This document shows positions 1 through 60,290 of a stretch of DNA of 60,290 bases, in pieces. Where the stretch lies: IMG/VR virus record IMGVR_UViG_3300049141_000058, positions 1 to 60,290 of that record. One strand, given 5' to 3'. The DNA is from a virus (lineage: Duplodnaviria; Caudoviricetes). The notes below the pieces were generated by a model, which did not search any database, was not told where the DNA came from, and saw only the letters and a program-made list of their open reading frames with translations. Made by a program: the position numbers and the translations under genes. Each line of letters starts with the position of its first letter. The stretch's first letter is position 1.

Positions 1-131
1 GCGGAAGGTGGGGTGCCGCGGGTGACGAACGGGGGCGGTCAACGCCACCCGCGGCAGTCTCGGGGGTTAGTACGGGTGCGGGCCGCGCGGGCGGGGCGGG
101 AGCGGGTCCTTGACCTTCTCGTGGTCGGCCA

Positions 132-296
132 TCACCGCTCCCGATGCAGCGGCTGGCAGCGGTCGCGCCAGTTCAGGTGGATCGGGCACGTCACCCGCTG
201 CCGGACGGGGACCTGGCGGGCGGTCTCCTGGTGGAGGCGCAGCATCAGGTCGTCGGAGGCGTCCGCAGGGATCCGGGCCACGGTCTGGTTCGCCAT
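132..296 (-). CDS. small hypothetical protein
   Basis: MANQTVARIPADASDD... ORF translationally coupled (TGATG) to 296..592. Confidence 0.5.
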   Translation of the reverse strand: MANQTVARIPADASDDLMLRLHQETARQVPVRQRVTCPIHLNWRDRCQPLHRER

Positions 297-592
297 CACG
301 CGTCACCGCCCTCGCGGAGGTACCGCTCGGCCTCGTCGCCAATGTTGGAGATCAGCGACTCGTCCAGGCGGAGCGACCCGGACGCCAGCGCGTCGTCGGT
401 GAGCATCTGGGTCAGCCGGTCCGTGTCCCGCTCCGACAGCCACACGTCGCCGACTAGGCGGGCGTTCGGCAGCCGCAGGGTGACGAGCGCGGCCCGGTCA
501 CCGTCGTCCGGGGACAACTGCAGCAGCGCGTGGAAGAGGGCCAGGACGGCCAGCTCCCGCTCACCGGGAACGTCCCGCCCAGCGGCGCTCAC
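296..592 (-). CDS. hypothetical protein
   Basis: 98 aa ORF with GC3-rich codons, overlapping stop/start with neighbours. Confidence 0.65.
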   Translation of the reverse strand: MSAAGRDVPGERELAVLALFHALLQLSPDDGDRAALVTLRLPNARLVGDVWLSERDTDRLTQMLTDDALASGSLRLDESLISNIGDEAERYLREGGDA

Positions 593-891
593 GCCGCGAC
601 CCCGAACGGCTCGGTCCTGGCGGCGGCGGCCTGCTGGCGGTACATGGCCAGCTCGTCGTGGATGTCGAGGAGCCGGTCGAACTCGCCTGCCGCCATCCAG
701 TCGGTGGACGCGGCGAGACCCAGGTAGGTGCGGGCGGCGGCGGCCTGCCGGTCCAGCAGGTCCGCCGCCTCCCAGCGGGCCAGAGTGGCCTCGGCGTGGG
801 CCAGAGCCGCGATCGCGGCCGGCGGAAGCGGGGCGGTGTCGCCCTCACGGTCGGCGCGCTCCAGCGCACCGATAAGATCGGTGATAGCCAC
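589..891 (-). CDS. hypothetical protein
   Basis: GTG start at 891 preceded by GAAGGAG RBS; Ala-rich helical sequence. Confidence 0.65.
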   Translation of the reverse strand: MAITDLIGALERADREGDTAPLPPAAIAALAHAEATLARWEAADLLDRQAAAARTYLGLAASTDWMAAGEFDRLLDIHDELAMYRQQAAAARTEPFGVAA

Positions 892-1020
892 AGGGTCTCC
901 TTCGCAGAACCTGGTGGTTAGGCCCTGGCCAGGGAGTGGAGTCCCTGAGCTGGGGCCGTTTTCATTTGTGGGCGCAGTCGGTGGAGCGACCGCTGAGGCT
1001 TTGGGCGGTGGAGCGCCGTT

Positions 1021-1097
1021 CGCTTCAACACCATATTGAAGCGGTTCTGAGTGCCTGTCAACACCGTATTGAGAACTGGCGTGTTGCAACCTACGCT
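1021..1097. promoter_or_regulatory. divergent promoters with two operator sites TCAACACC(A/G)TATTGA
   Basis: Operators at 1025-1039 and 1058-1072. Rightward promoter TTGAGA(1069)-N17-TACGCT(1092); leftward TTGACA at 1056-1061. Confidence 0.65.
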
Positions 1098-1103
1098 GAG
1101 GCC

Positions 1104-1439
1104 ATGACAGATGCGCTCACGGAGTTCTTGGAGGAGAAAGTCGCCCACGTTGCAGCCATCGAAGATCCCGTCCAGCGCGGGCTGGCCGCCCGAGAAGCAA
1201 GGGATCAACTGGCGACAAGCGATCGCGCCCTGTACGCGATCCAGCGGGCAGCAGTCCGGGAACTCAAGCCAGGGCGCACCTGGGCAGAGGTGGGTCGACT
1301 CTTCGGACGTAGCCACGCCTGGGCGGAAGCAATCGCCGCAGGCCGAAGCGCTAAGCGCAAGAAGACGGGGCATGTCGCCGAGTCAACGCCCGCGTCGCGC
1401 GCGGTAGAAGGACGGCAGGACGACACCACGACGCCATAG
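1104..1439 (+). CDS. small HTH DNA-binding protein, probably leaderless
   Basis: RTWAEVGRLFGRSHAWAEAIA HTH-like motif; ATG 7 nt after the -10 element. Confidence 0.7.
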   Translation: MTDALTEFLEEKVAHVAAIEDPVQRGLAAREARDQLATSDRALYAIQRAAVRELKPGRTWAEVGRLFGRSHAWAEAIAAGRSAKRKKTGHVAESTPASRAVEGRQDDTTTP

Positions 1440-1520
1440 CAAGCCCACCCCGACATCGCGGCGACATCAACCCGCCGTCAGCCCGCCAGACCCGAGCGCG
1501 ATCAGCACGGGAGCCCCATT

Positions 1521-2159
1521 GTGGAGATCGTAGAAACCTGGACCGGCCGCGCCGCCTGCTTACTGCAGCAGGCCATGCGACTGACGAACGAGGCGTTCGC
1601 GGAACACCTCGGCGTCAGCGAGCGGACGGTCAGCCGGTGGCACAGCGCTCCCGGCATGGTGCACCGAACCGAGGTGCAGCAGATCCTCGACACGGCATAC
1701 GAACAGGCGGGTGAGACGGTGCAGAGACGCTTCGCGCTCCTGCTGCGCCCGCCCGCGCCACGCGTGGAGGCCCAGGCCCTGCGGGTGGCAATAGCGGTCG
1801 TGCTGCGCGGGAACGACGTGCTGCTGGTGTGCCGGCGCGGCGACGGGGAGCTGCGCTGGCAGTTCCCCGCCGGCATGGTCAAGCCCGGCGCCGACCCGGC
1901 AACCGTCGCGGTGCAGGAGACGCACGGCGAGACGGGTGTGCACTGCACGGTCCGCGAGCAGCTGGGCGAGCGCGTCCACCCCGTGACGGGCGTGGTCGCC
2001 TCCTACTACCTGGCCGATCACCTGGCCGGGGATGCGACGAACCGTGACCCGCTCGAGAACGTCGACGTCACCTGGGTGCCGCGCACTGCCCTGACCCGGT
2101 TCATCCCCGCCGATCAGGTTTTCCCGCCGATTTTGTCCGCTTTGGAGGCGACTGTATGA
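1521..2159 (+). CDS. XRE-HTH / NUDIX hydrolase fusion
   Basis: N-terminal LTNEAFAEHLGVSERTVSRW HTH; C-terminal WQFPAGMVKPGADPATVAVQETHGETG degenerate Nudix box. Confidence 0.85.
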   Translation: MEIVETWTGRAACLLQQAMRLTNEAFAEHLGVSERTVSRWHSAPGMVHRTEVQQILDTAYEQAGETVQRRFALLLRPPAPRVEAQALRVAIAVVLRGNDVLLVCRRGDGELRWQFPAGMVKPGADPATVAVQETHGETGVHCTVREQLGERVHPVTGVVASYYLADHLAGDATNRDPLENVDVTWVPRTALTRFIPADQVFPPILSALEATV

Positions 2160-2569
2160 CGACCGAGACGACCACCGAGAAGCCCGGCATCTCCGCCGCC
2201 ATCATCGTGTCCGAGGGCAAGGTGCTCATGGTGCGGCGCCGGGTGTCGGAGGGTGAGCTGATGTGGCAGTTCCCGGCCGGGCAGATCGAGCCTGGGGAGG
2301 CCGCGGAGGATGCGGCGGTGCGGGAGACGGTCGAGGAGACCGGTCTGGTCGTCACCGCGACGAAGCTGCTCGGCGAGCGGGTGCACCCGAAGACGGGCCG
2401 GCTGATGTCGTACACGGCGTGCGAGCCGTTGCAGGGTGAAGCGCATGTCGCGGACGAGGACGAGCTGGACGCGGTCGCCTGGGTCGCCCACTCGGAGATC
2501 AAGGAGTACGTGCCCTACGGCTTGTACGAGCCGGTGCAAAAGTACCTCGACGACGTGCTGCCGCGCTGA
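2156..2569 (+). CDS. NUDIX hydrolase (MutT-like)
   Basis: Canonical Nudix box GQIEPGEAAEDAAVRETVEETGL. Confidence 0.9.
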   Translation: MTTETTTEKPGISAAIIVSEGKVLMVRRRVSEGELMWQFPAGQIEPGEAAEDAAVRETVEETGLVVTATKLLGERVHPKTGRLMSYTACEPLQGEAHVADEDELDAVAWVAHSEIKEYVPYGLYEPVQKYLDDVLPR

Positions 2570-3438
2570 GGAATGGTCTGGGCGGGCGCGGGTGCGGCGC
2601 ATGTCGGTCGTTCTGTCGTCCCGCCCCGCATCCGAGCGCTTTACTGCGAGGGGTAGCGCATCCTATCCCGGATTCCAAGTTGAGGTGTTGACGCAGCTCA
2701 GAGGCTTCGGGCGGGGAGTCTGATTTCGGTGCGCGGTGATTTGAGCTGATCACTGCGGCTGGCTACGGTCGCAGCACGTGGGGGCGGCGTGCGACTTGCA
2801 GCCCCCACCAACGAGGGTGGTTCAGTTTGGTCTACCGTCCACAGCATGGGCGAGTTCCGGCCGTCTCGTCAGACCATGCGCGGATCGGGACTATTGCGAC
2901 GGAAGGGATGTACGGGTGCCGTGCACAGTGATCGACCAGAGTGCACATCTTGCAAAATCGCAGGTCAGAGCCACCCTAACGCACCTCCAGATGCGTCCGG
3001 GATCCGCCCTACTACGCAAGCGGCTGCGGCAAGCTAGCACCGTCGGGGCAAGCTACCGACTGAGATCCTTTCGGCCAAAACATATGCCCCACTTGCCCGA
3101 CTCGGAAGGAGAGAGGCGTCGCCGAACAACACACCGCAGGCCAACGGGCACGCCGACACCCTCCCGTAATCACCCAGCTCAGGCATCCACGCAACCCCCA
3201 CTGCTCGACATTCATGCAGGTCAGGGGGCGTAGTAGACAACTATGTTGACAACTCGGAAGGAAACTCGCGGATGCTCCGAAACCGATCGCTAGCGTTGTG
3301 TCTCATTGCCGACCGCGGGCTACGGTCCGTGCAACGTCGAACGGCCGGGCGGTTCGCACCCGCCCGGCCGTAGCCCGACCAGCGAGTTCGCACCTCGCTG
3401 ATCAATCAACCATCACTCGCCAGAGAGAAGGTCTCGTC

Positions 3439-3747
3439 ATGAGCGTATCGCAGCGCTGTACTACACATCAGCGCAGCAATCTCACCGCCGACCGCTTGCT
3501 GGAAGATTCCCTCGCCGACTTGTTCACCCGGTTCGGGGTGGCCGTGTCCGTCATGGAGGCGGACGCCGGCTTCACCGGCGGCGCCTACGTCCACACTGAC
3601 GGCTCGCTGCTGTTCGTGCGGCCCGCGGGCAGGCCGGAGGCGGAGTGGGAGTTGACCGCGCGGGCGATGCTGGGCGCCGCGCTGCGGGTGCCGCTACCGC
3701 CGCTGCCGGAGCCGTACCGGCTGACGGAGATGGAGCCATCCGAGTGA
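3439..3747 (+). CDS. hypothetical protein immediately upstream of the CRISPR-like mini-array
   Basis: ATG 3439 after GAGAAGG; 102 aa with coding-like GC3 in the 3' two-thirds. Confidence 0.65.
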   Translation: MSVSQRCTTHQRSNLTADRLLEDSLADLFTRFGVAVSVMEADAGFTGGAYVHTDGSLLFVRPAGRPEAEWELTARAMLGAALRVPLPPLPEPYRLTEMEPSE

Positions 3748-3829
3748 CCGTCTAGGGCCGCGTTTCGCGTTCTCCCACGGACTGCCGACGGGTTGTGCCA
3801 TAGTGGTTGGGCCGCCGGGGAACCGACGG

Positions 3830-4059
3830 TTGCTCCCCGCCGATGCGGGGGTGTTCCGACTCTGAATCGCCCGGCTGTTGAGGGAGTTTCAGTTGTCCCC
3901 GCGGCAGCGGGGATGTGCCCGATGCGCATGACGACATCGCGGCTCCCCGCGCCAGCGGGGATGGCCCTGATTCCAGGGGCGTGCAGTACTGCTCCCCGCC
4001 GACGCGGGGGTAGACCGTGAACGCGGTCACTTGCTACCCGCGACAGCGGGAATGCGGAG
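3830..4059 (+). CRISPR. cas-less type I-E-like CRISPR mini-array (5 divergent 29-nt repeats; spacers 33/19/20/13 nt)
   Basis: R1 3830-3858 TTGCTCCCCGCCGATGCGGGGGTGTTCCG; R2 3892-3920 GTTGTCCCCGCGGCAGCGGGGATGTGCCC; R3 3940-3968 CGGCTCCCCGCGCCAGCGGGGATGGCCCT; R4 3989-4017 CTGCTCCCCGCCGACGCGGGGGTAGACCG; R5 4031-4059 TTGCTACCCGCGACAGCGGGAATGCGGAG. R1-R4 keep the CCCCGC-N4-GCGGGG stem of I-E repeats; R5 keeps CCCGC-N4-GCGGG. Confidence 0.85.
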
Positions 4060-4088
4060 CCCCACCCGATCACCGGGTGGGGCTCCGC
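4054..4088. terminator. bidirectional terminator hairpin
   Basis: Perfect 15-bp stem GCGGAGCCCCACCCG-ATCAC-CGGGTGGGGCTCCGC between the convergent array and 4112..5113. Confidence 0.8.
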
Positions 4089-4111
4089 CGTTTCATCCTG
4101 CAGCGCGGCGG

Positions 4112-5113
4112 TCAGCCGGCGGTCTCGTCGTCCTCGATGTCGGCGTAGTCGATGCGGGCACCGGTCGCCGCGGCGGCCCGGGCGGCCACCTGCCGGTGCC
4201 AGGACGCCGACCACCTCCCGCCCCGGTGCGCGGCGGCGTACTCCTCGTCACTGCGGTACGTGACGATCGTCGTGTCCTCGTCGTCCACGGACTCCACCAG
4301 CTTGGCGACTGCGGCGGCGGTCTCCTCCCGCAGTTCCGCGATCTCGGGCCGGATACGGCCGGGGATCGGGTCGCGGCCCTGCTCCCAGGAGCGCAGCGTG
4401 CGCGGGTTGACCCGCAGCAGCCTGGCCAGGTGGTCACCGGTCAGCCCCAGCTCCTCCCTGGCGATGCGCAGCTCGGCCGGCGTGATCGGGTCCTCGTCGG
4501 CGAGGCCGTCGCGCAGCTGCTTGAGGTAGCTGTCCAGGCCGTGGCAGACGACGACCGGGTGCTCACCGCACGCCTGCAGGTCGCCGAGGATCGCCTGCTC
4601 GATCTGTTCGAGGCGGGCGTCGGTGGTGTCGGCGGTGATGCCGTACTCGTCGGCCTCCTGGCCGTTGACGGCTGCGTCGATGTCCCACACGCCGACCAGG
4701 TCGCTGTCGGGGAACCCCTGCGTGTCCTCGTCGAAATGGCCTCCGTCGATCGTCGGCAAACCGAGGAACTTCTCGATCTCCTCCTCAGCGGCGATGGCGT
4801 CCTCGTTCATATCGGCGACGGTCGACTCTCCGTTCCAGACGGCTTCGGTACCGGCGATGATCCGGTCGGCGAGCGGGGCGATCTCTTCCATGACCCGGTT
4901 GGCGGCGTCCGCGGTCAGGACCGGGATCTCGTAGCGGCGGTCCAGGCCGTGGCGCACGGTCTCCGGGAGCGCGGTGCCGATCTCCGCGTTGTAACTGGCG
5001 TACAGGGTGCCGGCCTGGGTGTCGAGTTCGATGTAGGCGGGCTGCGGCTTGGTCTCGCCGTCGTAGTGACGGAACAGTTCGGTGGCGTTGGTGCACGGGA
5101 TGATGCGGACCAT
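4112..5113 (-). CDS. acidic N-terminal domain fused to a C-terminal Aca2/YdiL (DUF1870)-like HTH domain
   Basis: From residue ~210: ITPAELRIAREELGLTGDHLARLLRVNPRTLRSWEQGRDPIP...IVTYRSDEEY...SWHRQVAA follows the Aca2 pattern; the N-terminus is very Asp/Glu-rich. Confidence 0.75.
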   Translation of the reverse strand: MVRIIPCTNATELFRHYDGETKPQPAYIELDTQAGTLYASYNAEIGTALPETVRHGLDRRYEIPVLTADAANRVMEEIAPLADRIIAGTEAVWNGESTVADMNEDAIAAEEEIEKFLGLPTIDGGHFDEDTQGFPDSDLVGVWDIDAAVNGQEADEYGITADTTDARLEQIEQAILGDLQACGEHPVVVCHGLDSYLKQLRDGLADEDPITPAELRIAREELGLTGDHLARLLRVNPRTLRSWEQGRDPIPGRIRPEIAELREETAAAVAKLVESVDDEDTTIVTYRSDEEYAAAHRGGRWSASWHRQVAARAAAATGARIDYADIEDDETAG

Positions 5114-5159
5114 GGCGGGTCCCCTTTCCAGGGTAAGTCTCGGGTAGGTGGGTGCAGGC

Positions 5160-5666
5160 TCAGAGGGCGGCGACGGCGGCGCGGACGGCGGCGAAGATGC
5201 GGGCGGCGATCTCTTCGCGGTCGAGGCTGCGCGGGTTGCCCCAGCCCCACTTGATGTAGACCTTGCCGTCGGCGACGTTGAAGTAGACCTTGTCGACGGC
5301 GGTGGCGAGCCGGCCGCCTTCGGCGTTGGAGACCTTTTCGCCGTCGAGGGTGGCGTAGCTGATGCTGCCGGACTTGTAGTGGTCCAGCTCCAGGCCGGGG
5401 ACGGTCTCGAAGTCGTTGAGGTAGATGCGGTCGTGGCCGTTCTTCTGCCAGCGGCGTCCGCCGATCGCGGTCATCGTCTCGACGGAGTAGACGACCTTTC
5501 GGGCGGGGCGCTTCATCTGGCCGATGGCGATGCGGGCGGCGAGGGAGGCGGTGTCGATGACCCAGCGGCCGGCGGTCTTGGTGGCGGCGACGGCGCCGCG
5601 GCGGCACCAGGTGCGGACGGTGGCGACGGTGACGTTGGCCTGAGCTGCGGCGAGAGCGGTGTTCAT
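5160..5666 (-). CDS. HTH_17/MerR-like N-terminus fused to an uncharacterised phage domain; candidate anti-defence protein
   Basis: AAAQANVTVATVRTWCRRGAVAATKTAGRWVID HTH; C-terminal GGRRWQKNGHDRIYLN motif; GGAG RBS. Confidence 0.75.
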   Translation of the reverse strand: MNTALAAAQANVTVATVRTWCRRGAVAATKTAGRWVIDTASLAARIAIGQMKRPARKVVYSVETMTAIGGRRWQKNGHDRIYLNDFETVPGLELDHYKSGSISYATLDGEKVSNAEGGRLATAVDKVYFNVADGKVYIKWGWGNPRSLDREEIAARIFAAVRAAVAAL

Positions 5667-5724
5667 GATGATCTCCGAGTGACTTACGGAGTGGGCTGGG
5701 GCTGATCCCCTGCCTCACGCGAAC

Positions 5725-5754
5725 AACGTACACCCTAAATTAGGGTGCGAGCAA
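5725..5754 (-). promoter_or_regulatory. sigma70/HrdB-type promoter with an inverted-repeat operator in the spacer
   Basis: TTGCTC(5754-5749)-N18-TACGTT(5730-5725); spacer contains CACCCTAA-A-TTAGGGTG (5731-5747). Confidence 0.7.
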
Positions 5755-5919
5755 GCCCGTTGCTGAAAGTCGCCGCCTGAACACTCAACAGGTGCTGCCG
5801 GGGGGCCTGTTGCATCGACCTCGTGACCCCGGCCACACCCCGCCCAACTCGCTTGCCGTACTCGTCAGTACACCCCGACGCTGCTGCCTCAGCCCGGTTT
5901 GAACCTCTGGGGGCCATTG

Positions 5920-6243
5920 ATGATCGTCTGCCCGTCATCGAAGTGCGGTTCGCCGAATGTTGCGGATCTGCCGCACTACTGGGCGAGTCTCCCGTCGGAG
6001 TCGCCGTTGAAGGCGCAGTACGCGCCGCCGGAAGCCGCCCAGGCCTCGTACTGGGCCGCGCTGGCCGCGGTCGTCGTCGGGGTACTGGTGGCCGTCGGGG
6101 GCGGGGTGCTGGTCGGCCTGCTGATTGCGGCCGGCGGCCTGCTGTGGGGCGTCGTCGTCTACAAGGTGGTCGAGGCGTCGCTCGCGGAGCGGGCGGCCTG
6201 GGAGTCGTCCCGGGTGTGCCTCGCCTGCACGGGCCGGTTCTGA
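5920..6243 (+). CDS. membrane protein with terminal Cys pairs (possible Zn ribbon)
   Basis: CPSSKC ... two hydrophobic helices ... CLAC. Confidence 0.75.
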   Translation: MIVCPSSKCGSPNVADLPHYWASLPSESPLKAQYAPPEAAQASYWAALAAVVVGVLVAVGGGVLVGLLIAAGGLLWGVVVYKVVEASLAERAAWESSRVCLACTGRF

Positions 6244-6250
6244 CACACGG

Positions 6251-6284
6251 AACGCCCCCGCAGCCTGCTGGCTGCGGGGGCGTT
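6251..6284. terminator. bidirectional terminator
   Basis: AACGCCCCCGCAGCC-TGCT-GGCTGCGGGGGCGTT between convergent genes. Confidence 0.75.
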
Positions 6285-6287
6285 GCG

Positions 6288-6530
6288 CTATCCGAGGTAG
6301 TTGATCTGCAGGACGGTGACTGTCTTCAGCGTTTCCCCGACCAGCAGGACTGCGAGGGCCTGGTCGGTGACGATCATCCGGACGATTCCGTCGTCTTCGC
6401 CGTAGGGCTGGCTGGCGGCGATTGGGTCGTGGCAGGCCTCGGCTAACGCGAGGGTGAGGGATTCGCTGGCTGCGGCTGGCATCGCTTCGTGCACGGCTTC
6501 GGCAGCGGGGTCGTACTTGAGGCGATACAT
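6288..6530 (-). CDS. putative RelE/ParE-fold toxin
   Basis: MYRLKYDPAAEA...DP...VTVLQINYLG has the RelE-like N- and C-terminal strand pattern; GAGGAGAGG RBS. Confidence 0.55.
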   Translation of the reverse strand: MYRLKYDPAAEAVHEAMPAAASESLTLALAEACHDPIAASQPYGEDDGIVRMIVTDQALAVLLVGETLKTVTVLQINYLG

Positions 6531-6635
6531 ACCTCTCCTCGTCATCCAAACGGTCACGGCACCGGCGGTAGCCGGGAGAGGTCGGCCGTGTCGTTAGAGT
6601 AGCAGCGCGGCAACCGTGTGTGTCCGCTGTTCGGG

Positions 6636-6920
6636 TCAGGCGGCGCCGCGGGTGCGGATGCGGTCGGCATCAGCCTGAACGCGCTCTGTGGCGTCGTTCC
6701 AGTCGGCGGTGGGGTCGTCTCCGCGGGCTTGAGCGGCGGCGATCTCGCGGCCCCGTTCGACCGCAGTCTGCGTGTCCTTGGCGATGCGTTCCCAGCGGGC
6801 GAAGACCTGCAGCAGTTGGTGGGCCGGCGCGCGGTTGATCTCGCCGAGGAAGCGCTGGGCGAGTGCGGGGTTGCCGAGGGCGTCACGGATCCGTTCGATG
6901 GTCCATGGCTGATCGCTCAT
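6636..6920 (-). CDS. putative antitoxin (DUF6247-like helical protein)
   Basis: WTIERIRDALG..RFLGEINRA..VFARWERIA; lies directly upstream of the RelE-like gene. Confidence 0.5.
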   Translation of the reverse strand: MSDQPWTIERIRDALGNPALAQRFLGEINRAPAHQLLQVFARWERIAKDTQTAVERGREIAAAQARGDDPTADWNDATERVQADADRIRTRGAA

Positions 6921-7069
6921 CCCGGCCTCCCAAGCTTTAGCCCGCTTAAGTTCAGGCTAGCGTTTATTCGAGACCTCAATCCACGAATCGCTGTCCGCGA
7001 GCCTCGCCCGGGAGTTTCGGGCGAGGGCTTCGCGTCAGAGGGTCCGCGTCGAGTCGTACCGCTCGGAGC

Positions 7070-7642
7070 TCACGTCGCCTGGTGTTGGCTGACGTCGAGT
7101 GCTTCCTCGATGAGTGCGGTGTCGATGGAGACGCTGTGTTCGTCGGCGAGCCGGCGGACGCGTTCGACGGTGGCGCGGGCTTGGTCGCGTTCGCGGCCTG
7201 CTTCGTTCATGAGCTGGATGGCGCGGACGGCGGTCCAGGTGGTGGTGTCGGTGCCGACGGGTATCGGGCCGAGGATTTCGGTGAGGACGGCTCGGGCGAC
7301 GGCGCGACGGACGGACATCGGCAGCCACTCCCCCGCGGCGCGGAGTGCGGGTTGGACGGCGTTGAAGGCGCGCGCTTCGAGCTGCGTCCAGACGGCGGGG
7401 GTGCTGGCGGGTTCGGTCGCTTGGGTCGCTACCTGGTCGGCGGCGAGCTGCCGCCCGCAGCGCGCACCCTTCAGCCACTCCCGCACGTCCGCGGTGGTGA
7501 CCGGGCGCTGTTCCCGCTCGGCGATGGCGCAGCACTCGGCGACGAACGCGAGGGCGTCCTGCGCCTGGTAGAGCTGGAAGTCGAGGTCGTCGGCCAGATC
7601 GCGGGCTTCCTCGGCAGTCAGTTCGGTGGTGTCGTCGGTCAT
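7070..7642 (-). CDS. hypothetical phage protein
   Basis: MTDDTTELTAEEARD start coupled to the LuxR gene stop. Confidence 0.7.
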   Translation of the reverse strand: MTDDTTELTAEEARDLADDLDFQLYQAQDALAFVAECCAIAEREQRPVTTADVREWLKGARCGRQLAADQVATQATEPASTPAVWTQLEARAFNAVQPALRAAGEWLPMSVRRAVARAVLTEILGPIPVGTDTTTWTAVRAIQLMNEAGRERDQARATVERVRRLADEHSVSIDTALIEEALDVSQHQAT

Positions 7643-7899
7643 GCGGCTCTCCGGGTGGGTTCGTTGAGGTCGAGTTCGTCGAAGCGGATGATGTGGCGGT
7701 GGAGGGCGATGACGGCGGCGTGGGTGCGGGAACGGGCGCCGAGCCGGACGCATGCTTCCTTCAACCGCAGGTGGACGGCTCGCTCGGTGGTGCCGAGGCG
7801 GGTGGCTATCTGCCGGCTGGTGTAGCCGGACGCGGCCAAGCGGAGCGCGGCGAGCTGACCGGGGCTGAGGGGTTGGCCTTCGACGCCGGGGTTCCTCAC
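7639..7899 (-). CDS. LuxR-type HTH regulator
   Basis: LSPGQLAALRLAASGYTSRQIATRLGTTERAVHLRLKEACVRLGARSRTHAA. Confidence 0.9.
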   Translation of the reverse strand: MRNPGVEGQPLSPGQLAALRLAASGYTSRQIATRLGTTERAVHLRLKEACVRLGARSRTHAAVIALHRHIIRFDELDLNEPTRRAA

Positions 7900-8096
7900 G
7901 ACGTGCTCCTCTGCCGGTTGGGTGCCTGGAGTCGGCCTTCGCGCACGGCTTTCTGCCGGAGGGCTTCTTCGATGACGCGGGCGGGGATCATGCCGGGGAA
8001 GCAGTCACGGAGGAGTTCCTCGGCGCGGGCGCTGATGTATTTGCGGCTGGTCGACGGCCTCCGCGGGATACTCGCGCCGGGATTCGCTTGGGTCAC
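7896..8096 (-). CDS. small hypothetical (possible RHH) protein
   Basis: 66 aa ORF coupled to the LuxR gene. Confidence 0.55.
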   Translation of the reverse strand: MTQANPGASIPRRPSTSRKYISARAEELLRDCFPGMIPARVIEEALRQKAVREGRLQAPNRQRSTS

Positions 8097-8153
8097 GACA
8101 GCGGGCCTTTCGGGTGGGGCCGCCGCCCCAGCACGGGGCGGCGGCGGGCGGTG

Positions 8154-8423
8154 TCAGGGTCGGGTGATGTGGAGGCGGCGCCTGCCGCCGCCGGGCTGCT
8201 GGTCGGGCACGACGTGGTAGCCGGCCGTCTGCAGTGCGAGCCGGTACCGCTCGAGGGCGTCGGCTTCGCCGGGGCCGTCGTGGAAGACGTTGACCTGGCG
8301 GCGGCCCGCCTGGGCGACTCGGTAGCCGGGCGCCCATCCGGTCTCGGGGTCGAACTCGGACGGCTCGTAGCCGTTGTAGGCGAGGACGGCGTCGACGGAC
8401 GCGGCGCGGATGACGCGGGGCAT
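8154..8423 (-). CDS. hypothetical phage protein
   Basis: MPRVIRAASV start, TGATG coupling. Confidence 0.65.
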   Translation of the reverse strand: MPRVIRAASVDAVLAYNGYEPSEFDPETGWAPGYRVAQAGRRQVNVFHDGPGEADALERYRLALQTAGYHVVPDQQPGGGRRRLHITRP

Positions 8424-8740
8424 CAGGCGGCCGTCCTGTCCTGGCGGGCGCGGCGGTCGATCGCCCCGATCCACGCGACGGCAACAGCGGCGACCTGGAC
8501 CAGCTCGGCGCGCAGCCGGGCCGGGTCTTGTTCGGCGAACGCCTCGTAGACCTCCTCCGCGAGGATGTCCCGGTACGTGTCCTCCCCCGGCCCGTTGGCC
8601 TTGCAGATGGCCTTGTACGCCTCGGCGAACGAGATGTCGCCGGGGCGGCCTGTGCCGTCGGGGTGGTTCTGCTCGCCCCAGCGGGCGTCCTGGCGGGCGC
8701 GTTCGGCGGCGACCTCGTCGAGGATCTTCCGGTCGATCAT
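8423..8740 (-). CDS. MazG-like all-alpha NTP pyrophosphohydrolase
   Basis: ILAEEVYEA...LRAELVQVAAVAVAWI motif. Confidence 0.7.
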   Translation of the reverse strand: MIDRKILDEVAAERARQDARWGEQNHPDGTGRPGDISFAEAYKAICKANGPGEDTYRDILAEEVYEAFAEQDPARLRAELVQVAAVAVAWIGAIDRRARQDRTAA

Positions 8741-8753
8741 CGGTTCCCTTTCG

Positions 8754-8909
8754 CTAGAGGTAGTGGCTGGTGGGGATGTCGGCGGCGCGGCGGAGTGCGG
8801 CGGTTGTGATGCCCTGCCGGTCGAGGTCTTCGAGTTCGACCTCCCGCGCGTCGAACGGGGTGGGCGGATCTGGGTCGCGGAGATCCGGCGCGGGGTGCTC
8901 GACGGTCAT
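8754..8909 (-). CDS. small hypothetical protein
   Basis: MTVEHPAPDL start overlapping the upstream stop. Confidence 0.45.
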   Translation of the reverse strand: MTVEHPAPDLRDPDPPTPFDAREVELEDLDRQGITTAALRRAADIPTSHYL

Positions 8910-9301
8910 GCCGTCCACCGCCGCACCGGAATGCCGGCCTTTTCGGCGAGGGCTGCGGTGTGGGTGGCGCCGCGGGAGTTGCCGCGGATGAACGCCAAAC
9001 AGACGTCGGCGCCGAGGTCGACCATGAGCGTGTTGCGGATGATCCCGGCGCGGCTGCTGTGGCTGCCCCAGTCCGCTGGGTGCGGTTCCTCGGTGACGGG
9101 CCGGCGGCCTGTTGCTGCGGCGGCTCGGGCCCAGCGGGCGGCGTGGGCGTCGGCGCCGTGCGGGCATGCCCCGTGTACGACCGTGACCGGCATGCGGTCG
9201 GGTGCGGCGAGGGCTGTCTCGGCGAGGGCCTGCCATACAGCGCATTCGTCGTCCCAGATGCGGCTGCCGGTGACGAGGATCCGGTACGCCCTGGCGGTCA
9301 C
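8906..9301 (-). CDS. SLOG family protein (DUF2493/YspA-like)
   Basis: RILVTGSR, VVHGACPHGAD, AGIIRN, SRGATHT motifs. Confidence 0.85.
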   Translation of the reverse strand: MTARAYRILVTGSRIWDDECAVWQALAETALAAPDRMPVTVVHGACPHGADAHAARWARAAAATGRRPVTEEPHPADWGSHSSRAGIIRNTLMVDLGADVCLAFIRGNSRGATHTAALAEKAGIPVRRWTA

Positions 9302-9621
9302 GGCTGGTCGCTTCCGTTGATGGCGCGGGCGACGGCGAGGGCGTGACGCCCGACGATGGTCTGTCCTTCCGGGGTGGAGGCGCAGGCGAGGCGGCGGGCT
9401 TCGGCGCGGAGCCAGCGGGCGAGTTCGAGGGCGGCCTTGGGTGGGAGGGCTCCGGCGAGGTCGCCCGAGGCTCCGCCCATGCCGTTGGTGAGGCCGTCGT
9501 GCCAGGCAGTGGCAGGGTTGTAGCAGGCCCAGTAGTCGTTGGTGGTGAGGTCGCGCTCGGCGGCTTCGGCGAGCGGGGTCAGCTTGTCGGCTGCGGCGGC
9601 GAGTTCGTCGGCGGGTGTCAT
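9298..9621 (-). CDS. hypothetical phage protein
   Basis: ATG 9621 after AGGAG; MTPADELAAAADKL. Confidence 0.7.
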   Translation of the reverse strand: MTPADELAAAADKLTPLAEAAERDLTTNDYWACYNPATAWHDGLTNGMGGASGDLAGALPPKAALELARWLRAEARRLACASTPEGQTIVGRHALAVARAINGSDQP

Positions 9622-9757
9622 GGTGCTCCTGTGGGTGCGGTTGCGGGTTGGAGGCTCTGTGCGCCTCTGTGAGGCTCTGGGGCGGGGTTCGACGGGCTTG
9701 GAGTCGTCGGGGTGCGTGTGGGGCGCTGTGGCGGGCGTACAGCGCCCCACACGCGGG

Positions 9758-10003
9758 TCACACGGACGAGCGGCCGGTCACTGCTGCGGGGTGGTTCCGT
9801 CGGGCGGTGGTGCAGTCCGGGCACACGTCCCGAAGCCGGCCGGGAACGCGCCGGGTGGTCCAGCCCTGCTCCCGTCCGTCGGCGCGTACCTGCCGGGCCG
9901 TCCTCGAAGCGAAGCCGGCGCGGACGGCGGCGCTGTCCGGGCAGTCGGTCTGCTCGTCAGGGCCGTCGCAGGAGACCTCAACGCCGATCGGAGTAGCGGT
10001 CAC
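9758..10003 (-). CDS. small Cys-rich (Zn-binding) protein
   Basis: VSCDG...GW...DVCPDC. Confidence 0.65.
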   Translation of the reverse strand: MTATPIGVEVSCDGPDEQTDCPDSAAVRAGFASRTARQVRADGREQGWTTRRVPGRLRDVCPDCTTARRNHPAAVTGRSSV

Positions 10004-10005
10004 GG

Positions 10006-10164
10006 CTACGCCTCACACTCGTGGTCGTCGGGGGCGAAGGGGTGGCCGTTCTCGTCGTGGAGGACGAGGCCGTCGTCCTCGTCGTACCAGCCGTCTCCGG
10101 TGGCGCCGCAGTTGCCGCATTCCCAGGTTCCGGCGAGGCTGATGCCGGTGAAGCCGTTGCTCAT
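10006..10164 (-). CDS. small hypothetical protein
   Basis: MSNGFTG...CGNCG, ATGA coupling. Confidence 0.55.
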   Translation of the reverse strand: MSNGFTGISLAGTWECGNCGATGDGWYDEDDGLVLHDENGHPFAPDDHECEA

Positions 10165-10559
10165 CGCTGCGCCCCGTCCTGCCGCGCCCCGGCAGTGGCG
10201 TCGGGCGTGCAGAGGCGGCACGGCGCGGCCTTGCGGCAGCCCGGCAAGTGCGGCTGCTCAGTCCAGCGGCGGACGGTCGCCAGCTCCGGGCGTATCCCGT
10301 TGGCGATCAGGTGGTCCCGGGCGAAGTCGGCGTCCTCTCGGTCGAAGGGGCCGATCTCGACGCTGCCGCCGATGATGAGCGTGGTGAGGTGCCGGAGGCG
10401 TCCGCTGCGGTGGAACTGAGCGGCGCTGGCGGTCCACCACTCGGTGGGGCTGCCGCCGATGCTGTAGAGGCGTGCCTCGTCTACGACGACGCCCCACTTC
10501 TCAGGGGCGGGCGGTGTCCCGGCGATGTCGAGAGCTAGTTGTGAGGAGGCCATGGTCAC
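10161..10559 (-). CDS. hypothetical phage protein
   Basis: 132 aa ORF coupled on both sides. Confidence 0.65.
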   Translation of the reverse strand: MTMASSQLALDIAGTPPAPEKWGVVVDEARLYSIGGSPTEWWTASAAQFHRSGRLRHLTTLIIGGSVEIGPFDREDADFARDHLIANGIRPELATVRRWTEQPHLPGCRKAAPCRLCTPDATAGARQDGAQR

Positions 10560-10585
10560 GCCTCCCCGTCCTGCCGCGCCCCGGC
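10172..10585. repeat. 22-bp direct repeat at the 3' ends of two adjacent genes
   Basis: CCCCGTCCTGCCGCGCCCCGGC at 10172-10193 and 10564-10585 (encodes AGARQDG). Confidence 0.85.
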
Positions 10586-10984
10586 GGCGGGCTCGTCGTC
10601 GGCAGGGTCCCAGGTCGCCAGCGGGTCACGGTCGGTCGTGGCCCAGACGAAGGTCGGGCACGGGTGGGGGTGGCCGCATTCGCTGCAACCGCCGTCCGTC
10701 AGGCCGCCGCCACCGATGTACTTGCTGTGCGCCTCAGCGATGCGGGCGAGGCGCCCGGCCGGGTCGTCGGGCAACACGACGCGGGTGGCACCACCGTGTC
10801 CGTGGACTGCACGGATCGAGGCGATGCCCTTCGGGTGCGGGGTGGTGGTCGGCCACTGGCCGAGCCAGTGGATGACGGCCTCGCCGTCGCTGAAGATCGC
10901 ACCTTCGGCGACCTTTCCGGTGCCGGAGACGCCGGATACGTCGGTGTCGCGGTGAAGTTCGAACGGGATGAGTTTGTTAGCCAC
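10556..10984 (-). CDS. conserved actinophage hypothetical protein
   Basis: FELHRDTDVSGVSGTGKVAEG...VHGHGGATRVV motif typical of actinophage early genes. Confidence 0.75.
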   Translation of the reverse strand: MANKLIPFELHRDTDVSGVSGTGKVAEGAIFSDGEAVIHWLGQWPTTTPHPKGIASIRAVHGHGGATRVVLPDDPAGRLARIAEAHSKYIGGGGLTDGGCSECGHPHPCPTFVWATTDRDPLATWDPADDEPAAGARQDGEA

Positions 10985-10988
10985 GGTG

Positions 10989-11714
10989 TCAGCCCTTTTT
11001 CTCGGTCTCGGCGGCCGGTGTCTCGTCGGCCAGGCGGCGCAGCCGGTCGGCGATCTCGCAGTGGCAGACGTCGGTGGCGGGCTCGACGCATCCGTGGTCG
11101 GGGCAGTGCTCAATGATCCACTCAGCCTCGGCGCGCACGGCGGCCTGGTCGGTGGTCGGCTTGGTGACGATGCGGCGGAGCTCGGCGAGCGCGTCCTCCT
11201 CCTCGTCGGTGAAGTCGCTGCCGTCTGTGGCGATCTCGTCGTCCGCCAGGTCGAGGGCGTACTCCAGCATCCGCCGCTCGGTCTCGCTCAACGCGGCGGC
11301 CTGGTCGACGGGCGCGGGCAGCACAGGCAGGACCACGTCGGCGAGAGCGAGGCAGTCGCTGCCGTGCTCGTCGTGAGTGCAGCCCGGCAGCTGCGCGTGG
11401 AGCGCTTCGGCGACCACCTTGCGGAGCGCGGTCTGATCGGTGGCGGGCTTTGAGTCGACTTTGGGAGTGCTCTGCCCGTGAAGGCCAGCCTCAAAGGCCG
11501 ACAGTGCGGCGGTCTGGTCGGTGGCGGGTGCCTGCACGGCAGACGCGTCGGCGCAGCGGATCGCGGTCCGGCTCTCCACCGCGGTCTCCAGGTCAGCGAT
11601 CAGGGACCGCACATGGTCGGCCTCCCAAGCCGGCAGTCGGATCAGGGATTCGTGCACAGCGTTGCGGGCCTCCGTCACCAGTGCATCGGCGGCGGTCTCG
11701 GTCGGGTCGGTCAC
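10989..11714 (-). CDS. mosaic hypothetical protein with repeated (T/V)DQ(T/A)A linkers
   Basis: GTG at 11714 after GGAG; the start may extend to 11921. Confidence 0.65.
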   Translation of the reverse strand: MTDPTETAADALVTEARNAVHESLIRLPAWEADHVRSLIADLETAVESRTAIRCADASAVQAPATDQTAALSAFEAGLHGQSTPKVDSKPATDQTALRKVVAEALHAQLPGCTHDEHGSDCLALADVVLPVLPAPVDQAAALSETERRMLEYALDLADDEIATDGSDFTDEEEDALAELRRIVTKPTTDQAAVRAEAEWIIEHCPDHGCVEPATDVCHCEIADRLRRLADETPAAETEKKG

Positions 11715-11917
11715 GGGTCGTCTCCAGGTCGGTGGGTAGGGTGCGGGCTGCGGCCGGGGCGGATAACCGCCTTCGGTTCGGTGCGGGGTTACCGGCTGGC
11801 GGGTGCGAGCCGGGTCATGCGGGGCGTTTCGACACCAACCGGTCCCCCAGGTCACGGGGGTGCCGGCGGGTGGTGGGTAGGGTTCGGGGCAGACCCGGAC
11901 GCGGTTCGTCGCGGCAT

Positions 11918-12160
11918 TCACGGGGTGGTGGCCTTCTCGGTCTGGAACTCGATGACGACCGCCTCGTCGCGGACGTGGAAGCGGAGCGCGTCGTCGTGGA
12001 GCGGCTGCTCCCGGTCGATGCCGTGGTGTTCCCGGTAGGCCAGCTCGGCGACTGCCCATGCCTTGCCGATCTCCGCTGCGGCAGCGCCCCACGGTTCGGT
12101 GGCGGGGACGATCCAGCGGCGGATCTTGCGGGTGACCGTCTCGGTCGTGAAGTCAGCCAC
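11918..12160 (-). CDS. hypothetical phage protein
   Basis: 80 aa ORF in the early operon. Confidence 0.7.
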   Translation of the reverse strand: MADFTTETVTRKIRRWIVPATEPWGAAAAEIGKAWAVAELAYREHHGIDREQPLHDDALRFHVRDEAVVIEFQTEKATTP

Positions 12161-12458
12161 GGCCGGTCTCCTCGCCGTCGACGAGCGTGAGCCGGGCCGG
12201 GCAGAACTGGGCCCCCGCGCTGAGTCCCGTCTCGCCGCCGCTCAGGTCCAGCCACATGAACTGGCCGACAGTCAGTTGGAGGTCGGTCTGGAAGAAGCAG
12301 TCGGATAGTTCGGGGCGGCCCAGCTCGGCGAGCATCGGCCGCAGGTGCGGGATCGCGTGCTCGGCGACCCGCCGGTGCGCGGCGTTGCGATCGGCGAAGT
12401 CGACCGTGATCGGCGGGACCGGCCAGGCGGGGCCGAACTCGACGCGGTAGGTGGTCAT
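12153..12458 (-). CDS. hypothetical phage protein
   Basis: MTTYRVEFGPAWP start, TGATG coupling. Confidence 0.7.
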   Translation of the reverse strand: MTTYRVEFGPAWPVPPITVDFADRNAAHRRVAEHAIPHLRPMLAELGRPELSDCFFQTDLQLTVGQFMWLDLSGGETGLSAGAQFCPARLTLVDGEETGRG

Positions 12459-12652
12459 CAGAGGGACTCCAAAGTGGGCTGGAAGGGCTTGAGCGGGATC
12501 TCGGTCTGTCCGGGGATGGGTTGGGCTGGCGGGTCGGTGGCGCGGATGCTGGTCGGCCGGCGGCTGGGGGCGAGGCGGCGGGCGCAGACGGGGCCCAGGC
12601 CCGTGGGAGACGGGCGGACCAGACGCCGGCCACACGCCGCACAGCGGGCCAT
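12458..12652 (-). CDS. DUF6011-like Zn-finger protein
   Basis: RCAACGRRL...GLGPVCA motif. Confidence 0.7.
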   Translation of the reverse strand: MARCAACGRRLVRPSPTGLGPVCARRLAPSRRPTSIRATDPPAQPIPGQTEIPLKPFQPTLESL

Positions 12653-13827
12653 CACGCAGCCTCCGCGGCCGGCTGCGCGGCGGGCATCGGGATGCCGGTC
12701 GCCACGGACACGACGTGCGCGGCCAGCAGCGGCGGCACAGCGTTCCCCACCTGCTCGAACTGCTTCGTCTTGGTGCCCTGGAACGGGTAGTCGGGGTGGA
12801 ACGACTGGAGAACGGCGGCCTCCGCGACGGTGATGCGGACGGTGTCGGGGCTGGCGAACTGGGACTCGCCGCCTGCGTCTCGGTTGCGGTGTCCGGGCGG
12901 GGCGATCCGGTTGGTGGCGCACACCGTGGTGGCTGGCCTGTCGAGGGCCCAGCTCCAGCGGTGGGCCTCGCCGGTGAAGGTGGGGGCGGGCTGGTCGATG
13001 CTGCGGTTCTCGCGGGGGCCCTCCTTCGCGATCCAGGTGTCGGAGTCGCGGCGGGATCGCAGCATCCACGAACGGGTTTTCTCGGTAAGCGCCCAAGACG
13101 GCCCGTCGGCGGGGAACTCGTTGCCGCCCGGCGTCTTCCGCTCGCCGCGGGTGTTCACTGTGAGCCCCGACGTCCAGCCGAGCGCCTCCGCCATGGACAC
13201 CCACGACTCCAGGCGCGTCCCGAACAGGTCGTCCGCAGGGTCCTTGGCGTGTGTCGGATCCGGGGCGGTCACGCGGCGGACGCGGGAAGCGATCAGGATC
13301 GCCCGCTTCCGGGTCTGCGGGACCCCGTAGTCCGCGGCGTTGAGGATCCCCACCCAGGTGCTGTAGCCCCACTGCTGCAGGTACAGGGCGTACTGGCGCC
13401 ACAGCGGCAGGACGTCGGGGACTTCCTCCATGCACACCCACTCCGGGCGCAGGTCGTACAGCCACCGCATCGGCTCCGCAGCGAGCAGGCTGCGCTCGTC
13501 CTTGCACGCGGCCCGCACCGTGGCGCGGCTGTCCCGGCCGTGGGCGAGGTCGTGCACGGTCTGAGTGACCAGCGGCTGGTCCTCCAGGCCGCCGCGCTTC
13601 CCGGCCCGCGACCAGGCCTGGCACGGCGGGGACGCGATCAGCCCGGCGATCCGGCCGGCGAACGGCGCCGTCGGGTACTGGGCGACGTCGCACTGGATGA
13701 CCGGGTGCCCGGCGGCGTGCGCCGTTCTGCAGGCTGCGGTGTCCCACTCCAGGCCGACGTCGGTGAGGCCGAGGAGGCGCAGTCCCTCGGACCAGCCCCG
13801 CGGGCCGGCGAACAGGTCCACGATCAT
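12652..13827 (-). CDS. DNA (cytosine-5) methyltransferase
   Basis: VDLFAG (I), SPPCQ (IV), EEV (VI), QTRKR (VIII), VGNAVP (X). Confidence 0.92.
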   Translation of the reverse strand: MIVDLFAGPRGWSEGLRLLGLTDVGLEWDTAACRTAHAAGHPVIQCDVAQYPTAPFAGRIAGLIASPPCQAWSRAGKRGGLEDQPLVTQTVHDLAHGRDSRATVRAACKDERSLLAAEPMRWLYDLRPEWVCMEEVPDVLPLWRQYALYLQQWGYSTWVGILNAADYGVPQTRKRAILIASRVRRVTAPDPTHAKDPADDLFGTRLESWVSMAEALGWTSGLTVNTRGERKTPGGNEFPADGPSWALTEKTRSWMLRSRRDSDTWIAKEGPRENRSIDQPAPTFTGEAHRWSWALDRPATTVCATNRIAPPGHRNRDAGGESQFASPDTVRITVAEAAVLQSFHPDYPFQGTKTKQFEQVGNAVPPLLAAHVVSVATGIPMPAAQPAAEAA

Positions 13828-14057
13828 GCGGCGGCCCTCCGGTGTTCGGCGGGCAGGTCGGCGTCGCAGTAGAAGCCGATCGTCAGATGCAGGCCGTGGT
13901 CTTCGACGACCTTCCACACGGCGGTGTCGGCGCACGGGAGGCGGCCGTCCTGCTCGCGGTGGAAGTTGGTGGTGCAGTCCGCCAGGTCGGTGTAGTCGGG
14001 CAGCACCCAGCCGGTGGGCCGGTGGAAGACGCGGACGGTGGGCTTGCGACGGCTCAT
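13824..14057 (-). CDS. hypothetical protein
   Basis: MSRRKPTVRVF start, coupled to the methyltransferase. Confidence 0.6.
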   Translation of the reverse strand: MSRRKPTVRVFHRPTGWVLPDYTDLADCTTNFHREQDGRLPCADTAVWKVVEDHGLHLTIGFYCDADLPAEHRRAAA

Positions 14058-14163
14058 GCGGCGGTCCCTTCCTGCGGCCGGTGCACGGCGGGGTGGTTGG
14101 GGTTGCCGCCGCATCGGGCGCAGGTGCACACGTCCGGCGGCGGGGTCGGACCGGTCGCGGCGG

Positions 14164-14337
14164 TCACGCGGCGGCCTCGTCTTCCTCGGCTCCCCAGCCG
14201 CAGACCCAAGTGGTGCGGCAGTTGGGGCAGTGGTAGGTGGCGAGGACGGCGCCGGGCCCGGTAGGGACGACGACGGCCGGCGGTACGGCCTGGCTGTTCT
14301 CGGTGAGGCAGCGGTCGCAGGTGTCGAGGTATCGCAC
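14164..14337 (-). CDS. small Zn-ribbon protein
   Basis: GTG after GAAGGAG; CDRC...YHCPNC. Confidence 0.65.
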   Translation of the reverse strand: MRYLDTCDRCLTENSQAVPPAVVVPTGPGAVLATYHCPNCRTTWVCGWGAEEDEAAA

Positions 14338-14380
14338 GGTGGATCTCCTTCCGGTCAGGTGTGGGCCATGTCGATGTGGT

Positions 14381-14983
14381 TCACGTCGCGCCTCGGCGCG
14401 CTCGCTTAGCGGCAGCTGTTCGGGCGTTGTTGCAGGTTCGGCAGTGCCGACGGCCGTCGAAGACGTAGGTGTTCGCCTCGTCGTAGGGGTGGCCTTGTGC
14501 GCAGTGCGTCTTGGTGCCGTTGATCGCCCAGCTCTTGCCACGGCGCGTGTTCTCGGATCCGGTGACGGGTTCGAGGTGTTCGACGTTGATGCAGCGACGG
14601 TGGGCGCACTCGTCGCCGCCCAGGCAGGTCGCATCCCGGTTGTGGCAGGTGTGGTCCAGATTCATGCCGTCGGGTATTGGGCCGACCGTGAGCTCATAGA
14701 TCGCTCGGTGGGCCAGCTTCAGAACTCCGTCGACTCTGATCTGCCCATAGCCACGCTTGCTGAGCGTGCCGACGTACAGTAGGCAACCGTTGGGGCCAGC
14801 GACGGTTCGGGACATGAGGCGCTCCAGAGGAACGCCATGAACGAGGGCCAGGTTGAACTCGCCAGCGCGCTTCAACTTCCGGCGCCAACGCCCGTAGCAG
14901 GTCTGGCATCGCTCGCGCGCATAGAACTTCGACGAGCCGCACTCGATACAGCGGCGCTCGCTGGCGCCCTGAGCGGCGCTCAC
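14381..14983 (-). CDS. HNH homing endonuclease with Zn fingers
   Basis: GYG..AHR..DHTC..CINVEHLEPVTGSEN plus THCAQGHPY..RHCRTC; lower GC in the 5' half. Confidence 0.9.
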   Translation of the reverse strand: MSAAQGASERRCIECGSSKFYARERCQTCYGRWRRKLKRAGEFNLALVHGVPLERLMSRTVAGPNGCLLYVGTLSKRGYGQIRVDGVLKLAHRAIYELTVGPIPDGMNLDHTCHNRDATCLGGDECAHRRCINVEHLEPVTGSENTRRGKSWAINGTKTHCAQGHPYDEANTYVFDGRRHCRTCNNARTAAAKRARRGAT

Positions 14984-16344
14984 GACGCCGCCATGTCAAC
15001 AAAACGGGCGTAATGCCCTTGGAAGGCGACGGTGATCGTCGCGGTGGGCCCGTTGCGATGCTTGGCAACGATCAGGTCGGCCTCGCCGGCCCGCGGGGAG
15101 TCCTTCTCGTAGGCGTCCTCGCGGTGCAGGAGGATCACGATGTCCGCGTCCTGCTCGAGCGACCCGGACTCGCGCAGGTCGGAAACCATCGGCTTCTTGT
15201 CCTGCCGCTGTTCAGGGCCGCGGTTGAGCTGGGAGAGAGCGACGATGGGAACTCCCAGGTCCATGGCGAGGGTCTTGAGGCCACGGCTGATCCGGGACAC
15301 TTCCTGCTGCCGGTTGTCGCCGCGGCCGGTGGACTCGCCGCCCATGAGCTGCAGGTAGTCGATGACGACGAGGCCGAGGCCGTGCTTGCGCTGGACGCGC
15401 CGGCAATGCGAGCGGATCTTGGCGAGGGTGACGCCGGTGTCGGCGACGATGTGCAGCGGCGACGCCTGCATGTCCTTCCCGGCCTCGATCAGCTTCATGA
15501 CCGCGGCGTCGTCCACGGGCCCCTTGCACTTCATCCAGTGCAGCGGGTAGCGGGCCTGAGCGGACAGGAACCGCTTCTCGAGTTCCTTGCGGCCCATCTC
15601 CAGGGAGAAGAACACGGTGGGGATGTCGTTGCGGATCGCGGTGTGGCGGGCGAAGTCCCCGGCGAGGACCGACTTGCCCATGGCGGGCCGGGCGGCGACG
15701 AGGATGAACTGGCCGGGCTGCAGGCCACCGGTGAGGGAGTCGAAGTCGGCGAAGCCGGTGAGGAGGCCCTCCTTGGGCCCGTTCTCGCGGATGTCGACGA
15801 CTTCAGCGACGGTGTCCATGATGTCGACGCCGATCGACAGGTCGTCGGCGCCCATGTCGGTGAGGCCGGCGAGTCCTTCGAGGGTGTCGAAGGCGTCCTG
15901 GACGATCTCGTCGGCGTCACGGTCGCGGCTGTAGACGCTGCGTGTCATGCCGTTCGCGGCGTCCAGCACCTGCCGGAGGACTGCCTTCTCGCGGACGATC
16001 TCGGCGTGGGCCTCTGCGTGGGCGACGGTGGGCACCGCCGTGACGAGGTCGAACAGGTACGTGCGGTCTCCGCAGCGCTTGAGGTCGCCGTCCTTTTCGA
16101 GCCGGTTGCCGAGGGCGATGGGGTCGTGCGCTTCGCCCTTGGCGTGGAGGTCGACGAGCGTCTCGTAGATCGTTTCGTGGGCGGGGCGGTAGAAGTCGGT
16201 GGGCTTGAGGATCTGGACGACTTCTTCGGCGGCCCGCCCCGACAGGATCATCGAGCCGAGGACGGCCATTTCGGCGGCGAGGTCGAACGGCGGTGCCAGG
16301 GCGGGCCGGTCGTCGATGGGCGGCTCGTCGTGGTCGTGGGTCAC
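14980..16344 (-). CDS. dnaB: replicative DNA helicase DnaB
   Basis: AARPAMGKS, FSLEM, IDYLQL, LSQLNR, DLRESGSLEQDAD, KHRNGPT. Confidence 0.97.
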   Translation of the reverse strand: MTHDHDEPPIDDRPALAPPFDLAAEMAVLGSMILSGRAAEEVVQILKPTDFYRPAHETIYETLVDLHAKGEAHDPIALGNRLEKDGDLKRCGDRTYLFDLVTAVPTVAHAEAHAEIVREKAVLRQVLDAANGMTRSVYSRDRDADEIVQDAFDTLEGLAGLTDMGADDLSIGVDIMDTVAEVVDIRENGPKEGLLTGFADFDSLTGGLQPGQFILVAARPAMGKSVLAGDFARHTAIRNDIPTVFFSLEMGRKELEKRFLSAQARYPLHWMKCKGPVDDAAVMKLIEAGKDMQASPLHIVADTGVTLAKIRSHCRRVQRKHGLGLVVIDYLQLMGGESTGRGDNRQQEVSRISRGLKTLAMDLGVPIVALSQLNRGPEQRQDKKPMVSDLRESGSLEQDADIVILLHREDAYEKDSPRAGEADLIVAKHRNGPTATITVAFQGHYARFVDMAAS

Positions 16345-16928
16345 GCGGGGGTCCTCCTGTAGTCGGTTCCGGTGAACTTCGCGGCGGTCGAGCCGCCGTC
16401 GGCGAAGCGGGACATGGTGCGCGGGCCGAGCGGCTCGAGCGTCGGCAGGTTGGTGGAGATCAACGTGGGCAGCTGGTTCTGCCAGCGGGTGTCGATCAGT
16501 TGGGCGACCGCGTCGACGGTCCACGGGTACAGCTGGGTGGCGCCCAGGTCGTCGAGAGCCAGCAGCGGCGCCTCGGCCCAGGTGCGGAGCTTTTCCCGGT
16601 CGACGGGCCGGTCAGCGGCGGCTTTGAACTCGAAGTCGGAAACGAGGTAGTAGCGGCCGAACCAGCCGCGGCGGATGAGCAGTTCGCCGATCTTCCACAG
16701 GTGCCAGGTCTTGCCGGTGCCGGGCTCCCCGAGAAGCAGCAGCGAGGCGTGGGAGCCGGCGAGGTAGCGGTCGATCCATTCGCGGACGTCGGGTCGGACG
16801 ATGCCGTCGGCGGCGAATGCTTTGGGCCGGCGGGCGAGGTAGCGGTCGAGGGCCTGGGAGCGGATCTCGGCGCGAGCTGCGGCCTGTTCGGCGTCGTGGC
16901 GGGCTCGCCGCTCATCAGGTGTCGTCAT
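16341..16928 (-). CDS. DnaC/IstB-like AAA+ helicase loader
   Basis: GEPGTGKT Walker A, LLALDDLG Walker B, PTLISTN. Confidence 0.9.
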   Translation of the reverse strand: MTTPDERRARHDAEQAAARAEIRSQALDRYLARRPKAFAADGIVRPDVREWIDRYLAGSHASLLLLGEPGTGKTWHLWKIGELLIRRGWFGRYYLVSDFEFKAAADRPVDREKLRTWAEAPLLALDDLGATQLYPWTVDAVAQLIDTRWQNQLPTLISTNLPTLEPLGPRTMSRFADGGSTAAKFTGTDYRRTPA

Positions 16929-17824
16929 CAGAAAGGCCTCGCGTTCTCGTAGTCCTCTTTGGTGGGTACGGGTGCTGCGGCGCCAGTGGCGGGGTGGGGG
17001 CGGTTCGGGCCGGTCCAGCCGTCGGGAACAGCGCGGAGTTGGGGTCGGCTGGCGCCCGGAGCGGGTTTCGGCGGGAGTTCGCGCCAGCCCTTGAGGAAGT
17101 AGTTCGCCGACTCCACGTCGGTGCGGGCGGCGGCTTTGAGGGCGTGGTCGACCATGGCGGGGACGCCGCTCTTGGAGATCATCGCCAGGATGGGGAACCA
17201 CCCATTGCCCTCGAAGGGCCAGCGGACGTAGACGCCGGCTGCGGTGATGCCGTCGACGAGCGGGCGCGCGGCTTCCGGGATGCCGTACTCGTCGGGCTGC
17301 TGCGACCTCTCCTGCTTGCTAGCTAGAGGGGTAGTAGTTGAGGGGTTAAGAGGGGTAGGGGTCCCGGATTCCGGGACACTGACGTCCCGGATTTCCTGAC
17401 ACTGAGACGGCTCAGTGTCCCGGTTTTCGGGACTCTGATGGTTCGGTTCAGTGTCAGGAGTTCTGGGACTCTGAGGCCTGTCAGTGTCGGGGGTTCCGGG
17501 ACGCTGAGGGGGGGCGTCAGTGTCCCGGTTTCCCTGACACTGAACTCCAGGAAACTTGGCGATCTTGTACTTGGCGGCTCCGTTCTTCTGGCCGGCCGCC
17601 AGCTTTTCGAGTGCGCCCTTGACGGTCAGCGACTTGAGGACGGCGTACAGCTGCGACCGGCTGAGCTTGGCCCCGCGGAGCACCTCGGGTCGCTCGACGC
17701 TGTGCCACGTAACGCGGGTCTCGTCGTTGGCGTCCTCGGCCAGGACGACAAGGAGGAGCTTCTCCCGGTGCGTCAGGGTCTCAGGGGCGCCCTGGAGCAC
17801 CTCGACCATCAGGCGGATTCCCAC
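16928..17824 (-). CDS. replication initiator (lambda O-like, N-terminal wHTH) with internal iterons
   Basis: EKLLLVVLAEDAND N-terminus; lies upstream of the DnaC/DnaB genes; repeated xRDT/PDT peptides. Confidence 0.8.
   Translation of the reverse strand: MGIRLMVEVLQGAPETLTHREKLLLVVLAEDANDETRVTWHSVERPEVLRGAKLSRSQLYAVLKSLTVKGALEKLAAGQKNGAAKYKIAKFPGVQCQGNRDTDAPPQRPGTPDTDRPQSPRTPDTEPNHQSPENRDTEPSQCQEIRDVSVPESGTPTPLNPSTTTPLASKQERSQQPDEYGIPEAARPLVDGITAAGVYVRWPFEGNGWFPILAMISKSGVPAMVDHALKAAARTDVESANYFLKGWRELPPKPAPGASRPQLRAVPDGWTGPNRPHPATGAAAPVPTKEDYENARPF
17361..17538. repeat. replication origin iterons (6 palindromic 17-mers)
   Basis: GTCCCGGNTTCCGGGAC-like units at 17361, 17384, 17417, 17453, 17486 and 17522, mostly flanked by TCAGT/NCTGA. 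Confidence 0.85.
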
Positions 17825-17931
17825 GAATGTCTTCTCTCGGTCGCAATTAATCGAAGGGTTGGGCTTGTTGGCAGCGCCGCTCCTTCACTGCCATACTACT
17901 TTAAAGATTGGAAAGAATGGAAGGGATCACC

Positions 17932-18297
17932 ATGGCTTACACTCTGGACATGGCGTCTGATCTGGAGCCCCGCATCGCCGAGGACGGAATCCAGGACGTG
18001 CCGCTCACCAGGGCGCGCGCGCTCCTGACCCGACTCATCGAGCAAGTCCGTGAAGACGGGCTGGTCAGCGCGCTTACGGTCCGCGGAAGGCGTCGGGCCT
18101 ACCTCGTCACCCCAGCCCAGTACGAGACCGCTCAGTCGGACCGACGCATGGTCGAGGCGTTCCACTTCGTCGCTGGTCAGCGGCCCCAACCCGAGACCAC
18201 GCAGCAGTTCCTCGAGCAGATGGCCCGCAAGCTCATGGAGATCGAGGACCGAGATGCGGCTGCGGCCAGGCGCTTCGCTGACTACGAACCCGACTGA
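17932..18297 (+). CDS. Phd/YefM-like antitoxin-domain protein (orphan)
   Basis: VPLTRARALLTRLIEQVREDG..ALTVRGRRRAYLV matches the Phd N-terminal pattern. Confidence 0.75.
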   Translation: MAYTLDMASDLEPRIAEDGIQDVPLTRARALLTRLIEQVREDGLVSALTVRGRRRAYLVTPAQYETAQSDRRMVEAFHFVAGQRPQPETTQQFLEQMARKLMEIEDRDAAAARRFADYEPD

Positions 18298-18319
18298 CAT
18301 CTCCCCTCCTCTCCTCCGG

Positions 18320-18345
18320 GGCCCCGCCGTGTGGCGGGGCCTTTG
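18320..18345 (+). terminator. terminator hairpin
   Basis: GGCCCCGCC-GTGT-GGCGGGGCC followed by TTT. Confidence 0.65.
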
Positions 18346-18353
18346 TCGTGTGA

Positions 18354-18542
18354 TCAGGCCGGGTGCTGGCTGGTGCCGTGCTGCTGCATGGCTGCCTGCA
18401 CGTCGTCGTGCGGCGGGAACAGGCAGTCGTAGACCTTGACCAGCCCCGTTTCCTGCGGCGTCTCTCGGCAGGTCGTGCAGATGAGCGCAACGGATTGCGG
18501 GCTGGCAGCGACGAATCGGTAGCGGTCGAGGTCGCCGTTCAC
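18354..18542 (-). CDS. small hypothetical protein
   Basis: VNGDLDRYRF..CTTC, GTGA coupling. Confidence 0.5.
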   Translation of the reverse strand: MNGDLDRYRFVAASPQSVALICTTCRETPQETGLVKVYDCLFPPHDDVQAAMQQHGTSQHPA

Positions 18543-18787
18543 GCGGCCTCCTCGATTTGCTGGCGCCGGCGGCGTTGGCGGCTGGTTTTGCCGGCCCACA
18601 TGCCGTCGACGGGGATGCCTTGCCGGGCTAGCTGGTCGGCGTGGGCTTCGCAGGCGGCGAGGACGGGGCATTGCTGGCAGATGCGGCGTGCTTCGGCGTA
18701 GCCGCCGCCTTTGGGGACGTCGGTCCACAGGTGGGGGCCGATCTGTGCACAGAGGGCCTGGTCGAGCCAGGACCGGCCGGCGCTCAC
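18539..18787 (-). CDS. whiB: WhiB-family transcription factor
   Basis: WLDQALC...ARRICQQCPVLAAC...GMWAG. Confidence 0.9.
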   Translation of the reverse strand: MSAGRSWLDQALCAQIGPHLWTDVPKGGGYAEARRICQQCPVLAACEAHADQLARQGIPVDGMWAGKTSRQRRRRQQIEEAA

Positions 18788-19608
18788 GCGGCGACCTCGA
18801 TGGCGTACTCGGGGTGGTCGCGGAAGGCGTGTTCGACGTAGGACTTGGAGACGCCGAGGCGCTTGGCGGCTGTCTCCCGGTCGGCGCCGGTGGTGCGGAT
18901 GATCCAGTTGGCTTCCTGGGCGACGATCTCCCGGCGGGTGACGCCGTACTCGGGGATGAAGTGAAGGTCGTCGAGGTCTTCGGCGTGCTGGTCCCAGTAG
19001 CGGGGGTCGGGCCAGCGGTTCGCCGTGGCGCGTTCGCGGGTTCGGTGGGCGTGGCCGGCGTAGACGCCGTTGTTTTCGGGCTTGAGGTGGCGCAGCTCGT
19101 CGTAGGTGGCAGCGATCTTCTCGGCGTGGCTTTGCAGGATGACGGCGTTGGGGCGGAGTTCGATGGCCCAGCGCGTGGACACTCCGGCGTGGGCGGCGAC
19201 TTTGCGTTTGGGCCAGCCGATGGCGGCGAGGGCTTGGATGCGGCGGATTGTGCCGATGGTGGTGAGGGGCCGGACTGCGAGGATCTTCGCGGCGGTTTCG
19301 GGGGTGGTGTTTCGCTGGCGTCCGCGGCGGTTGGCGGGCCGGGGGCGAAGGAAGTTGGAGACGGTGGTGTGGGCGACGCCGGCCAGCTGGGCGATTCGGG
19401 TGACGCTGAGGCCGGCTTCTTGCAGGTCGAGGATGTGTTGGCGGATGGGTTCGGCGTCGATGAGGAGGCGGGCGGGTGGGGTGAGACCTGCCCGGATGGC
19501 GCGGCGTCGGGCGTTGAAGCGGTCCCGGCATTCAGGGCGCTTGCATCCGAAGTCTTTGATGCAGACGGTGTTGCGGTGGTGGGGGGCTTCACGGACGGCG
19601 GTGGTCAC
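18784..19608 (-). CDS. multi-HTH DNA-binding protein
   Basis: GCKRPEC N-terminus, GLSVTRIAQLAGVAHTTV, GTIRRIQALAAIGW, C-terminal AAKRLGVSKSYV. Confidence 0.8.
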   Translation of the reverse strand: MTTAVREAPHHRNTVCIKDFGCKRPECRDRFNARRRAIRAGLTPPARLLIDAEPIRQHILDLQEAGLSVTRIAQLAGVAHTTVSNFLRPRPANRRGRQRNTTPETAAKILAVRPLTTIGTIRRIQALAAIGWPKRKVAAHAGVSTRWAIELRPNAVILQSHAEKIAATYDELRHLKPENNGVYAGHAHRTRERATANRWPDPRYWDQHAEDLDDLHFIPEYGVTRREIVAQEANWIIRTTGADRETAAKRLGVSKSYVEHAFRDHPEYAIEVAA

Positions 19609-19663
19609 GGCTTCTCCTTCCGCTGGTCGCGGCGGCCGGGTCGGATGGTGTGGGCGGCGGTGG

Positions 19664-20011
19664 TCACGCGGCGGCCCTTCGTGCTGCGGCGGTGCCTTTC
19701 CAGGTGCGGACTCCGCTGTGGTGGGCGGTGGGCCGGTTGGTCATGGCCCAGCCGGCGGTGCGGACGTAGCCCTCGTCGCGCAGCAGCGTCATGAGCCGGC
19801 CCCAGTGGGCTTGCGGGTTGGGCGGGTCGGGCAGCTGGTGGGCGTCGGCGATCTCGAAGCAGGTGAAGGTGCGCCCGGATGCGGCGGCGGCTATGAAGAC
19901 GGGCCACACTTCGGCGAGCCAGGTCTCGTAGTCCTCGGCCTGCCGCTGCGTCTTCGTCTTCCGCGGTTCGGGGACGCTGCCGTCGAGCGCGGGCTGCACC
20001 GTGGCGGTCAT
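19664..20011 (-). CDS. hypothetical phage protein
   Basis: MTATVQPALDG start; LPDPPNPQAHWG. Confidence 0.7.
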   Translation of the reverse strand: MTATVQPALDGSVPEPRKTKTQRQAEDYETWLAEVWPVFIAAAASGRTFTCFEIADAHQLPDPPNPQAHWGRLMTLLRDEGYVRTAGWAMTNRPTAHHSGVRTWKGTAAARRAAA

Positions 20012-20409
20012 GAGGCGGTCTCCTTGTTCGCGAGGTCGAGGAGGACGTCGGCGTGGCAGGACAGGGATTCGGCGCACCAGCACATGAGGTCCCGGCCGCG
20101 GAGTTCGACGCAGGCTCGTTCGATGAGGCGGGGAAGGTCGTAGACCCAGCACTCGAAGAGTTCGACGGCGAGGCGGTGGGCGTCGCGCTGGTCGTTGGCG
20201 AGGACGAGGTCGTTGAGGCCGAGGGGGCGGTGCTGGTCGCGGTGGCCTGCCCACTGGACTGCCCAGCCGCTGCCGGTGGTGAGGTGGACGACGGCCCAGG
20301 GGTTCCCGAAGCGGGTGCCGCGGCCGACGTAGACGGGTTTGCGGCCTTGCGGGTCGAGTGGTGCGGTCCATCCGCGGGTGCGGCGGCGCTGGATACGGGC
20401 CGGGCTCAC
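20008..20409 (-). CDS. DUF4326 domain protein
   Basis: VYVGRGTRFGNPW...LRGRDLMCWC...CHADVL. Confidence 0.88.
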   Translation of the reverse strand: MSPARIQRRRTRGWTAPLDPQGRKPVYVGRGTRFGNPWAVVHLTTGSGWAVQWAGHRDQHRPLGLNDLVLANDQRDAHRLAVELFECWVYDLPRLIERACVELRGRDLMCWCAESLSCHADVLLDLANKETAS

Positions 20410-20801
20410 CAGGCCACCCCCGTGTCCTGCCGGAGGGCGGCGTTGACGGTCTCCTCGCTGGGCGTCCAGAAGCCGAGCGCTCCCTTGGCGGGCACCGGCT
20501 CGGGCAGGGCGATCACGTCGGCGAGGGTCCAGTGGTAGGCGTTCTCGAATCCCCACGGTCCGCAGCAGGTGCCGTCGTCGGACCAGTGGCAGCCGGTGAT
20601 CGTGGCGACGGCGACCACGGCGCCGTACACGCCGAGGTGCGGGCCGTACACCTGGGCGTCGCGGTCGAGCTGGGCACCGGCGTGGATGAGGATGCGGGCT
20701 CCCTCGTGCTTCGCGGGGAGGCGCCAGCTCCTGTTTTCCACGCGCTTCGACTGGTGAGCGATCGCGCCCGCCCACGGCTGCCTGATCGTCAGGGCCTTCA
20801 C
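20406..20801 (-). CDS. ASCH domain protein
   Basis: KALTIRQPWA...KRVENRSW...LIHAG...KGALGFW. Confidence 0.9.
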   Translation of the reverse strand: MKALTIRQPWAGAIAHQSKRVENRSWRLPAKHEGARILIHAGAQLDRDAQVYGPHLGVYGAVVAVATITGCHWSDDGTCCGPWGFENAYHWTLADVIALPEPVPAKGALGFWTPSEETVNAALRQDTGVAW

Positions 20802-21082
20802 CGGCCGGCCTCCTCGATGGCGCCGTAATGGCCGAGTTCGGCGTCGGTCATGAGGCCGTGGGGGATGCGGCCGGTGCGGAGGATGTCGCGCAGGTCGGCG
20901 GCGGCTCGGCGGTAGGTGGCGGCACGCTCGTGCTGCTGCAGCTCGGTCGGGGTGGGCTCGTTGATGAGCAGGTCGTTGCCGAAGTCCGGGCCGGCCTCGG
21001 CCATCTGCTCCCACCGGTCGGCGAGCGTGGTAAGCGCGACACGCAAGTCGGCTTCCTTCGGGTGCATCGTTCGAACAGTCAT
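20798..21082 (-). CDS. hypothetical phage protein
   Basis: ATG after AAGGAG. Confidence 0.7.
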   Translation of the reverse strand: MTVRTMHPKEADLRVALTTLADRWEQMAEAGPDFGNDLLINEPTPTELQQHERAATYRRAAADLRDILRTGRIPHGLMTDAELGHYGAIEEAGR

Positions 21083-21147
21083 GCCGTGATCTCCTTGGGT
21101 GAAGGGCCGGCCCGCACTGCCCGCGGGCCGGCTCCGGCGTGTGCGGG

Positions 21148-21975
21148 CTAGTCGACGAGTTCGCCCTCGATGGGGCTGTCGTCCTCGTCGGGGTGCGGGT
21201 TGGGGTGGGTCTGCGGGCCGGCGTTGATGACGGTGGGCCCGGCCTGTTCGGCGGCGACTTCCTGGGCGGCGCGGATCTGCTCCTTGCGCCACTCGGTGGA
21301 GGTGGGAACCCACGGCTCCAGGCGGTGGGCGACGGTCTTGAGGACCATCTGGTCGAACCACTTCACCCACGGCGAGCTGGCCCGGTCGCTGCCCTTGGAC
21401 TCCGCGCGGACCTTGTCGATGTAGTTGCGGTTGATGACGACGACACGGGAGGGGGTGCCGTCCTGGAAAATGCCGTAGGAGAAGGCGCCCTTGACTTCGC
21501 CGCGGTCGGAAAACCAGTCAGCGCGGTGGAACGGCACTCGCTGCGGGCCTTCCCATCGGGGACCGTCCGGGTGGCGGTCGATGCTGCCGGGCTCCCACAC
21601 GAACTCGTCGTTCTGGTACACGACTTCGGCGTGGACGACTTTGACGGCGCCAGACCGGTAGATGCGTTCGACGACTCCGCGGTAGCCCTCGATGCCCTGG
21701 ACCTCGTTGCCGAACGGGACGAGGTAGAAGGACTTGGAGGCGGGTTCGTGGCCGAGGCGGGCGCATTCCTGCAGGGCGGTCATGAGGCTGCCGGGGTTAC
21801 GGGTGGCGACCTGCAGGAGCTGGGCGTTGGAGCGGAGGGCGCCGTAGGCGAGGCGCATCCAGGTCTCGCCCTTGACGTGGGAGGGCAGGACGAGGGTGAG
21901 GTCTTCCTTGTGCTGCCGGACGATGGCCTCGGGGCCGTTGTCGCGGGTGGCGAGGGCGTTGCCGATCTGACTCAT
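21148..21975 (-). CDS. recT: RecT single-strand annealing recombinase
   Basis: YLVPFG..GYRG..VVYQNDEF..SPW...MVLKTV. Confidence 0.92.
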   Translation of the reverse strand: MSQIGNALATRDNGPEAIVRQHKEDLTLVLPSHVKGETWMRLAYGALRSNAQLLQVATRNPGSLMTALQECARLGHEPASKSFYLVPFGNEVQGIEGYRGVVERIYRSGAVKVVHAEVVYQNDEFVWEPGSIDRHPDGPRWEGPQRVPFHRADWFSDRGEVKGAFSYGIFQDGTPSRVVVINRNYIDKVRAESKGSDRASSPWVKWFDQMVLKTVAHRLEPWVPTSTEWRKEQIRAAQEVAAEQAGPTVINAGPQTHPNPHPDEDDSPIEGELVD

Positions 21976-22907
21976 GCTGCTTCCTTGCTGGTCTTGTAGG
22001 GGTTGAGTGACTTGGTGGTGCCGTCAGGCTTGGCGATGCGGTAGGCAATGCGGCGGCCGTCAACGACTGCGCGCCGGCCGGTGCCGATCAGGTCGAGGAC
22101 GACGCCCTTGGCGGCGGTGAGCTCGGCGGCGGCGGCCTTGGATGCGGCCTGCGCGTTCTCGTAGCGGGCGGCAGCCTCGGCGGCGATCTCGACGTCGACG
22201 TCTTCGAAGCTGTCGGGTTGGACGCGGATCGTCTTGTAGGTGTCGTCGGCGCCGTCGATCGGCGGACGCACGCCGTTGCGGACCTCGGTGAGGAACTGCT
22301 CTGCGGCGTCGCGGAGGATCTTCGCTTCGGTCTCGTCGTAGTCGACGGTGTATTCGCGGTAGTCGTGGCCGGAGATGAGGACGCCGAAGCGGGTGCGGCG
22401 CAGCCCGAGTGTGTCCATCTGCCAGATGACCTGGCAGCGGTACCAGATCGGCACCCCGTCCTCGGCGCCGGACGGGCCCCACTCGTCACCCATCGGGGAG
22501 GTTTTGACCTCCAGCAGTTCCTCGGCCTGCTCCGGCACGTCGAACGGGTCGGCAGGCCGTGCGTAGATGAGCCGGTCGGGGGTGGCGCGCTGCCACTCGC
22601 GTTCGCGGTGCTTCCATGTGCCGGCGGGGGCTGCGATGTAGCCGGGGTGCTCGTCCTGCCACTTCAGGGCGACGGCGTCCTCGAGCCGGTTTCCCCACTC
22701 GATGGCGGGGGTCATCTCGAAGGGGGCGGCGCGCAGTCCGGCCTTCTTGTGCCAGAGGGTGAAACGGCTCATCCACGGGGAGAGGCCGACGACTGCGGCG
22801 ATCTCGGTGGCGGTGATGCAGAGCCCGGCGCGGGCCTCCTCCCAGGCGTCGGTGCCGGGGGTGAGGTGCCCGATCAGAACCCCGTCGGGGACTGTTAGCG
22901 CGGTCAC
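21972..22907 (-). CDS. YqaJ-family (RecE/lambda Exo-like) exonuclease
   Basis: ITATEIAAVVGLSPW, WGNRLE, ATPD, LEVKT, YRCQVIWQM. Confidence 0.92.
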   Translation of the reverse strand: MTALTVPDGVLIGHLTPGTDAWEEARAGLCITATEIAAVVGLSPWMSRFTLWHKKAGLRAAPFEMTPAIEWGNRLEDAVALKWQDEHPGYIAAPAGTWKHREREWQRATPDRLIYARPADPFDVPEQAEELLEVKTSPMGDEWGPSGAEDGVPIWYRCQVIWQMDTLGLRRTRFGVLISGHDYREYTVDYDETEAKILRDAAEQFLTEVRNGVRPPIDGADDTYKTIRVQPDSFEDVDVEIAAEAAARYENAQAASKAAAAELTAAKGVVLDLIGTGRRAVVDGRRIAYRIAKPDGTTKSLNPYKTSKEAA

Positions 22908-23518
22908 TGCTGACCGCCCGTCACCGCGTCGTAGACGTCCCTAGCCCAGATCGCGTCGCCGAGGGCAGTGTGGGCCACGCCTTCTCCGGGCGGCTCGACA
23001 CCGACCGCGCGGGACAGGCCGCGGGAGGAGAACGGCAGGGAGGGCAGGTCGCCGGGGAAGGCGAAGTCTCCGCCGTAGGCGCCGCTGTCCCGCTGTCCGA
23101 ACCGGTAGCCGGCTGCGAGGGTGGCGATGTCGACGGTGCGGTAGTGCCAGGGCTTGGGGTGCCAGTAGTAGCGGGTGAAGATGTTGGAGATCATGTCGGC
23201 GTCGAAGGCCGGGTTCGACCCGACGAGGACCGCGCCGTCGAGGAGCCGGTACAGGTCACGGGCGACGTCCTGCGGCTTGCCCCAGCTCCAGTCCTCCATC
23301 TTGACGCGCTCGTGGTAGCGGTTGATCTCCAGCGCCTTCGGGTCAGCGTGGGTGAGGTCGGGCTCCAGGTAGAACACGGCCTCCTGGTCGGCCTCCCCCG
23401 GCTTGCGGAGGATGACGGCGATCTCCCACGCGTCGTGCTGGAACGGGTCCAGGCCGGTCGTCTCTGTGTCGACGAACGCCACTGGCGGCGGATGATTTGT
23501 GCTGGTTTCGGTGGTCAT
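22904..23518 (-). CDS. DnaQ-like DEDDh 3'-5' exonuclease
   Basis: FVDTETTGL, GSNPAFD, HTALGDA. Confidence 0.92.
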   Translation of the reverse strand: MTTETSTNHPPPVAFVDTETTGLDPFQHDAWEIAVILRKPGEADQEAVFYLEPDLTHADPKALEINRYHERVKMEDWSWGKPQDVARDLYRLLDGAVLVGSNPAFDADMISNIFTRYYWHPKPWHYRTVDIATLAAGYRFGQRDSGAYGGDFAFPGDLPSLPFSSRGLSRAVGVEPPGEGVAHTALGDAIWARDVYDAVTGGQQ

Positions 23519-23624
23519 GTGACTCCGTTCTGGGTGTGGCTGGTGGGGGCGGCCCGCACGACGGGTGAGGGCGGGCGGGCCGCCCTCGACTGCCGCGTCA
23601 GCCGCGGCTCGTGCGCGTTGGTCG

Positions 23625-24752
23625 CTACGTGAGCCGGACGGGCATGCACACGGCCTGGTAGGTGTCGGTAGCGGCCCCCGCGTCGTCAACGGGTCGGATC
23701 AACACCGGCTTGTTCGAGGTGGTGAACCAGACCTGCACCTGGCCGCTGATCGGGGCCAGCAGTGAGCCGAGGAAGCCGGGCCGGTAACCGGCCGTGAAAC
23801 CATCCAGGTCGGTGATCTCGGCGTCGACGCGGGAAGCCCCCTTGGATCCGTCCGCGCCGCCCGCCACAGTCACCTGGTCGTGGCCGAAGGTGAGGGTGAT
23901 GGCCTGCTCCTCCTTGTCGTTGACCAGCGCGGCCCGCTTCACCGCCTCCAAAAGCTCGCCCGCGCCGACCCGCATCCACCCCGAGGCAGCGGCGGGGTCG
24001 GGGAAGAACTGGCTGACGTCGGGGAACGGGGAGGCGATGGTGCGGCTGGTCACCGTCAGGGCGTCGTTGCTGAGGGCGGCGACAGTGAGGTCGCCGGTGA
24101 AGGAGATCCGCACCGGGCCGCCGGCCAGCTGCTTGGCGGTGGCCGCAAGGTTGGCTGCGGGGACCAGCAGGTCGCTGGAGGCGTCACCATCGGGGGTCCA
24201 CGGGATGCGGTGCCGAACGATCCGGTACCGGTCCGAGGCGGACACGGTCAGGTGGTCGCCGTCGGCTGCGACGTGGACGCCGCGGAATCCCTCCAGCTTG
24301 CCTGCGGCCTCCTTGTCGGGCATGGATGCCTGAGCGGCGTGCACCACGCTGGCGGCCAGCAGGTCGCCGTCCACTGTTCCCGCCGCGGCGGGCGGCTCCG
24401 GGAGGGCCGGGTAGTCGCGGCGGTCCATCGTGGGCAGCGTGAATGTGGTGCCCGGCGCGGACAGGGTGAGTTCTCGTTCGTCGGCGACGATGTCGATGGG
24501 GCCGGGGGGCATGGCGGCGGTCACGTCGGCGAGCAGCCGACCCGAGACGAGGACGTGCCCGGTCTCCAGTACGTCGGCGGTGAGGATGGCTCGGGTGCTC
24601 GTCTCGTAGTCGAAGCCGGACAGGGTGATCGCGTCGCCGCTGGTTTCGAGCAGGAGCCCGGCGAGTACGGGCTGCAGGGGATTGTTGGGCAGTCGGCGGT
24701 GGGCGCGCTTGGCGGCTTCCGCCAGCGTCTTCTGGTCGATGCGCAGCTTCAT
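23625..24752 (-). CDS. dnaN: DNA polymerase III beta sliding clamp
   Basis: PVLAGLLL, SGFDYE, LVSGRLLAD, ASDRYR, C-terminal CMPVR. Confidence 0.93.
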   Translation of the reverse strand: MKLRIDQKTLAEAAKRAHRRLPNNPLQPVLAGLLLETSGDAITLSGFDYETSTRAILTADVLETGHVLVSGRLLADVTAAMPPGPIDIVADERELTLSAPGTTFTLPTMDRRDYPALPEPPAAAGTVDGDLLAASVVHAAQASMPDKEAAGKLEGFRGVHVAADGDHLTVSASDRYRIVRHRIPWTPDGDASSDLLVPAANLAATAKQLAGGPVRISFTGDLTVAALSNDALTVTSRTIASPFPDVSQFFPDPAAASGWMRVGAGELLEAVKRAALVNDKEEQAITLTFGHDQVTVAGGADGSKGASRVDAEITDLDGFTAGYRPGFLGSLLAPISGQVQVWFTTSNKPVLIRPVDDAGAATDTYQAVCMPVRLT

Positions 24753-24883
24753 CAGGCGGCCTCCGCCTGCGGCTCGCGCTCGGTCTCGTCGGCCGTGTCG
24801 TCGGTGACGCCCCAGCGTGATTCGGGCTGCGCGTAGCCTTCGGTCTGCAGGTCGTCCAGAGGAAACAGGTAGGGCTGGTCCAT
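24752..24883 (-). CDS. small acidic hypothetical protein
   Basis: MDQPYLFPLDD after GGAG, coupled to dnaN. Confidence 0.5.
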   Translation of the reverse strand: MDQPYLFPLDDLQTEGYAQPESRWGVTDDTADETEREPQAEAA

Positions 24884-24992
24884 CTCGTCTCCGTGAGAGG
24901 CTGGTGTCGGGTCCCCGGGCGATTGAGGCGCTCGGGGGTTCGTGGTTTGGTCGCCGCCGTGCCGGCCCGTGGGCATCCGGCGCGGCGGCGGG

Positions 24993-25124
24993 CTAGTGGG
25001 TGGCCTGCGGGGAGTGGTGCAGGCTGCGGACGCGGCCGGTGGTGAACCGGGCTGTCAGGTCGCGGGCCGCGGCAACCGGTGCTTCCTCGGCCGCCGTCTC
25101 GGTCGTGTCGACGGTGGTGGTCAT
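24993..25124 (-). CDS. small hypothetical protein
   Basis: MTTTVDTTET, ATGA coupling. Confidence 0.45.
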   Translation of the reverse strand: MTTTVDTTETAAEEAPVAAARDLTARFTTGRVRSLHHSPQATH

Positions 25125-25225
25125 CGCATCTCCCGGCGGGCGCGGATGTGGTTGGCGATCGGCTCGCCGAACAGGAGCAGGAACGCGGCACCGGCGATGA
25201 GGAGCGCGTCGAGGAGGAAGGTCAC
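25121..25225 (-). CDS. small membrane peptide
   Basis: VTFLLDALLIAGAAFLLLFG hydrophobic helix, coupled on both sides. Confidence 0.5.
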   Translation of the reverse strand: MTFLLDALLIAGAAFLLLFGEPIANHIRARREMR

Positions 25226-25458
25226 GCCGCCTCCAGGACTCGCCGGTACACCGCGGCGGGGATCGGCGCCGGGACGGGGATGAGCGGGCCGACCGTGTAG
25301 TACACCTCGGTCAGCGGGACCTGGCCCGGCGTGCCCGGCGTCATCATCAGCGGCTCGCCCGACTCGGTGAGCTCGCCGGTCCACACCCACTCGACGCCGG
25401 TCACGTCGACGTGCGTCCGGGTCAGGTCGATGGCCGTGCCTTCGAGGAGGTACTCCAT
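25222..25458 (-). CDS. conserved Streptomyces phage protein (phiSA1p31-like)
   Basis: IDLTRTHVDVTGVEWVWTG...VYYTVGPLIP. Confidence 0.7.
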   Translation of the reverse strand: MEYLLEGTAIDLTRTHVDVTGVEWVWTGELTESGEPLMMTPGTPGQVPLTEVYYTVGPLIPVPAPIPAAVYRRVLEAA

Positions 25459-25459
25459 G

Positions 25460-25708
25460 TCACGCCACCTCCGGGAGGGCCGCGAGCTGCTCCTGGCGCT
25501 GGGTGAAGGCGGCGAGTTGGGCGACGGCTTCCTGCAGTTCGGCGAGCGTCTTGGTCGGCGAGTTCGACACGGTGATGGCGATGGACCGGCCGGGCTCGCC
25601 GATGACGAGGCGGGCGAGCTGCTTGCCGTCGATGCTGCGGCTGTACTCGGTGCGGATCGGGCCGTTGTTCAGGTCGACGGTGATTCCGCCGTAGATGTTC
25701 GCGCTCAC
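25460..25708 (-). CDS. hypothetical phage protein
   Basis: GTG after AAGGAGG. Confidence 0.7.
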   Translation of the reverse strand: MSANIYGGITVDLNNGPIRTEYSRSIDGKQLARLVIGEPGRSIAITVSNSPTKTLAELQEAVAQLAAFTQRQEQLAALPEVA

Positions 25709-26715
25709 GATGTCGCCTCCTTGGCGGTTTCGGTGAAGAGGTCGAGGAGGGGCAGGGCGGTGACCCCGAAGCCGGTCGGGCGGGAGTAGCCGGGTGCGGT
25801 GACCTCGGTCAGCCACTCCGTGCCGTCGGGCTCATCGAGGTCGGCCCGCCACAGCAGCTCCTGCGCCTCCGGGCCGCGGTGTTCGCGGCGGGCGAGGAAC
25901 TCGGCGTGCTGGCGCGCCTGCCCGGCCGTCGTGTACGCGGCGACCGTCACCAGGCCGTCCAGCACCCGGAACGCGATCGGATTCGCCGACCGCTCCGCCA
26001 ACTGCTGCTCCAGCTCGGCGATACGGTCCCGGTCCGCGTGGGCCTGCTCGTCCGCCCGTGACAGGGCCTCGTTCGTGGTGTGCCGCTCCGACTCCAACTC
26101 GGCGACGCGGTCCCTGAGCATGGCCTTCTCGTCAACCAGCTCACCTGCGCGTTTGACGAGCGCCTTCGTCGCGGACACCGCCGACCCGTAGATGCCGAAG
26201 CGGGCAACTTCAGCGGCAACTTCTCCCAGTTCCGCCTTGAGACGCTGGACCGTCGCTGCCAGCGCAGTGGCCGGACGCCATCCAGACGCGCGCAGATCCG
26301 CGATGTACCCGCGACGGACGCGCTCGCAGTCCTCGCAGTTGCGATCGCCGGGTTCATCTCCGCAGACGCCGCACATGGCACCCGCGTCGCTGAGCACCTG
26401 CACGGCGAGTTCGTCGTCGAGTGGCTGCGGCGGGTCTCCGACCGGCACCGGCAGCGCCGCCGGAGCAGCCACGACCTCCGCGGCCTGCGCCTTCTCCCAC
26501 ACGTCCTGCGCGACCGGGTCGACGTGGGTGAGGCAGATGTAAGAGCCCTCCCCCTCGACCCAGACGACGGGATCACCGCTGGCCGACACCTGGGCTGCGG
26601 TGCGCGTCTTCGTCACCAGCCGGCGGGCATCCGAGGCGTCCTCGGGGCGGAAGCCGGGATAGGCGAAAACGAGCGTGCCGACCGGGTACTTGGCGTTCCA
26701 CTGCTCGGCGTTCAC
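25705..26715 (-). CDS. mosaic hypothetical protein with coiled coil
   Basis: VNAEQWNAKYPVGT N-terminal module; RDRVAELE coiled coil. Confidence 0.75.
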   Translation of the reverse strand: MNAEQWNAKYPVGTLVFAYPGFRPEDASDARRLVTKTRTAAQVSASGDPVVWVEGEGSYICLTHVDPVAQDVWEKAQAAEVVAAPAALPVPVGDPPQPLDDELAVQVLSDAGAMCGVCGDEPGDRNCEDCERVRRGYIADLRASGWRPATALAATVQRLKAELGEVAAEVARFGIYGSAVSATKALVKRAGELVDEKAMLRDRVAELESERHTTNEALSRADEQAHADRDRIAELEQQLAERSANPIAFRVLDGLVTVAAYTTAGQARQHAEFLARREHRGPEAQELLWRADLDEPDGTEWLTEVTAPGYSRPTGFGVTALPLLDLFTETAKEATS

Positions 26716-27443
26716 GCCGCCACCTCCGCCTGCTCGCGGGCGGCGTCGTACTGGCGGATCGCCCAGGACGCTGCGTGGCACTGGTAGACGAAGTGGTAGT
26801 TCAGCTTGTCGAGGTTCCAGTCGCCGACGTCGGAGAAAGCGAAGCCGCCGATCTCGCGCACCTTGACCTTGTGGTCGCCGGTCGGCCGATGCTGGTAGAA
26901 CTCCCAGGTAACGGCCTCGTCGTAGGAGTCGTGATCCTTGTACGTGCCGCAGGTGCACTCGGCGCGGTACGCGACCCCGTGCTCGAAGTCGTAGACGAGC
27001 CGCATCGCCATGTCCTTGCTGTGCAGCCAGTCGCTGCCGAGGATCTGCTCACGGACCGCGGCCCGCAGACCGCGCGGAGCACCCTCCTTGACCGCGTCCG
27101 CCACCTCGGCCTTGACCTGGGCGACCAGACGCTCCCGGTCGTACTCGCGGACCGAGTCACGTCCGTTGACCAACTTCGACGCCCACCGGTCCGGCTCGAC
27201 ACGGATACCGCGCAGCCAGTCGAACATGTCCTCGGTGTCCTTGCCGAATCGCTCGAAGTGGTACGAGCCGTGCGAGCCCGCCACCAGCAGGTTGTACGGC
27301 CACGTCACCAGGATGATCCGGTTCCAGCCCTGCAGGGCCTTGAACTCGACGTGCCGGTAGAAGCCGTCTTCGCGGAGCTCGACCAGCTTGCCGTCCTTCA
27401 CATCGCGGGCGACATGGGCAGCAATCTCGGAGTACTCGCTCAT
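26712..27443 (-). CDS. conserved phage hypothetical protein
   Basis: LVTWPYNLLVAGSHGSYHF..DMFDWLR motif; GGAGG RBS. Confidence 0.8.
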   Translation of the reverse strand: MSEYSEIAAHVARDVKDGKLVELREDGFYRHVEFKALQGWNRIILVTWPYNLLVAGSHGSYHFERFGKDTEDMFDWLRGIRVEPDRWASKLVNGRDSVREYDRERLVAQVKAEVADAVKEGAPRGLRAAVREQILGSDWLHSKDMAMRLVYDFEHGVAYRAECTCGTYKDHDSYDEAVTWEFYQHRPTGDHKVKVREIGGFAFSDVGDWNLDKLNYHFVYQCHAASWAIRQYDAAREQAEVAA

Positions 27444-27757
27444 CCCGACACCTCCGGTGCGGTCGTGAGCGTCCAGATCTCCACGGGGATGCCAGCCACC
27501 TCGGCCGTCGCCACCGTGTAGAGCTGCGAGTTGGTCGGACTGTGCGGGCGAGTCGTCGCCTCCACGCCGAGCACGGCGGCGAGCTGCTGCACCCCGTCGG
27601 GGTCCTCGTGGAAGTTCACGTCCACGCTGGGCTCGTCGGGCTTGAAGGTGTGGCACGTGACCATGACCGACGTCGGCGGAACCGGAGACATGATGTGCAC
27701 GTGCAGAGCCACCGAGTGCGCGGCCAACAGACTCTTCCTGCGCTGGGAGTCGCTCAT
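27440..27757 (-). CDS. hypothetical phage protein
   Basis: 105 aa, coupled. Confidence 0.7.
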   Translation of the reverse strand: MSDSQRRKSLLAAHSVALHVHIMSPVPPTSVMVTCHTFKPDEPSVDVNFHEDPDGVQQLAAVLGVEATTRPHSPTNSQLYTVATAEVAGIPVEIWTLTTAPEVSG

Positions 27758-28329
27758 GCCGACACCTCATCCTGGGTGCCGACGGCGTGCCGCAGACGCA
27801 GCTCGACCTCGAACAGCTGGGCGGCCTTGACGTGGTCCGGCTCCAGCGCCTGCATCTCCCGCAGCGCGGCGACGGCCTCGGAGACGGCGGTCCGCATGGC
27901 GGTCGCGTCGGCCTCCTGCCTCTTCCGGGCGGTCTCGGCCTCGTGCAGGGGGGTGAAAACCTGCGTGCCGTACTTCGTGGCGGTCTCGCACGGCCAGCCC
28001 GTGACGGTGCCCTCCTCCCAGCAGACCGCGCACAGCCAGGCGTTCGGCTTGCCGCAGTCGTCGAAGACGGGGACGTGGAAACGGGCCGGGAGCTGCCGGT
28101 TCTCCTCCAAGGAGAAACCGGCGAGGACCTCGTAGGGCGGGTGATCCGGGGCATGCAGGAGCGTGGCCCGCTGCTGGCACTCGCCGTGCTCAACCGGCTT
28201 CCCGGCCTCGGCGAGACTGCGGCAGGTGCCACACGCGGACGGGTCCGCGGCGGCGCTCTTCGCAGCGAGGAACGCCTCGCGGTTCTTGACCCAGAACGGG
28301 TCGAGTTCGGATGAGATACTGGGAGCCAT
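27754..28329 (-). CDS. hypothetical Cys-rich phage protein
   Basis: AAGGAGG RBS; CAVC..WPCET. Confidence 0.75.
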   Translation of the reverse strand: MAPSISSELDPFWVKNREAFLAAKSAAADPSACGTCRSLAEAGKPVEHGECQQRATLLHAPDHPPYEVLAGFSLEENRQLPARFHVPVFDDCGKPNAWLCAVCWEEGTVTGWPCETATKYGTQVFTPLHEAETARKRQEADATAMRTAVSEAVAALREMQALEPDHVKAAQLFEVELRLRHAVGTQDEVSA

Positions 28330-28416
28330 GCGTGGCTCCCTCCTTTCGCTCTGGTGGGAGGGCTGATCGCATCGAGGTCGTCCCGTAGCCGCGGGGCGGC
28401 CTCTTTAGTTGCCGGA

Positions 28417-28698
28417 CTAGGCGGCGACAGCGGCCGGCTTCTTGGAGAACGGCTTGACGGTGTGGCGCTCGACGAGCGCGAGGATCTGCGCGCCGGTGAG
28501 GTAGTTGTCGCGACCGTTGAAGACGTAGTCGATCTCCCGGCGGGAGATCATGTCGGCGAGGGTGCGGCCGGAGAACGGGGTCCACTGCGCCGCCTCATAG
28601 GGCGTGTAGTGGAAGAGAAGGCCCTCGGCGGTCTGCGGGGCGGGGAGGTTTTCGCGGATCTTCGGCGTCCGCGTCCTGGTGGCCCTGGGGGCGGTCAC
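28417..28698 (-). CDS. excisionase-like HTH_17 protein
   Basis: YTPYEAAQWTPFSGRTLADMISRREI; located after the Cro-like gene. Confidence 0.7.
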   Translation of the reverse strand: MTAPRATRTRTPKIRENLPAPQTAEGLLFHYTPYEAAQWTPFSGRTLADMISRREIDYVFNGRDNYLTGAQILALVERHTVKPFSKKPAAVAA

Positions 28699-28913
28699 GG
28701 TCTCTCCTTGGGGTGATCGTCGTGGGTGATGGCGGTGTGGGGCACGCCGTACACCTCCGCGAGCTTGTGGATGTTGGCGTCGCTCAGACCGGCTTTGCCG
28801 TTCTCGACTTTGGACAGCTGGCCCTTGTCGATTCCGGTCAGCTCTTGGACTCGATCAAGGCTCAAGTTGCATGCCTTGCGAGCCGCTCGTATGGCGTAGG
28901 CGTGCGGTCTCAC
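28695..28913 (-). CDS. Cro-like XRE HTH protein (leaderless)
   Basis: IRAARKACNLSLDRVQELTGIDKGQLSKVENG; divergent from the repressor. Confidence 0.85.
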   Translation of the reverse strand: MRPHAYAIRAARKACNLSLDRVQELTGIDKGQLSKVENGKAGLSDANIHKLAEVYGVPHTAITHDDHPKERP

Positions 28914-28920
28914 GCTTGAA

Positions 28921-28987
28921 AACTTAGCCGCCAGTTGAGCGTTAGGCAAGCGCCAGACGCACGCCAATGCTCGCCAACTAAGCGCCA
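28921..28987 (-). promoter_or_regulatory. early lytic promoter overlapped by phased CGCCA repeats
   Basis: TTGCCT(28949-28944)-N17-TAAGTT(28926-28921); CGCCA at 28929, 28951, 28962, 28972 and 28983, with CGTTA at 28940. Confidence 0.65.
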
Positions 28988-29120
28988 CCTCCGGGGCGTG
29001 CGCCCCGGACTGCCCGGTAAGCCCGGTGCGCCTCATGCAACCCAAAAGCTCTGTTTGAAAGCTCAACCGCAGGTCAAAAGGCCGAGACTCAGCTAGGGGG
29101 TTGAATGGAAGTAGTGCATC

Positions 29121-29651
29121 ATGAGGGTCATGACGCCTGAGCGAGACTGGGAGAGCCTCGGCAAGGCCTATGCCGAAGCCCGCAAGGCCGCCAACCTGAC
29201 GCAGACCGACGTGGCCGAGCAGCTCCAGGTCAGCCGCACGACCATCCAGGCCATCGAGCGGGGCGCGCTTCCCAAAGGCAGCCCTTTCACCAAGGTCACC
29301 GCCACCATGCGCGCCTACGCCCGCATCCTCGGCTGGACCGAAGCCTCACCCAGCCGCATCATCGACGGCGGCGAGCCCGAACCCGCCGACCCAACCGCCA
29401 CGGCCGCCCCCGATGAGCCGCAGTCGGACCTTCCGCCGGCCATTGCCCACGAACTCCGCTCCGGCAAGCACCTCGACAGCACCGTCGTGCACCTCGGCCC
29501 TGAGAGCGACGACACGCGGATCATCGTCGTCCTGCGTGGCGCGGAGAGCCTGAGCGAGGACGAACTGGATGATCTCCTGACCAAGTGGCGCAAGACGCGC
29601 CGCCAACTTCAGGCACTGCCGGGCGAATCGGACACCCCGCAGGATTCATGA
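29121..29651 (+). CDS. immunity repressor (XRE HTH)
   Basis: EARKAANLTQTDVAEQLQVSRTTIQAIERG; divergent from cro, upstream of int; may start at 29130. Confidence 0.85.
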   Translation: MRVMTPERDWESLGKAYAEARKAANLTQTDVAEQLQVSRTTIQAIERGALPKGSPFTKVTATMRAYARILGWTEASPSRIIDGGEPEPADPTATAAPDEPQSDLPPAIAHELRSGKHLDSTVVHLGPESDDTRIIVVLRGAESLSEDELDDLLTKWRKTRRQLQALPGESDTPQDS

Positions 29652-29749
29652 CAGTTTTCGGCCCTGCATGGTCGACTGTGACTTAAAAGTGTGCTTCGAT
29701 CAGCAGACCGTCACCGAGGGGGGGCACTGCTCGGATCGGGGATGTGCGT

Positions 29750-30163
29750 ATGTGGGTCATGCACGTTGAGCGTGTAGAGAGCGACGAGTACATAGAACCC
29801 GAGATCATCGATCTCGAAGACGGCAGCGGATGCCTGTTCCGGCTGCACGAGAGCGACATCCACGAGGACGCCCCCAAGTACCTGTCCCAACTCCTCACCG
29901 ATCAGGCCCAACGGTGGGCGCCCCGCCCGCCGGGCGCGCCCCTCGGGCCGGTCATCCAGGTCACCTGGCAGCGAACCACCGCCCTGATCGACCGGTTCGC
30001 CATCGGCGTCGAGGAAAGCCCTCTGGGCATCGTCTACGAATGCCACGTCGACCTCATCAGCCAGCGGGCCGCGGACTATCTCAGCCGACTGGACACGGCG
30101 AGATCGCCGTACTGGCAGCGTGTACCCGAGGGCTACCACGACGGCGAACACGGCGCCGAGTAG
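29750..30163 (+). CDS. hypothetical protein between repressor and integrase
   Basis: 137 aa acidic ORF with coding-like GC3. Confidence 0.7.
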   Translation: MWVMHVERVESDEYIEPEIIDLEDGSGCLFRLHESDIHEDAPKYLSQLLTDQAQRWAPRPPGAPLGPVIQVTWQRTTALIDRFAIGVEESPLGIVYECHVDLISQRAADYLSRLDTARSPYWQRVPEGYHDGEHGAE

Positions 30164-30181
30164 CTGACGCAAGGGGGCACG

Positions 30182-31435
30182 ATGGCTCACGCCGAGAAGG
30201 TCTTCAAGGTCAAGAACGGCAAGAAGACCACCAAGTACACATGGCGATGCCGCTACAAGAAGCCCGACGGGTCCTGGGGAAGCGAGCCTGGCTTCCCCAC
30301 GAAGACCCTGGCTAAGGAGTGGGGCGAGCAGCAGGAAGCCGCCATCCGCGAAGGCCGCTGGATCGACCCTGAACTGTCCCGTAAGAAGTTCGGGGACTTC
30401 GTCAAGGAGTGGATGGCTGCGCAGAAGCCCCGCGGCCGGACGGAGATGAACCGGTGGGAGCGCCTGGAGTCGCACATCCTGCCGCGCTGGCGGGACACCT
30501 CACTGATCGCGATCAACTGGTTCGAGGTCGAGGCGTGGGCGCGCACCCTCACCTGCGCGCGCAGCACGACCAAGGACTGCGTGCAGTTGATGAGCCGCAT
30601 CATGAACGGTGCTGTCGACGCCCGGCATCTGCTCGTGAACCCGCTTGCCGGGCGTCGGCTCACCGGCCTGCCCGCGGACACGGCGAAGAAGAAGACGGAC
30701 GAGGAGACGGTGGCCGAGCCGGAGGTCGTCCTCCAGCTCGGCCGCCGGCTGGGCCCGGTGTACGGGCTGCACGTCGTGACCGCGGCGTGGACGGGCCTGC
30801 GCTGGGAAGAACTCGTCGGCCTGCACCGGCGCAACGCCCTGCTGGAGCGGCGTCAGAAGCATGACGGGGCTGTGTTCACGTGCCCGATCATCCGGGTGGA
30901 CGCGGAGGAGGGGGCGCTCGCCGAGTACTACAAGCGGGACGAGGACGGCAAGCGGCGCTGCTACCGGGCGCTGGAGCCTCCGAAGAACGAGAAGTCGGCG
31001 CGGGACGTGGACTTGCCGCCGTTCCTCGCGCAGCTGCTGGAGAAGCACTTGGCGGACTGGCCGCACGAGTTCGTGTTCACGACTAAGTCGGGCAAGTGGT
31101 GGTGGCGGAGCTACTGGTTCGAGGTGCTGCGGCCGGCCGCCGACGGGCGGGGCGAGCGCGAGAAGGGCCGTGGCCGGCCGCCGAGCCCGGCATGGGAGCC
31201 GATCATGCCGGGGCTGACGATGCGGGATCTGCGGCACACGCACGACACATGGCAGGAGCAGATCGACGTGCGGCCGGTGTTGGGGTACGAGCAGATGGGG
31301 CACAAGTATCCTGGCATCAAGGGCACGTACCGGCATCCGACGCCGCCGATGCGGATCGCCCGCCTGGAGGGTCTGCAGTCGCTGTACGAGCGGGCGATGG
31401 AGAACCTGGGCTGGGAGAGCATCTGGGATGGCTGA
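30182..31435 (+). CDS. int: tyrosine integrase
   Basis: TGLRWEEL (R), PKN (K), RDLRHTH, QMGH, TYRH catalytic Tyr; N-terminal arm-binding domain. Confidence 0.95.
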   Translation: MAHAEKVFKVKNGKKTTKYTWRCRYKKPDGSWGSEPGFPTKTLAKEWGEQQEAAIREGRWIDPELSRKKFGDFVKEWMAAQKPRGRTEMNRWERLESHILPRWRDTSLIAINWFEVEAWARTLTCARSTTKDCVQLMSRIMNGAVDARHLLVNPLAGRRLTGLPADTAKKKTDEETVAEPEVVLQLGRRLGPVYGLHVVTAAWTGLRWEELVGLHRRNALLERRQKHDGAVFTCPIIRVDAEEGALAEYYKRDEDGKRRCYRALEPPKNEKSARDVDLPPFLAQLLEKHLADWPHEFVFTTKSGKWWWRSYWFEVLRPAADGRGEREKGRGRPPSPAWEPIMPGLTMRDLRHTHDTWQEQIDVRPVLGYEQMGHKYPGIKGTYRHPTPPMRIARLEGLQSLYERAMENLGWESIWDG

Positions 31436-31740
31436 TCCCCCAAATATCGCCTAAACGATCAGTTGGCGATCTTCGGGGATCATGGCTCGGGGGTTGCGTC
31501 GCTGGTCACGGCGCTGTCGGCGATCCGTTCATGGTGTCTGATCACTTCAGCGATGATGAAGTTCAGGAACTTCTCGGCGAAGGCCGGGTCCAGTTTGCGA
31601 CCTGCGGTTCAAGTCTGGTCTTCGCAGTTCAGTGGCTTGCGCTCACCCTGACGGAGCACTGTGACACCCGCCAGTGCTCGTCAGTGTCACGGCAGTGCAC
31701 GGCGGTGCTCCAAGGCGTCATCCCCTAAAAGTCCCCTAAG
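31436..31740. other. attP with paired arm-type sites
   Basis: TCCCCCAAA/TCGCCTAAA (31436, 31447) and TCCCCTAAA/TCCCCTAAG (31721, 31732), each pair 11 bp apart; tandem CAGTG repeats ~31671-31710 as possible Xis sites. Confidence 0.8.
31480..31596 (-). pseudogene. 3' fragment of an actinobacterial chorismate mutase gene (att core and replacement 3' end)
   Basis: Translates KLDPAFAEKFLNFIIAEVIRHHERIADSAVTSDATPEP*; in-frame stop 5 codons upstream and no start codon. Confidence 0.8.
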
Positions 31741-31945
31741 AGATCAGTCCGTTGTTGCACGTCAGCGGGGCTAACAGGCGGCTCCCCGCCCCCGCCGCGG
31801 CGAGGTTCGGGGAGCCGCCCCAAGTGCCGGTCCCCCGTCATCGAGGGGGGGCTACTCCACTGACGACGGGGCCGGCACGTCCTATGCGGTTCGACCCTGC
31901 GCCTTGCCGGGGGCAGCGGGTCGATTCCCGAGTTCACCCCTTCGG

Positions 31946-31961
31946 GTGAACAAGTGTTCGA
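31946..31961. promoter_or_regulatory. SOS (LexA) box
   Basis: GTGAAC-AAGT-GTTCGA versus actinobacterial consensus TCGAAC-N4-GTTCGA. Confidence 0.6.
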
Positions 31962-32084
31962 TTCGTGGACACTACACGGAACCCTGCAGCAGGCACCAGG
32001 CCACCGCACGGCTGACCGTATTGAGATGATCAAGCGACAGTTTAGGTACTGACACAAGATCGCCTCGGTCAGAGCGTTTGGCGA

Positions 32085-32327
32085 GTGCCAGCTCGCCGCA
32101 ATGCCCGCCCTGATTGGGTTCGCTCCAGACAGATCGCCCTCGGCCGACGAATCGGCGACCTCCGGCGCGCCGCTGAGCTATCCCAGGATCAGCTAGCTGA
32201 TCGCATGGGGGTCGAACGACGCACAATCCAGCGCTACGAGAACGCCGTGACGGATCCCCGCTACGCCGATCTACTCCTATTAGCGCGCGCCCTGGGGGTG
32301 CGCGTTACTGACCTGCTCAACGGCTGA
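32085..32327 (+). CDS. XRE-family HTH regulator
   Basis: IGDLRRAAELSQDQLADRMGVERRTIQRYEN. Confidence 0.88.
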   Translation: MPARRNARPDWVRSRQIALGRRIGDLRRAAELSQDQLADRMGVERRTIQRYENAVTDPRYADLLLLARALGVRVTDLLNG

Positions 32328-32452
32328 CCCGGCCAACTGCCTGACCGAGGCTGTCGACGCAAAGTCAACATGATGTTGAGCGTTCACGGAAGTGCGGATG
32401 CCGCATATATCTACAGGCGAACCGTGCGCCGGCCGTGGAATCTTGCCCAACG

Positions 32453-32659
32453 TCAACCTTTGGCCTGGACTTTTACGGTCTCAGCCAGGCGCGGCGGCGT
32501 GCAGCTGCGCGAGCACTGGTGGGTGCATCGCGTGAGGGGCACCGGCGACCCAGACCCGTACCGCAGGTCATGGTTCCCGTCGCAGTAGCCGCACTCGTCG
32601 ATACTGCACGGGCCGCACACCACACCCGAGGGCGTGTCGCCCGCCGGCCGGGCCGTCAC
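32453..32659 (-). CDS. small Cys-rich protein
   Basis: CGPCSIDECGYCDG; GTGA coupling to 32656..32847. Confidence 0.45.
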   Translation of the reverse strand: MTARPAGDTPSGVVCGPCSIDECGYCDGNHDLRYGSGSPVPLTRCTHQCSRSCTPPRLAETVKVQAKG

Positions 32660-32847
32660 AGGGCTCCCCGAAGGCCAGCCGGGCTGGCGGCGGGGCACAC
32701 GTAGACGGGCCCTATGGCGAGACCGCTCGAGGCCAAGCGTTCACCGATGCGGAGCGGCTGGTGTTCGGTGCTGCCGCAGCGGCAGGCCAGGGGCTCATCC
32801 GTGGGTGAGGACTGACTTTCGAGGCCAGGGTCCGTAGGCTCGTCCAC
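32656..32847 (-). CDS. small hypothetical protein
   Basis: GTG after AAGGGAG; CRCG...YVCP. Confidence 0.5.
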   Translation of the reverse strand: MDEPTDPGLESQSSPTDEPLACRCGSTEHQPLRIGERLASSGLAIGPVYVCPAASPAGLRGAL

Positions 32848-32945
32848 GTCGACGCTCCCTTAGCAGCGTGGGCCATGCCCCCGGGCCGTGACCGCGGTCG
32901 CGGGGGTCCTGCAATTGCAGGCTACCCCGCTTGTATCGCTCTGTC

Positions 32946-32959
32946 TCGCTACGTAGCGA
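32946..32959. promoter_or_regulatory. perfect 14-bp palindrome, probable GntR operator
   Basis: TCGCTACGTAGCGA between the divergent GntR and small genes. Confidence 0.5.
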
Positions 32960-33008
32960 TACGTAGCCCGAGATGCTGACTCGTAGTGCCCTGCCTAGCG
33001 TCGCCTCC

Positions 33009-33272
33009 ATGGAAATGGACCCGGATGCCGAGATCGACCACGAGGGCCCGGTGACTCCGTACCGGCAGCTCGCGGAGATCCTGAAGGCGCGCATTGCCCG
33101 CGGCGACTGGGCTGAGGGCCGGCCGATCGCGTCCGAGACGCGGCTGGTGCAGGAGTACGGGGTCGCGAGGACGACGGTGCGGCGCGCGCTTGACGTCCTC
33201 GTTGAGGAGCGGGTCGTGTGGAAGGTCCAGGGCCGCGGCACCTACGTCGGGCAGCCGCCGAGCGAGGACTGA
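33009..33272 (+). CDS. GntR-family winged-helix protein (DNA-binding domain only)
   Basis: PYRQLAEILKARIARG..SETRLVQEYGVARTTVRRAL..QGRGTYV. Confidence 0.92.
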   Translation: MEMDPDAEIDHEGPVTPYRQLAEILKARIARGDWAEGRPIASETRLVQEYGVARTTVRRALDVLVEERVVWKVQGRGTYVGQPPSED

Positions 33273-33290
33273 TTCAGGTATCCCCTCCCC

Positions 33291-33527
33291 TTATTTGTCA
33301 CGCCACGGCGCGGTGACGGCTGGGGCGAGCTTAGCGCGGATGCGAGCGAGAGCTGCGCGCACTTCCTCGGCGCCTGGTTCGTCCCGGCTGGACCATTCCT
33401 CTTCAAGTGCGGCGCACTCCCGGTGCACGTCCCGGAGGGTGCGCAGGGCAAGTAGGCGGGCCCCGTCGGTGGCTCTGGCAGCCGCCTGCTGCAGTCGCTC
33501 GTATGCGGTCTGGCCGTCGTCTGGCAT
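33291..33527 (-). CDS. hypothetical protein
   Basis: AAGGAG RBS, 78 aa. Confidence 0.6.
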   Translation of the reverse strand: MPDDGQTAYERLQQAAARATDGARLLALRTLRDVHRECAALEEEWSSRDEPGAEEVRAALARIRAKLAPAVTAPWRDK

Positions 33528-33614
33528 GGTGCTCGCTCCTTGGCTGGGGTCTTCGCAGTGGACGGACGACGTAACTCGTAGCCGCTGTCAGACCTCGCCC
33601 GTAGGATCGGCATC

Positions 33615-33794
33615 ATGCCCACCTCTCCCCCGTCGGATGGTGCTGCTCGGTCTGCCGAGGCCCTGCAGGCGGAGATCCGCGCCCTGCTGGTGGAGACGGG
33701 CGGCTGGCTGTGGGGGCCGACGCGGGACCGGTACGAGCAGCTGCGGGACGAGTGGGTGCAGGCCGTTCGCGAGGACATCACCGCGGCGGCGTGA
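33615..33794 (+). CDS. small hypothetical protein
   Basis: MPTSPPSDGAARSAEALQAEIRALL...RDRYEQLRDEW. Confidence 0.6.
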   Translation: MPTSPPSDGAARSAEALQAEIRALLVETGGWLWGPTRDRYEQLRDEWVQAVREDITAAA

Positions 33795-34304
33795 TCACAG
33801 GTCGATGATGATGCCGAGGCTCATCAGGCGGTGGGCCATCGCCGCCTCGGTCAGCCCGCACTCCGGGGCGAGCCGGTGTACCAGGTCGGCGGCTGTGCGG
33901 ACGCCCGCCTCGGCTGCCATGCGCCGCACGGTCCCCTCCGGTGCCAGAAGCGCGGCGGCGAACCGGTTGGCCTCTGCCTCTTCCCGGTCCGTCGGCATGC
34001 TCGGCAGATGGCCGTGCGAGTAGCGGGTGACGGTGTCGAGGAGCAGTTCGCGGCTTGCGTGTAGGTGCAGGTGGCCGACGAGGTGGGCGAGGGCGAAGCG
34101 TTGTCGGGCCGGGTTCAGGTCCGAGTTAAGGCCGATCACGGTCTGACCGTCGCGGCGGAGCAGCATCCCGGACAGGTCGGCAGAGGCTGGCTGGCGCACC
34201 ACAATGGCGCCGAGCCCGACCGCCACCTTCTCCGGGTCGACGGGCAGGGCGGTCAGCTCATGCTCGGCGGCGAGGCTCCGCGCCTTCACGTCTGCCCTGG
34301 ACAC
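33795..34304 (-). CDS. ImmA/IrrE-family metallopeptidase-like protein with HExxH changed to HLVGH
   Basis: LSGML..IGLN..RQRFALAHLVGH..EAEANRFAAALL. Confidence 0.85.
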   Translation of the reverse strand: MSRADVKARSLAAEHELTALPVDPEKVAVGLGAIVVRQPASADLSGMLLRRDGQTVIGLNSDLNPARQRFALAHLVGHLHLHASRELLLDTVTRYSHGHLPSMPTDREEAEANRFAAALLAPEGTVRRMAAEAGVRTAADLVHRLAPECGLTEAAMAHRLMSLGIIIDL

Positions 34305-34476
34305 GGCTATCCCCCTTCGTAAGCGCCGTCCGGGTCCCGCCGTCGGACGGCCGCAGTGGTCAAGGTCCGGCAGTACCCGTTTCCCTGGAACCGGCTGCGC
34401 TGTGGGCGCGTGCTGCGCAGTCACGCACGGGACGCCCCTACCGCGAGGGTACGCCGCCCCGGCGTAGGATCCCGGG

Positions 34477-34710
34477 GTGGCACACACCTTCGATGACCTT
34501 GTGGCGCTGGAGCAGGCGGCCGAGGATGCGCACGCCCGCTACACGGCACCCGGCAACCTCGACCTGGACGCCGCCCGGCAGGCTTGGCTCGACGCCGCGC
34601 ACGCCTTCCAGGCCGCCGTCACCGAGTACGCGAAGGCCGAGGGCAAGCCGCGGATCGGCGTCGAGATGGCCGTGAAGAAGACCGTCCGACACGGGGAGTC
34701 GGGGAGCTGA
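34477..34710 (+). CDS. hypothetical protein
   Basis: 77 aa Ala-rich helical ORF. Confidence 0.7.
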   Translation: MAHTFDDLVALEQAAEDAHARYTAPGNLDLDAARQAWLDAAHAFQAAVTEYAKAEGKPRIGVEMAVKKTVRHGESGS

Positions 34711-34767
34711 CCAGCGGCCGGGGATAGCGGCTCAGACAAACAGCCGAATCCGTGTCACCGTCGTCTC

Positions 34768-34962
34768 ATGGACAACGTGCAGCGGGTCTATCGCAGATCA
34801 CAGAAGCGCCTCATCCCAGCTCGACCCTGCCCTGACTGCGGCACCCCCATCCGGGGCCGCTGGAAGGAACATCCCGGGTTTACGGCCGACTTCGACCCGG
34901 AAGGCAGCGTCTCTTGGCGATGCCTCAGCGAGCACTGCCTCACCGGCAGGGACGGCTTCTAA
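34768..34962 (+). CDS. small Zn-ribbon protein
   Basis: CPDCG...CLSEHC. Confidence 0.5.
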   Translation: MDNVQRVYRRSQKRLIPARPCPDCGTPIRGRWKEHPGFTADFDPEGSVSWRCLSEHCLTGRDGF

Positions 34963-35020
34963 CAGCAGTCCGCCCCGTCTGCGTGACCAGGCGGGGCGGA
35001 TCCACTCAGCGCTCTCCCGG

Positions 35021-35599
35021 TCAGACGGCCCGCAGGAGTTGCTCCAAGGGCAGGGTCTCCATGCGGCCGGTCCCATCGTGCATGATCGTCACTCGGTCCT
35101 CCGGCTCGCTCTCCGCAGTGGCAACGACGGTCACGGCGGTGTGAGGATCAACGGCCAGGTGGACACGACGGCCGATCGGCGGGCGGGCGGTCAACCTGCG
35201 GGCCTCCAGTTCGATCCGATACTGCCGCTCGATTATTTCGTTGGCGCGCTCGACACTGATCGGCTCACCGTTCCATAGATAGCGGGAACCCGTTGAGATC
35301 ATCTTCGGAGTGGACGGGCGAGTGCCAGGCGTCACCTTCTCGCCGCAGATAGGGCACTCCAGCCACATGTCCGCGTGCTCGTCGCCGCAGTCCGGGCACC
35401 AGTACGGCTCACCCGTCACCTGCTTCAGCGTGGGATAGGCGACGCGCCCGGTATCCGACTTCATGGCACGGTGCTCGTGGCCGTTACTGTCGGCACCCTG
35501 CCAGTTCGGATCCGATTCCGGCAGGTCCGACTCGATCCACTGGATGTCGTTCTCGAAGCTGAGAACGCCGTCTTCCAGGTGCAGCTCGTGGGTAGCCAT
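35021..35599 (-). CDS. hypothetical protein with Zn ribbon
   Basis: ATG after GAAGGA; CPDC..CPIC. Confidence 0.7.
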   Translation of the reverse strand: MATHELHLEDGVLSFENDIQWIESDLPESDPNWQGADSNGHEHRAMKSDTGRVAYPTLKQVTGEPYWCPDCGDEHADMWLECPICGEKVTPGTRPSTPKMISTGSRYLWNGEPISVERANEIIERQYRIELEARRLTARPPIGRRVHLAVDPHTAVTVVATAESEPEDRVTIMHDGTGRMETLPLEQLLRAV

Positions 35600-35723
35600 C
35601 CGGTCCTTCCCGGTTGCGGCCCCGCCGGGGTTCCACGCTCGGCGGGGCTTCAGCCACAACACACCCGACTTGATCGCCGGATAGATACGACAAGCCTACG
35701 ACGGGCCACTGACACCGCCGGGG

Positions 35724-36080
35724 TTAGACGTACCGGCCGGGACCCCATTCTTGCGGCGACCTAGGGCACGGTCCGCCAGCCCACTGCGAGTGCGGGTGAC
35801 TGCAGCGGGTGCAGCGCTGTACCCCGTCGTCCCCGTACCGGAAGTCGTGCTCATCATCGCGCGTCGACAGGCGGTACTCGCCGACGGCGTAGCGAGTGAT
35901 CTCCCCGGTTACGCCGTCCATGTGGAAGTTCGGACGCCACCCCTTCGCGTACTCCCGGAGCCTCGTGAACGCCTCACCCATCGGGCGCAGGTACTCCAGC
36001 TCCACGGCAGGCGGGTCCTGATAATGGCGGCCGACTTGCCGCAGTGCGCGGTCGGCGTTCGGGTACGGGCGGTAGGCCAT
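35724..36080 (-). CDS. hypothetical protein
   Basis: MAYRPYPNADRALR start, TGATG coupling. Confidence 0.65.
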   Translation of the reverse strand: MAYRPYPNADRALRQVGRHYQDPPAVELEYLRPMGEAFTRLREYAKGWRPNFHMDGVTGEITRYAVGEYRLSTRDDEHDFRYGDDGVQRCTRCSHPHSQWAGGPCPRSPQEWGPGRYV

Positions 36081-36202
36081 CAGATCACCCCGAACGCTTC
36101 GAGCCACATGCCGACAATGCCGACCACGACAAGCAGCAGCAGGCCACCACCAACGATTGCCGCGAAGAGATCGTCCGCGTGGTAGCCGATCCAGTCCCGC
36201 AT
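36080..36202 (-). CDS. small membrane peptide
   Basis: MRDWIGYHADDLFAAIVGGGLLLLVVVGIVGMW after GAGGAGG. Confidence 0.55.
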   Translation of the reverse strand: MRDWIGYHADDLFAAIVGGGLLLLVVVGIVGMWLEAFGVI

Positions 36203-36238
36203 GGCCCCTCCTCTATCCAAGGCCAGGATGGCAGAGAC

Positions 36239-36436
36239 TCACGTCCGCTCGGGCCACTCCGTCAACGTTTCGCCGGTGGCCTGGTCAGTGAGGGTGACGC
36301 GGACGCCGGGCCGCCCGTAGTCGCCGATTAGTGCGTTCGCCTTCGCACGGGCCGTGGCCTTGCTCCCCCACCAGCCGTGCAGTACGGGCCGGTCGTCGAT
36401 CATCAGCAGGACGTAGTAGCGGGAAGGGTCACTCAT
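36239..36436 (-). CDS. conserved Streptomyces hypothetical protein
   Basis: RPVLHGWW...ATAR...RVTLTD...LTEWP, coupled to the mini-LexA gene. Confidence 0.7.
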   Translation of the reverse strand: MSDPSRYYVLLMIDDRPVLHGWWGSKATARAKANALIGDYGRPGVRVTLTDQATGETLTEWPERT

Positions 36437-36657
36437 GCGAGCCGGATTCCGCGGGTGCGGCCGGCGGTGCGGACGATGGCGCCCTTCCGCTCCAGTTCGA
36501 CCAGCTGGTAGTGGACGCTGGACCTGCTGCGTAGGCCGACGGCGGCAGCGATTTCCGCTCCGGTGGGCGCTTCCCCCTGGTCGGCGATGGTCTGCCGGAT
36601 GTGGCGGAGGATGCGCTCCTGGATGACGGTGAGGTGGTCTACGCGGTGCTGTGCCAT
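36433..36657 (-). CDS. LexA-like DNA-binding domain only (no peptidase domain)
   Basis: LTVIQERILRHIRQTIADQGEAPTGAEIAAAVGLRSRSSVHYQLVELERKGAI. Confidence 0.88.
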   Translation of the reverse strand: MAQHRVDHLTVIQERILRHIRQTIADQGEAPTGAEIAAAVGLRSRSSVHYQLVELERKGAIVRTAGRTRGIRLA

Positions 36658-36666
36658 ACCTCCCAG

Positions 36667-36682
36667 TAGAAACCTTGTTCGA
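36667..36682. promoter_or_regulatory. SOS (LexA) box between divergent genes
   Basis: TAGAAA-CCTT-GTTCGA. Confidence 0.6.
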
Positions 36683-36704
36683 TTTATGGGGCAAGCTGGG
36701 AGGC

Positions 36705-37040
36705 GTGACCGACCTGCCGCCTGACCTGCCGCGTCTCCGCACCCTGGAGCGGTGGCTCGCCCTCGCCCTGGCCGAGGTGCGGCAGGCCATCGCCGTCGCC
36801 GAGCAGCGGGAAGCCGAGCGCCAGCGCGGTATCGCCGCCCGTCCGCCGGCTCCGGACTGGCTCCTGGAGCAGGGCCTCACCGGACGGGTGCCGGTGTACG
36901 TCCATGCAGGCGGCTGCCACATGGCTGGCAAGCGGTCCCGGTCCGCCACCGCCGGCCAGGCGCGGCAGGCCCTCGCCGAAGGGGTGGACGCCTGCCCGCA
37001 CTGCCGGCCCGACACCGGCCTCGGCTATCTCGACGGCTAG
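36705..37040 (+). CDS. DUF6233-like protein
   Basis: DLPPDLPRLRTLE..VHAGGC..ACPHCRPDTGLG. Confidence 0.75.
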   Translation: MTDLPPDLPRLRTLERWLALALAEVRQAIAVAEQREAERQRGIAARPPAPDWLLEQGLTGRVPVYVHAGGCHMAGKRSRSATAGQARQALAEGVDACPHCRPDTGLGYLDG

Positions 37041-37942
37041 GCCGACCGGCGCGGCTTGCGCGGAGCCGCCTTCTTGGCCGCGGTCTTCTTGGCGGGCTGC
37101 TTCTTCGCGGTCTTCTTCGGCGGCGGCATCTCGTGGACGTCGGCGTCTCCGCCCTCGCCCCGTGACGCCTTCGCCTTGGCCACGGACGCGTTCAGTGCGG
37201 CCATGAGGTCGACGAGCTGCCCCGGCTCCTCCGCCGGCTCCGGCATTGGCGGTGGTGCGATGTGCTGCCGCTTGGCTTCGATGATCTGGGCGACGGCTTC
37301 CGTGTACCGGTCCTGGAACTCTTCGCCGACCAGTTCGTCGACGGTCATGGTGTCCATCAGGGCGAGCGCGCCCGCGATCTCCTCGTTGGTCACGTCGACG
37401 GGAGGGGGCAGCAGTTCGGTGGGGTCGCGGATTTCATCCGGCCAGCGCATGGCGTGGAGGACGATGACGTCGCCGCGGACGCGGAGCAGGCCGAGACGCT
37501 CGCGTCCTGACCAGGCGTACTTCGCCACCGCCACCTTCGAGGAGCGGCCGAGAGCCTGGACGAGCAGCTTGTACGGCTTCGCGGCGACCTGCCCGTCGGG
37601 CTGGAGGTAGTAGCCCTCACCGATACGGATCGGGTCGACGGAGTCGAGGGGCACGAAGGCTTCGATCTCGATCGCCTTCGCGGTCGGCAGGGGTAGGTTC
37701 CGCAGGTCGTCGTCGCTGATGGGGATGACCTGCGTTTTGCTCAGCTCATACCCTTTGCCGATCTCCGACTGGGCGACCTCGCGGTCCTCGAGTTCGCACA
37801 CCTTGCGGTAGCGGACCCGGCCCATGTCCTCCAGGTGGTACTGGTGGAACTGGATGCTGTGGTTCTCGGTGGCCGACTGCACGTTGATCGGCACGGTGAC
37901 CAGGCCAAACGAGATGGCGCCGGACCAGATGGTTCGGGGCAT
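37037..37942 (-). CDS. ku: NHEJ DNA end-binding protein Ku
   Basis: RTIWSGAISFGLVTVPI, IGKGYE, YYLQP, VDLMAALNASV, Lys-rich tail. Confidence 0.96.
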   Translation of the reverse strand: MPRTIWSGAISFGLVTVPINVQSATENHSIQFHQYHLEDMGRVRYRKVCELEDREVAQSEIGKGYELSKTQVIPISDDDLRNLPLPTAKAIEIEAFVPLDSVDPIRIGEGYYLQPDGQVAAKPYKLLVQALGRSSKVAVAKYAWSGRERLGLLRVRGDVIVLHAMRWPDEIRDPTELLPPPVDVTNEEIAGALALMDTMTVDELVGEEFQDRYTEAVAQIIEAKRQHIAPPPMPEPAEEPGQLVDLMAALNASVAKAKASRGEGGDADVHEMPPPKKTAKKQPAKKTAAKKAAPRKPRRSA

Positions 37943-38088
37943 GGCGGACCTCCCAGACGGCCCCGAGCAAGGTCCAGCCTACGGTCGCCGCCCGGATGTC
38001 GCAGCAAGCGAAACGCCCCATATGGGATGAATGGTCGGATTGGGTGAGGGGCACTCCGTCTCGTGAACCCCCACAGGACGGAGCTGCA

Positions 38089-38364
38089 ATGATCATCCAG
38101 AAGATGCACGAAATAGGCGTCAGGAGCGAGCACGCCTACATGGCCGCCTTCGCCTCCATCGGCCTCACCGTCGTCGCCTGGGCCACCAGCCTCAACGCCG
38201 AACCCGGCGCCGGTATCGCCCGCGCCGACCGATGGGGCCTCTTCGTCGGCGAATGGGCGCCCACGTTCTTCGGCCTCGGCCTCGCGCTCTCCCATTACGA
38301 GCAGCAGGACGGCACCCTGACGGCCAGCGTCCACGACTTCCGGGACGCCGCGAAAGCGGGCTGA
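38089..38364 (+). CDS. conserved actinobacterial membrane protein
   Basis: ADRWGLFVGEWAPTFFGLGLAL. Confidence 0.8.
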   Translation: MIIQKMHEIGVRSEHAYMAAFASIGLTVVAWATSLNAEPGAGIARADRWGLFVGEWAPTFFGLGLALSHYEQQDGTLTASVHDFRDAAKAG

Positions 38365-38571
38365 GCGAGGCAGCCGCGTGGCCTCCCGTGGGGAGCCGGG
38401 AGGTGCGGCGGGCCCTGCCGGCCGGTCACGCACGGCAGGGCCCAAGAGGGGGTCCGTCACCTGGCGGTGGTGGGGAGGATCCCGCCCTCACACCATGCAT
38501 CACGATCCAGCCATGCGGTAGATCCGCGGCTGAAATTCGCCGCTGTCAGTGGTGGCAGGCATCATGCCCGC

Positions 38572-38745
38572 ATGCAGAACTACAGCCTCACCTGGACCGA
38601 CCCTGACGGCCGCCCGCGCGCCTCCGCCGTCGCCTACGACCAACCCAGCGCCGCCGAACGCAAAACCGAGCTCCAAAAGGCCGGCTGCACCAACGTGGAG
38701 ATCGTTCCCGTCAAGCCCGGCCAGCTGCCCGAACCGCGGGCGTGA
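38572..38745 (+). CDS. small hypothetical protein
   Basis: MQNYSLTWTDPDGRPRASAVAYD. Confidence 0.65.
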   Translation: MQNYSLTWTDPDGRPRASAVAYDQPSAAERKTELQKAGCTNVEIVPVKPGQLPEPRA

Positions 38746-38837
38746 CGCACGCGAGCGCCCGACCTTCTGGCCGGGCGCTCGGGGTTCGGCGATCGCGTCC
38801 GCAGACCATCGCCACTGGGCACCCAGAAGGCGCGTCA

Positions 38838-38914
38838 GGTGCGGGGCCGGAGTCGAACCGACGTCCATGCCGGGCATGACCCCGGCCGCTCTATACCCAG
38901 TGAGCTACCCGCAC
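38838..38914 (-). tRNA. tRNA-like element with an aberrant 8-nt anticodon loop (GGUCAUGC), no encoded CCA
   Basis: Acceptor GTGCGGG/CCCGCAC; D arm GCTC-ACTGGGTATA-GAGC; anticodon stem GCCGG/CCGGC; T arm GTCGG-TTCGACT-CCGGC. Confidence 0.75.
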
Positions 38915-38986
38915 CCCCAGGATGCCAGAAGCCCCGCCGAGACGGGGGAGCCCGGCAGGGCCTGACAGCAGTGTGGCACGGGGCGG

Positions 38987-39160
38987 TCAGTCTTCGCGGT
39001 GAAGCGGGGACTCTCGGCAGCGCGGATTCGTGCAGATGACCTTCTCTTCCTCGCTGGCCGGCTCCATGTAGGTGCGAAGGCTGAAGGTGTTACAGCCGGT
39101 GCACCGGCGTTGGGGGCCGGGCTTGGTGCTGTTGAGGAACTCACTGAACGGCGTCGTCAT
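38987..39160 (-). CDS. small Zn-ribbon protein
   Basis: CTGC...CTNPRC, ATGA-coupled to the recombinase gene. Confidence 0.55.
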   Translation of the reverse strand: MTTPFSEFLNSTKPGPQRRCTGCNTFSLRTYMEPASEEEKVICTNPRCRESPLHRED

Positions 39161-40176
39161 AGTCCGATGTCCTCCGATGCGGCGTCGGTCCACTTGTCGG
39201 CTTCGCGGATGTAGCCCCAGAAGGCGGGGCTGTTCTCGGCGTGGCCGGACTGTTCGCGGATCTTCTCCTCTCGCTTGCCTGCGCGTCGAGAGGTGGTGAT
39301 GAATCCGGCCCGCATGCTGTGTCCGGTCAGCCGCACCGACAGGCCGGCGCGTTCGGCGTTGCGAGCGATGATCTCGCGGACGGCTTCCGGGGAGAGGGCG
39401 CGGTTGCCGAGGCGGCCGTGGACGGTGATGGGCAGGAAGGAGGGGCCCGAGGTGATGCCTGCGGCGGCGCGCCAGGTGAGCCATGCGCGGACGGGGCAGG
39501 TGTCGGGGTTCTTGCCGTAGTGGACGACGACGTCGCGGGGTGGGCGGCCTTTGACCGCGGGGACGTGGACTTCGAGTCCTTGGCTGACGTGGACGATCGA
39601 CTCGGCGCGGAGGGCGGCGACTTCGGCGGAGCGTCCGGCGATGGCGAAGGCAAGGAGCCAGAGGGCGCGGTCGCGGAGTCCGGTGAGTCCGTCGGCGACG
39701 GCGGCGTTCATCTGCCGGAGCTGTTCGGGTGTGGCTGCGGCGGCCTTCCCTCGGCCGCGCGCCATGCGTTCGGGGTCGTGCTTGAGCGGCTTGAGGGCTT
39801 GCCGGGCGGCGACGGTGGCGGCCTTGGGTACCTCGACGCCGTGTTCGTTCCGGGCGGTGACGGTGACGCCGGTGATCCTGCGGTCGATGCTGTTGGGTGC
39901 GGCGAGTTTGATGGTGTCGAGCCAGACGACGAATCCGACGAGCGTGCCCTTGGTGACGTTGGTGGAGGCGATCCGGTGCCCGGTGCGCTCCCCCAGCCAG
40001 TCGTGGAACTCCTCCCACAGCGCCCAGTCGTTGGCGTAGCCGCGCTTCGTGTTGTGGGGGCGGATGGCGTCGAGGTGCTTCTCGGCTGCCTTTTCCATGG
40101 CGTGCAGGACGGCGAGCGTCGCAGCGTCGTAGATGGCGGGGGCGGTGTCGGACTGGTGGGGGACGACCGCGGTCAC
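39157..40176 (-). CDS. Cre-like tyrosine recombinase/resolvase
   Basis: NTKRGYANDW SAM-like N-terminus; LRDRAL, GRSAEV, GHSMRAG, SGH, GYIR. Confidence 0.92.
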   Translation of the reverse strand: MTAVVPHQSDTAPAIYDAATLAVLHAMEKAAEKHLDAIRPHNTKRGYANDWALWEEFHDWLGERTGHRIASTNVTKGTLVGFVVWLDTIKLAAPNSIDRRITGVTVTARNEHGVEVPKAATVAARQALKPLKHDPERMARGRGKAAAATPEQLRQMNAAVADGLTGLRDRALWLLAFAIAGRSAEVAALRAESIVHVSQGLEVHVPAVKGRPPRDVVVHYGKNPDTCPVRAWLTWRAAAGITSGPSFLPITVHGRLGNRALSPEAVREIIARNAERAGLSVRLTGHSMRAGFITTSRRAGKREEKIREQSGHAENSPAFWGYIREADKWTDAASEDIGL

Positions 40177-40436
40177 GACGGCATCCTCTCGTCGCCGACC
40201 CGGATCAAATGGTCCCCAATCTGCTCGATGACATCGCGGTGGGCGAGATCACCAGAACTGGGTTCCCGAATGCCGCGTCGACTGGACGTGAGGCGGGCGC
40301 TGTACAGAACGGCCTCCTCGCCGAGCCAAGCTGCGACTTCGCGACAGACGGCATCAGCTACTTCTGAGCGGGTCGCACCTGGACCTGCCGCCTCGGCGGC
40401 GGCGTAGACACGTCTCGTCAACTCTCCATTGGCCAT
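40173..40436 (-). CDS. hypothetical protein
   Basis: 87 aa, GTGA-coupled to the recombinase gene. Confidence 0.5.
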   Translation of the reverse strand: MANGELTRRVYAAAEAAGPGATRSEVADAVCREVAAWLGEEAVLYSARLTSSRRGIREPSSGDLAHRDVIEQIGDHLIRVGDERMPS

Positions 40437-40462
40437 GCCTAATTTTACCGGTTTGGCACCCG

Positions 40463-40480
40463 CGATATGGCATGTTATCG
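40463..40480. other. candidate res/dif-like crossover site
   Basis: CGATAT-GGCATG-TTATCG upstream of the recombinase operon. Confidence 0.45.
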
Positions 40481-40544
40481 AGAGTCGTACCGGTCAACCC
40501 CTGACCGTCGGCTGGCGACTTGACGGGGCGGCTACCTTCGGATC

Positions 40545-40823
40545 ATGACCACGTACAAGGGCGGCGCCACCCTCCTCGCCGAGGACGGCCGCAAGTTCGA
40601 CGCCGAAGCGGATCTCACTAAGGACTCGTCCGGGAGTTGGCGCGGCACCCTCACCTTCCGCGACGCCGCCCTCTTCCGGGCCCTGCTGAACATCAGCGAC
40701 GGCCACCTCCTCATCGGAGGAAAGGTCGGCGAGTTCGTCCGGCCGGACACCTCCGACTGGGCCGCCAACCCTGCCGGCCCACGAGTGATGCGCATCCTGG
40801 GGAGCGGCGAGGCCCCGTTCTAA
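40545..40823 (+). CDS. hypothetical protein
   Basis: 92 aa, strong GC3 codon bias. Confidence 0.75.
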   Translation: MTTYKGGATLLAEDGRKFDAEADLTKDSSGSWRGTLTFRDAALFRALLNISDGHLLIGGKVGEFVRPDTSDWAANPAGPRVMRILGSGEAPF

Positions 40824-40879
40824 CCCACACCCTCGCGTCCGCCACCGCCGCTCGGCGGGGGCGGACTGTTCCGCCAGGC

Positions 40880-40904
40880 AGCGCATAAGGGAACGTTATG
40901 CGCT
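40880..40904. other. dif-like palindrome
   Basis: AGCGCATAA-GGGAACG-TTATGCGCT; the arm resembles the XerC half-site GCGCATAA. Confidence 0.45.
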
Positions 40905-41205
40905 ACGCATCCTCCGGCTCGGGCTCGCATGTCTTGCACCTTGCCCTCTCCCGGTTGGGAGGTAGGAACCTTGCGGTGGCGATCAGTTCCCGGAGGGCGC
41001 GGCGGGTTTCAGGGCTCATCGGAGGGGCGCTGTCCGCGGCACGCTTCGCCGCTTCCGTCGCCGCTGCCCCCAGCAGGGTCTCGGAGCACTTCATGCAGAA
41101 CGGTTCGGTCACCACCGGTCAACGAGCAGAGAGCCGATCGGGCACAACGAGTGATCCTTGAAGTTGGTGCCTGAGAGTGAAGATCGGCCGCTACGCTCCC
41201 CCGGC

Positions 41206-41799
41206 ATGGACATTCCCTGGACGGACGTAGGCGCCGTCTTCACTGCCGGTTTGAGTGCGATAGCGGCGTGGGGCGCGTGGTTCGCGGCGAAGAGGTCGGC
41301 GAAGACCGCCGAGACTTTGGCCCGCATCGAGCGGGCTCGCCGACACGAGGAGCGGCGCCCGCGCTTTGCGCTGACCTTGGAAGGCACGTCTCAGGAGCAC
41401 TCGACCCTCAACGTGCACCTGGCCGGGCCGGACGAGTTGGGCGAGGTCGAGGTGGTGAGCATCCGTGTCGACGACGATGACAAGGACCGGACCGGTCTCA
41501 CGCATGGGGATGTCACCCCGGAGGACATCGCCAACCACATCTGGGGGCCGTTCAAGTTCACGCCGCGCGTCGACACGGCGGACGAGCATGGGCGAACGGT
41601 TGGGCCCTTCTCCCTCAAGGTGGGTCGGGGGCGCCCCTTCCAGATGGACCGGACGCGTCCCGGTCATTGGATGGGAGGGCAGACGATGGATCAGTGGCAG
41701 CAGGCGTACCTCGGCCATCCGGTGCGCCTGGTGGTCACCAGTCGGGCGGGAGAGGAGACGTGGGTCTCAGCTCACGCACTTCCCAACGAGCCTTGGTAG
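41206..41799 (+). CDS. membrane-anchored hypothetical protein
   Basis: N-terminal TM helix VGAVFTAGLSAIAAWGAWFAA. Confidence 0.75.
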   Translation: MDIPWTDVGAVFTAGLSAIAAWGAWFAAKRSAKTAETLARIERARRHEERRPRFALTLEGTSQEHSTLNVHLAGPDELGEVEVVSIRVDDDDKDRTGLTHGDVTPEDIANHIWGPFKFTPRVDTADEHGRTVGPFSLKVGRGRPFQMDRTRPGHWMGGQTMDQWQQAYLGHPVRLVVTSRAGEETWVSAHALPNEPW

Positions 41800-41886
41800 T
41801 CGTTCCGTCACAGACCGGTAACCTGCCCTCACGCTTCCCCCACATGTGATCTACGGTGTTCCAGCATTCAACCTTGGGGGGTTCCA

Positions 41887-42522
41887 ATGTCGTTCAACCA
41901 ACCGCCTCCGCCTGCCCAGCCTCCGTTCCAGGGCCAGCCCTTATCGCCGTCGGCACCGCCGTCCGTCGGCCCGAAGTGGGCCCGAAAGCGGTACGTGATC
42001 CCGGCCGCCGTCCTCACCCTGTTCGTGGGTGTCGGGATAGGCTCCGCTGGCGGCAGCGAGCAGGAGAAGACCAGTGCCGGCGCCAAGCCGCAGCCCACGG
42101 TCACCGTCACCGAGACCGCCGCAGCGAAGCCGGCGAAGGCCGATAAGGCCGAACCGGCGCCCACCGTGACCGTGACGAAGACGGTCAAACCGAAGGCCGA
42201 CAGCAAGCCAGCCGCCCCGCCGGCCGATGAAGGCTCCGCGGGCGAGGTGGTCTTCAAGGTGTGGGGGTCCGCTCCGGCTGGAGTGGACATCAACTACGGA
42301 AGCGACAGCGACAGCCGGTCCGGCGAGGGCTTGCCGATGACGAAGACGCTGAAGCTGGACAGCGAGGCGATGTACTACAGCGTCTCGGCGCAACTCATGG
42401 GTGGCGGGGACATCAACTGCTCCGTGACCGTGGACGGCGAGACGAAGAAGGGGCACGCCTCCGGGGACTACAACATCTGCATGGCCCAGTTGAACAGCGG
42501 GTTCCTCGGCGGATGGGAGTAA
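41887..42522 (+). CDS. MmpS-like membrane-anchored surface protein
   Basis: Pro-rich N-terminus, TM helix, PTVTVT repeats, C-terminal SVSAQ..INCSVTVDG..C. Confidence 0.75.
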   Translation: MSFNQPPPPAQPPFQGQPLSPSAPPSVGPKWARKRYVIPAAVLTLFVGVGIGSAGGSEQEKTSAGAKPQPTVTVTETAAAKPAKADKAEPAPTVTVTKTVKPKADSKPAAPPADEGSAGEVVFKVWGSAPAGVDINYGSDSDSRSGEGLPMTKTLKLDSEAMYYSVSAQLMGGGDINCSVTVDGETKKGHASGDYNICMAQLNSGFLGGWE

Positions 42523-42527
42523 CAGTC

Positions 42528-42731
42528 GTGGGCACGCGCGCGACGGCAGCGACGGCTGCCCTGCTCCTGGCCGCACTCACCGCTTGCGGCAGCAGCGACC
42601 TCACCAAGGCGCAGGCCAAGGGCGGCACCCTCATCTACGTCGACGGCGAGGATGCGGCGCACCGCTGGGAGATGCCCTTCGTGGACAGCGGCCCGAACGT
42701 GGCCGACGTGAAGAAGCACCTGGAGTTCTGA
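42528..42731 (+). CDS. small lipoprotein
   Basis: Lipobox LLLAALTAC. Confidence 0.6.
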   Translation: MGTRATAATAALLLAALTACGSSDLTKAQAKGGTLIYVDGEDAAHRWEMPFVDSGPNVADVKKHLEF

Positions 42732-42956
42732 CATGACGGAGCGCCCCGCGCCCGCCGCCGAAGCGGGGGGTGCGGGGCGTCGTCACGCGGGCTCGTCGGC
42801 CGGTGGCAGGTCCGGGTCGTAGGCCGGCTCCTGGAACGGCTGGGTGGACGGCGCGGGTACCGGCTGCGGGGCCGCTTCGCCCATCTGCGCCAGGGAAGTC
42901 ATGTCCGCTGCTCCCTCGTCCCGGCGCGACTGCAGGGGGATCGGTTCGGGCATCGA

Positions 42957-43319
42957 TCACACTCCAGTTCGGTTGTACTCGTCGACCAGGGGATGCGCAG
43001 GCTCGGGTTCGATACCGGCTCGGTGCATCTGGCGTGCCCACCGGTCCGTTGTCCACGCGAACGCTCTTACGACCTGCTCGAGCCGCGACATGCGGCCTCG
43101 CAGGTTTCCGTTCTCCTCATCAACCCGTTTCACCGTCGCTTCCAGCACGGCCAGTTCCTGTGCCCGCGCCTGCGGGGCGGCCTGGATGACGGCCGCTGCC
43201 TCGTTGGCGCGCGCTGTGGCTTGGGCCGCCCGCACTGTGGCGCGGGCGACGAACCAGCCGCCTCCTCCGAGGACGCTGCCGGCGGCCGTGAAAATTGCCG
43301 CCCACTCGCCCACGTTCAT
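42957..43319 (-). CDS. lysis-cassette membrane/coiled-coil protein
   Basis: N-terminal TM plus coiled coil, downstream of the holin. Confidence 0.75.
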   Translation of the reverse strand: MNVGEWAAIFTAAGSVLGGGGWFVARATVRAAQATARANEAAAVIQAAPQARAQELAVLEATVKRVDEENGNLRGRMSRLEQVVRAFAWTTDRWARQMHRAGIEPEPAHPLVDEYNRTGV

Positions 43320-43759
43320 GCGGCCTTGCCTCTCCGGGGCAGCCTCGGCGCTGGGGGGACCGAGTATTCGGGCACCGTGGCCGCCCACATGATCACCCCG
43401 ACGTGACTCGTCAGGTACCAGACTGCGACGAACCCGCCGCGGGAGTAGTCGCCGGTGATGACGGCGACGGTGTAGGCGGTGGCCCACACGGTGGGGGGAA
43501 CGAGCGCGGCGAGGAAGCCAAGCCGGTCGCGGCCGACCTTGAGGAAGGCGCTGCCCAGGGTGGCGAGGCCGCAGATGATCCAGAGCCAGGACCAGTGCCG
43601 CAGTGAGCACAGGCGGGTGAGGAGTTCCAGGCCCTGGTTGCCGGGTGGGTCTACGAGGAAGGAGACTCCCCAGCAGGTTTTTCCGACGCCGAGGATTGCG
43701 AGGAAGACGCCGCGGCGGCCCAGCGCCTTGTGCAGCCGCCGGACCGCACGGCAGGGCAT
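43316..43759 (-). CDS. multi-pass membrane protein (lysis cassette)
   Basis: About 4 hydrophobic helices; LGRRGVFL motif. Confidence 0.75.
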   Translation of the reverse strand: MPCRAVRRLHKALGRRGVFLAILGVGKTCWGVSFLVDPPGNQGLELLTRLCSLRHWSWLWIICGLATLGSAFLKVGRDRLGFLAALVPPTVWATAYTVAVITGDYSRGGFVAVWYLTSHVGVIMWAATVPEYSVPPAPRLPRRGKAA

Positions 43760-44115
43760 CAGACCCCCGTTGGCCTGGTCGGTGCGGCTGGGCTGGACGG
43801 GGTGACCTGCACGCGGGTGAGTAGCGTTAGCACGGCCAGGACAAGGGTGTTGATGGCGCCGACGGTTTCCTGGGAGACCTCGTAGCCGTAGGCGGCGACG
43901 GCGGTGGCGCCGGCGGCGACGATCGCGGTGAAGGCCTGAGGTGCGACGGGGCGGGTCATGGCGGCGGCGATGCCGCCGAGGATCGCGGAGACGACGGCGA
44001 CGGTCGCGCCGGCCTGCTCGGCGGTCAGGCTGGTGATGCCGAGGGTGACGATGAGGCCGAGGATCGCGGACAGGCTGTTGAGGACGACGACCGGCTCTCT
44101 GCCGAAGATGCGCAT
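43759..44115 (-). CDS. holin
   Basis: MRIFGREPV N-terminus with an internally duplicated TM hairpin, downstream of the endolysin. Confidence 0.8.
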   Translation of the reverse strand: MRIFGREPVVVLNSLSAILGLIVTLGITSLTAEQAGATVAVVSAILGGIAAAMTRPVAPQAFTAIVAAGATAVAAYGYEVSQETVGAINTLVLAVLTLLTRVQVTPSSPAAPTRPTGV

Positions 44116-44127
44116 GGGGTTCTCGTT

Positions 44128-44469
44128 TCAGACGGGCTGCGCGAGGGAGCGGCAGCCGATGACGGTTCCGGAGGCGTTGCGGACTTCGCGGTAGGGGACG
44201 AGCAGGTCGTCGCGTCGATCGGCAAGCGCGAGGGCAACGACGAGGGAGACGATGTACTGGACGCCGTCGCGCTTTGGCGGCAGGTTCTGGGCGTGCCCGA
44301 ACTCGACCAGCACGGGCCACATGCCGCTGCTGACTTCGAAGGTGGCCAGCCGTGCTGGCGTCGCCTCGGGCTGGATGACCTCCCGCAGGTGCGGTTCGAG
44401 GTCGTCGAGCCCGTCCTCGCGCTCGTGCGCGTACAGGCGGATCGGGTGCGGGGTGAGGTTGAGGATCAC
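44128..44469 (-). CDS. conserved phage hypothetical protein
   Basis: ILNLTPHPI...YIVSLVVA..RDDLLVP..VRN..G.VIGC. Confidence 0.8.
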   Translation of the reverse strand: MILNLTPHPIRLYAHEREDGLDDLEPHLREVIQPEATPARLATFEVSSGMWPVLVEFGHAQNLPPKRDGVQYIVSLVVALALADRRDDLLVPYREVRNASGTVIGCRSLAQPV

Positions 44470-45494
44470 GAGGCCGCGTCCGTGTCCGTGCCGGTGACGT
44501 CGACGGTGACCTTGATGACGGCGTCCTTGATGGCCTGCTGGATGGCGGCGACGACCTGTTCGGTGTCTACGTCGGAGCCGATGAGTTGGGCGAGCTTGGC
44601 GAGGGCGGCGGACTGTCCGGCCTCGGCGACGGTCAGGGCGCGGACGCGGGCCTGGACGTCCCGCAGGATGCTCTGCGCTTCCCATGTGGTGTTGGTCTTC
44701 GCGTCGGCGGCGTCGGTCGGCGCGGCGAGCGCGTCGGTCTTCCACACGCCGTTGAACGTCTGCTCCTTGATGGTCTTGGTGAGCCAGGTCTTGTCGGCGT
44801 CCGAGAGTGCCACGTCGTCCTCCTCGGTGGTGGTGTCGCCCTTGGCGAGTTGGATGACCCGGGCGAAGTTCATGGAGCCGGGGTCTCCGTGGTCGTTTTC
44901 GGGTACGTGCTGGTGGCCGCACCAGCCGGTGAAGGCCCGCCACTGGGTGTGGGTCATGCGGGCCGGGCTCGCGCCGTAGGAGGCGGGGGTGACGCCGGGT
45001 CGGCGCGGGTCCTTGCCGTAGGCCAGCCAGTCGCGCACGCAGGTGAGCGGGACCCGGTGGTAGTCGTGCAGCCACCGCACCAGCCAGGCGACCTCGGCGA
45101 GTGCCCAGTCCGGGGCGCCGGGCCAGTAGATGTAGTCGACGCCGGCCCGCTTGCCGTCCCAGACGGTGGAGTGCTTGGCGTCGCAGGTGCCGACCAGTTC
45201 GACCTGGAAGGCGTTCGCGGTGTTGGTGTCGACGCCGCCGAGCTTGTTGGCGAGGGCGCGGGCGGACTCGTCGACGTCGTAGTGCTGGTACCAGCGGATG
45301 CGCTTGGCGGCGATGTCGGGCACGCCGGTCACGGTCGGGGCCATCGCGCCGCCGTTGTATGAGGGGAGGCTGCGGCCTTCCGTTGTGTGGACGACGCCGC
45401 AGTTGACCTCCATGTCGGAGCCGGAGTAGCGGCCGGTGCCGTAGAAGTAGGTCTGGGAGGCTCCGGGGATCTTTTGGGGGCCGGTGCGCGCCAT
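44466..45494 (-). CDS. endolysin, N-acetylmuramoyl-L-alanine amidase
   Basis: VVHTTEG, QVELVG, GHQHVPENDHGDPG. Confidence 0.9.
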   Translation of the reverse strand: MARTGPQKIPGASQTYFYGTGRYSGSDMEVNCGVVHTTEGRSLPSYNGGAMAPTVTGVPDIAAKRIRWYQHYDVDESARALANKLGGVDTNTANAFQVELVGTCDAKHSTVWDGKRAGVDYIYWPGAPDWALAEVAWLVRWLHDYHRVPLTCVRDWLAYGKDPRRPGVTPASYGASPARMTHTQWRAFTGWCGHQHVPENDHGDPGSMNFARVIQLAKGDTTTEEDDVALSDADKTWLTKTIKEQTFNGVWKTDALAAPTDAADAKTNTTWEAQSILRDVQARVRALTVAEAGQSAALAKLAQLIGSDVDTEQVVAAIQQAIKDAVIKVTVDVTGTDTDAAS

Positions 45495-45711
45495 GGCGTC
45501 TCCGCGGGGGTGTTGGCTGCCTGGCATCGAGACAGCGATTGACCTTCGAATCATAAGACACAAGAGTCAATTAGCCTACGAATCCAAGGCGTATGGGTAT
45601 GGTGCGTGTGTGGGGAGTCACCGGTCCTTGCACTCCCCCGCCGCGGCGGGCCCGGTCGTGCGGGCCCGGCCCGCCGCCCAAGCCCGCACCCACCCGCACA
45701 CGGAGACGCCC

Positions 45712-46020
45712 ATGTCTGACCGCATCCACAGCAGCCGAGGCCTCGACATAGCCTGTGATGTCAGCCCTCTCCGACCCGCTTCACTCGACGACGAACCGCA
45801 GCCCGTTCGCCGTCCTCGGAGGGGTGTCATGCAGCCGAAGCCGGTCCGCGAGTTCACCGTGTACACGTCGTCGGAGGATCCCGGCACGCTGGTCCGCGCC
45901 GACAGGGTAGAGACGGTGGGCGACTGGTTCACGCTCTACCTGGACGGCCAGGAGGTGTACGGGGCACCCCGCGAACACGTCCTCCAGTACACCGCCAAGC
46001 CCGTCCAGGAGGCGGCGTGA
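45712..46020 (+). CDS. hypothetical protein
   Basis: ATG after GGAG; first gene of a coupled plus-strand operon. Confidence 0.55.
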   Translation: MSDRIHSSRGLDIACDVSPLRPASLDDEPQPVRRPRRGVMQPKPVREFTVYTSSEDPGTLVRADRVETVGDWFTLYLDGQEVYGAPREHVLQYTAKPVQEAA

Positions 46021-46226
46021 TGGGCGATGAGATGACGGCGGCGATGGTCGCCCAAGTCGCGGCAGCGTGCATGCAGGCGAGGGAAGTGATCTCTCCGATC
46101 CTGGAGTCGGCGGAGGGCGTGAAGGCGGACATGGTCGGGCGCGGCTGGTCCGAGATCAACGCGGAACGCGTTGCTACCAGCTACGTGCAGGCCATGTTGA
46201 AGACCGCCATCGGCGGGCCAGCGTGA
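46020..46226 (+). CDS. hypothetical protein
   Basis: TGATG coupling. Confidence 0.65.
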   Translation: MGDEMTAAMVAQVAAACMQAREVISPILESAEGVKADMVGRGWSEINAERVATSYVQAMLKTAIGGPA

Positions 46227-46307
46227 TCGGCGACTGCGCGAGAATCCTCGCCCTCGTCGAAGCCTACGGACTCGAACCCGCAGATGAGACCGACGCGGAG
46301 GTCATCC

Positions 46308-46499
46308 GTGGCTGACTCGCCGCCCTGGCTCACAGTTCAGACGGCGGACGACGTGGTGCACGCCCTGCCGTTGGATGATGGCATCATCCACACGTTCACG
46401 CCGGACTGCCCCTGTGGGCCCGCACCCCACGCCACTCCGGGCGGGCTTGTCCTCGCACTCGCCAGCCTCGACGGCCGCGAGCAGCGGGAGACACCGTGA
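46308..46499 (+). CDS. hypothetical protein
   Basis: HALPLDD..H..DCPCGP..SLDGRE motif, GGAGG RBS. Confidence 0.65.
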   Translation: MADSPPWLTVQTADDVVHALPLDDGIIHTFTPDCPCGPAPHATPGGLVLALASLDGREQRETP

Positions 46500-46888
46500 G
46501 CAGCACCTACTACGTCCTCTGCCTGTCCCACGACCCGGCGACCACGGCGCGCGAGTACAGCTCGCCGGAGGCAGCGGCGGGTGTCATCAAAGCAGGCATC
46601 GAGGGGCATACAGGCTGCGACATGCTCATCGAGCGCGTCTCGGGCGGCCCGGTTGAGTACGGCTGCCCGCCCCACCCCACACGGGCTGCTGGGCCGCGCT
46701 GCTACCACCGCGACGTCGAATGGGTGGATACCGAGTGGCTGCGACTCCTCGGACGTGCCCACGAGTCCACCGATCCCCGTATCCAGGAGGCGGTAAAGCA
46801 GGGCCGGTTCTACTGCTGGACAGGCGACCGGCTGCACCGGCTCCGGCACCACAACGGCAACGCGGAAGAACTGGGAGAGCGGCTGTGA
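46496..46888 (+). CDS. hypothetical protein
   Basis: MSSTYYVLCLSHDPA, coupled. Confidence 0.7.
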   Translation: MSSTYYVLCLSHDPATTAREYSSPEAAAGVIKAGIEGHTGCDMLIERVSGGPVEYGCPPHPTRAAGPRCYHRDVEWVDTEWLRLLGRAHESTDPRIQEAVKQGRFYCWTGDRLHRLRHHNGNAEELGERL

Positions 46889-47274
46889 GCGGTCTCGCGC
46901 TTCTCCTGTGTCACCTCGCCGGGGACTACCTGATCCAGTCGCACTGGATGGCGACCGAGAAGACGAAGCGCTGGTGGCCCGCCATCGCACACGCCGTCAC
47001 CTATGGCCTGCCGTTCCTGCTCATCACCCAGTCGGCCGCAGCGCTCGCCGTCATCGTCGGCACGCACGCGATCATCGACCGGTACCGGCTGGCCCGGTAC
47101 CTCGTGTGGGCGAAGAACCTGCTCGCCCCGAAGGTATTCCGCAAGCCGTGGGCTGACTGTGCGGCGACTGGCTATCCGTCGGACACGCCATCGTGGCTAG
47201 CCGTCTGGCTGTTGATTGTCGCCGATAACACGATGCACTTGGCGATCAATGCTGCAGCCGTCACGTGGCTCTGA
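46885..47274 (+). CDS. DUF3307 membrane protein
   Basis: HLAGDYLIQS..H..TH..ID..DNTMH pattern. Confidence 0.85.
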   Translation: MSGLALLLCHLAGDYLIQSHWMATEKTKRWWPAIAHAVTYGLPFLLITQSAAALAVIVGTHAIIDRYRLARYLVWAKNLLAPKVFRKPWADCAATGYPSDTPSWLAVWLLIVADNTMHLAINAAAVTWL

Positions 47275-47275
47275 C

Positions 47276-47551
47276 CTACGGCGTCCGCCCGACGCGCACA
47301 GCGAGGCTGGCTCCGTAGGCGGCCCGGTACTGGTCCGGTGTCCATGCCCTTCCGTCTGCCAGGAACACCGGATCCACCCTCGCCCCGCCCGCCACGTTCG
47401 GGTCGGCCACCAGTACCCAGCCTACGACCAGGCCGCCCGCCGGAATGCCACCCACGTCCGTCCCGGGCGGAGCACCCACCAGCACCGACAGGCCCGGCGC
47501 GGCAGCCACCAGCCCGGCGACAAGGCCAGCCTCGTTCGACAGAATCGGCAC
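47276..47551 (-). CDS. hypothetical protein
   Basis: AAAGGGGGAG RBS; follows the tail genes. Confidence 0.65.
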   Translation of the reverse strand: MPILSNEAGLVAGLVAAAPGLSVLVGAPPGTDVGGIPAGGLVVGWVLVADPNVAGGARVDPVFLADGRAWTPDQYRAAYGASLAVRVGRTP

Positions 47552-47561
47552 GTCTCCCCCT

Positions 47562-48881
47562 TTACGCGACCGCGGCCCAGACGCTGTTCGCGTCCGGGGT
47601 TGCTGACGTCATCGTGTAGCTCGCCGGCAGGGACGTCTGCCCCGAGGCGGAGCGGCAGTAGCGGTAGTTGCCGGACGTGAGATGGACGTTGCCTGGGGTG
47701 AACGCGACGCCCATGGTGCTGCCGCACGCAAAGGTCGGGGACGTGGTGCCGTTGAACAGCAGGGCAATGTAGTACTTGCCGGCCGCCGCCGAGTATGGCG
47801 TGGTCAGGTTCATGGTCTTGTCCCCGGCGCTGTTCCACACGGTGGATTGGTCGGCGGTGACCCCGACGCGTGTTCCGGCTGCCGTGTAGAGGCCTCCCAG
47901 GCACTGCCCGGAGGTGAGGCCGCTACCTGCGGTGCCGATGACCGTGCACAGGCTGGTGATGGTGGCCGAGCTGCGGAGGATCACCTCGATGAAGTAGATG
48001 TAGCCCGCGGACAGGGTGGTGCCGGTGTTGGTGCAGGCGGCGGGGTTCATCGGCCAGGCGATGAGCCCGTGGTCGGCGGGCCGCCACTCGTTGGAGTTCA
48101 CCGTGGACAGGATCTGTCCGGCCGCGTTGATCTCGAACACCGAGTTCCCGTTGGCGTCGCGGATCCTGACGATGGACTGCCCCGACGAGGACGCGCCGAT
48201 GACGTCCAGGCCGATCGTGCTCGAGTCGTTTTGCTGCACGAACAAGCGGCCGGCGTTCATCGGCCCGTTGACGGACAGGGTCTCGCTGACCAGGTTGGGG
48301 ACGAGCATCGCTGCCCGGATCAGGTTGGAGGGGCCGGGCCCGGGGTTCGCGGCGGCGTAGGTGTAGCCGGAGACGCCGTTGAGGGCGGGGTCGGCGGTGG
48401 TGACGCCTTCGGCATAGTTGGGCAGGCCGTAGCCGTAGACGATGGCGTCGGTGCGGCGGCGCTTGCGGATGTAGACGCCGTCGCCCTCCGTCGACCCGTT
48501 GTCGTTGGTGTTGGCCTCGACAGCCCAGATGTGGGTGGCGTCGTAGGCGAAGACGATCCCTGTGTGTTCGGACCCGGACGGGCCGTAGAAGACCTGCGCG
48601 CCGATCGCCGGGTACCAGGACCAGCGGCTCGCGGCCTGGAACCATGCGACTCCGGCGGAGCAGTCCACGCCGCGGGGGAACAGCGACGGCACCCCGGCGC
48701 GCATGGCGACCCAGGATGTGAAGGTCATGCACCACGCCTGTCCCTGGTAGCCGGACAGGCCAGGGACTTCGGTGGCGTAGCGGGTGATGTTGTTCCAGCC
48801 GCCTTCGGCGTAGCCCTCGCGGACGCCGACCTGACTCTTGGCGACGGCGATGACCTGCGCGGCCTGGGGGTTGGTGGACAT
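47562..48881 (-). CDS. CHAP-domain protein fused to a tail-fibre-like C-terminus
   Basis: AWCMTFTSWV, HTGIV, VEANT (CHAP Cys/His/Glu); Thr/Gly/Ser-rich beta C-terminus. Confidence 0.8.
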   Translation of the reverse strand: MSTNPQAAQVIAVAKSQVGVREGYAEGGWNNITRYATEVPGLSGYQGQAWCMTFTSWVAMRAGVPSLFPRGVDCSAGVAWFQAASRWSWYPAIGAQVFYGPSGSEHTGIVFAYDATHIWAVEANTNDNGSTEGDGVYIRKRRRTDAIVYGYGLPNYAEGVTTADPALNGVSGYTYAAANPGPGPSNLIRAAMLVPNLVSETLSVNGPMNAGRLFVQQNDSSTIGLDVIGASSSGQSIVRIRDANGNSVFEINAAGQILSTVNSNEWRPADHGLIAWPMNPAACTNTGTTLSAGYIYFIEVILRSSATITSLCTVIGTAGSGLTSGQCLGGLYTAAGTRVGVTADQSTVWNSAGDKTMNLTTPYSAAAGKYYIALLFNGTTSPTFACGSTMGVAFTPGNVHLTSGNYRYCRSASGQTSLPASYTMTSATPDANSVWAAVA

Positions 48882-48890
48882 GAATGCTCC

Positions 48891-50438
48891 CTAGCTCTGC
48901 AGGAGGGTGTTGAGGACGCTGGCGACGTAGGCGTGGCCGGCGTCGGACAGGTGGATGCTGTCGGTGCCGGCGGCGCCCGGTGTTGCCGGGTTGGCCCAGT
49001 AGCCCAACGAATGCCAGTAGTTCCAGCTGTTGCGGCCCAGGGCCCACAGGTTGACGAGGGCGGCTTCGAAGGCGGTGGCGAGGCTGTGGGCGCGGTCGAC
49101 GTAGTCCTGGTAGAGGGGGTTGGCGGCGTCGGCAGTGCCGATGTGCGGGAGGACGATGACGAGGTCGGTGGTGCCCAGGGCGGAGCCGCCGTCGCGGATG
49201 TTGGCGAGGTGCTGGCGGGCGCTGGCTGCCCAGGTGTCGGCGTTGGTGCCGTTGGTGACGTCTTCCGGGCTGACCGCGTAGATGACCAGGTCTGCTGGGT
49301 AGTTGGGGCCGCCGTTCCAGCCGGTGCGCAGGGTGGTGGTGTAGTCGGCGGCGGTGGCGTTCTTGCGGCCGAAGTTGTTGAGGATGAGGCCGGTGTCGTT
49401 CTCGCCGGACACGCCGAGAACGGACAGGTACTGGCCTGCGCTGCCGGTGTGGGTGACGCGGACGGTGTGGGATCCGGCGGCCAGACCGGTGATGGTCCGC
49501 TTCAGCACAGTTAGACCGGTTGTGGCGGAGTCGGTGACGGTGGTGGCCGCGCCGCCGTCAATCGAGTAGGTCCAGGTGGGTCGGCTGCCGTCCGCTCCGA
49601 GGGTGTAGATGGTGGCGGTGGTGCCGCGCACGGTGAACGTGAGGTGGGCGCCGTTCGTCGACGCGTACAGGTAGCCCCAGCCGGGTCCGGCCGGGTAGCC
49701 GCCGATCGTCCAGGTGCCGCTCTGCGCGACGAGGTTCCCGGCGCTGGTCCATGCGCTGATCGCGGATGCGTCCTGTCCGGCGATGCCGCTGGCGCTGAAC
49801 AGAGAGGAGAGGTATCCGCTGCCGCCGTCTCCGTAAACCCCTTGCAGGGACGCGGCGAGGAGGGCGGGCCAGTTCTTGGTGACGAGGTTGCTGGCGTAGA
49901 AGCCGGCCAGGGAGGAGCCGCCGACGACTGCGATGGTTGCTTTGCCGCCGGTTCCGGTGCCGGTGCGTGCCGTGCGCCAGAACGTGCCCCAGCCGGGACG
50001 CACGTACAGGCCCGCCGTCTCGGTGGCGACGGCCGCCTTGGCGGCGTAGGGGGTGAACCAGTCCGGGTCTACCTGGTCGGCGTCGAGGTGGCCGCTGCCG
50101 TTGAGCTGCGCCCACCCCCCAGGGGTTCCGCCCTGCACGATGAAGTCGGTGACGACGTCGCCGATGTCGGTGGCGACGAGGGTGAAGCGGCGGCTGTATC
50201 CGAAGTCGACGTAAACGGTGGTGTCGCCGTCGGGGCCCATGAAGGCGACTGCGCCGTCGGCGTCGGCGGTCACCTCCGTGATCGGACCGCCAGTGAGGTC
50301 GGTGAGGTCGGTGAGCTGGGTGCCGCCGGTCAGGGAGTCCCAGACGGTGCCGACCGCGCCGGGCCGGACCAGGAGCTGGTTTCCGACGCGCTCCATCGCA
50401 TAGTCGGCGGGGCTACCGCCGAAAAGATGCCTGGCCAC
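48891..50438 (-). CDS. tail-associated SGNH/GDSL esterase protein
   Basis: VVGGSSLAG block I, DSIHLSDAGH block V; N-terminal tail-anchor module. Confidence 0.8.
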   Translation of the reverse strand: MARHLFGGSPADYAMERVGNQLLVRPGAVGTVWDSLTGGTQLTDLTDLTGGPITEVTADADGAVAFMGPDGDTTVYVDFGYSRRFTLVATDIGDVVTDFIVQGGTPGGWAQLNGSGHLDADQVDPDWFTPYAAKAAVATETAGLYVRPGWGTFWRTARTGTGTGGKATIAVVGGSSLAGFYASNLVTKNWPALLAASLQGVYGDGGSGYLSSLFSASGIAGQDASAISAWTSAGNLVAQSGTWTIGGYPAGPGWGYLYASTNGAHLTFTVRGTTATIYTLGADGSRPTWTYSIDGGAATTVTDSATTGLTVLKRTITGLAAGSHTVRVTHTGSAGQYLSVLGVSGENDTGLILNNFGRKNATAADYTTTLRTGWNGGPNYPADLVIYAVSPEDVTNGTNADTWAASARQHLANIRDGGSALGTTDLVIVLPHIGTADAANPLYQDYVDRAHSLATAFEAALVNLWALGRNSWNYWHSLGYWANPATPGAAGTDSIHLSDAGHAYVASVLNTLLQS

Positions 50439-50457
50439 AGGTGTCCTCTTTCTCGGC

Positions 50458-51471
50458 TCAGGCGAGCCAGTAGGAGCCGTCGATGGTGAGGATGTCGCCC
50501 GTCCGGATGTTGAACGGCTGGTTGGTGAAGAGGCTGAAGGAGTTGGGGGCGACGGTGCTGGTGGTGCCCTGGGTCATGGAGTAGCGCAGTCGGGAGATCC
50601 GGGTCGTCGACTCGGTGGGGAAGACGATGCCGACGCCGATCGCGGACCCTTCGTCGTTGGCGCTGGAGTAGTTCCACTTGAACAGGGAGCGCATGGCGGT
50701 AGTGGCGGGCAGGCCCGGCGGCAGGGACACCTCGAGCGGGGAGTCGTAGGCGGGCGGATTGCCGGTCGGCTGGAGGTGGATCGTGACGTCGACGCGCTTG
50801 CCCACAGCCTGGTAGCGGCCGGTGTTGATGCTGCCGGAGCCCCAGTTGACGGTGGTCGAGCCGGCGGTCCACACGGGCGTGTACGTCGAGTCCGCGACAC
50901 CGGGGGAGGCGAGCCACAGCCAGTCGGCGCCATCCCCGACATACAGCGCCCCGGATTCGACGAGCAGCTGGTTCTTGATGCTCGGCCTGCGCGCTCCCGG
51001 CGCCGACGGGACGGCGCCGCGGCCGGTGAACCACCGGCGGTCGAGGACGTTGGCGGCGGTGACGACCGACGAGCCCGCGGCCACGGTGCACTGGGCGAGG
51101 GGGATTTCCCAGATGCCGTCTTCCTCTTGCGTGAGGGTGGGTGCGGTGGTGCCGCCGGTCTTGTACTCGGCCGTGATGGTCTTGGCGGGCTGGTCGGCGC
51201 GGATAACGACGAGGTCGACGCGGGCTGCGCCGCCTGCGTTGGCGGGGACGTCGAGGTTCTTGACGGAGTCGTTGCGGTAGTAGAGGCCGGTGATGAATGC
51301 GCGGCCGGGCGCGACAGCGACGGTGGAGACGCCGGATCCGGTGACTTTGAGGGCGGTTGAGGACGGGTCGGTGGCGTGGACGCCGTCCAGCCCCCAGCGG
51401 CTGGCGACGCGGGACCAGGAGGCCTGGGTGGCGATCGGGGAGCCGTCGAACGGCATGGCAAATTCGGCCAT
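50458..51471 (-). CDS. minor tail protein
   Basis: VAPGRAFITG, RVDLVVIR, WEIPLAQ. Confidence 0.85.
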   Translation of the reverse strand: MAEFAMPFDGSPIATQASWSRVASRWGLDGVHATDPSSTALKVTGSGVSTVAVAPGRAFITGLYYRNDSVKNLDVPANAGGAARVDLVVIRADQPAKTITAEYKTGGTTAPTLTQEEDGIWEIPLAQCTVAAGSSVVTAANVLDRRWFTGRGAVPSAPGARRPSIKNQLLVESGALYVGDGADWLWLASPGVADSTYTPVWTAGSTTVNWGSGSINTGRYQAVGKRVDVTIHLQPTGNPPAYDSPLEVSLPPGLPATTAMRSLFKWNYSSANDEGSAIGVGIVFPTESTTRISRLRYSMTQGTTSTVAPNSFSLFTNQPFNIRTGDILTIDGSYWLA

Positions 51472-52643
51472 CAGGCAGCCTTTCTTGTCTTCAGGCGCCC
51501 GACGTCGCGTTTGACCTGGGCGATGTAGCGGTAGATGCGGGCGACTGCGCTGGTTGCGCCGTCGCCGCCGATGGTGGCTTTGGCGGTGCTCTCGCCAGCA
51601 GTGCTGGTGAGGGTGACCTCGCGGACGGTGTCCGTGTACCAGGCTCCGCTGCGGAGTTGAGCGGAAACGGTGTCGCCGACGTTGTAGTCGCGGCCGTACT
51701 GGAGTCGGGGCAGGTCGATCGGTGAGATGGACAGTGAGCCCTGTCCTGCACCGTTGGTGAGGGCTTCTTCGGCGGCTTGGTCCTGCTGGGCTGTGAGGTC
51801 TACGGATGCGGTGTCGACGCCGGTGAGGTCGACGAACTGCTCGAGGACCAGGCCGGGCCACAGCGGGTCGGTGCGGTCGTAGGTTTTGCAGACGCGTGGG
51901 CTGGTGCCGCCGCCGGCGACGACGATGGCGCGGGTGCAGGTGGGCGGGGTGGTGGAGTAGGAGGCGTCGGTGAGGTTGCCGAGGCCGAAGGAGAAGCGGG
52001 CCGTGCCGGACAGGTCGGCGGGTTCGTACACCTGGAACTGCAGGCTGGTCCCGACCTGGACGACGCGGAATCCGAGCCCGGCGGCTTTGGCGATGTCCTG
52101 CAGGACCGTGAGGAGGTTGTCGAACTGGTTGACCTCGCGGACCAGGGCGGGGCCGAGGAGAGTGTTGGGGGCGAGGGTGAGCAGCGGATTCTTTCGGGCG
52201 GCGTGTGCTCCGGGGCCGGCGTTGAGGTTGACGAGGTCGCGCATGCCGGTTTCCACCGACGCCGTGTTGATCTTGTAGACGGGGGCGGTCTGTGATCCGA
52301 TCGCCGCGGTCGGGTTCGGCCAGCAGGTGTAGCGGGCCAGGATCTCGTCATCGGACACCGCGCCCACCGTGAGCTTGCCGCCGCCGGCGTCCGATTCGGA
52401 GCGGGACCAGTCGACCGTCCGGATCGGCCCCGACAGCACGGTTTGCCCGTCCGCCGTCTTCACGATCAGCCCGTTGCCCTCGACCAGCTTCGGCGCCGAC
52501 GGCGAGTCGGCGGCGATCTCCATTGTGATTGCGCCGATCTCGCGGAACCGGGGCACCACGGTGAGGCTGGTGTAGTCGGTGACCTGCCCGATCCGCTGCA
52601 GCGTCGAGCCGCGGACGTACACCCGCAGTCGTGTCGCATGCAT
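51471..52643 (-). CDS. minor tail protein (Gp37-like/Tal)
   Basis: Follows Dit; YGRDYNVGDTV motif. Confidence 0.85.
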   Translation of the reverse strand: MHATRLRVYVRGSTLQRIGQVTDYTSLTVVPRFREIGAITMEIAADSPSAPKLVEGNGLIVKTADGQTVLSGPIRTVDWSRSESDAGGGKLTVGAVSDDEILARYTCWPNPTAAIGSQTAPVYKINTASVETGMRDLVNLNAGPGAHAARKNPLLTLAPNTLLGPALVREVNQFDNLLTVLQDIAKAAGLGFRVVQVGTSLQFQVYEPADLSGTARFSFGLGNLTDASYSTTPPTCTRAIVVAGGGTSPRVCKTYDRTDPLWPGLVLEQFVDLTGVDTASVDLTAQQDQAAEEALTNGAGQGSLSISPIDLPRLQYGRDYNVGDTVSAQLRSGAWYTDTVREVTLTSTAGESTAKATIGGDGATSAVARIYRYIAQVKRDVGRLKTRKAA

Positions 52644-52653
52644 CGTCAGCCTC

Positions 52654-53595
52654 CTAGGACGCCAGGTAGCGGGGCTGGTAGGTGAGGTTGACGCTGGTCG
52701 CCGACGTCGAGCCGTCGATGACGAGGTTGAGGGCGTTGACGCCTTCCTCGAGCGGCCACAGCTCGGAGCTGTCGGACAGGTCCGGCCACAGGTTCGTTAC
52801 GTCGTTCAGGAGGGCGGTCTGCTGGCGCTCACGAGTGTCGATGACGACGGTGTCCGTGCCGGTGATCGAGCGGGTCAGCACCAGTTCCTTGCCGGTCGTC
52901 TCGTTGACGAGCGTGATGCTGGTCGCGGGGCCCTGAATGGTCCATAGGGGAAAGGCGGCGGCGTCGCCGTCGTTGTCGATGGTGACCTCGCCGAGCACCT
53001 GCGAATCGCCGACACGGAGCGGCAGGATGGGGAAGAACGTGCCTCCGGTGGCGTTCTTGAAATCGCGGCTGACGACGTCGCCGACCCAGTAGGGCGAGGG
53101 CGTGGCAAAGGTGATCACGTTGATGCACCAGCGCTCCCCCGCCGCATCCAGGGACTCGTCGCCCTCCAGGCCGCCCGTGTAGTAGGCGCCGATCTGGCGG
53201 GTCGCACCGTTCGGCTCGGTCAGGGTCAGGGTGCCGACTCCCCGCTTCGGGTTGAGGCTCTTGATGAAGGCGCGGCGGCGCGCCTTGTAGGCGTCGCGGG
53301 AGTCGTGAGCCCAGAACGCCAGCGGCAGGATGATGTCCTTGCCCTGGGCGCGGACGTCTCGGAGCTCGTAGCCGTCGATGCCGGGGCTCTCGTCGGTGTT
53401 GAAGGTGAAGCCGGGCATGTCCAAGCCCTTGGCGCCGGGCTGGAGGAGCCACCCGTTCTCCCAGTCCGACAGGTGCGTTGTCACCCCGCGCGGGTCCGTG
53501 AAGGACACGGCGGGCATCTGGTTGATCAGGGTGGGCCACGGGACGCCGGCCTGTACCTCTTGGGGGACGTAGGTTGCGGGGACGAGGATCGGCAT
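52654..53595 (-). CDS. distal tail protein (Dit)
   Basis: Directly after the tape measure gene; PSPYW, NDGD..P.W.IQGP. Confidence 0.85.
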   Translation of the reverse strand: MPILVPATYVPQEVQAGVPWPTLINQMPAVSFTDPRGVTTHLSDWENGWLLQPGAKGLDMPGFTFNTDESPGIDGYELRDVRAQGKDIILPLAFWAHDSRDAYKARRRAFIKSLNPKRGVGTLTLTEPNGATRQIGAYYTGGLEGDESLDAAGERWCINVITFATPSPYWVGDVVSRDFKNATGGTFFPILPLRVGDSQVLGEVTIDNDGDAAAFPLWTIQGPATSITLVNETTGKELVLTRSITGTDTVVIDTRERQQTALLNDVTNLWPDLSDSSELWPLEEGVNALNLVIDGSTSATSVNLTYQPRYLAS

Positions 53596-56500
53596 CAGCC
53601 CACCACCACCGTTCGGTTGAGCATGTCGTCCATGGCGAGGGCGTCCTGAACGCTCTTACGGGAAGCGACTTCTTTCACGAGCGCGCTGTAGTGCAGGTGG
53701 CGGTCGCCGCCGTTCCTGATGGTCTGGCTGGTCTGCACGCGGGAGGCGGACGCCGCGGCCGTGGCCCGCACGGCGCCGGCCATGCGCAGCGCAGCCGCGC
53801 GGGCCTGCGGCACTGTCTCCTCGACGCCCTGCGAGTAGCCCAGGCCCGTGAAGCGGCCGAGCCGTCGCAGGATCCGCGAGGGCGACTTGATGTCCAGCTC
53901 TACCTTGATGGTTTTCTGGATGCTCTTGGCCAGCTTCACCATCTGCTGCTCGATGAGCTTTTGCGTGGACTGCAGACCGGTCAGGTAGCCCTTGCCGCTG
54001 TTGGTGCCGGCGTCGAACATGGCGTCGGCGGCGTTCTTGCCGAATGCCGTGGTCGTCTTGTCGATCGCCGACTGTGCCGTGTTGATCTGCCGGAATTCCT
54101 TGGGGGTGGCGTCGACGAGGGCCTGGGCGTAGGCGGCTCCCTGTTCGGGTCCGGCGGTGATGATCTGCTGGAGCAGGTTCTTCGACAGGCCCCGCTCGGA
54201 CAGGATCTTGATGTTGGCGCCGAACTTCTTCAGCTGGGTCAGGCGTGTGGTGAGCCCGGACAGGATCCCGGAGGCGTTGAAGGTGTTCCCGCCGCTGGGC
54301 AGGCCGGTGAGGGAGGTGAACTGGCGTGCCTGGCCTGTGGTGTCGGCGGCGAACTGGTTCGCTTCGGCGATCTTCGCGGCGATGGCGTCGCGTTGCTTCG
54401 CCAGGGCCTGCAGTTGCCGGTTCGCGCCGCTGATCTGGGCGAGCAGCTTGTTGTCGAGGGTGGTCTTCACTCCCTTGAAGGCGTTCTTCACCGCGTTGGC
54501 GACCTTCGTCATCGCCGAGTCGATCGCCGCGGCGGTGCCGGTGAGCTGCTTGAGGAAGTCGCCGCCGACGGCCGCGGCGAGCGGCCCGGTGTCGACGCGT
54601 TTCCCGGCGACGGTGATGACGCCGCCCGAGGCGTAGCCGGTGCGCAGCCCGCGGTGGATGCGGGTGCCGACGATGCCGCCGCCCGCGTAGCCGCCGGGCC
54701 GGTTGTACGCCTTCGACAGGGAGCCGTAGCGGGCCAGCGCGTACCGCATGCTGGCGTAGATGTTGGCCATCGGGTCGACGCTGACGCCGTACATGAACGG
54801 GCCGGTCTTGCGGTACTTCCCGGCATACGCCTCGAAGGTGCCGCGGATGACCTGCATCAGCCCCACACTGGGGTGGCCTGCCTGCCAGTTGGAGTCCCAG
54901 CGGTTGACCGCGCGCGGGTTGCCGCCGGATTCCTGGTTCATGCGGCGCAACGTCGTGGACACGAGGCTCATGGACTGGTTGAGCTGGCCGAGGGCCTGCT
55001 GCACGACGCCGGTCCACCGCTGCACCCCGGGGCCGCCCTCTCCCCCGCCGGCGAGGTAGCGCATGGGGTCGACTGTCTTGCCGTTGACGCGGGCCTCGAG
55101 GTGGAGGTGGGGGCCGGTGACGTTGCCGGTCGCGCCCACGCTGCCGATCTTCGCGCCCTGTTTGATGCCGTCACCGGCGCGGGCGACCATCGCCGACATG
55201 TGCGCGTACAGCGACGCCAGCCCGCCGCCGTGGGAGACGGTGACGTGCTTGCCGTAGGGGCCGCCGGACTGCACGGACTGGACGGTGCCGCTGTCGACGG
55301 CCACGACCTTGGTTCCCGTGGCGGCGGGGAAGTCCAGGCCGGTGTGCCGGCCGCTCGCCCACATCAGGCCCCGCTTGCCGAACGGGGTGCCGTAGGGGGC
55401 GTTGACCGGCTTGACCCACGATCCGGTGGCCGGCGGGATGTCCTTGCCGCGGATGTAGTCAATGGCCTTGTCGATGAGGCCGATCGGCGCGGCGGCGATC
55501 ATGCCGGGGAAGGTGTTCCTGTTGCTGCCGAGGGCTTTGGTGAGGCCGTTCTTGACCGGCTTGAACGCTTTCTCGGCGAGGTCGGCGAGTCCGCCGCGGA
55601 CGGCGTCGGCGCCCTTGCCGAGGGCTTTACCGACTCCCGAGGCGATGCCGGAGCCGATGTCGCCGATGGCGCCGAGGATGCCTCCTTCGGCGAAGCCATA
55701 CTGCATGCGGGCCACTGCCGGGTGCTGGCCGCGCATCGCGGCCTGGTTCATCGCGTACAGGCGCTGCCGCTCATACGGGTCGCGCATGACCTCGGAGACG
55801 TACACGCCCTCGCCGCGCCGCATAGGGACGAGCTGGTCGTCACCCTGCCGCCAAGTGGACCAGCCGGGGAGGATGCCGCCGCGGGCGAAGCCCTTGGGCA
55901 GGTTCATCGTCTTCAGGTCGGGAACGCCGGGGATTTTCGCGGCCGTCCGATTCCAGACTGAGACAATTCCGCGGTTATAGGCCGTTTCTATCCAGAATCG
56001 GATGGGGGCTTTGACGAGGTTTTGGATGCGCTGCCAGATGGTGCCGATGCCGTCTCGGATGCCGCGGAACGCGTCCTTGAGCTTGTCTCCGAAGCTGTCC
56101 ACGCCGTCCCGGACGGCCTTCCACGCGTCGGCCGCGATCGACAGGACCTGGGTCCAGAAGCGGCGCCAGATCTCGGCTGCGCCGTCCTTCAGCGACCGGA
56201 ACAGGGCGACGACGCCGTCCTTGAGGGCGGTGACGATCTCTTTGAGCCGCTTCCACATGCGGCCGAACCAGTCGATCGCCCCTCGCACGATGTCGGGGAT
56301 GATCGAGTGGCCCAGCAGGACGTCGAAGAGCCATTCGAACTTGTCGACGACCCACTCGACAGCGTCTGTGACCGCCTCGACGAACCTCGTCAGCCAGCCG
56401 ATGACGGTGTTCACGATGGGCACCAACTGGCCCAGCGCGACCGTGAGCAGCCCTGTCAACAGCCCGGCCAGCTGCACGATCAGCGGCATCAGCGGGGTGA

Positions 56501-59426
56501 GTACCTGAACCGCGAGACCGATCAGGGCCACGGCGAGATCCGCCAGCGGGGGAAGCAGAGGCGTCAACGCCTCGTACAGCGGCACGAACAGTGGGGCAAG
56601 CTGCGAGAACAGCGTCCCGAACAAGCGGATCGCGGGGATCAGGGCCGTGATGATCGGCTGAAGGAACGACACCAGCGCGCCGACGATGACCCGCAGCCCT
56701 TCGCCGACGACGGCGATGAGAGGGGCGACCGCGTCCAGGATCGCACTGATCAGCTGACCGATCGGCTGCAGCACCGGCAGCAGCAGCACAGCGAGGTCGG
56801 AGATGATGGCGACGGCGTCGGTGATGATCGGTAGCAGGGCCTGAATGATCGGCGTCAGCGCGGTGGCGAGACCGCCGAAAATCTGGGCGATGACCGGGCC
56901 GAGCTGCGTGGCGAGCTGCTGCACCACCGGCGACAGCAAGGCCAGCAGCGGCAGCACGGCCTGCAATGCCGCGCCGAGCGCACCGGCGAGAAGGGCCGCG
57001 ACCGCGCTGAGCGCCTTGAACACCTGGGTGAGGGCTGCCTGCATCTCGGGCAGTTCGATGACGCGGCGGATCTCGGCGAGCGCCGCGCCGATCACGGCGA
57101 AGAAGTCCCCGCCCGCGGCGCCGGCCGCCCGGAAGATCCCGGCGAAGATGCCGCCCAGATCTCCGAGCACCTGTCCGAACTGGATGGCCACGTCGAGTGC
57201 CGTGTTGATCGCCTCGGTGAGGCTGCCGTCCTCCAGCCCTTCGGCGAGGCGGGCCATGGCACGGTCCATCGCAGATGCGGCACCCGACGCGATGCGGTCG
57301 AACGCGGGCTGCGCGGCGATCGACAGCCCAGCGAACCCCGTGACGAGCTGACCCGGTATGCGGGAGACCGTGGCCAGGTTGGTGCGCAGGCCGGCGAAGA
57401 CCTGGCCGAGCTGCCCGGTCCGTTCCAGGTTCGATACCGCGCCGAGCGCGCTGAGGCCCATCCGGTTCAGCTCGGTGGTGGCCCCGACGAGGCCGCTCCT
57501 CACCGTGGGCAGGATCTGCCCGCCGACCTGCTGCAGGCGGGTGCCCAGCCCAGCGAACAGGGCGTCCTGCACGTCGAGCCGCATGCCGCGCCAGGCGGGC
57601 GCCATCGCCTGCAGGGTGTTAACGAAGCCGCGGGCGTTCGGGCTGAGCTTGGCCATGGCCTCGTCGAGCTTCGTCGTCTGCGCTGCTGCGGCCTGCTGCG
57701 CGTCGGCGACCTGCCGGGCGGCGTCAGCAACGGCCTGCTGCGCGTTGGCGATATCGCGCTGGCCTTCCGCCTGCGCCTCAGCGATGCCGCGCTGCGCGTC
57801 GGCCAGGGCCCGCTCGCGGTCGGCTATCTGCTCGTTGACTCCGGCGACCTGCTGCTTGGCCTGCACGACAGCCTGCGCGCCCTCGACGCCGGCCTGGTTG
57901 GCGGCGGCGGTGTCCTGCTCCAGGCGCGCGACCTCGATGCGCTGCTCCTCGAGGGACTGCATGGCCCTCTGGTGCGCGAGTTCGGCTTGCTGGATCTGCA
58001 GCTGCGTTGCCGTCGGGTCGCTGCGGGCCGCTTGGAGATCGAGTTCGGCCTGTTGGAGGGCGAGGGTGGCCTCTTCCTCGGACAGGCGGCCACTTTGGAG
58101 GCGCTGGTTGAGGTCTTCCAGGTCGCGGACGGCCTGTCGGCGGGCGTCGGTCAAATCTTGCTGTGCTTGGCGGGCGTCCCGCTGGGCGCGGGCGAGGTCG
58201 CGTTCGGCGTCGGCGACTTGCCGGTTGGCCTGGGCGACACGCTCCGCGGACTGCCGCTGGGCGTCCTGCAGGGAGCGCTGGGCGCGCGCCAGGGCCCGCT
58301 GCGCGTTCTCCACCTGCCTGGTCGCTGAGGCGGCCTTGGTGGCTTCGCTGGCGACGGGCTGGAAAGCGGCTTTCACCGCGTCGGAGACGCCGGTGAGGCC
58401 GACCTTGATGGCGGCGAACCCGCCGATGAGGAGACCGAGAGCCGGCGCGGCGGTCGCTGCGAGCGGCCCGAGCTGGGCGATGGCCGAGCCGAGCGACACG
58501 ATCGACGGCAGCGCGGCAAGGGCGGCGGTGCCGATCAGTGCGATCCGTCTGCCGAGGGTGGTCATCCCCCGCCCACCGCCGCTGCTGCTGTCGCCAAGGG
58601 TGCCGAGGCCGGCGGTCAGCGCGGCCAGGCCGGTGGAGCGGACGCGGACGTTGACGGTGCGGTCGCGTGTGAGGAAGGTGAGCGCGCCGTTGGCGGCGGT
58701 CGTGTCGGCACGGGCCTGCACGGTCATCTGCCGTCGGCGGGTGAGGTTGGCGAGGCTGTCGGCGGCGACGCGGGTGTCGACGTCGACGCCGATGCGGACC
58801 TGGCGCCGCTGGGTCAGGTTGCGGATCTCCTGCGCGCCGACCCGGGTGTCCACGGATGCGCGAATGTTGACGACTCGGTCCGCGGTGAGTCGGTCCAGTT
58901 GCCGCTGCGCCGTGTTGTAGGCGGCCTGCTGGATCTGCGGCAGGACGTCGACGGTGCGTTGGCCCAGAAGGCTGTTGAGTCGCTGGCGAGTGCCGGTCTC
59001 ATCAAGGTTGAGACCGATGTTGATCGTGCGGTCTGCTGTCAGGCGGTTGAGGGACTGGGTGGCGGCCCGCTCGTCGAGCTGGGCCGTCACCTTGACGGTT
59101 CGGTCCTGCGTCAGCCGGCGCATGCCGGCCGTGGCGGCCCTGTCGTCGAGCTGGGCGGTGAGGGTGACGGTGCGGTTGCGTGCAAGCTGGTCGAGTTGGC
59201 GTCGTGCATTCGCCGCCTGTACTTGGACGCCGACCTTCACGACCGGTGTCAGCCTGGCGAGACGGGCCTGTATCTGGCGGGAGATGAGATCGCCGGCCGT
59301 GTCTCCGGCAGCGATGGCGGGCTGGCGGATGGCCTTGGGGAGCTCTACGCGGAGCAGGTCGCCGAACTTGGACGTGTCCGGGATGAGTGAGACCCGGGTG
59401 CGTCCGACGACGGTCGCCTCGGCCAT
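53595..59426 (-). CDS. tape measure protein with M23 peptidase and lytic transglycosylase domains
   Basis: 1943 aa; coiled coil and amphipathic repeats; HTGLDF..YAHM..GPHLHLE (M23); QESGG..GLMQ (SLT). Confidence 0.95.
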   Translation of the reverse strand: MAEATVVGRTRVSLIPDTSKFGDLLRVELPKAIRQPAIAAGDTAGDLISRQIQARLARLTPVVKVGVQVQAANARRQLDQLARNRTVTLTAQLDDRAATAGMRRLTQDRTVKVTAQLDERAATQSLNRLTADRTINIGLNLDETGTRQRLNSLLGQRTVDVLPQIQQAAYNTAQRQLDRLTADRVVNIRASVDTRVGAQEIRNLTQRRQVRIGVDVDTRVAADSLANLTRRRQMTVQARADTTAANGALTFLTRDRTVNVRVRSTGLAALTAGLGTLGDSSSGGGRGMTTLGRRIALIGTAALAALPSIVSLGSAIAQLGPLAATAAPALGLLIGGFAAIKVGLTGVSDAVKAAFQPVASEATKAASATRQVENAQRALARAQRSLQDAQRQSAERVAQANRQVADAERDLARAQRDARQAQQDLTDARRQAVRDLEDLNQRLQSGRLSEEEATLALQQAELDLQAARSDPTATQLQIQQAELAHQRAMQSLEEQRIEVARLEQDTAAANQAGVEGAQAVVQAKQQVAGVNEQIADRERALADAQRGIAEAQAEGQRDIANAQQAVADAARQVADAQQAAAAQTTKLDEAMAKLSPNARGFVNTLQAMAPAWRGMRLDVQDALFAGLGTRLQQVGGQILPTVRSGLVGATTELNRMGLSALGAVSNLERTGQLGQVFAGLRTNLATVSRIPGQLVTGFAGLSIAAQPAFDRIASGAASAMDRAMARLAEGLEDGSLTEAINTALDVAIQFGQVLGDLGGIFAGIFRAAGAAGGDFFAVIGAALAEIRRVIELPEMQAALTQVFKALSAVAALLAGALGAALQAVLPLLALLSPVVQQLATQLGPVIAQIFGGLATALTPIIQALLPIITDAVAIISDLAVLLLPVLQPIGQLISAILDAVAPLIAVVGEGLRVIVGALVSFLQPIITALIPAIRLFGTLFSQLAPLFVPLYEALTPLLPPLADLAVALIGLAVQVLTPLMPLIVQLAGLLTGLLTVALGQLVPIVNTVIGWLTRFVEAVTDAVEWVVDKFEWLFDVLLGHSIIPDIVRGAIDWFGRMWKRLKEIVTALKDGVVALFRSLKDGAAEIWRRFWTQVLSIAADAWKAVRDGVDSFGDKLKDAFRGIRDGIGTIWQRIQNLVKAPIRFWIETAYNRGIVSVWNRTAAKIPGVPDLKTMNLPKGFARGGILPGWSTWRQGDDQLVPMRRGEGVYVSEVMRDPYERQRLYAMNQAAMRGQHPAVARMQYGFAEGGILGAIGDIGSGIASGVGKALGKGADAVRGGLADLAEKAFKPVKNGLTKALGSNRNTFPGMIAAAPIGLIDKAIDYIRGKDIPPATGSWVKPVNAPYGTPFGKRGLMWASGRHTGLDFPAATGTKVVAVDSGTVQSVQSGGPYGKHVTVSHGGGLASLYAHMSAMVARAGDGIKQGAKIGSVGATGNVTGPHLHLEARVNGKTVDPMRYLAGGGEGGPGVQRWTGVVQQALGQLNQSMSLVSTTLRRMNQESGGNPRAVNRWDSNWQAGHPSVGLMQVIRGTFEAYAGKYRKTGPFMYGVSVDPMANIYASMRYALARYGSLSKAYNRPGGYAGGGIVGTRIHRGLRTGYASGGVITVAGKRVDTGPLAAAVGGDFLKQLTGTAAAIDSAMTKVANAVKNAFKGVKTTLDNKLLAQISGANRQLQALAKQRDAIAAKIAEANQFAADTTGQARQFTSLTGLPSGGNTFNASGILSGLTTRLTQLKKFGANIKILSERGLSKNLLQQIITAGPEQGAAYAQALVDATPKEFRQINTAQSAIDKTTTAFGKNAADAMFDAGTNSGKGYLTGLQSTQKLIEQQMVKLAKSIQKTIKVELDIKSPSRILRRLGRFTGLGYSQGVEETVPQARAAALRMAGAVRATAAASASRVQTSQTIRNGGDRHLHYSALVKEVASRKSVQDALAMDDMLNRTVVVG

Positions 59427-59441
59427 TCCGCCTCCCCTCCG

Positions 59442-59942
59442 CTATCCGTGTGCCGTCTGCAGTTCGGCGATCCGGGCCCGCCACTGCGCTATCTCCGCTT
59501 CGTCGTCCCGGCGGGTGCCGGGCGAGAATGCGTTCAGGTACTCCTCGGCGCGTTGCTGCGCCTCGGCTTTCGCTTCGTCGTCTGCCTCGTGCTCTTCCAT
59601 GGCCGGGGGCTGCACGGGTTCCATGTCGGGTGGCCGGCCCTTGAGGTGGGCGGCCCACAGGATCCGCACCAGCATCAGAAGCGCGTTGTACTGGGCGGCG
59701 GCGAGGAAGGTTCCGGACGTCCAGCGGCGCCCCTCCAGGTCTCCGGCGACAGCGGCTTTGGTTGCGGAGTCCTCCGGGAGTGCTTGGACCAGGTCGCGGA
59801 GTTCGGCCCAGTTCATTGAGCCTTCGCCCCAGGACATGGCCCAGAACTCTTCTAGGCGGCGGCCGGGGTAGTAGCGCTGGATGTCGGCTCGGAGGCTCCC
59901 GGCGTGCTCGCGGAGGACGTCGAGGAGCCACTGCCTTCCCCC
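59442..59942 (-). CDS. tail assembly chaperone, -1 frameshift extension (GT)
   Basis: Slippery GGGGGAA at 59942-59936; the -1 frame reads GRQWLLDVLREHAGSLRADIQRYY...ALPEDSAT. Confidence 0.85.
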   Translation of the reverse strand, partial: GGRQWLLDVLREHAGSLRADIQRYYPGRRLEEFWAMSWGEGSMNWAELRDLVQALPEDSATKAAVAGDLEGRRWTSGTFLAAAQYNALLMLVRILWAAHLKGRPPDMEPVQPPAMEEHEADDEAKAEAQQRAEEYLNAFSPGTRRDDEAEIAQWRARIAELQTAHG

Positions 59943-60265
59943 TCCGTCGTCCCCGCCTCGTCAGCGAGTGCCTCGACGATGTCCTTGAGTTCGCCGACGG
60001 TGAGCTTGCCGACCTTGACGAGCCGGTCGAAGGACTCGGGTGGGAGGGCGAGTTCGCGGAGGAGGCCGATGTTGGCGTCTCCTCCCTTCTCTTGGACCTC
60101 CTCGATGACCTCGACGGGCCAGTCGTCCTGGGTGGGCAGGGTGCACACTTCCTCGAGGCCGTTCTCGTTCTCGAAGTAGATGTCGACGAACTGGGTCTTG
60201 GCTGCGGCGGCGCGCTGGGCGCGCATCTGCTGGAGGCGGATGACCTTGCGGTTTGGCTTGGACAC
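59852..60265 (-). CDS. tail assembly chaperone (G)
   Basis: 137 aa upstream of the TMP, ending ..TEGEGSGSSTSS; GAAGGAAA RBS. Confidence 0.85.
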   Translation of the reverse strand: MSKPNRKVIRLQQMRAQRAAAAKTQFVDIYFENENGLEEVCTLPTQDDWPVEVIEEVQEKGGDANIGLLRELALPPESFDRLVKVGKLTVGELKDIVEALADEAGTTEGEGSGSSTSSASTPGASEPTSSATTPAAA

Positions 60266-60290
60266 GATCGTTTCCTTCGTGGGCGGGGGC

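Follow-up and report, generated by a model that had tools for sequence, protein, structure and literature searches.

An array of type I-E-like repeats in a Streptomyces-type temperate phage as a candidate source of crRNA-like anti-CRISPR RNAs

What use could a temperate phage have for a short series of CRISPR-like repeats, and do the genes lying beside them serve the same end? The question is raised by an IMG/VR virus record, estimated to be 76% complete, whose 60,290-bp sequence (hereafter the window, meaning the whole stretch of DNA analysed) carries integrases, DnaB, RecT, an endolysin and tail genes and represents a Streptomyces-type temperate phage. An earlier note on this DNA had proposed a locus against type I-E CRISPR systems that combined a decoy RNA array with new anti-CRISPR (Acr) proteins. 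The explanation that we consider moderately probable is that the array (3796-4088) constitutes a small transcription unit of its own, encoding multiplexed crRNA-like anti-CRISPR RNAs of the Cracr-array kind.

Anatomy and type of the array

Five type I-E-like hairpin repeats were found on the + strand within 3830-4059 (230 bp). Repeats 1, 2, 3 and 4 occupied 3830-3858, 3892-3920, 3940-3968 and 3989-4017, and repeat 5 (4031-4059) was degenerate, with a 5-bp stem, and overlapped the stem of the terminator hairpin described below. The intervening spacers, on the same strand, measured 33 nt (spacer 1, 3859-3891, the canonical I-E length), 19 nt (pseudo-spacer 2, 3921-3939), 20 nt (pseudo-spacer 3, 3969-3988) and 13 nt (a spacer remnant, 4018-4030), and the start-to-start spacing of the repeats was irregular (62, 48, 49 and 42 nt). 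The motif TCCCCGC-N4-GCGGGGRT occurred four times in the 60,290-bp window, always on the + strand and within 3834-4011, and was absent from 100 shuffles. The repeats were degenerate, with a mean column identity of 75%, and differed in their loops and handles; the array was not listed by Tandem Repeats Finder.

Upstream of the repeats, a conserved leader box on the + strand, TGCCATAGTGGT (3796-3807), may be read as an extended -10 element (TG-n-CATAGT), and it was followed by an apparent 5' leader hairpin with one mismatch (CCGCCGG-GGAA-CCGACGG, 3812-3829, + strand), read from the sequence and the leader alignment. Downstream, the 15-bp hairpin that had been described as shared by two convergent units proved to be exact, with arms of 15 nt (4054-4068 and 4074-4088) that were 100% complementary around a 5-nt loop; the 333-aa gene, which is read leftward, has its stop 24 nt away. 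This hairpin (4054-4088), a homologue of which was found in L003, probably terminates transcription from both sides, of the array as well as of the leftward operon; its T-tract was weak. A simple sigma-70 and terminator scan of 3300-5900 called no promoters and no terminators, so that the promoters considered here are putative.

The assignment to type I-E was made because the array resembled a genuine array located beside cas3/cse1 in the Streptomyces genome G001, in which a 29-nt repeat with a 61-nt period showed the same stem and handle as the window repeats. Across 44 repeats, 96.8% of the 308 pair cells retained hairpin pairing, and five double-sided changes were counted. Rfam gave no matches for the array at gathering score, and the sole CRISPR family returned at E<=10 was CRISPR-DR28, which matched the wrong strand and scored 18 bits where 35 are required. 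The view that the array was cas-less, type I-E-like and phage-borne was upheld for the three Cas families searched, since neither Cse1 nor Cas7e nor Cas6e was found in the window. Type I-E was present in ~42% of the sampled Streptomyces genomes (Cse1 above cut-off in 126 of 301).

A canonical I-E array has repeats that hardly differ, a constant period and ~32-nt spacers, and this class was rejected for the window on account of its unequal repeats spaced by 62/48/49/42 nt, versus the 61-nt period of the host array. Similarly, a Racr, being a solitary unit, was rejected because five repeats lay within 230 bp where no other full or partial repeat is allowed within 100 bp. Two features of a Cracr array were found, namely a location on a virus or plasmid outside a CRISPR-Cas locus and host-type repeat units flanking spacers of less than canonical length.

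Related arrays and host CreA-like modules

The leader box and the repeat-spacer layout were common to at least nine other Streptomyces-type elements, among them L003, L008, L009, L013, L016, L022 and L024, as well as L058 and L144, which shared both features though they had been found without using the leader; L001, which adjoined a homologue of the 333-aa gene, had a variant leader. The box was invariant in 8 of 8 aligned leaders, which were partly found via the box itself, and it was also present in L058, L046, L066 and L144, retrieved by patterns that did not include it. In L003 the leader hairpin had no mismatch and closed on a GAAA loop, and GAGA loops were seen in L009, L016 and L024. 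The genes upstream of the related arrays were quite different from those of the window, yet the leader box was kept, which argues against the earlier placement of the array downstream in the unit of a 102-aa ORF (3439-3747, + strand). This ORF presented a coding-like composition (GC3 0.88) and is probably a gene separate from the array unit; it had no Pfam or PHROG match, and no homologue of it was found beside any related array examined.

The 135 spacers of 44 viral or prophage arrays were bimodal in length, 63 of them being 20-21 nt and 26 being 32-33 nt long. Leader-proximal spacers of 30-33 nt varied between related arrays, and the pseudo-spacers were more strongly conserved between phages than the repeat loops. 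Spacer 3 of the window differed from that of L003 at 1 of 20 bases, the neighbouring protein being only 71% identical. The class of pseudo-spacer 2, GATGC-N-CATGA-N-GAC, recurred in L003, L042 and L058, and in the four elements that carry it three letters were observed, over positions 1-15, only at positions 6 and 12, the remaining variation being confined to position 9. In the guide-target pairing of I-E Cascade every sixth base is unpaired, and the 6-nt periodicity of this class is as such pairing predicts, so that the pseudo-spacers appear to be conserved in the manner of guides. Compensatory stem changes were also seen among related arrays.

The degenerate repeats, their 62/48/49/42-nt spacing and the lack of an Rfam match would suit a host array that was captured and is now decaying without function, or else a non-CRISPR structured or terminator-rich intergenic region. 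Such an origin, however, is difficult to reconcile with a leader, an order and pseudo-spacers that are conserved in no fewer than nine further elements whose flanking genes differ, with a 20-21-nt spacer class recurring across 44 arrays, with compensatory changes in the stems and with an intergenic array kept between the window and L003 in spite of the 71% identity of the neighbouring protein, and it was judged the least probable of the explanations considered.

Searches for a protospacer of spacer 1 gave none among 50,697 phage records (best partial match 20 nt, E=4), in the IMG/VR viral contigs searched with a sixth-base-free pattern (0 matches) or in the related loci examined, in which neither a cognate target nor a host guide for the window spacers was found. 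Likewise, 30 host loci scanned up to ~1.5 kb from cse1 contained no cognate site or guide for these spacers, the PAM and seed pattern of spacer 3 had two matches in 401 Streptomyces genomes, neither of them cas-linked, with four for the reversed control, and the target pattern searches of JGI metagenome contigs returned 0 and 0 matches. These searches bear on whether the phage might deploy a working mini-CRISPR array that uses the host Cascade-Cas3 against competing phages or plasmids, as a form of superinfection exclusion. Spacer 1 is of canonical length (33 nt), the leader-proximal 30-33-nt spacers differ between related arrays like acquired spacers, and virus-borne mini-arrays are reportedly involved in inter-viral conflict; yet spacer 1 had no protospacer in the phage records, IMG/VR or the relatives examined, three of the four spacers are only 13-20 nt long, and the short spacers are conserved across phages, not variable, all of which makes this use of the array very unlikely.

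CreA-like modules were found in three Streptomyces I-E loci (L110, L114 and L141), each comprising a ~70-aa two-helix ORF and a mini-array (pseudo-repeat, 20-nt pseudo-spacer, pseudo-repeat) between cas3 and cse1. The sample of three was made up of two of the 30 cse1 loci scanned plus G030, from the pattern search of 401 genomes, and the placement follows from the flanking ORF of L110, which ends in Cas3_C (E=9.5e-28). The host mini-arrays had a TAGCAT box at the place equivalent to the phage leader box. In all three hosts, the pseudo-spacer matched the ribosome-binding site and start of the ORF at positions 1-5, 7-11 and 13-14, after an AAC motif, the canonical motif for Streptomyces and Salmonella I-E being AAG. 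The small size and hydrophobicity of the two-helix ORF make it a candidate CreT-type toxin.

Phage spacers related to these host guides were found in sister phages, in which all 12 seed positions of L049 spacer 1 and of L035 spacer 3 agreed with host targets, as did 11 of 12 in spacer 3 of both L024 and L066. Moreover, A[AG]GGG.RT was located exactly at positions 7-14 in 8 of 72 short phage spacers and at eight other offsets in none of the 72. Pseudo-spacer 3 of the window was homologous to the host CreA-like pseudo-spacers, its positions 7-14 (AGGGGCGT) being identical in 3 of 3 host mini-arrays and its positions 7-17 being identical to the G030 pseudo-spacer. The unit formed by repeat 3, spacer 3 and repeat 4 shared 34 of 43 bases with the G030 unit, and the 3' handle of repeat 3, ATGGCCCT, agreed at 7 of 8 bases with ATGGCCCC, its counterpart in the host CreA-like mini-arrays. 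The seed of window spacer 3 (positions 1-5, GATTC) matched the host guides, AGCCT and AGTCT, at 0 of 5 positions, and binding to those particular targets is therefore not expected. Cracrs have been recognized by at least nine PAM-proximal bases matching known CreA/CreR, as stated in the preprint (bioRxiv 10.1101/2024.10.29.618823); window spacer 3 fell below this number against three host guides, a small sample, and the sister arrays L049 and L035 reached it.

The register-specific motif common to phage spacers, host regulatory guides and their targets speaks against a pure Racr-like decoy, in which the repeats would soak up Cas6e and Cascade subunits and the spacers would have no targeting role. 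Sequestration by Racrs is established for solitary repeats (PMC10651486), and a decoy would agree with degenerate repeats of 75% mean column identity, with three of four spacers too short for interference and with the lack of a target for any window spacer in phages, IMG/VR, 401 genomes and metagenomes. It would not explain, however, why the pseudo-spacers are better kept between phages than the repeat loops or why the variation of the spacer-2 class is concentrated at positions 6 and 12. Besides, Racrs are solitary by definition (PMC10651486), and, according to the preprint, systems armed with CreR or CreTA are not overcome by sequestration on its own (bioRxiv 10.1101/2024.10.29.618823). A pure decoy is consequently unlikely, and a Cracr array fits better than a Racr-type decoy; of the earlier proposal, the RNA anti-CRISPR role is retained as the best reading, and the Racr-type decoy is given up, Racrs being solitary and clustered repeats having been discarded by the Racr pipeline.

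The convergent operon

On the - strand, a 168-aa protein (5160-5666) and then a 333-aa protein (4112-5113) are encoded behind a palindrome, CACCCTAA-A-TTAGGGTG (5731-5747), which is a candidate operator of this leftward operon. The inverted repeat reported earlier proved real, the palindrome being unique in the window, with 0.01 occurrences expected by chance, and conserved in two copies upstream of an 86%-identical gene in L002.

The 333-aa protein is composed of two parts, an N-domain (residues ~1-205) and a C-domain (~207-325) with an HTH and the Aca2/YdiL fold. The N-domain is acidic, corresponds to the precomputed Pfam family PF26929 and had no solved structural relative. The match to Pfam Aca2_YdiL (PF08965) was below cut-off (E=6.6e-4, 20.3 bits versus a gathering score of 23.8), and many homologues carry a precomputed PF08965 match. 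Residues 212-313 matched the PDB Aca2 structure 7ezy (phmmer, E=4.8e-4), and the AlphaFold2 model (pLDDT 91.5) was matched by Foldseek to 7ezy_A, 7vjp_A and 7b5j_A with target TM values of 0.73, 0.78 and 0.72 (E from 2e-4 to 5e-3). The Aca2-like domain noted earlier was thus substantiated, and in the predicted model the C-domain was confirmed to have the whole Aca2 fold, comprising the HTH and the C-terminal part. The protein had 136 homologues and more than 80 full-length homologue clusters, and its N-domain also occurs alone.

The 168-aa protein presented a weak N-terminal HTH_17 (22.6 bits versus a cut-off of 27) and no PDB or PHROG match. At E<=1e-10 it had 263 homologue clusters, almost all of 167-171 aa, and, judging by sequence, it is a conserved core gene of a Streptomyces mobile-element family that includes plasmids and phages. 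The convergent operon, with the 168-aa gene followed by the 333-aa gene behind the palindrome, is best seen as a pair of regulatory genes conserved in this family. The earlier expectation that the array and the Aca2-like gene would co-occur held in part, as the array was present in three of the four loci with a 333-aa homologue (the window, L003 and L001) and absent from L002, and six arrays of the same leader family had no 333-aa homologue in the flanks examined.

Could the 168-aa protein, the acidic N-domain or both be a new anti-I-E Acr, autoregulated by the fused Aca2-like domain? The confirmed Aca2 fold, the last position of the 333-aa gene in an operon behind a conserved palindrome, the array lying next to the operon in the window as well as in L003 and L001, and the acidic N-domain with no solved relative are compatible with such a role, and Cracrs are often linked to acr genes, according to the preprint (bioRxiv 10.1101/2024.10.29.618823). 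On the other hand, the two proteins belong to the strongly conserved core of a large Streptomyces plasmid and phage family and also occur without the array (L002), the 168-aa protein itself carries a DNA-binding HTH, and no similarity to any known Acr was found. An Acr function is quite unlikely, and nothing points to the one that the earlier note had ascribed to the 168-aa protein, with its 263 clusters of near-constant length, or to the N-domain, with its PF26929 assignment and more than 80 full-length clusters.

Proposed mode of action and known systems

Under the favoured Cracr-array explanation, transcription would start just downstream of the conserved TGCCATAGT box and give a transcript with a stabilising hairpin at its 5' end and the 15-bp terminator hairpin at its 3' end. 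The identity of the repeats suggests that host Cas6e would cleave each repeat hairpin, releasing products with a host-type 8-nt 5' handle, a 3' hairpin and spacers that measure 33 nt in one case and only 19, 20 and 13 nt in the others. These products would load host Cascade subunits into shortened complexes incapable of driving interference, which would compete with immune crRNAs and bind DNA by seed pairing. Pseudo-spacer 3 would be a diverged copy of a host CreA-like pseudo-spacer and, since it would then derive from a host regulatory guide, the phage RNA would keep the safeguard gene repressed during the disabling of CRISPR; pseudo-spacer 2 may have a conserved target of its own. This model does not account for the 33-nt spacer or for the 13-nt remnant.

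A broader and speculative proposal, to which we give a low probability for its three parts jointly, is that of a Streptomyces-specific arms race that would be new in three respects. Streptomyces I-E loci would carry a CRISPR-repressed protein toxin (the ~70-aa two-helix ORF with its 20-nt guide, between cas3 and cse1); phages and phage-plasmids of this family would answer with long hybrid arrays combining several allele-specific toxin-silencing guides, a second class of conserved guides (GATGC-N-CATGA-N-GAC) directed at another host circuit and a full-length spacer; and the protein with PF26929 and the Aca2 fold would be a partner Acr-Aca fusion that spares the Cascade shortened by 20-nt guides.

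If the array acts as proposed, the phage hijacking of host CRISPR regulatory RNAs would extend to Streptomyces, the main antibiotic-producing genus, and the cas loci of this genus would contain a candidate CRISPR-guarded toxin module. Such arrays could also be the reason for failures of endogenous I-E tools or of CRISPR immunity in some lysogens, and their compact guide layouts might be put to use when genes are repressed with Cascade in Streptomyces. A simple signature by which arrays of this type can be picked from viral databases is a 49-50-nt period of I-E repeats.

Virus-borne mini-CRISPR arrays, reportedly described in the context of inter-viral conflict by Faure et al. 2019 and Medvedeva et al. 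2019, resemble the window array as short cas-less arrays that use host Cas proteins. They differ in having full-length spacers that match related viruses, whereas three of the four in the window are short and the searches of viral sequences gave no protospacer.

As for Acr-Aca fusions, AcrIF24 acts as an Aca. The 333-aa protein is similar to Aca2 in that its C-terminal 120 residues have the whole Aca2 fold and its gene closes an operon with a palindromic operator; it differs in its below-cut-off Pfam match (20.3 versus 23.8 bits), its fusion to a 205-residue domain, the lack of a validated acr nearby and its membership in a large conserved Streptomyces mobile-element family. A link between AcrIF24 and Cracrs has been reported in the preprint (bioRxiv 10.1101/2024.10.29.618823).

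Racrs share with the window array the mimicry of CRISPR repeats by a phage RNA that has a promoter of its own, frequently adjoins acr genes and sequesters Cas proteins, but they are units of a single repeat, without guide function, and their finder excluded clustered repeats (Camara-Wilpert et al. 2023, PMC10651486). CreR has been described as a degenerate mini-CRISPR whose short pseudo-spacer partly matches, PAM-proximally, a promoter region in the cas locus (bioRxiv 10.1101/2023.03.10.532045). The host modules L110, L114 and L141 share the two-degenerate-repeat anatomy of CreA/CreR, but use AAC instead of AAG and have a target that overlaps the ribosome-binding site of the small ORF, and the window copy is phage-borne, multiplexed and provided with another seed.

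The earlier note had not recognised a multi-repeat array plus an Acr-Aca fusion as a described architecture; phage Cracr arrays with short spacers were already described. According to the preprint, the crRNA-like RNAs that these phage-borne arrays encode mimic host CreA/CreR and have short pseudo-spacers (a median of 19 nt in I-F, and 21-24 nt for the I-E case tested), and these arrays, including I-E ones with 2-3 spacers, repress cas/creT promoters and cooperate with Acrs; its main text does not contain the word Streptomyces (bioRxiv 10.1101/2024.10.29.618823). The window array differs from them in its five repeats and four spacers, one of canonical length, versus 2-3 spacers in the reported I-E arrays, in pseudo-spacers below the nine-match criterion against the host guides found, and in its likely target class, a protein-coding creT-like ORF in Streptomyces I-E loci versus the casA promoter in the tested Salmonella case. 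It resembles them in being type I-E, in its location on a phage in which none of the three Cas families searched was found, in the short pseudo-spacers between stacked repeat units, in the relationship of these pseudo-spacers to host CreA/CreR guides and in the possible acr-aca-style operon that it adjoins.

Array anatomy, convergent operon and genetic context

The window carries a real, conserved, cas-less array of type I-E repeats, and the observation of this array in the earlier note holds: the + strand has five hairpin repeats between 3830 and 4059, with intervening gaps of 33, 19, 20 and 13 nt. All four occurrences of TCCCCGC-N4-GCGGGGRT in the window fall inside the array, and 100 shuffles contained no copy of this motif. 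The repeats were assigned to type I-E because a genuine Streptomyces array adjoining cas3 and cse1, used as the reference (29-nt repeat, 61-nt period), presents the same stem and handle. None of the three families tested (Cse1, Cas7e and Cas6e) was found in the window. Rfam did not recognise the repeats, returning nothing at gathering score over the whole window, and a search of 3700-4150 at E<=10 gave sub-threshold matches at chance level, the highest of which, to an sRNA of Burkholderia, was due to the terminator hairpin. RNA folding of 3809-4100 (z = -6.0) produced a minimum-energy structure that pairs the repeats together, and it was set aside as evidence, since repeat-repeat pairing is expected of any array.

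The terminal repeat is degenerate and merges into a perfect 15-bp hairpin (4054-4088), which, as had been proposed, also ends the convergent operon composed of a 168-aa gene (5160-5666, - strand) and a 333-aa gene (4112-5113, - strand). The 102-aa ORF (3439-3747, + strand), earlier placed in a dual RNA and protein anti-CRISPR island, lies outside the array unit, since related elements carry other upstream genes. The model of the 333-aa protein (pLDDT 91.5) matched solved Aca2 structures over a whole domain from about residue 207, with an additional sequence match, and this structural match confirmed the Aca2/YdiL fold, though its Pfam score is below the cut-off. Residues 1-205 correspond to the precomputed Pfam family PF26929, which is also found as a stand-alone protein of ~210 aa; they have no solved relative, and a Protein Atlas search with this N-domain gave no usable match. 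The 168-aa protein presented a weak HTH_17 match, no PDB or PHROG match, and 263 homologue clusters of near constant length. Both genes form a conserved pair, with consecutive locus tags and shared contigs among homologues, and the palindrome upstream of the operon (5731-5747) is conserved in a locus without the array (L002). Within the element family, the two genes look like a core regulatory pair, and the anti-CRISPR role once attributed to their products is at most a guess, confined to the N-domain of the 333-aa protein.

The 60,290 bp of the window are the entire IMG/VR virus record, classed as linear, with an estimated completeness of 76% and a G+C content of 69%. Its genes encode two integrases, a DnaB-type helicase, RecT/YqaJ recombination functions, a sliding clamp, a C5 methyltransferase, an endolysin/tail-fibre protein and a 1,943-aa ORF. 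As a whole, the element is a temperate phage or phage-plasmid of the Streptomyces type. The DNA relatives of the studied region were Streptomyces plasmids of ~80-95 kb in 24 of 25 plasmid matches, and these circular relatives with phage-type replication genes, together with the two integrase-family genes of the window, suggest a phage-plasmid lifestyle. The two integrase-family genes are located at 30182-31435 (+ strand) and 39157-40176 (- strand). Non-coding tandem repeats with a period of ~33 nt (4.3 copies, 17361-17531) were also observed ~0.8 kb away from where the DnaB-type helicase gene (14980-16524, - strand) begins, and may represent iterons or an origin.

Conservation of the array and its spacer classes

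The array is a separate module, conserved among elements. In the viral contig L003, a homologue of the 333-aa gene (71% identical) precedes the same terminator and a three-repeat version of the array, whose two short spacers are almost identical to those of the window (one difference in 20 bases for spacer 3) and whose middle repeat carries a compensatory stem change. Other relatives were recovered by leader and hairpin patterns in L008, L009, L016, L022, L024 and the Streptomyces chromosome locus L013, and the same leader box was present in L058, L046, L066 and the prophage-like L144, all of them located without the leader in the query. This box, TGCCATAGTGGT, is invariant in eight aligned leaders, and a short hairpin with a GNRA loop lies between it and the first repeat. 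Because a simple scan found no sigma-70 promoter (nor a T-rich terminator), we can only infer from its sequence that the box would be an extended –10 promoter. A search of sequencing runs listed no RNA data set containing the locus. The 7-bp repeat hairpin was retained in 96.8% of cells across 44 repeats, with five double-sided changes. The possibility that the array is a functionless remnant appears the least probable of the alternatives.

BLAST searches with the array gave no match among phage records and eight weak Streptomyces matches among plasmids, in unannotated DNA. The leader pattern was found in six stretches of genome contigs, accompanied by repeats at Streptomyces L013 alone; the other five had no hairpin within 80 nt. 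L007, L017-L021 and L023 were rejected as chance matches, L007 being a viral contig with the 21-nt leader motif at 666-686 and no repeats downstream, while L147 was dropped as a chance match in a coding region and L146 as an unrelated array. Additionally, the distal ends of the two long arrays of L013 (2508-2602) and L022 (5000-5095) have a common conserved tail, in which variant repeats with CTCCGC...GCGGAG stems flank a 37-38-nt segment with an internal inverted repeat.

A hairpin-to-hairpin pattern with a period of ~49 nt, applied to IMG/VR, returned 63 stretches. Forty-four arrays passed an orientation score, loci with a best chain score < 3 being excluded. The 135 spacers of these arrays were bimodal in length, 63 of them with 20-21 nt and 26 with 32-33 nt. 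Among the IMG/VR loci L030-L089, many viral or prophage contigs carried cas-less I-E-type mini-arrays with a period of 49-50 nt and spacers of 20-21 nt, together with a terminator hairpin and, immediately upstream, a –10-like box. The long spacers were leader-proximal and divergent among relatives; the short ones were conserved and grouped into sequence classes. A mini-array directed at competing elements seems hardly probable.

The class of window spacer 2, represented in the window, L003, L042 and L058, presented three different letters at each of positions 6 and 12, and over positions 1-15 the only other variation was at position 9. Base-pairing within I-E Cascade would tolerate free variation at each sixth position, and variation placed as such pairing would permit argues that the short spacers serve as guides rather than as filler. 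A pure decoy, in which the array would act through its I-E-like repeats, is considered unlikely. In a host array upstream of cas3 (L142, G153:C44), the first spacer has 20 nt and belongs to the ACGCAGGGCGTC... class, also found in the phage arrays L024 and L042, and is followed by ordinary 32-nt spacers; it may be a regulatory guide inside a normal array.

Candidate guarded module of Streptomyces type I-E loci and putative phage guides

Cse1 scored above the cut-off in 126 of the 301 Streptomyces genomes sampled. Two of the 30 cse1 loci scanned (L110 in G222:C334, about 790-1190, and L114 in G126:C42) harbored an additional module in the cas3-cse1 gap, on the opposite strand, and a third (L141, G030:C18) was found by pattern search. 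In L110, the ORF flanking the module ends in the Cas3 C-terminal domain. The module consists of a ~70-aa ORF with two hydrophobic helices and a mini-array in which two degenerate repeats flank a pseudo-spacer of 20 nt. L110 and L114 have a TAGCAT box ahead of the mini-array, and no such box is evident in L141. The pseudo-spacer matched, in each of the three hosts, a site placed after AAC and overlapping the ribosome-binding site and start of the creT-like ORF. This match comprised positions 1-5, 7-11 and 13-14, with mismatches at position 6 in two of the three hosts and at position 12 in all of them, and no consistent pairing beyond position 14. The creT-like ORF, which we infer to encode a toxin, had three homologue clusters in a large protein database and no Pfam match. 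By analogy with CreTA, the Streptomyces cas3-cse1 module is a candidate for a toxin module guarded by CRISPR; literature searches, supplementary tables apart, found no such module described for Streptomyces.

Pseudo-spacers of sister phage arrays matched these host targets to different extents. Spacer 1 of L049 and spacer 3 of L035 matched them at 12 of 12 seed positions, and spacer 3 of both L024 and L066 at 11 of 12. Moreover, the motif A[AG]GGG.RT was found exactly at positions 7-14 in 8 of 72 short phage spacers and at none of eight other offsets. Window spacer 3, one of the eight carriers, is identical to all three host guides at positions 7-14 and to that of G030 at 7-17, and the handle of the repeat upstream of it shares seven of eight bases with the handle of the host guides; its seed (positions 1-5) is unlike theirs. 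No site or host guide with this seed was found in the 30 cse1 loci. A search for AAN plus the seed in 401 Streptomyces genomes gave two matches, against four for the control; neither was cas-linked, and both were rejected, one lying within an oxidase ORF and the other upstream of a lipoprotein gene. Two scans of metagenome contigs for a seed target gave no match. The window guides would therefore be tied to the host module by homology. Allowing <=3 mismatches, spacer 3 matched 127 of the 401 genomes, always with 2-3 mismatches, a search that is uninformative in that the recurrent matches resemble conserved coding sequence and the reversed control matched many genomes. The pseudo-spacers of the L013 prophage array matched, with <=3 mismatches, only the array itself in their own host genome.

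Relationship to Cracrs, Racrs and Cre modules

The window array is probably a phage array of the Cracr type. According to the preprint that reports them, Cracrs are encoded by viruses, imitate the CreA/CreR of the host and have short pseudo-spacers, and 219 candidates were reported, some of them aimed at Actinomycetota (10.1101/2024.10.29.618823). The array fits this kind better than Racrs, because the latter are by definition solitary repeats (PMC10651486). In relation to the reported Cracrs, the window array differs in size, with five repeats, in its full-length first spacer and in the kind of target that it probably has, namely a creT-like, protein-coding ORF of Streptomyces I-E loci, and its spacers do not reach, with the host guides found, the 9-base threshold used in the preprint. 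The word 'Streptomyces' has no occurrence in the main texts of the Cracr, Racr and CreR papers. The CreA/CreT or CreR modules share their anatomy with the Streptomyces host modules. The array would belong to a recently described kind. Of added interest are a second guide class, with no target assigned, and, within the I-E loci of Streptomyces, a small-ORF module that is a candidate for being guarded by CRISPR.

Follow-up and report, generated by a model that had tools for sequence, protein, structure and literature searches.

An array of five 29-nt type I-E repeats lies at positions 3830-4059 (plus strand) of a Streptomyces phage record, which was analysed over a stretch of 60,290 nt (hereafter, the window). 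We consider it fairly probable that this is an anti-CRISPR array of viral crRNA mimics, akin to Cracr and Racr and organized as one small non-coding transcription unit, and its most likely role is to jam or redirect the CRISPR defence of the host. RNA-based anti-CRISPR is a recently described form of counter-defence, and the ideas have already been published under the names Racr and Cracr. Few studies have dealt with phages of Streptomyces or with their means of countering CRISPR. The genus is important both for making antibiotics and for genetic tools based on phages. If our reading is true, RNA-based anti-CRISPR arrays extend to actinophages, and one array addresses two I-E repeat subtypes together.

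Anatomy of the array

The array was delimited by sequence reading and a register-optimised hairpin scan. The repeats R1 (3830-3858), R2 (3892-3920), R3 (3940-3968), R4 (3989-4017) and R5 (4031-4059), all on the plus strand, start 62, 48, 49 and 42 nt apart, and the four pseudo-spacers between them measure 33 nt (3859-3891), 19 nt (3921-3939), 20 nt (3969-3988) and 13 nt (4018-4030). R1 to R4 form all six stem pairs and the degenerate terminal repeat R5 forms five of the six, while the five repeats carry five distinct loops and five distinct 8-nt handles. The number and diversity of the repeats, their stems (5 bp in R5) and the spacer lengths thus bear out the original prediction. Its further proposal, that the spacers had been cut by roughly multiples of 6 nt, holds in that three of them are shorter than native, but the fit is loose, the shortfalls being 13, 12 and 19 nt against 32 nt.

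The stems are far more frequent than expected by chance. With the stem pattern relaxed to 5-nt arms and a 4-nt loop, the window has eight matches, compared with 0.93 expected, and none of 100 dinucleotide-preserving shuffles of the window reached eight matches. Five of the eight lie within 3836-4050; the other three (24379, 43163 and 45637) have no repeat flanks, and no solitary repeat unit was found elsewhere in the window. The orientation of the array is that of genuine host arrays relative to the cas operon, and in the predicted direction of transcription the repeats have the form of a Cas6e substrate, namely a 6-bp G+C stem, a loop of 4 nt and then the 8-nt handle. When the whole unit was folded by minimum free energy, R2 paired with R3 because the stems are palindromic, and this fold was set aside as uninformative.

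Both flanks of the array are structured. Approximately 24-28 nt before R1 is a 12-nt leader block (3795-3806, plus strand), a putative extended -10-like promoter element that is identical in five of six homologous arrays. It is followed by a short hairpin directly before R1 (3811-3829, plus strand), recognized by sequence reading, whose counterpart in the alignment occupies the same place in two related viral arrays, perfect in L002 and bulged in L006. At the other end, a perfect 15-bp hairpin with a 5-nt loop (4054-4088, 100% complementary) overlaps the end of R5, including its handle, and an equivalent hairpin is conserved in L002. This hairpin is likely to act as a two-way terminator between the array and a convergent gene at 4112-5113. 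A generic scan of 3200-4300 for sigma-70 promoters and T-run terminators returned no site. The hairpin was not called because it has no T run, and since no promoter was called at 3795-3806, it is the conservation of the block that suggests promoter function. Rfam, searched with the whole window at gathering thresholds, returned no family.

Match to genuine Streptomyces repeats

R1 is 96-100% identical over 26-28 nt to the repeats of long genuine arrays in four genomes (G250, G237, G045 and G226), R4 is 96% identical to the array repeats of G317, and R3 is 93% identical to those of G161 and G301. By this comparison the repeats fall into two subtypes of genuine Streptomyces I-E repeats, R1 and R4 belonging to one (subtype A) and R3 to the second (subtype B); R2 has a subtype-B-like handle, similar to that of the first repeat of L002. 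The earlier idea that the array is a panel for different host variants fits these data.

Genuine spacers of Streptomyces are 32 nt long in 563 of 592 cases and 33 nt in 19 of 592, so that only one of the four spacers of the window array is of native length. In a genuine adaptive I-E array the repeats are nearly identical, and the spacers measure 32 nt and vary from one relative to the next; the array studied here does not have this make-up.

Homologous arrays and selection on the stems

Five related arrays were found, two on viral contigs (L002/L005 and L006) and three in Streptomyces genomes (L058, L059 and L064); G001, G021 and G271 are the bacterial genomes bearing related arrays. Together with the window, the six arrays comprise 25 repeat units, and 24 of them retain all six stem pairs. 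Mean column entropy was 0.17 bits in the stems, compared with 1.69 in the loops, 1.24 in the handles and 1.14 in the flank on the 5' side. Stem variants occur in six units, of which two have changes in both arms yet remain paired, three are paired via G-U, and one (R5) is broken. Of the aligned sequence, 189 of 220 positions (86%) are identical between the window and L002 arrays, whereas only 60 of 96 four-fold degenerate sites (62%) are identical in the adjacent gene. The two arrays also differ by insertions or deletions of whole units, the unit of pseudo-spacer 4 being absent from L002.

These results indicate that the array is probably under selection and is not a decaying relic, as had been argued from the window repeats. 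The opposing outcome, stem breaks as frequent as loop changes among homologues, was not seen, with one broken unit in 25 and variable loops. Nevertheless, stem conservation with loop diversity could partly reflect repeated copying of different host repeats and not selection in the phage.

The leader block and the terminator hairpin frame each array. The arrays stand in unrelated gene contexts and must therefore have been either retained or repeatedly transferred. L001 has the homologous genes but no array beside them, and the array is likewise missing from all six further related viral loci, including L149 from the same contig as L001; it is thus an accessory element, sporadic in related elements. 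A leader pattern search of the genome and metagenome collections gave 13 and 18 stretches, respectively, and only L028 had an array. As to a prophage setting of the L058 and L059 regions, one of nine neighbouring ORFs matched a PHROG.

A putative regulatory mini-array in host cas loci resembles unit 3

The phage array led us to a host module that resembles a CRISPR-repressed toxin. In five Streptomyces I-E loci, a mini-array with a pseudo-spacer of 20-33 nt (20-21 nt in four of the five) is located between cas3 and cas8e, together with an ORF of 69-91 aa encoding a two-helix membrane protein, both antisense to cas3 and cas8e. Each host pseudo-spacer pairs at 11-12 of 12 effective PAM-proximal positions with a site 335-357 nt upstream, which is the start of the small membrane-protein gene, and the PAM is AAC in all five loci. 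Within the first 14 positions the guide mismatches fall at positions 6 and 12 except in one case (position 8 in L148), and guide and target co-vary between loci. By analogy, the module is presumed to be CreTA-like, and the small ORF guarded by the mini-array to be a toxin. The ORF belongs to no known family, and its search yielded six weak matches (E 3.8e-6 to 9.4e-4). In the three bacterial genomes bearing related arrays the small ORF had no match, nor did Cas8e in G021. No published description of this Streptomyces module was found in the literature searched, supplements aside.

Unit 3 of the phage array consists of R3, which supplies the 5' handle, the 20-nt pseudo-spacer 3 and R4. Seven of the eight bases of the R3 handle are those found in all five host mini-arrays. 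Pseudo-spacer 3 shares an 11-nt run in the same register with the pseudo-spacer of host locus L111, the homology covering positions 7-17, and the longest such run among the 592 genuine spacers was 8. Its 20-nt length suggests derivation from the host mini-arrays as well. In type I-E systems, the first five guide positions are the most important part of the seed. Against the five host targets, pseudo-spacer 3 matched 0-1 of these five positions and 6-8 of the 12 effective positions.

Operationally, a Cracr spacer is defined by matching a host CreA/CreR spacer at 9 or more PAM-proximal positions (bioRxiv 10.1101/2024.10.29.618823, section 7). With its 0-1 of five seed positions, pseudo-spacer 3 falls outside this definition for every host module found, and unit 3 is to be judged here against five modules from ~800 genomes, a thin sampling of host diversity. 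The related array L064 pairs with host targets at 11 of 12 positions and therefore falls within it.

Conservation and possible targets of the pseudo-spacers

Pseudo-spacer 2 resembles spacer a of L002, the closest relative of the array (z 9.1; none of 500 shuffles reached the score), and pseudo-spacer 3 resembles spacers of L002, L058, L059 and L064 (z 11.3, 6.6, 4.6 and 2.8, respectively). The seed type of the latter, identical or with one of five positions different, recurs in the window, L002, L059 and L058. Pseudo-spacers 2 and 3 are thus conserved between elements, unlike acquired spacers. Pseudo-spacers 1 and 4 showed no significant similarity to spacers of the five related arrays; a likeness of pseudo-spacer 1 to the first L006 spacer was non-significant.

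The original prediction held that the 33-nt spacer might be aimed at a competing element or a host cas promoter. This was not supported: in 50,697 phage records pseudo-spacer 1 gave matches at chance level only, and in 30 cas8e loci and 16 other cas or array loci none of the four pseudo-spacers exceeded shuffled spacers. Within the phage itself there was no meaningful site for any of them. The idea that the short guides repress promoters fared better in part. The handle, the 20-nt length and positions 7-17 of unit 3 agree with the host mini-arrays, but no spacer had a cas-promoter target.

None of the 401 family genomes searched contained the target predicted for pseudo-spacer 3, which is AAC and its seed followed by a ribosome-site-like motif. 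In IMG/VR, a 15-nt segment of this pseudo-spacer occurred in 16 stretches, of which only that on the L002/L005 contig has an array and the others are attributable to chance. Two individual candidates were discarded as chance-level matches. In L137, pseudo-spacer 3 matched 12 nt within a coding sequence that is not near cas genes, and in L117, pseudo-spacer 2 matched at 8 positions, next to an AAC PAM, where the small host ORF ends.

Comparison with known systems

The viral Cracr arrays, documented in other hosts and including I-E arrays with shortened spacers, offer a close parallel (Liu et al., bioRxiv 10.1101/2024.10.29.618823). The I-E examples in that preprint number 16 arrays with two spacers and 4 with three, and the preprint also has Actinomycetota among the hosts. 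Like these, the window array is phage-borne and outside any CRISPR-cas locus, has several repeat-like units in a putative single transcription unit, has spacers of sub-native length, appears to aim its units at different variants of one CRISPR type, and includes at least one unit related to a host regulatory mini-array. It differs in having four pseudo-spacers and in mixing two repeat subtypes. In addition, the I-E Cracr tested in the preprint represses the casA promoter as a CreR mimic, whereas the host counterpart here precedes a small membrane-protein gene, which is CreA/CreT-like; that mode was shown for type I-F (bioRxiv 10.1101/2024.10.29.618823). The word Streptomyces does not occur in the main text of the preprint, and the present family could already be in the supplementary tables of the Cracr, Racr or mini-array papers. 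Compact cassettes for multiplexed guides have been made by reusing natural multi-unit architectures of this type (bioRxiv 10.1101/2024.10.29.618823).

Racrs are phage RNA anti-CRISPRs made of a solitary repeat, and those directed at type I-E have been shown to work in Pseudomonas (Camara-Wilpert et al., Nature 2023, PMC10651486). The window array likewise is phage-encoded, mimics host repeats, has its own putative promoter and terminator, and would divert Cas6 and Cas7 from immune crRNAs. However, Racrs are single repeats without guides, and the window has five repeats and four pseudo-spacers, conserved ones among them and one related to a host guide. As for co-location with acr/aca genes, the product of the convergent neighbour matched Aca2_YdiL with E 6.6e-4 and 20.3 bits, below the 23.8-bit cut-off of Pfam, and a 102-aa ORF upstream belongs to no family.

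Host CreTA and CreR units consist, like the Streptomyces mini-arrays to which unit 3 is related, of two degenerate repeats around a guide that is complementary in part, seed first, to a cas-locus promoter next to a PAM (PMC8501985; bioRxiv 10.1101/2023.03.03.530964). Such mini-arrays are typically near cas3 and cas8 in type I-E (Cheng et al., NAR 2021, PMC8501985; Shmakov et al., bioRxiv 10.1101/2023.03.03.530964), and phage copies with slightly shortened spacers have been described (Shmakov et al., bioRxiv 10.1101/2023.03.03.530964). The CreTA and CreR elements are single units inside host cas loci, in contrast to the multi-unit phage array reported here. Finally, virus-borne mini-CRISPR arrays serve in interviral conflict (Medvedeva et al., Nat Commun 2019, PMC6858448). 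These too are short, virus-encoded and dependent on the Cas proteins of the host, but their repeats are identical to those of the host and their full-length spacers match related viruses. In the window array, by contrast, no two repeats are alike, three of the guides are short, and the search of phage records with pseudo-spacer 1 gave no viral protospacer.

Proposed mechanism and alternative explanations

We propose that the transcription unit runs from the conserved leader block through the five repeat mimics and four pseudo-spacers to the terminator hairpin. In an infected or lysogenic I-E cell, host Cas6e would cut the transcript at each stem-loop. Four crRNA-like products would result, each with an 8-nt 5' handle of one of the two host repeat subtypes, and their guides would measure 33, 19, 20 and 13 nt. 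Such RNAs may load host Cas proteins into non-immune and mostly shortened Cascades, and, by occupying the proteins, would compete with the phage-targeting crRNAs of the host. Unit 3 is, in this scheme, the viral relative of the CreA-like host mini-array, which itself would steer Cascade, via ~12 PAM-proximal bp beside an AAC PAM, to the start of the small membrane-protein gene. The viral unit could then silence the presumed toxin, or another promoter with a matching seed, while CRISPR is disabled. In its most specific form, the proposal is that of a four-guide, two-subtype 'master key' against Streptomyces I-E immunity, in which unit 3 silences an undescribed CreT-like small membrane toxin guarding I-E loci. 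We put this forward only tentatively. If true, type I-E would gain its first toxin-silencing Cracr and Actinomycetota their first CreTA-type safeguard, and the alternative seed that is conserved would indicate a second family of guarded loci not yet sampled.

Another scheme dispenses with targets altogether: as with Racrs, the RNAs would trap Cas6e, Cas5e and Cas7e of two I-E subtypes in aberrant or shortened complexes, with the pseudo-spacers as linkers of tolerated length. The close copying of host repeats, the activity of Racrs against I-E in Pseudomonas (PMC10651486), the want of a target for any pseudo-spacer and the difference between the seed of pseudo-spacer 3 and all five host targets agree with such a sponge. 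Linkers, however, are expected to drift, yet pseudo-spacer 3 is conserved in four other arrays whose contexts are unrelated, still has 11 nt in common, in register, with a host regulatory guide, and has a seed type that recurs in four arrays; the described Racrs, moreover, are solitary and not arrays of five repeats. On balance we regard the pure sponge as rather unlikely. The history of the array bears on another possibility, that a phage ancestor captured a fragment of a host CRISPR array which is now decaying without function. Heterogeneous repeats, odd spacer lengths, a degenerate terminal repeat, the absence of the array from most relatives and of the region from the listed RNA runs are what a relic might show. 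This is nevertheless very unlikely, given that full stems persist in 24 of 25 units with compensated changes, that the array is better conserved than the silent sites of its neighbour (86% against 62%), that a common leader block and hairpin frame each array, and that the unrelated gene contexts imply retention or repeated transfer.

In type I-E, Cas3-dependent interference needs guides longer than 13-20 nt, and with short guides there is binding but no cleavage. Three of the four guides here fall in this range, which speaks against a working mini-CRISPR array that would use host Cas proteins against competing phages, plasmids or the host, even though pseudo-spacer 1 could pass for a normal guide (33 nt also being found in 19 of 592 genuine spacers). 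With pseudo-spacers 2 and 3 inherited and not acquired, five repeats that all differ, and no protospacer in the 50,697 phage records or the host loci examined, we consider immunity of this sort highly improbable. Binding without cleavage would suit a phage that borrows host Cascade as a programmable repressor of a host or phage gene outside CRISPR defence, for example in lysogeny control and with no anti-defence role, and the array does lie among regulatory helix-turn-helix genes of a temperate phage. But no matching phage site was seen, and the only guides to which a pseudo-spacer could be related are regulatory ones of host cas loci, so that we give this explanation hardly any weight. The crRNA-mimic anti-CRISPR array thus remains the reading we prefer, and its natural 13-20-nt guides are test cases for the smallest type I-E Cascade that still binds DNA or sequesters Cas proteins.

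Record, setting and neighbouring genes

The source is a temperate soil Streptomyces phage, and the record contains genes for a tape-measure protein, an endolysin, DnaB and an integrase. No close relative by DNA was found among deposited phages, and its DnaB is less than 50% identical to that of deposited phages. Neither a member of the Cas6e family nor a Cas7e homologue was found in the phage record, which is estimated to be 76% complete.

Upstream of the array is the 102-aa ORF mentioned above (3439-3747, plus strand), without a Pfam or PHROG match. The convergent gene (4112-5113, minus strand) encodes 333 aa with a C-terminal helix-turn-helix domain (Pfam HTH_31, E 1.8e-5; phrog_955, HTH DNA-binding protein), and its product has 74% amino-acid identity with the protein beside the L002 array.

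Among the listed sequencing runs, no RNA run contained the array region. Many run contigs joined R1-like to R4-like ends across unique 33-35-nt inserts, and these proved to be genuine arrays of other organisms. One contig of run X2 spans 3531-3737 with 36 differences and diverges thereafter. Three soil metagenome DNA runs contain the array region or parts of it, with zero variants inside the array.

Array architecture and related arrays

The array at 3830-4059 (+) consists of five 29-nt units of type I-E repeat architecture, R1 to R5, exactly as described in the original prediction. Six stem pairs are present in each of R1-R4 and five in R5, loops and handles are different in all five repeats, and the spacers between them are 33, 19, 20 and 13 nt. 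When the window was searched with a relaxed stem pattern, 8 matches were found, 5 of them inside the array, where 0.93 were expected, and 8 matches were reached in none of 100 shuffles. The three matches outside the array were not repeat-like and were rejected as repeats. Upstream of the array lies a 12-nt block (3795-3806) followed by a small hairpin, and downstream a perfect 15-bp hairpin (4054-4088) is located between the array and a convergent gene for an HTH protein (4112-5113, -). The N-terminal 200 residues of this 333-aa protein belong to no known family, and the HTH at its C-terminus shows weak resemblance to Aca2/YdiL (20.3 bits, below the cut-off).

Beside that of the window, five homologous arrays were found, one on a 63-kb viral contig (L002/L005), one on a second viral contig (L006) and three in Streptomyces genomes, away from the cas loci there (L058, L059 and L064); prophage status of these bacterial copies was examined and could not be shown. 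The 12-nt leader block is identical in 5 of the 6 arrays, approximately 24-28 nt upstream of the first repeat, and the terminal hairpin is present in at least 5. All six stem pairs are retained in 24 of the 25 repeat units of the six arrays, and among six units with variant stems two are altered on both sides yet paired, three are paired via G-U and one is broken. Mean column entropy over the 25 units was lowest in the stem (0.17 bits), against 1.14 bits in the 5′ flank, 1.24 in the handle and 1.69 in the loop. The arrays of the window and L002 are identical at 189 of 220 positions (86%), whereas the adjacent gene is identical at 60 of 96 four-fold degenerate sites (62%). These values uphold the original proposal that a conserved stem with diverse loops and handles reflects selection rather than decay.

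The arrays of the window and L002 differ by gain or loss of whole units, and the convergent HTH gene is kept beside the L002 array, with 74% identity between the proteins. Pseudo-spacer 2 is common to the window and L002, and pseudo-spacer 3 to the window, L002, L058, L059 and, weakly, L064; no counterpart of pseudo-spacers 1 and 4 was found in the five related arrays. Repeat starts are most often 49 nt apart (8 of 19 intervals), equal to a 20-nt spacer. The six arrays otherwise sit among unrelated genes, and no array is present beside the homologous genes in L001 or in another six related viral loci, of which L149 is on the same contig as L001. Conservation of the stem, array identity above that of silent sites, unrelated contexts and patchy presence form the pattern of a selected accessory element that moves between genomes, and not that of a relic.

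In one of the bacterial genomes (G001; L088 versus L058/L089), a complete I-E operon flanked by two arrays is on one contig and the phage-type mimic array on another, and the cas locus is without a mini-array of its own. This fits the reported anti-correlation of prophage and host mini-arrays, as a single case together with G271.

Source of the repeats

A BLAST search with the array as query matched 229 of 401 Streptomyces genomes, mostly in long regular CRISPR arrays. Identity to array repeats was 96-100% for R1 in four genomes, 96% for R4 in one and 93% for R3 in two. The consensus repeats of the matched host arrays fall into two subtypes distinguished by loop and handle: R1 and R4 are of subtype A, and R3 and, less closely, R2 are of subtype B. 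Native spacer length in these host arrays is 32 nt in 563 of 592 cases. Neither a Cas6e family match nor a Cas7e homologue was found in the record, which is linear, with 60,290 bases, ~69% G+C and an estimated completeness of 76%. Because the repeats match two host subtypes and the record is without these proteins, the phage carries copies of host repeats from two I-E subtypes and has to depend on host Cas proteins.

In two soil metagenome runs (X1 and X3), many contigs link the end of an R1-like repeat to the start of an R4-like repeat (joints 3858 to 3992) across unique inserts of 33-35 nt; such contigs represent genuine subtype-A arrays from other organisms, present in the same samples as the phage or relatives of it. 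Another array, L146 (G679:C133), is degenerate, has subtype-B handles and contains spacers of 21, 39 and 32 nt.

A mini-array module in host I-E loci

Host genomes were sampled at one per species, ~800 in all. Cas8e was present in 111 of 401 genomes, and 4 of the 30 cas8e loci fetched contain repeat-like elements between cas3 and cas8e (L097, L099, L111 and L117); a fifth, L148, was picked up by a pattern search that matched 3 of 391 genomes. All five have, between cas3 and cas8e, a small ORF opposite in strand to the cas genes. Its product, 69-91 aa in the four translated loci, is hydrophobic, of two-helix membrane type, and 59-71% identical to the L117 version in the other three; it matched no known family, and strong matches occurred in only 4 of 401 sampled genomes.

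The mini-array downstream of this ORF comprises a degenerate repeat ending in a subtype-B handle, a pseudo-spacer (20, 21, 33, 20 and 21 nt in the five loci) and a second repeat; in L117 the module of ORF and mini-array is at 3412-3804 in the reverse-complement view. The site matched by each pseudo-spacer lies 335-357 nt upstream, either at the start of the small ORF or at most ~40 nt ahead of it; it is ~20-25 nt downstream of a -10-like hexamer and has an AAC PAM in 5 of 5 loci. In type I-E complexes, guide bases are flipped out at every sixth position, and partial pairing that starts from the seed permits binding without Cas3 cleavage. Within the first 14 positions, guide and target match at 11-12 of 12 effective positions, the mismatches are at positions 6 and 12 with the sole exception of position 8 in L148, and pairing stops after position 13 or 14. 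Moreover, guide and target co-vary between the five loci. By analogy with published CreTA and CreR elements (PMC8501985; 10.1101/2023.03.03.530964), the host element is read as a regulatory mini-array. Because the target site precedes the small membrane ORF, the module looks CreA/CreT-like, that is, like a CRISPR-repressed toxin module of CreTA type, in which the ORF product may be toxic.

Unit 3 (R3, the 20-nt pseudo-spacer 3 at 3969-3988, and R4) is built like the host mini-arrays, with which it shares 7 of 8 handle bases, a 20-nt guide and the start of the next repeat. Guide positions 7-17 of pseudo-spacer 3 are those of the L111 host guide, and this 11-nt run in the same register exceeds the maximum of 8 among 592 genuine spacers. 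At its first five positions, however, only 0-1 matches are seen with each of the five host targets, and none of 401 genomes of the family contained the target predicted from pseudo-spacer 3. Among the related arrays, a unit of L064 matches host targets at 11 of 12 positions, and L058 has both seed types in adjoining units. The seed of pseudo-spacer 3 recurs in L002, L059 and L058, identical or with at most 1 of 5 positions changed, and this recurrence suggests that a host variant has escaped sampling rather than that the seed has decayed.

Proposed mechanism and relation to known systems

The best-supported reading, which we consider probable, is that the array is a viral crRNA-mimic anti-CRISPR unit. 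The array would be transcribed from the conserved leader, host Cas6e would cut the transcript at every stem, and the resulting RNAs, of two repeat subtypes, would draw host Cas proteins into complexes that are mostly shortened and confer no immunity. In this scheme, unit 3 would be the viral counterpart of a host regulatory guide.

No targets of pseudo-spacers 1, 2 and 4 were found in 46 host loci, the phage itself or deposited phages, as would be expected of a pure sponge that has no targets; the resemblance of unit 3 to host guides is not, and we regard such a sponge as unlikely. The same search gave no support to the original suggestion that the full-length 33-nt spacer might be directed at a competing element or a host cas promoter. 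Such a spacer would suit a true mini-CRISPR directed at competitors; the array is not a genuine adaptive array, and this explanation is very improbable. Hardly better placed is a neutral relic, to which the single broken stem among the 25 units, R5 of the window, might be ascribed; the comparison of stem-breaking with loop changes that had been proposed as the check came out in favour of stem conservation. Least probable of all is that the phage employs Cascade in its own regulation, a role for which short guides would be suitable; no matching site was found in the phage itself.

The crRNA-mimic reading has precedents, viral CRISPR-repeat mimic RNAs being a class already known. The same mechanism is described for Cracr arrays of other hosts, I-E arrays and shortened spacers included (bioRxiv 10.1101/2024.10.29.618823), and the window array would work like one of them. 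However, at least nine PAM-proximal matches to a host CreA/CreR guide, which serve as the operational criterion for a Cracr, are found in the relative L064 and not in the window array against the five host modules, and for this reason the latter is not classed as a proven Cracr. The sponge component of the proposed mechanism corresponds to what Racrs are described to do (PMC10651486); because the window array is not solitary, it is not a strict Racr. The Streptomyces setting, the combination of four guides and two repeat subtypes in a single transcription unit, and the host I-E module that includes a small membrane ORF may be novel. Full-text literature search gave no report combining these features with Streptomyces, and the word 'Streptomyces' does not occur in the main text of three key papers on Cracr, Racr and mini-arrays or of a review.

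Gene content of the phage

The window encodes a tape-measure protein of 1,943 aa in which M23 peptidase and lytic transglycosylase domains are embedded (53595-59426, -), an endolysin, DnaB helicase, tyrosine integrase, Ku, a C5 DNA methylase, a sliding clamp and a RecT/YqaJ pair, and is therefore a temperate tailed phage; no close relative was found among 50,697 deposited phage records. Two neighbouring NUDIX hydrolase genes are located at 1521-2569 (+), the first with an N-terminal HTH-like segment; phage NUDIX enzymes can decap RNA or degrade signalling nucleotides. The RecT and YqaJ-like recombination pair lies with a phage-encoded DNA polymerase III beta clamp at 21148-24752 (-). The C5 cytosine DNA methylase (12652-13935, -) is likely a phage-carried anti-restriction function, and a tRNA-like fragment at 38837-38915, for which the anticodon called is odd, between the Ku homologue and the tyrosine integrase (37037-40176, -), may be the attachment site.

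What the first reader, a model, noticed from the sequence alone, without database searches (positions are those of the whole stretch)
4112..5113. Aca2/YdiL-like domain fused to a ~209-aa highly acidic domain (possible Acr-Aca fusion or DNA mimic)
Seen: residues from ~210 (codon at 4486) give the pattern ELxxxRxxLxL..A.....VxxRxxxxWExGRxxxP...long helix...xxY...EY...W...VAA. The N-terminal part is conspicuously D/E-rich. Established: this pattern is how I recall Aca2/DUF1870 proteins, which are usually stand-alone ~120-aa proteins downstream of acr genes; many Acr and anti-restriction proteins are acidic DNA mimics. Inference: the inhibitor and its autorepressor are fused in one polypeptide.
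Basis: partly seen in the sequence, partly recalled or inferred. Interest (0 to 1): 0.82.

Follow-up and report, generated by a model that had tools for sequence, protein, structure and literature searches.

The report
Acidic domain fused to Aca2 repressor
A Streptomyces phage gene joins a self-regulating Aca2-type repressor to a very acidic domain of unknown fold, and it sits beside a small array of CRISPR-repeat look-alikes, which makes it a good but untested candidate for a CRISPR-blocking locus.

Summary
ORF 4112-5113 (-) encodes 333 aa. Residues 206-333 have the complete Aca2/YdiL fold, including its dimerisation part (VIA Z 14.6 to 7vjo_B, 115 of 118 residues; generic HTHs Z 7.5 or less). 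Residues 1-205 form a confidently modelled domain (pLDDT 90.8) with no PDB match, net charge -29; the protein is the most acidic of 58 predicted in the window.

The window is an incomplete Streptomyces siphophage record. The gene ends a two-gene operon with a palindromic operator between -35 and -10 and a two-hairpin 5' UTR covering the ribosome site. This layout recurs in 13 of 14 fused loci and matches the published Aca2 architecture.

The N-domain (precomputed PF26929) also occurs alone; in 12 of 17 such loci a different HTH gene follows.

Unexpectedly, five type I-E CRISPR-repeat-like units with mostly short spacers (3830-4059, +) lie just downstream. Similar arrays flank the gene in 6 of 35 loci and nowhere else in the sampled DNA.

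Best reading (about 0.45): an autoregulated anti-defence fusion, probably anti-type I-E, resembling AcrIF24 with its Cracr arrays. No inhibition has been shown, no spacer target was found, and hosts show no I-E enrichment.

The parts
4112..5113 (-). Fusion gene (P0001, 333 aa): acidic N-domain plus Aca2/YdiL-like C-domain
   Evidence: ORF and translation. 136 homologues at E <= 1e-3, nearly all Streptomyces. AF2 model pLDDT 94.6, pTM 0.86.
4499..5113 (-). N-domain, residues 1-205: acidic, precomputed PF26929, no known fold
   Evidence: Net charge -29, pI 4.1. Model of the domain alone: pLDDT 90.8. No PDB match: best VIA Z 4.5, 0 of 48161 chains at Z >= 5; best Foldseek E 0.45. BFVD gave one uncharacterised phage protein. 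No local Pfam or PHROG family.
4112..4498 (-). C-domain, residues 206-333: Aca2/YdiL-type HTH with dimerisation region
   Evidence: Family profile against PDB: the four best hits are Aca2 chains, E 4.8e-8 to 1.2e-6. VIA 7vjo_B Z 14.6, rmsd 2.5, 115 of 118 residues; YdiL 1s4k Z 13.4. Foldseek 7b5j TM 0.80. Predicted homodimer uses only residues 211-323.
5160..5666 (-). orf168, first gene of the operon (weak N-terminal MerR/excisionase-type HTH)
   Evidence: HTH_17 E 1.3e-4, below cut-off. phrog_2474 E 0.005. Lies directly upstream of the N-domain gene in 9 of 34 related loci.
5725..5754 (-). Predicted promoter with operator: -35 TTGCTC (5749-5754), palindrome CACCCTAAtTTAGGGTG (5731-5747), -10 TACGTT (5725-5730)
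   Evidence: Perfect 8+8 palindrome. It is the only match in the window at up to 3 mismatches. A palindrome sits at the same position in 11 other fused loci, and its arms change in the three loci with the most divergent C-domain. Promoter hexamers were read by eye; the consensus scan found none.
5673..5714 (-). 5' UTR with two conserved hairpins; the second (CUCCG-9 nt-CGGAG) covers the GGAG ribosome site
   Evidence: RNAfold gives the same two-hairpin shape in 12 of 12 aligned loci, with compensatory changes.
4054..4088 (.). Perfect 15-bp hairpin between the convergent gene and repeat array (likely two-way terminator)
   Evidence: Inverted repeat I5, 100% complementary, 5-nt loop. Equivalent hairpins follow the arrays in L012 and L032.
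3830..4059 (+). Array of five type I-E CRISPR-repeat-like 29-nt units (3830, 3892, 3940, 3989; degenerate one at 4031) with spacers of 33, 19, 20 and 13 nt
   Evidence: All four exact CCCCGC-N4-GCGGGG hits in the window lie here; 0 of 100 shuffles reach the 9 matches seen at up to 1 mismatch. The first four units match 20-21 of 25 fixed positions of the repeat taken from real 61-nt-period Streptomyces arrays, better on + than on -. Layout.
3795..3806 (+). Conserved GTGCCATAGTGG motif about 25 nt upstream of the array (possible -10 region)
   Evidence: Near-identical motif upstream of the arrays in L032 and L036; looser versions in L012, L023 and L034. Promoter function is inferred.

Best explanation
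P0001 is the last gene of a small autoregulated operon near one end of a temperate Streptomyces siphophage. Its C-terminal domain is an Aca2-type dimeric repressor. It is predicted to bind the palindrome between -35 and -10 of its own promoter. By analogy with Aca2 it may also bind the two hairpins of the 5' UTR that cover the ribosome site, which would cap expression after an early burst. The fused N-terminal domain is the cargo. It is a conserved, strongly acidic, stand-alone-capable domain, most likely an anti-defence effector. My best guess is an inhibitor of the host type I-E CRISPR-Cas system. It would act alongside the neighbouring array of I-E repeat look-alikes, whose RNAs would sequester or reprogram Cas proteins. 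Shown here: the gene, the folds, the family, the operator and UTR conservation, and the link to the arrays. Inferred: DNA and RNA binding, every inhibitory activity, and the target.
For: (1) Complete Aca2 fold: family profile against PDB gives Aca2 chains as the top four hits (E 4.8e-8 to 1.2e-6); VIA Z 14.6 over 115 of 118 residues, against 7.5 or less for generic HTHs.
(2) Predicted homodimer score 0.63 against a best control of 0.00. That mark was reached by 20 of 30 proteins solved as pairs of one chain and 1 of 23 solved as single chains. Runs agree in at least 89% of contacts, partner pLDDT at least 88, and the interface lies only in residues 211-323. Aca2 dimers are solved, so this pass may reflect likeness.
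(3) The promoter palindrome plus two-hairpin UTR recurs in 13 of 14 fused loci (L010 UTR only) and upstream of the gene in 0 of 21 stand-alone or partial loci. It is kept where orf168 is absent (L011, L012, L015, L034). Operator arms and hairpin stems change together with C-domain divergence in L017, L026 and L034. This is the layout reported for Aca2 operons (PMC13551039, passages read).
(4) The N-domain is the constant cargo. Alone, it is followed by a conserved 172-198-aa HTH gene in 12 of 17 loci and by a small HTH-like gene in 2. Other family members are fused to HTH_31, Phd/YefM or MarR domains.
(5) Clusters of I-E repeat look-alikes lie within 60-400 nt of the gene in the window, L012, L032, L034 and L036, and 2 kb away in L023. 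That is 6 of 35 loci, with no other cluster in 389 kb of loci plus the window. In whole records the exact motif occurs only there: G000 4 of 4, G003 2 of 2, G004 2 of 2, G005 4 of 4, and 2 of 3 on the plasmid contig of G001.
(6) Repeat-mimic RNAs are reported to co-locate with acr genes, and I-E arrays with 21-24-nt spacers silence cas genes. [quoted passage not shown]
(7) Acidity is conserved across the family, the fold is unmatched, and the gene lies 1.7-4.2 kb from contig or genome ends in four viral records, one of them complete with terminal repeats.
Against: Nothing here shows inhibition. Only 6 of 35 loci carry an array. Nine isolated threshold-level repeat-like hits lie elsewhere in the loci. 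No target was found for any spacer: three Streptomyces I-E cas loci gave noise-level matches; 401 Streptomyces genomes gave 9 hits at 2 mismatches against 2 for the reversed control, none flanked by repeats; phage and plasmid collections gave only self or repeat matches. Cse1 is no commoner in genomes carrying the N-domain (8 of 19) than in sampled Streptomyces (48 of 121). The N-domain family is very large (2031 representatives at E <= 1e-3) and reaches beyond Streptomyces, which is broader than most Acr families. Only 35 of 1223 Aca2-like proteins were reported to have an upstream acr gene (PMC9410906). The window's own sequence is below Pfam's Aca2_YdiL cut-off. Rfam gave no CRISPR-DR hit in 3000-6500. 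I could not compare my UTR with the published 'actino-motif' because that paper is not held.
Confidence: 0.45

Rival explanations
1. The N-domain is an anti-defence effector but not CRISPR-specific, for example an acidic nucleic-acid mimic that blocks restriction or another DNA-binding defence as Ocr and ArdA do. The neighbouring repeat array would then be a separate tenant of the same anti-defence island.
For: Strong, conserved acidity. A very wide family on plasmids and phages. Position near genome ends. Array present in only 6 of 35 loci. No I-E enrichment in hosts. A C5 methylase and two NUDIX genes in the same arm of the phage suggest several counter-defence genes.
Against: No structural match to any solved protein appeared in the PDB searches. 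A missing match does not exclude mimicry. The tight, repeated adjacency to I-E repeat arrays in varied orientations is not explained.
Confidence: 0.25
2. The protein is simply a two-domain phage or plasmid transcription factor. The N-domain would be a sensor or partner-binding module that tunes the Aca2-type DNA-binding domain, with no role in counter-defence. Stand-alone N-domain plus the separate HTH gene would be the split form.
For: The N-domain is always paired with a DNA-binding module, fused or adjacent. High pTM (0.86) of the full model suggests the two domains pack in a fixed way. Most Aca2-like proteins lack an acr partner (PMC9410906). On plasmids the gene sits in the replication region, downstream of dnaB.
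Against: The paired DNA-binding modules are unrelated families (Aca2, a 175-aa HTH, Phd/YefM, MarR). That pattern is typical of a cargo gene with interchangeable regulators rather than a dedicated sensor. This reading also leaves the repeat arrays unexplained.
Confidence: 0.2
3. A toxin-antitoxin-like addiction module, with the HTH domain (Aca2, structurally MqsA-like) as antitoxin and autorepressor and the N-domain or orf168 as toxin.
For: Weak matches to the MqsA family, HigA2 and Xre antitoxins. Three family members carry a Phd/YefM domain. Acr-aca and TA operons share their layout (PMC9410906 discussion).
Against: A covalent toxin-antitoxin fusion is unusual. The N-domain shows no match to a toxin family. 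It is large, very acidic, and lacks an obvious catalytic motif.
Confidence: 0.05

Closest known systems
Aca2 (anti-CRISPR-associated protein 2; PF08965 / DUF1870; e.g. Pectobacterium phage ZF40, PDB 7vjo, 7b5j, 7ezy)
   Same: Whole fold including the dimerisation region. Predicted dimer through that region. Palindrome within its own promoter and two hairpins in the 5' UTR, as described for Aca2 (PMC13551039 passages). Last position in the operon.
   Different: Aca2 is a stand-alone protein of about 120 aa. Here it is the C-terminal third of a 333-aa protein. The operator sequence is different and GC-flanked. DNA and RNA binding are untested. The host is an actinomycete phage.
AcrIF24 with its co-encoded Cracr arrays
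   Same: [quoted passage not shown]
   Different: Type I-F in Proteobacteria against type I-E repeats in Streptomyces. No sequence or fold relation was found or tested. 21 of 58 I-F cracr genes are reported linked to acrIF24 and most acrIF24 genes carry one; here 6 of 35 loci carry an array. No promoter target was found for the spacers here.
Racr / Cracr RNA anti-CRISPRs (repeat mimics)
   Same: CRISPR-repeat look-alikes on a mobile element, outside any cas locus, with their own promoter-like motif and terminator. Spacers of 19-20 nt resemble the reported 21-24-nt I-E Cracr spacers (preprint section 8).
   Different: Loops and flanks differ between units. Some spacers are full length (33 nt). 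No Cas-dependent processing, target or activity is shown.
Other Acr-regulator fusions (AcrIIA1, described as an Acr-Aca fusion in PMC9410906)
   Same: An inhibitor and its autorepressor in one polypeptide.
   Different: Different HTH family, different domains, and a type II target. I saw only the cited statement, not the primary papers.
Acidic DNA mimics Ocr and ArdA (recalled, not tested by any search)
   Same: Strong net negative charge; carried by phages and plasmids.
   Different: Neither appeared in the fold searches. Mimicry cannot be judged without surface analysis or experiment.

Membership tests
Aca2/YdiL (PF08965, DUF1870) | Sequence match to the family model | tested here: inconclusive
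   The window protein scores 20.3 bits against a cut-off of 23.8 (E 6.6e-4). Many close homologues carry a precomputed PF08965 hit and some NCBI names read 'DUF1870 family protein'. A 69-sequence family profile hits four Aca2 chains at E 4.8e-8 to 1.2e-6.
Aca2/YdiL (PF08965, DUF1870) | HTH plus C-terminal extension forming the Aca2 fold | tested here: met
   VIA 7vjo_B Z 14.6, rmsd 2.5, 115 of 118 residues, model residues 208-322. YdiL 1s4k_B Z 13.4. The next unrelated HTH scores Z 7.5. Foldseek TM 0.65-0.80 normalised to the Aca2 chains.
Aca2/YdiL (PF08965, DUF1870) | Homodimer through the C-terminal region | tested here: met
   Prediction only: score 0.63 against a best control of 0.00. The mark was reached by 20 of 30 proteins solved as pairs and 1 of 23 solved as single chains. 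Contacts agree in at least 89%, partner pLDDT at least 88, interface residues 211-223, 245-246, 285-287 and 304-323. The pass may reflect likeness to solved Aca2 dimers.
Aca2/YdiL (PF08965, DUF1870) | Inverted repeat overlapping its own promoter (autorepression) | tested here: met
   In silico only. Palindrome 5731-5747 lies between the -35 and -10 candidates and is unique in the window. It is conserved or co-varying in 12 of 14 fused loci; L010 is cut before it and L032 lacks it. Binding is not testable here.
Aca2/YdiL (PF08965, DUF1870) | [quoted passage not shown] | tested here: inconclusive
   Two hairpins are predicted in 12 of 12 loci, with compensatory changes. Single-sequence z-scores are weak (-3.5 to +0.06). 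The published 'actino-motif' could not be seen, so identity with it is unverified.
Anti-CRISPR protein (N-domain) | Inhibits a CRISPR-Cas system | not testable with these tools
   Needs interference assays.
Anti-CRISPR protein (N-domain) | Genetic linkage to an aca gene or other anti-CRISPR elements on a mobile element | tested here: met
   Fused to an Aca2 domain. I-E repeat-mimic arrays adjacent in 6 of 35 loci and nowhere else in the sampled DNA. Located on phage and plasmid records.
Anti-CRISPR protein (N-domain) | Similarity to a known Acr family | tested here: inconclusive
   No PDB sequence or fold match. No dedicated Acr or anti-defence HMM library was available.
Racr / Cracr repeat-mimic RNA (neighbouring array) | Mimics the host CRISPR repeat, on a mobile element, away from cas genes | tested here: met
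   The stem is identical to that of real 61-nt-period Streptomyces arrays. Four of the five units match 20-21 of 25 fixed positions; the fifth is degenerate. The record is viral and none of the 20 larger predicted proteins scanned against Pfam matched a Cas family.
Racr / Cracr repeat-mimic RNA (neighbouring array) | Spacer partly complementary to a cas or creT promoter (Cracr) | tested here: inconclusive
   No convincing match in 3 cas loci or 401 genomes. The true host is unknown.
Acidic DNA mimic (Ocr/ArdA-like) | Surface charge pattern imitating DNA; binding to a DNA-binding enzyme | not testable with these tools
   Only net charge was measured. Model coordinates were not open to analysis.

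The most novel reading that the evidence does not exclude
The PF26929 N-domain is a new and very widespread family of type I-E anti-CRISPR proteins in actinomycete phages and plasmids. In this phage it is welded to an Aca2 regulator that controls it at both DNA and RNA level. It works together with a co-encoded array of repeat-mimic RNAs, making this a type I-E, Gram-positive counterpart of the AcrIF24-Cracr partnership.
Probability: 0.3. Interest if true: 0.8.

Novelty: new variant of a known kind. Interest (0 to 1): 0.62.

Why it matters
About 40% of the sampled Streptomyces genomes carry a type I-E Cascade gene (48 of 121). My searches listed no paper on a Streptomyces anti-CRISPR.

If the N-domain is an inhibitor, it would give a first handle on how Streptomyces phages and plasmids evade I-E immunity. 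It would also assign a function to a family of more than a thousand sequence clusters. Practically, it would offer a tool for taming endogenous CRISPR-Cas during genetic work in these antibiotic producers.

The locus is also a compact test case with three layers: a protein effector, a DNA- and RNA-binding autoregulator, and repeat-mimic RNAs. Even without the inhibitor claim, the conserved operator and UTR extend the Aca2 regulatory scheme to fused proteins in actinomycete phages.

Tried and rejected
- **N-domain identity.** Local Pfam, PHROGs, NCBIfam and PADLOC gave nothing for residues 1-205. The ESM Atlas gave no usable hit. PDB fold searches gave nothing. BFVD returned one uncharacterised phage protein. 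The name of PF26929 could not be found: it is absent from the local Pfam, and 0 papers hold the accession.
- **RNA families.** An Rfam scan of 3000-6500 at E <= 10 gave no CRISPR-DR family, only weak chance-level rows, including an HDV-ribozyme-like 29 bits at 3328-3405.
- **Promoters.** The sigma-70 consensus scan found no promoter in 2500-8000, so my promoter calls rest on conservation and reading by eye.
- **Spacer targets.** None found in three I-E cas loci, in 401 Streptomyces genomes for the 20-nt spacer, or in phage and plasmid collections for the 33-nt spacer, the L034 inter-repeat stretch and the L012 spacer. Those returned only self or repeat-to-repeat matches.
- **Host link.** Cse1 was found in 8 of 19 carrier genomes against 48 of 121 sampled Streptomyces, so there is no enrichment.
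- **Unavailable sources.** The Nature 2024 Aca2 RNA-binding paper is not held. Supplementary tables of the Cracr and Aca papers, which might already list this array or family, were not opened.
- **Rejected ideas.** The repeats are not the decayed edge of a host CRISPR array: the record is viral, homologous arrays lie in other phage and plasmid records beside the same gene, and each has its own promoter-like motif and terminator. The protein is unlikely to be the phage's main immunity repressor, given its position at the end of the early arm, far from the integrase at 39157-40176.
Full report
**The gene and the observation.**
ORF 4112-5113 on the minus strand is open for 333 codons. It starts at an ATG behind a good ribosome site and has the codon-position GC pattern of a real high-GC gene.

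Residues 1-205 carry 41 acidic against 12 basic residues (net -29, pI 4.1). The protein is the most acidic of 58 predicted proteins in the window. Acidity is conserved in the family: median net -31 in 33 close stand-alone homologues and -25 in 73 distant ones. The C-terminal part is also acidic (pI 4.7).

**What the window is.**
The window is a whole IMG/VR virus record, linear, estimated 76% complete, with about 69% GC.
- Tail and lysis genes on the minus strand: a 1943-aa tape-measure protein with M23 and SLT domains, Dit, a Gp37-like tail protein and a CHAP lysin. An integrase and a Ku homologue lie mid-record.
- A long minus-strand early arm: sliding clamp, exonuclease, YqaJ/RecT, DnaB and a C5 methylase.
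- P0001 is the last gene of that arm, 4 kb from the record's left end.
- Relatives sit 1.7-4.2 kb from contig ends in three other viral records, one of them complete with terminal repeats.

**The C-terminal domain is Aca2, not a generic HTH.**
- Alone, the sequence falls just short of Pfam's Aca2_YdiL cut-off (20.3 against 23.8 bits).
- A profile of 69 family members finds four Aca2 chains as its best PDB hits (E 4.8e-8 to 1.2e-6, residues 209-308).
- The AF2 model is very confident (pLDDT 94.6, pTM 0.86).
- Residues 208-322 superpose on ZF40 Aca2 at Z 14.6 (rmsd 2.5, 115 of 118 residues) and on YdiL at Z 13.4. The best generic HTH reaches 7.5. Foldseek agrees.
- A two-copy prediction scores 0.63 against 0.00 for the best control. 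That mark was reached by 20 of 30 proteins solved as pairs and 1 of 23 solved as single chains. Contacts agree in at least 89% and partner pLDDT is at least 88. All confident contacts lie in residues 211-323. Aca2 dimers are solved, so this shows likeness rather than independent proof.

**A conserved regulatory region of the Aca2 kind.**
P0001 follows orf168 (5160-5666) after a 46-nt gap with no room for a promoter. Upstream of orf168, reading the minus strand, lie:
- a TTGCTC -35 candidate;
- the perfect palindrome CACCCTAAtTTAGGGTG (5731-5747), the only such site in the window;
- a TACGTT -10 candidate;
- a UTR that folds into two hairpins, the second covering the GGAG ribosome site.

The same block lies upstream of 13 of 14 fused loci. 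L010 is cut by its contig end, and L032 has a 5'-truncated gene and lacks the block. It is found upstream of the gene in none of 21 stand-alone or partial loci. It is retained where orf168 is missing or reduced to a remnant (L011, L012, L015, L034), so the fusion gene is the constant cargo.

In the three loci whose C-domain is only about 41% identical (L017, L026, L034), the palindrome arms differ (GCTTCCA..TGGAAGC, GCGGTCCTAA..TTAGGACCGC, TTCCTA..TAGGAA) and the second hairpin changes from CUCCG/CGGAG to GCCGG/CCGGC. All 12 UTRs still fold to the same shape.

Published work describes exactly this layout for Aca2: an inverted repeat in the promoter plus two 5' UTR hairpins that block the ribosome site, including an 'actino-motif' (PMC13551039, passages read). 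I could not see that motif itself because the primary paper is not held. Binding is inferred.

**The N-terminal domain.**
- Homologues are almost all from Streptomyces. Of the 120 listed, about 85 are full-length fusions and about 33 are stand-alone proteins of 196-219 aa. Nearly all carry a precomputed PF26929 hit, a family absent from the local Pfam.
- Stand-alone forms lie on Streptomyces plasmids, often just downstream of dnaB.
- A profile search of 1.84 billion representatives finds 2031 clusters at E <= 1e-3 and 1413 at 1e-10.
- Of 65 longer members, 4 carry HTH_31, 3 Phd/YefM, 2 Aca2_YdiL, 2 DUF6003 and 1 MarR.
- In 12 of 17 stand-alone loci the next gene is a conserved 172-198-aa protein with a clear HTH-like stretch. 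Pfam matches for it are weak (HTH_28, HTH_11, Sigma70_r4_2). In 2 more loci the next gene is a small excisionase-like HTH.
- The domain folds confidently alone (pLDDT 90.8) but matches nothing solved. The best VIA Z is 4.5 with no chain at Z >= 5, and the best Foldseek E is 0.45. BFVD gives one uncharacterised phage protein.

A conserved cargo with interchangeable DNA-binding partners is the layout of acr-aca operons, but it also fits a split transcription factor.

**The unexpected neighbour.**
Right after the perfect 15-bp hairpin that ends P0001 (4054-4088), the plus strand carries five units of the form TGCT-CCCCGC-N4-GCGGGG-ATGnnCCn at 3830, 3892, 3940, 3989 and, degenerate, 4031. Spacers are 33, 19, 20 and 13 nt.
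- All four exact motif hits in the 60-kb window are here.
- Real Streptomyces CRISPR arrays with 61-nt period use this very stem. Of 81 sampled genomes, 17 hold ten or more copies. The repeat from three such arrays is [G/C]TGCTCCCCGC-N4-GCGGGGATGGTCCC.
- The first four window units match 20-21 of its 25 fixed positions on the plus strand, and fewer on the minus strand. The array would therefore be transcribed towards P0001, sharing its terminator.

A scan of 34 related loci (389 kb) plus the window found clusters of two or more such units in six places only, all next to the N-domain gene:
- the window;
- L012 (136-197 nt after the stop);
- L032 (59-159 nt after);
- L034 (231-403 nt before the start);
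- L036 (126-366 nt before, stand-alone gene, provirus);
- L023 (2 kb after, stand-alone gene).

Nine isolated hits at the threshold lie elsewhere. In the whole viral records the exact motif occurs nowhere else, and on the 84-kb plasmid 2 of its 3 copies are these.

The arrays share a GTGCC..TAGTGG-like motif upstream and a hairpin downstream. The window and L032 arrays are homologous. They differ by one 62-nt repeat-spacer unit at the promoter end and one 42-nt unit at the terminator end, and the two short spacers are kept (16 of 19 and 19 of 20 identical). Flanks are about equally conserved, so I claim no special selection on the spacers.

**How this bears on function.**
Three reports are relevant:
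- Phage-borne repeat mimics (Racrs) inhibit CRISPR-Cas and co-locate with acr genes (PMC10651486, passages).
- Arrays of CRISPR-like RNAs with 21-24-nt spacers (Cracrs) silence type I-E cas genes (10.1101/2024.10.29.618823, sections 7-8).
- I-F Cracrs are tightly linked to acrIF24 (section 9). [quoted passage not shown]

The present locus has the same three ingredients for type I-E in Streptomyces. That is why I rank an anti-I-E role first.

**The case is incomplete.**
- No spacer target was found.
- Genomes carrying the N-domain have Cse1 no more often than others (8 of 19 against 48 of 121).
- Most loci have no array.
- The family is unusually broad for an Acr.
- Only 3% of Aca2-like proteins were reported next to an acr gene (PMC9410906).
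- No RNA data set was listed for this stretch.

**Novelty.**
The domain pairing is already visible in databases: precomputed PF26929 plus PF08965, and NCBI names such as 'DUF1870 family protein'. Aca2 relatives in actinomycetes and Acr-Aca fusions are also known.

Three things appear new, as far as my searches reach. Those searches were 'Aca2' with 'Streptomyces' (15 papers, 10 listed), 'PF26929' (0 papers), and 'anti-CRISPR' with 'Streptomyces', 'type I-E' and 'phage' (23 papers, 12 listed); none describes a Streptomyces Acr. Supplementary tables were not seen.
- The conserved operator and UTR of this fused form.
- The acr-aca-like behaviour of the PF26929 domain.
- Its repeated adjacency to I-E repeat-mimic arrays.

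I rate it a new variant of a known kind, of moderate to high interest, resting on a testable but untested inhibitor claim.

Noticed in passing
window 3830-4059 (+), promoter-like motif 3795-3806, hairpin 4054-4088: Array of five type I-E CRISPR-repeat look-alikes with spacers of 33, 19, 20 and 13 nt, convergent with the fusion gene. Homologous or similar arrays lie beside the N-domain gene in L012, L023, L032, L034 and L036. It is a candidate RNA anti-CRISPR (Racr/Cracr-like) or mini-array. No target was found.
   Followed up: yes
window 1521-2159 (+) and 2156-2569 (+): Two adjacent NUDIX hydrolase genes, the first with an N-terminal HTH, at the same end of the phage record. The second has a 74%-identical relative near the fusion gene in L017. 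They may be further counter-defence or nucleotide-housekeeping genes.
   Followed up: partly
window 3298-3747 (+): Small acidic ORF (83-149 aa depending on start) with no family match, ending 83 nt before the repeat array on the same strand. Relatives exist in L014 and L033. It might be co-transcribed with the array.
   Followed up: partly
window 3328-3405 (-): Weak HDV-ribozyme-like Rfam match (29.3 bits against a gathering score of 50, E 0.17). Probably chance.
   Followed up: no
window 12652-13827 (-): C-5 cytosine DNA methylase in the early arm (E 1.7e-34). It is a likely anti-restriction self-methylase.
   Followed up: no
window 37037-37942 (-), 38837-38915 (-), 39157-40176 (-): A Ku homologue sits next to the integrase. 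Between them is a tRNA-like element that ARAGORN calls with an odd two-base anticodon; it may be an attP-associated tRNA fragment.
   Followed up: no
L065 (Streptomyces phage Piccadilly OL455886.1) 2801-2831; 11 further records of related Streptomyces sanglieri phages: A single I-E repeat-like unit lies in an unannotated 365-nt gap near the right genome end of these cultured phages. They may carry solitary repeat units and would be convenient for experiments.
   Followed up: partly
L002 8627-12348 (Streptomyces sp. NBC_00513 linear plasmid): A stand-alone N-domain gene is followed by the 198-aa HTH gene and then a 1042-aa DEAD/DEAH helicase. A recent paper notes DEAD/DEAH helicases downstream of aca2 in three acr-aca2 operons (PMC13551039 passage).
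   Followed up: no
Cse1 matches in G401, G408, G007, G074, G108 and others: Many Streptomyces Cse1 matches lie in open frames of 1450-1680 aa, far longer than the 450-position Cse1 model. This suggests fusion of Cse1 with another protein in these I-E loci. I did not check which.
   Followed up: no
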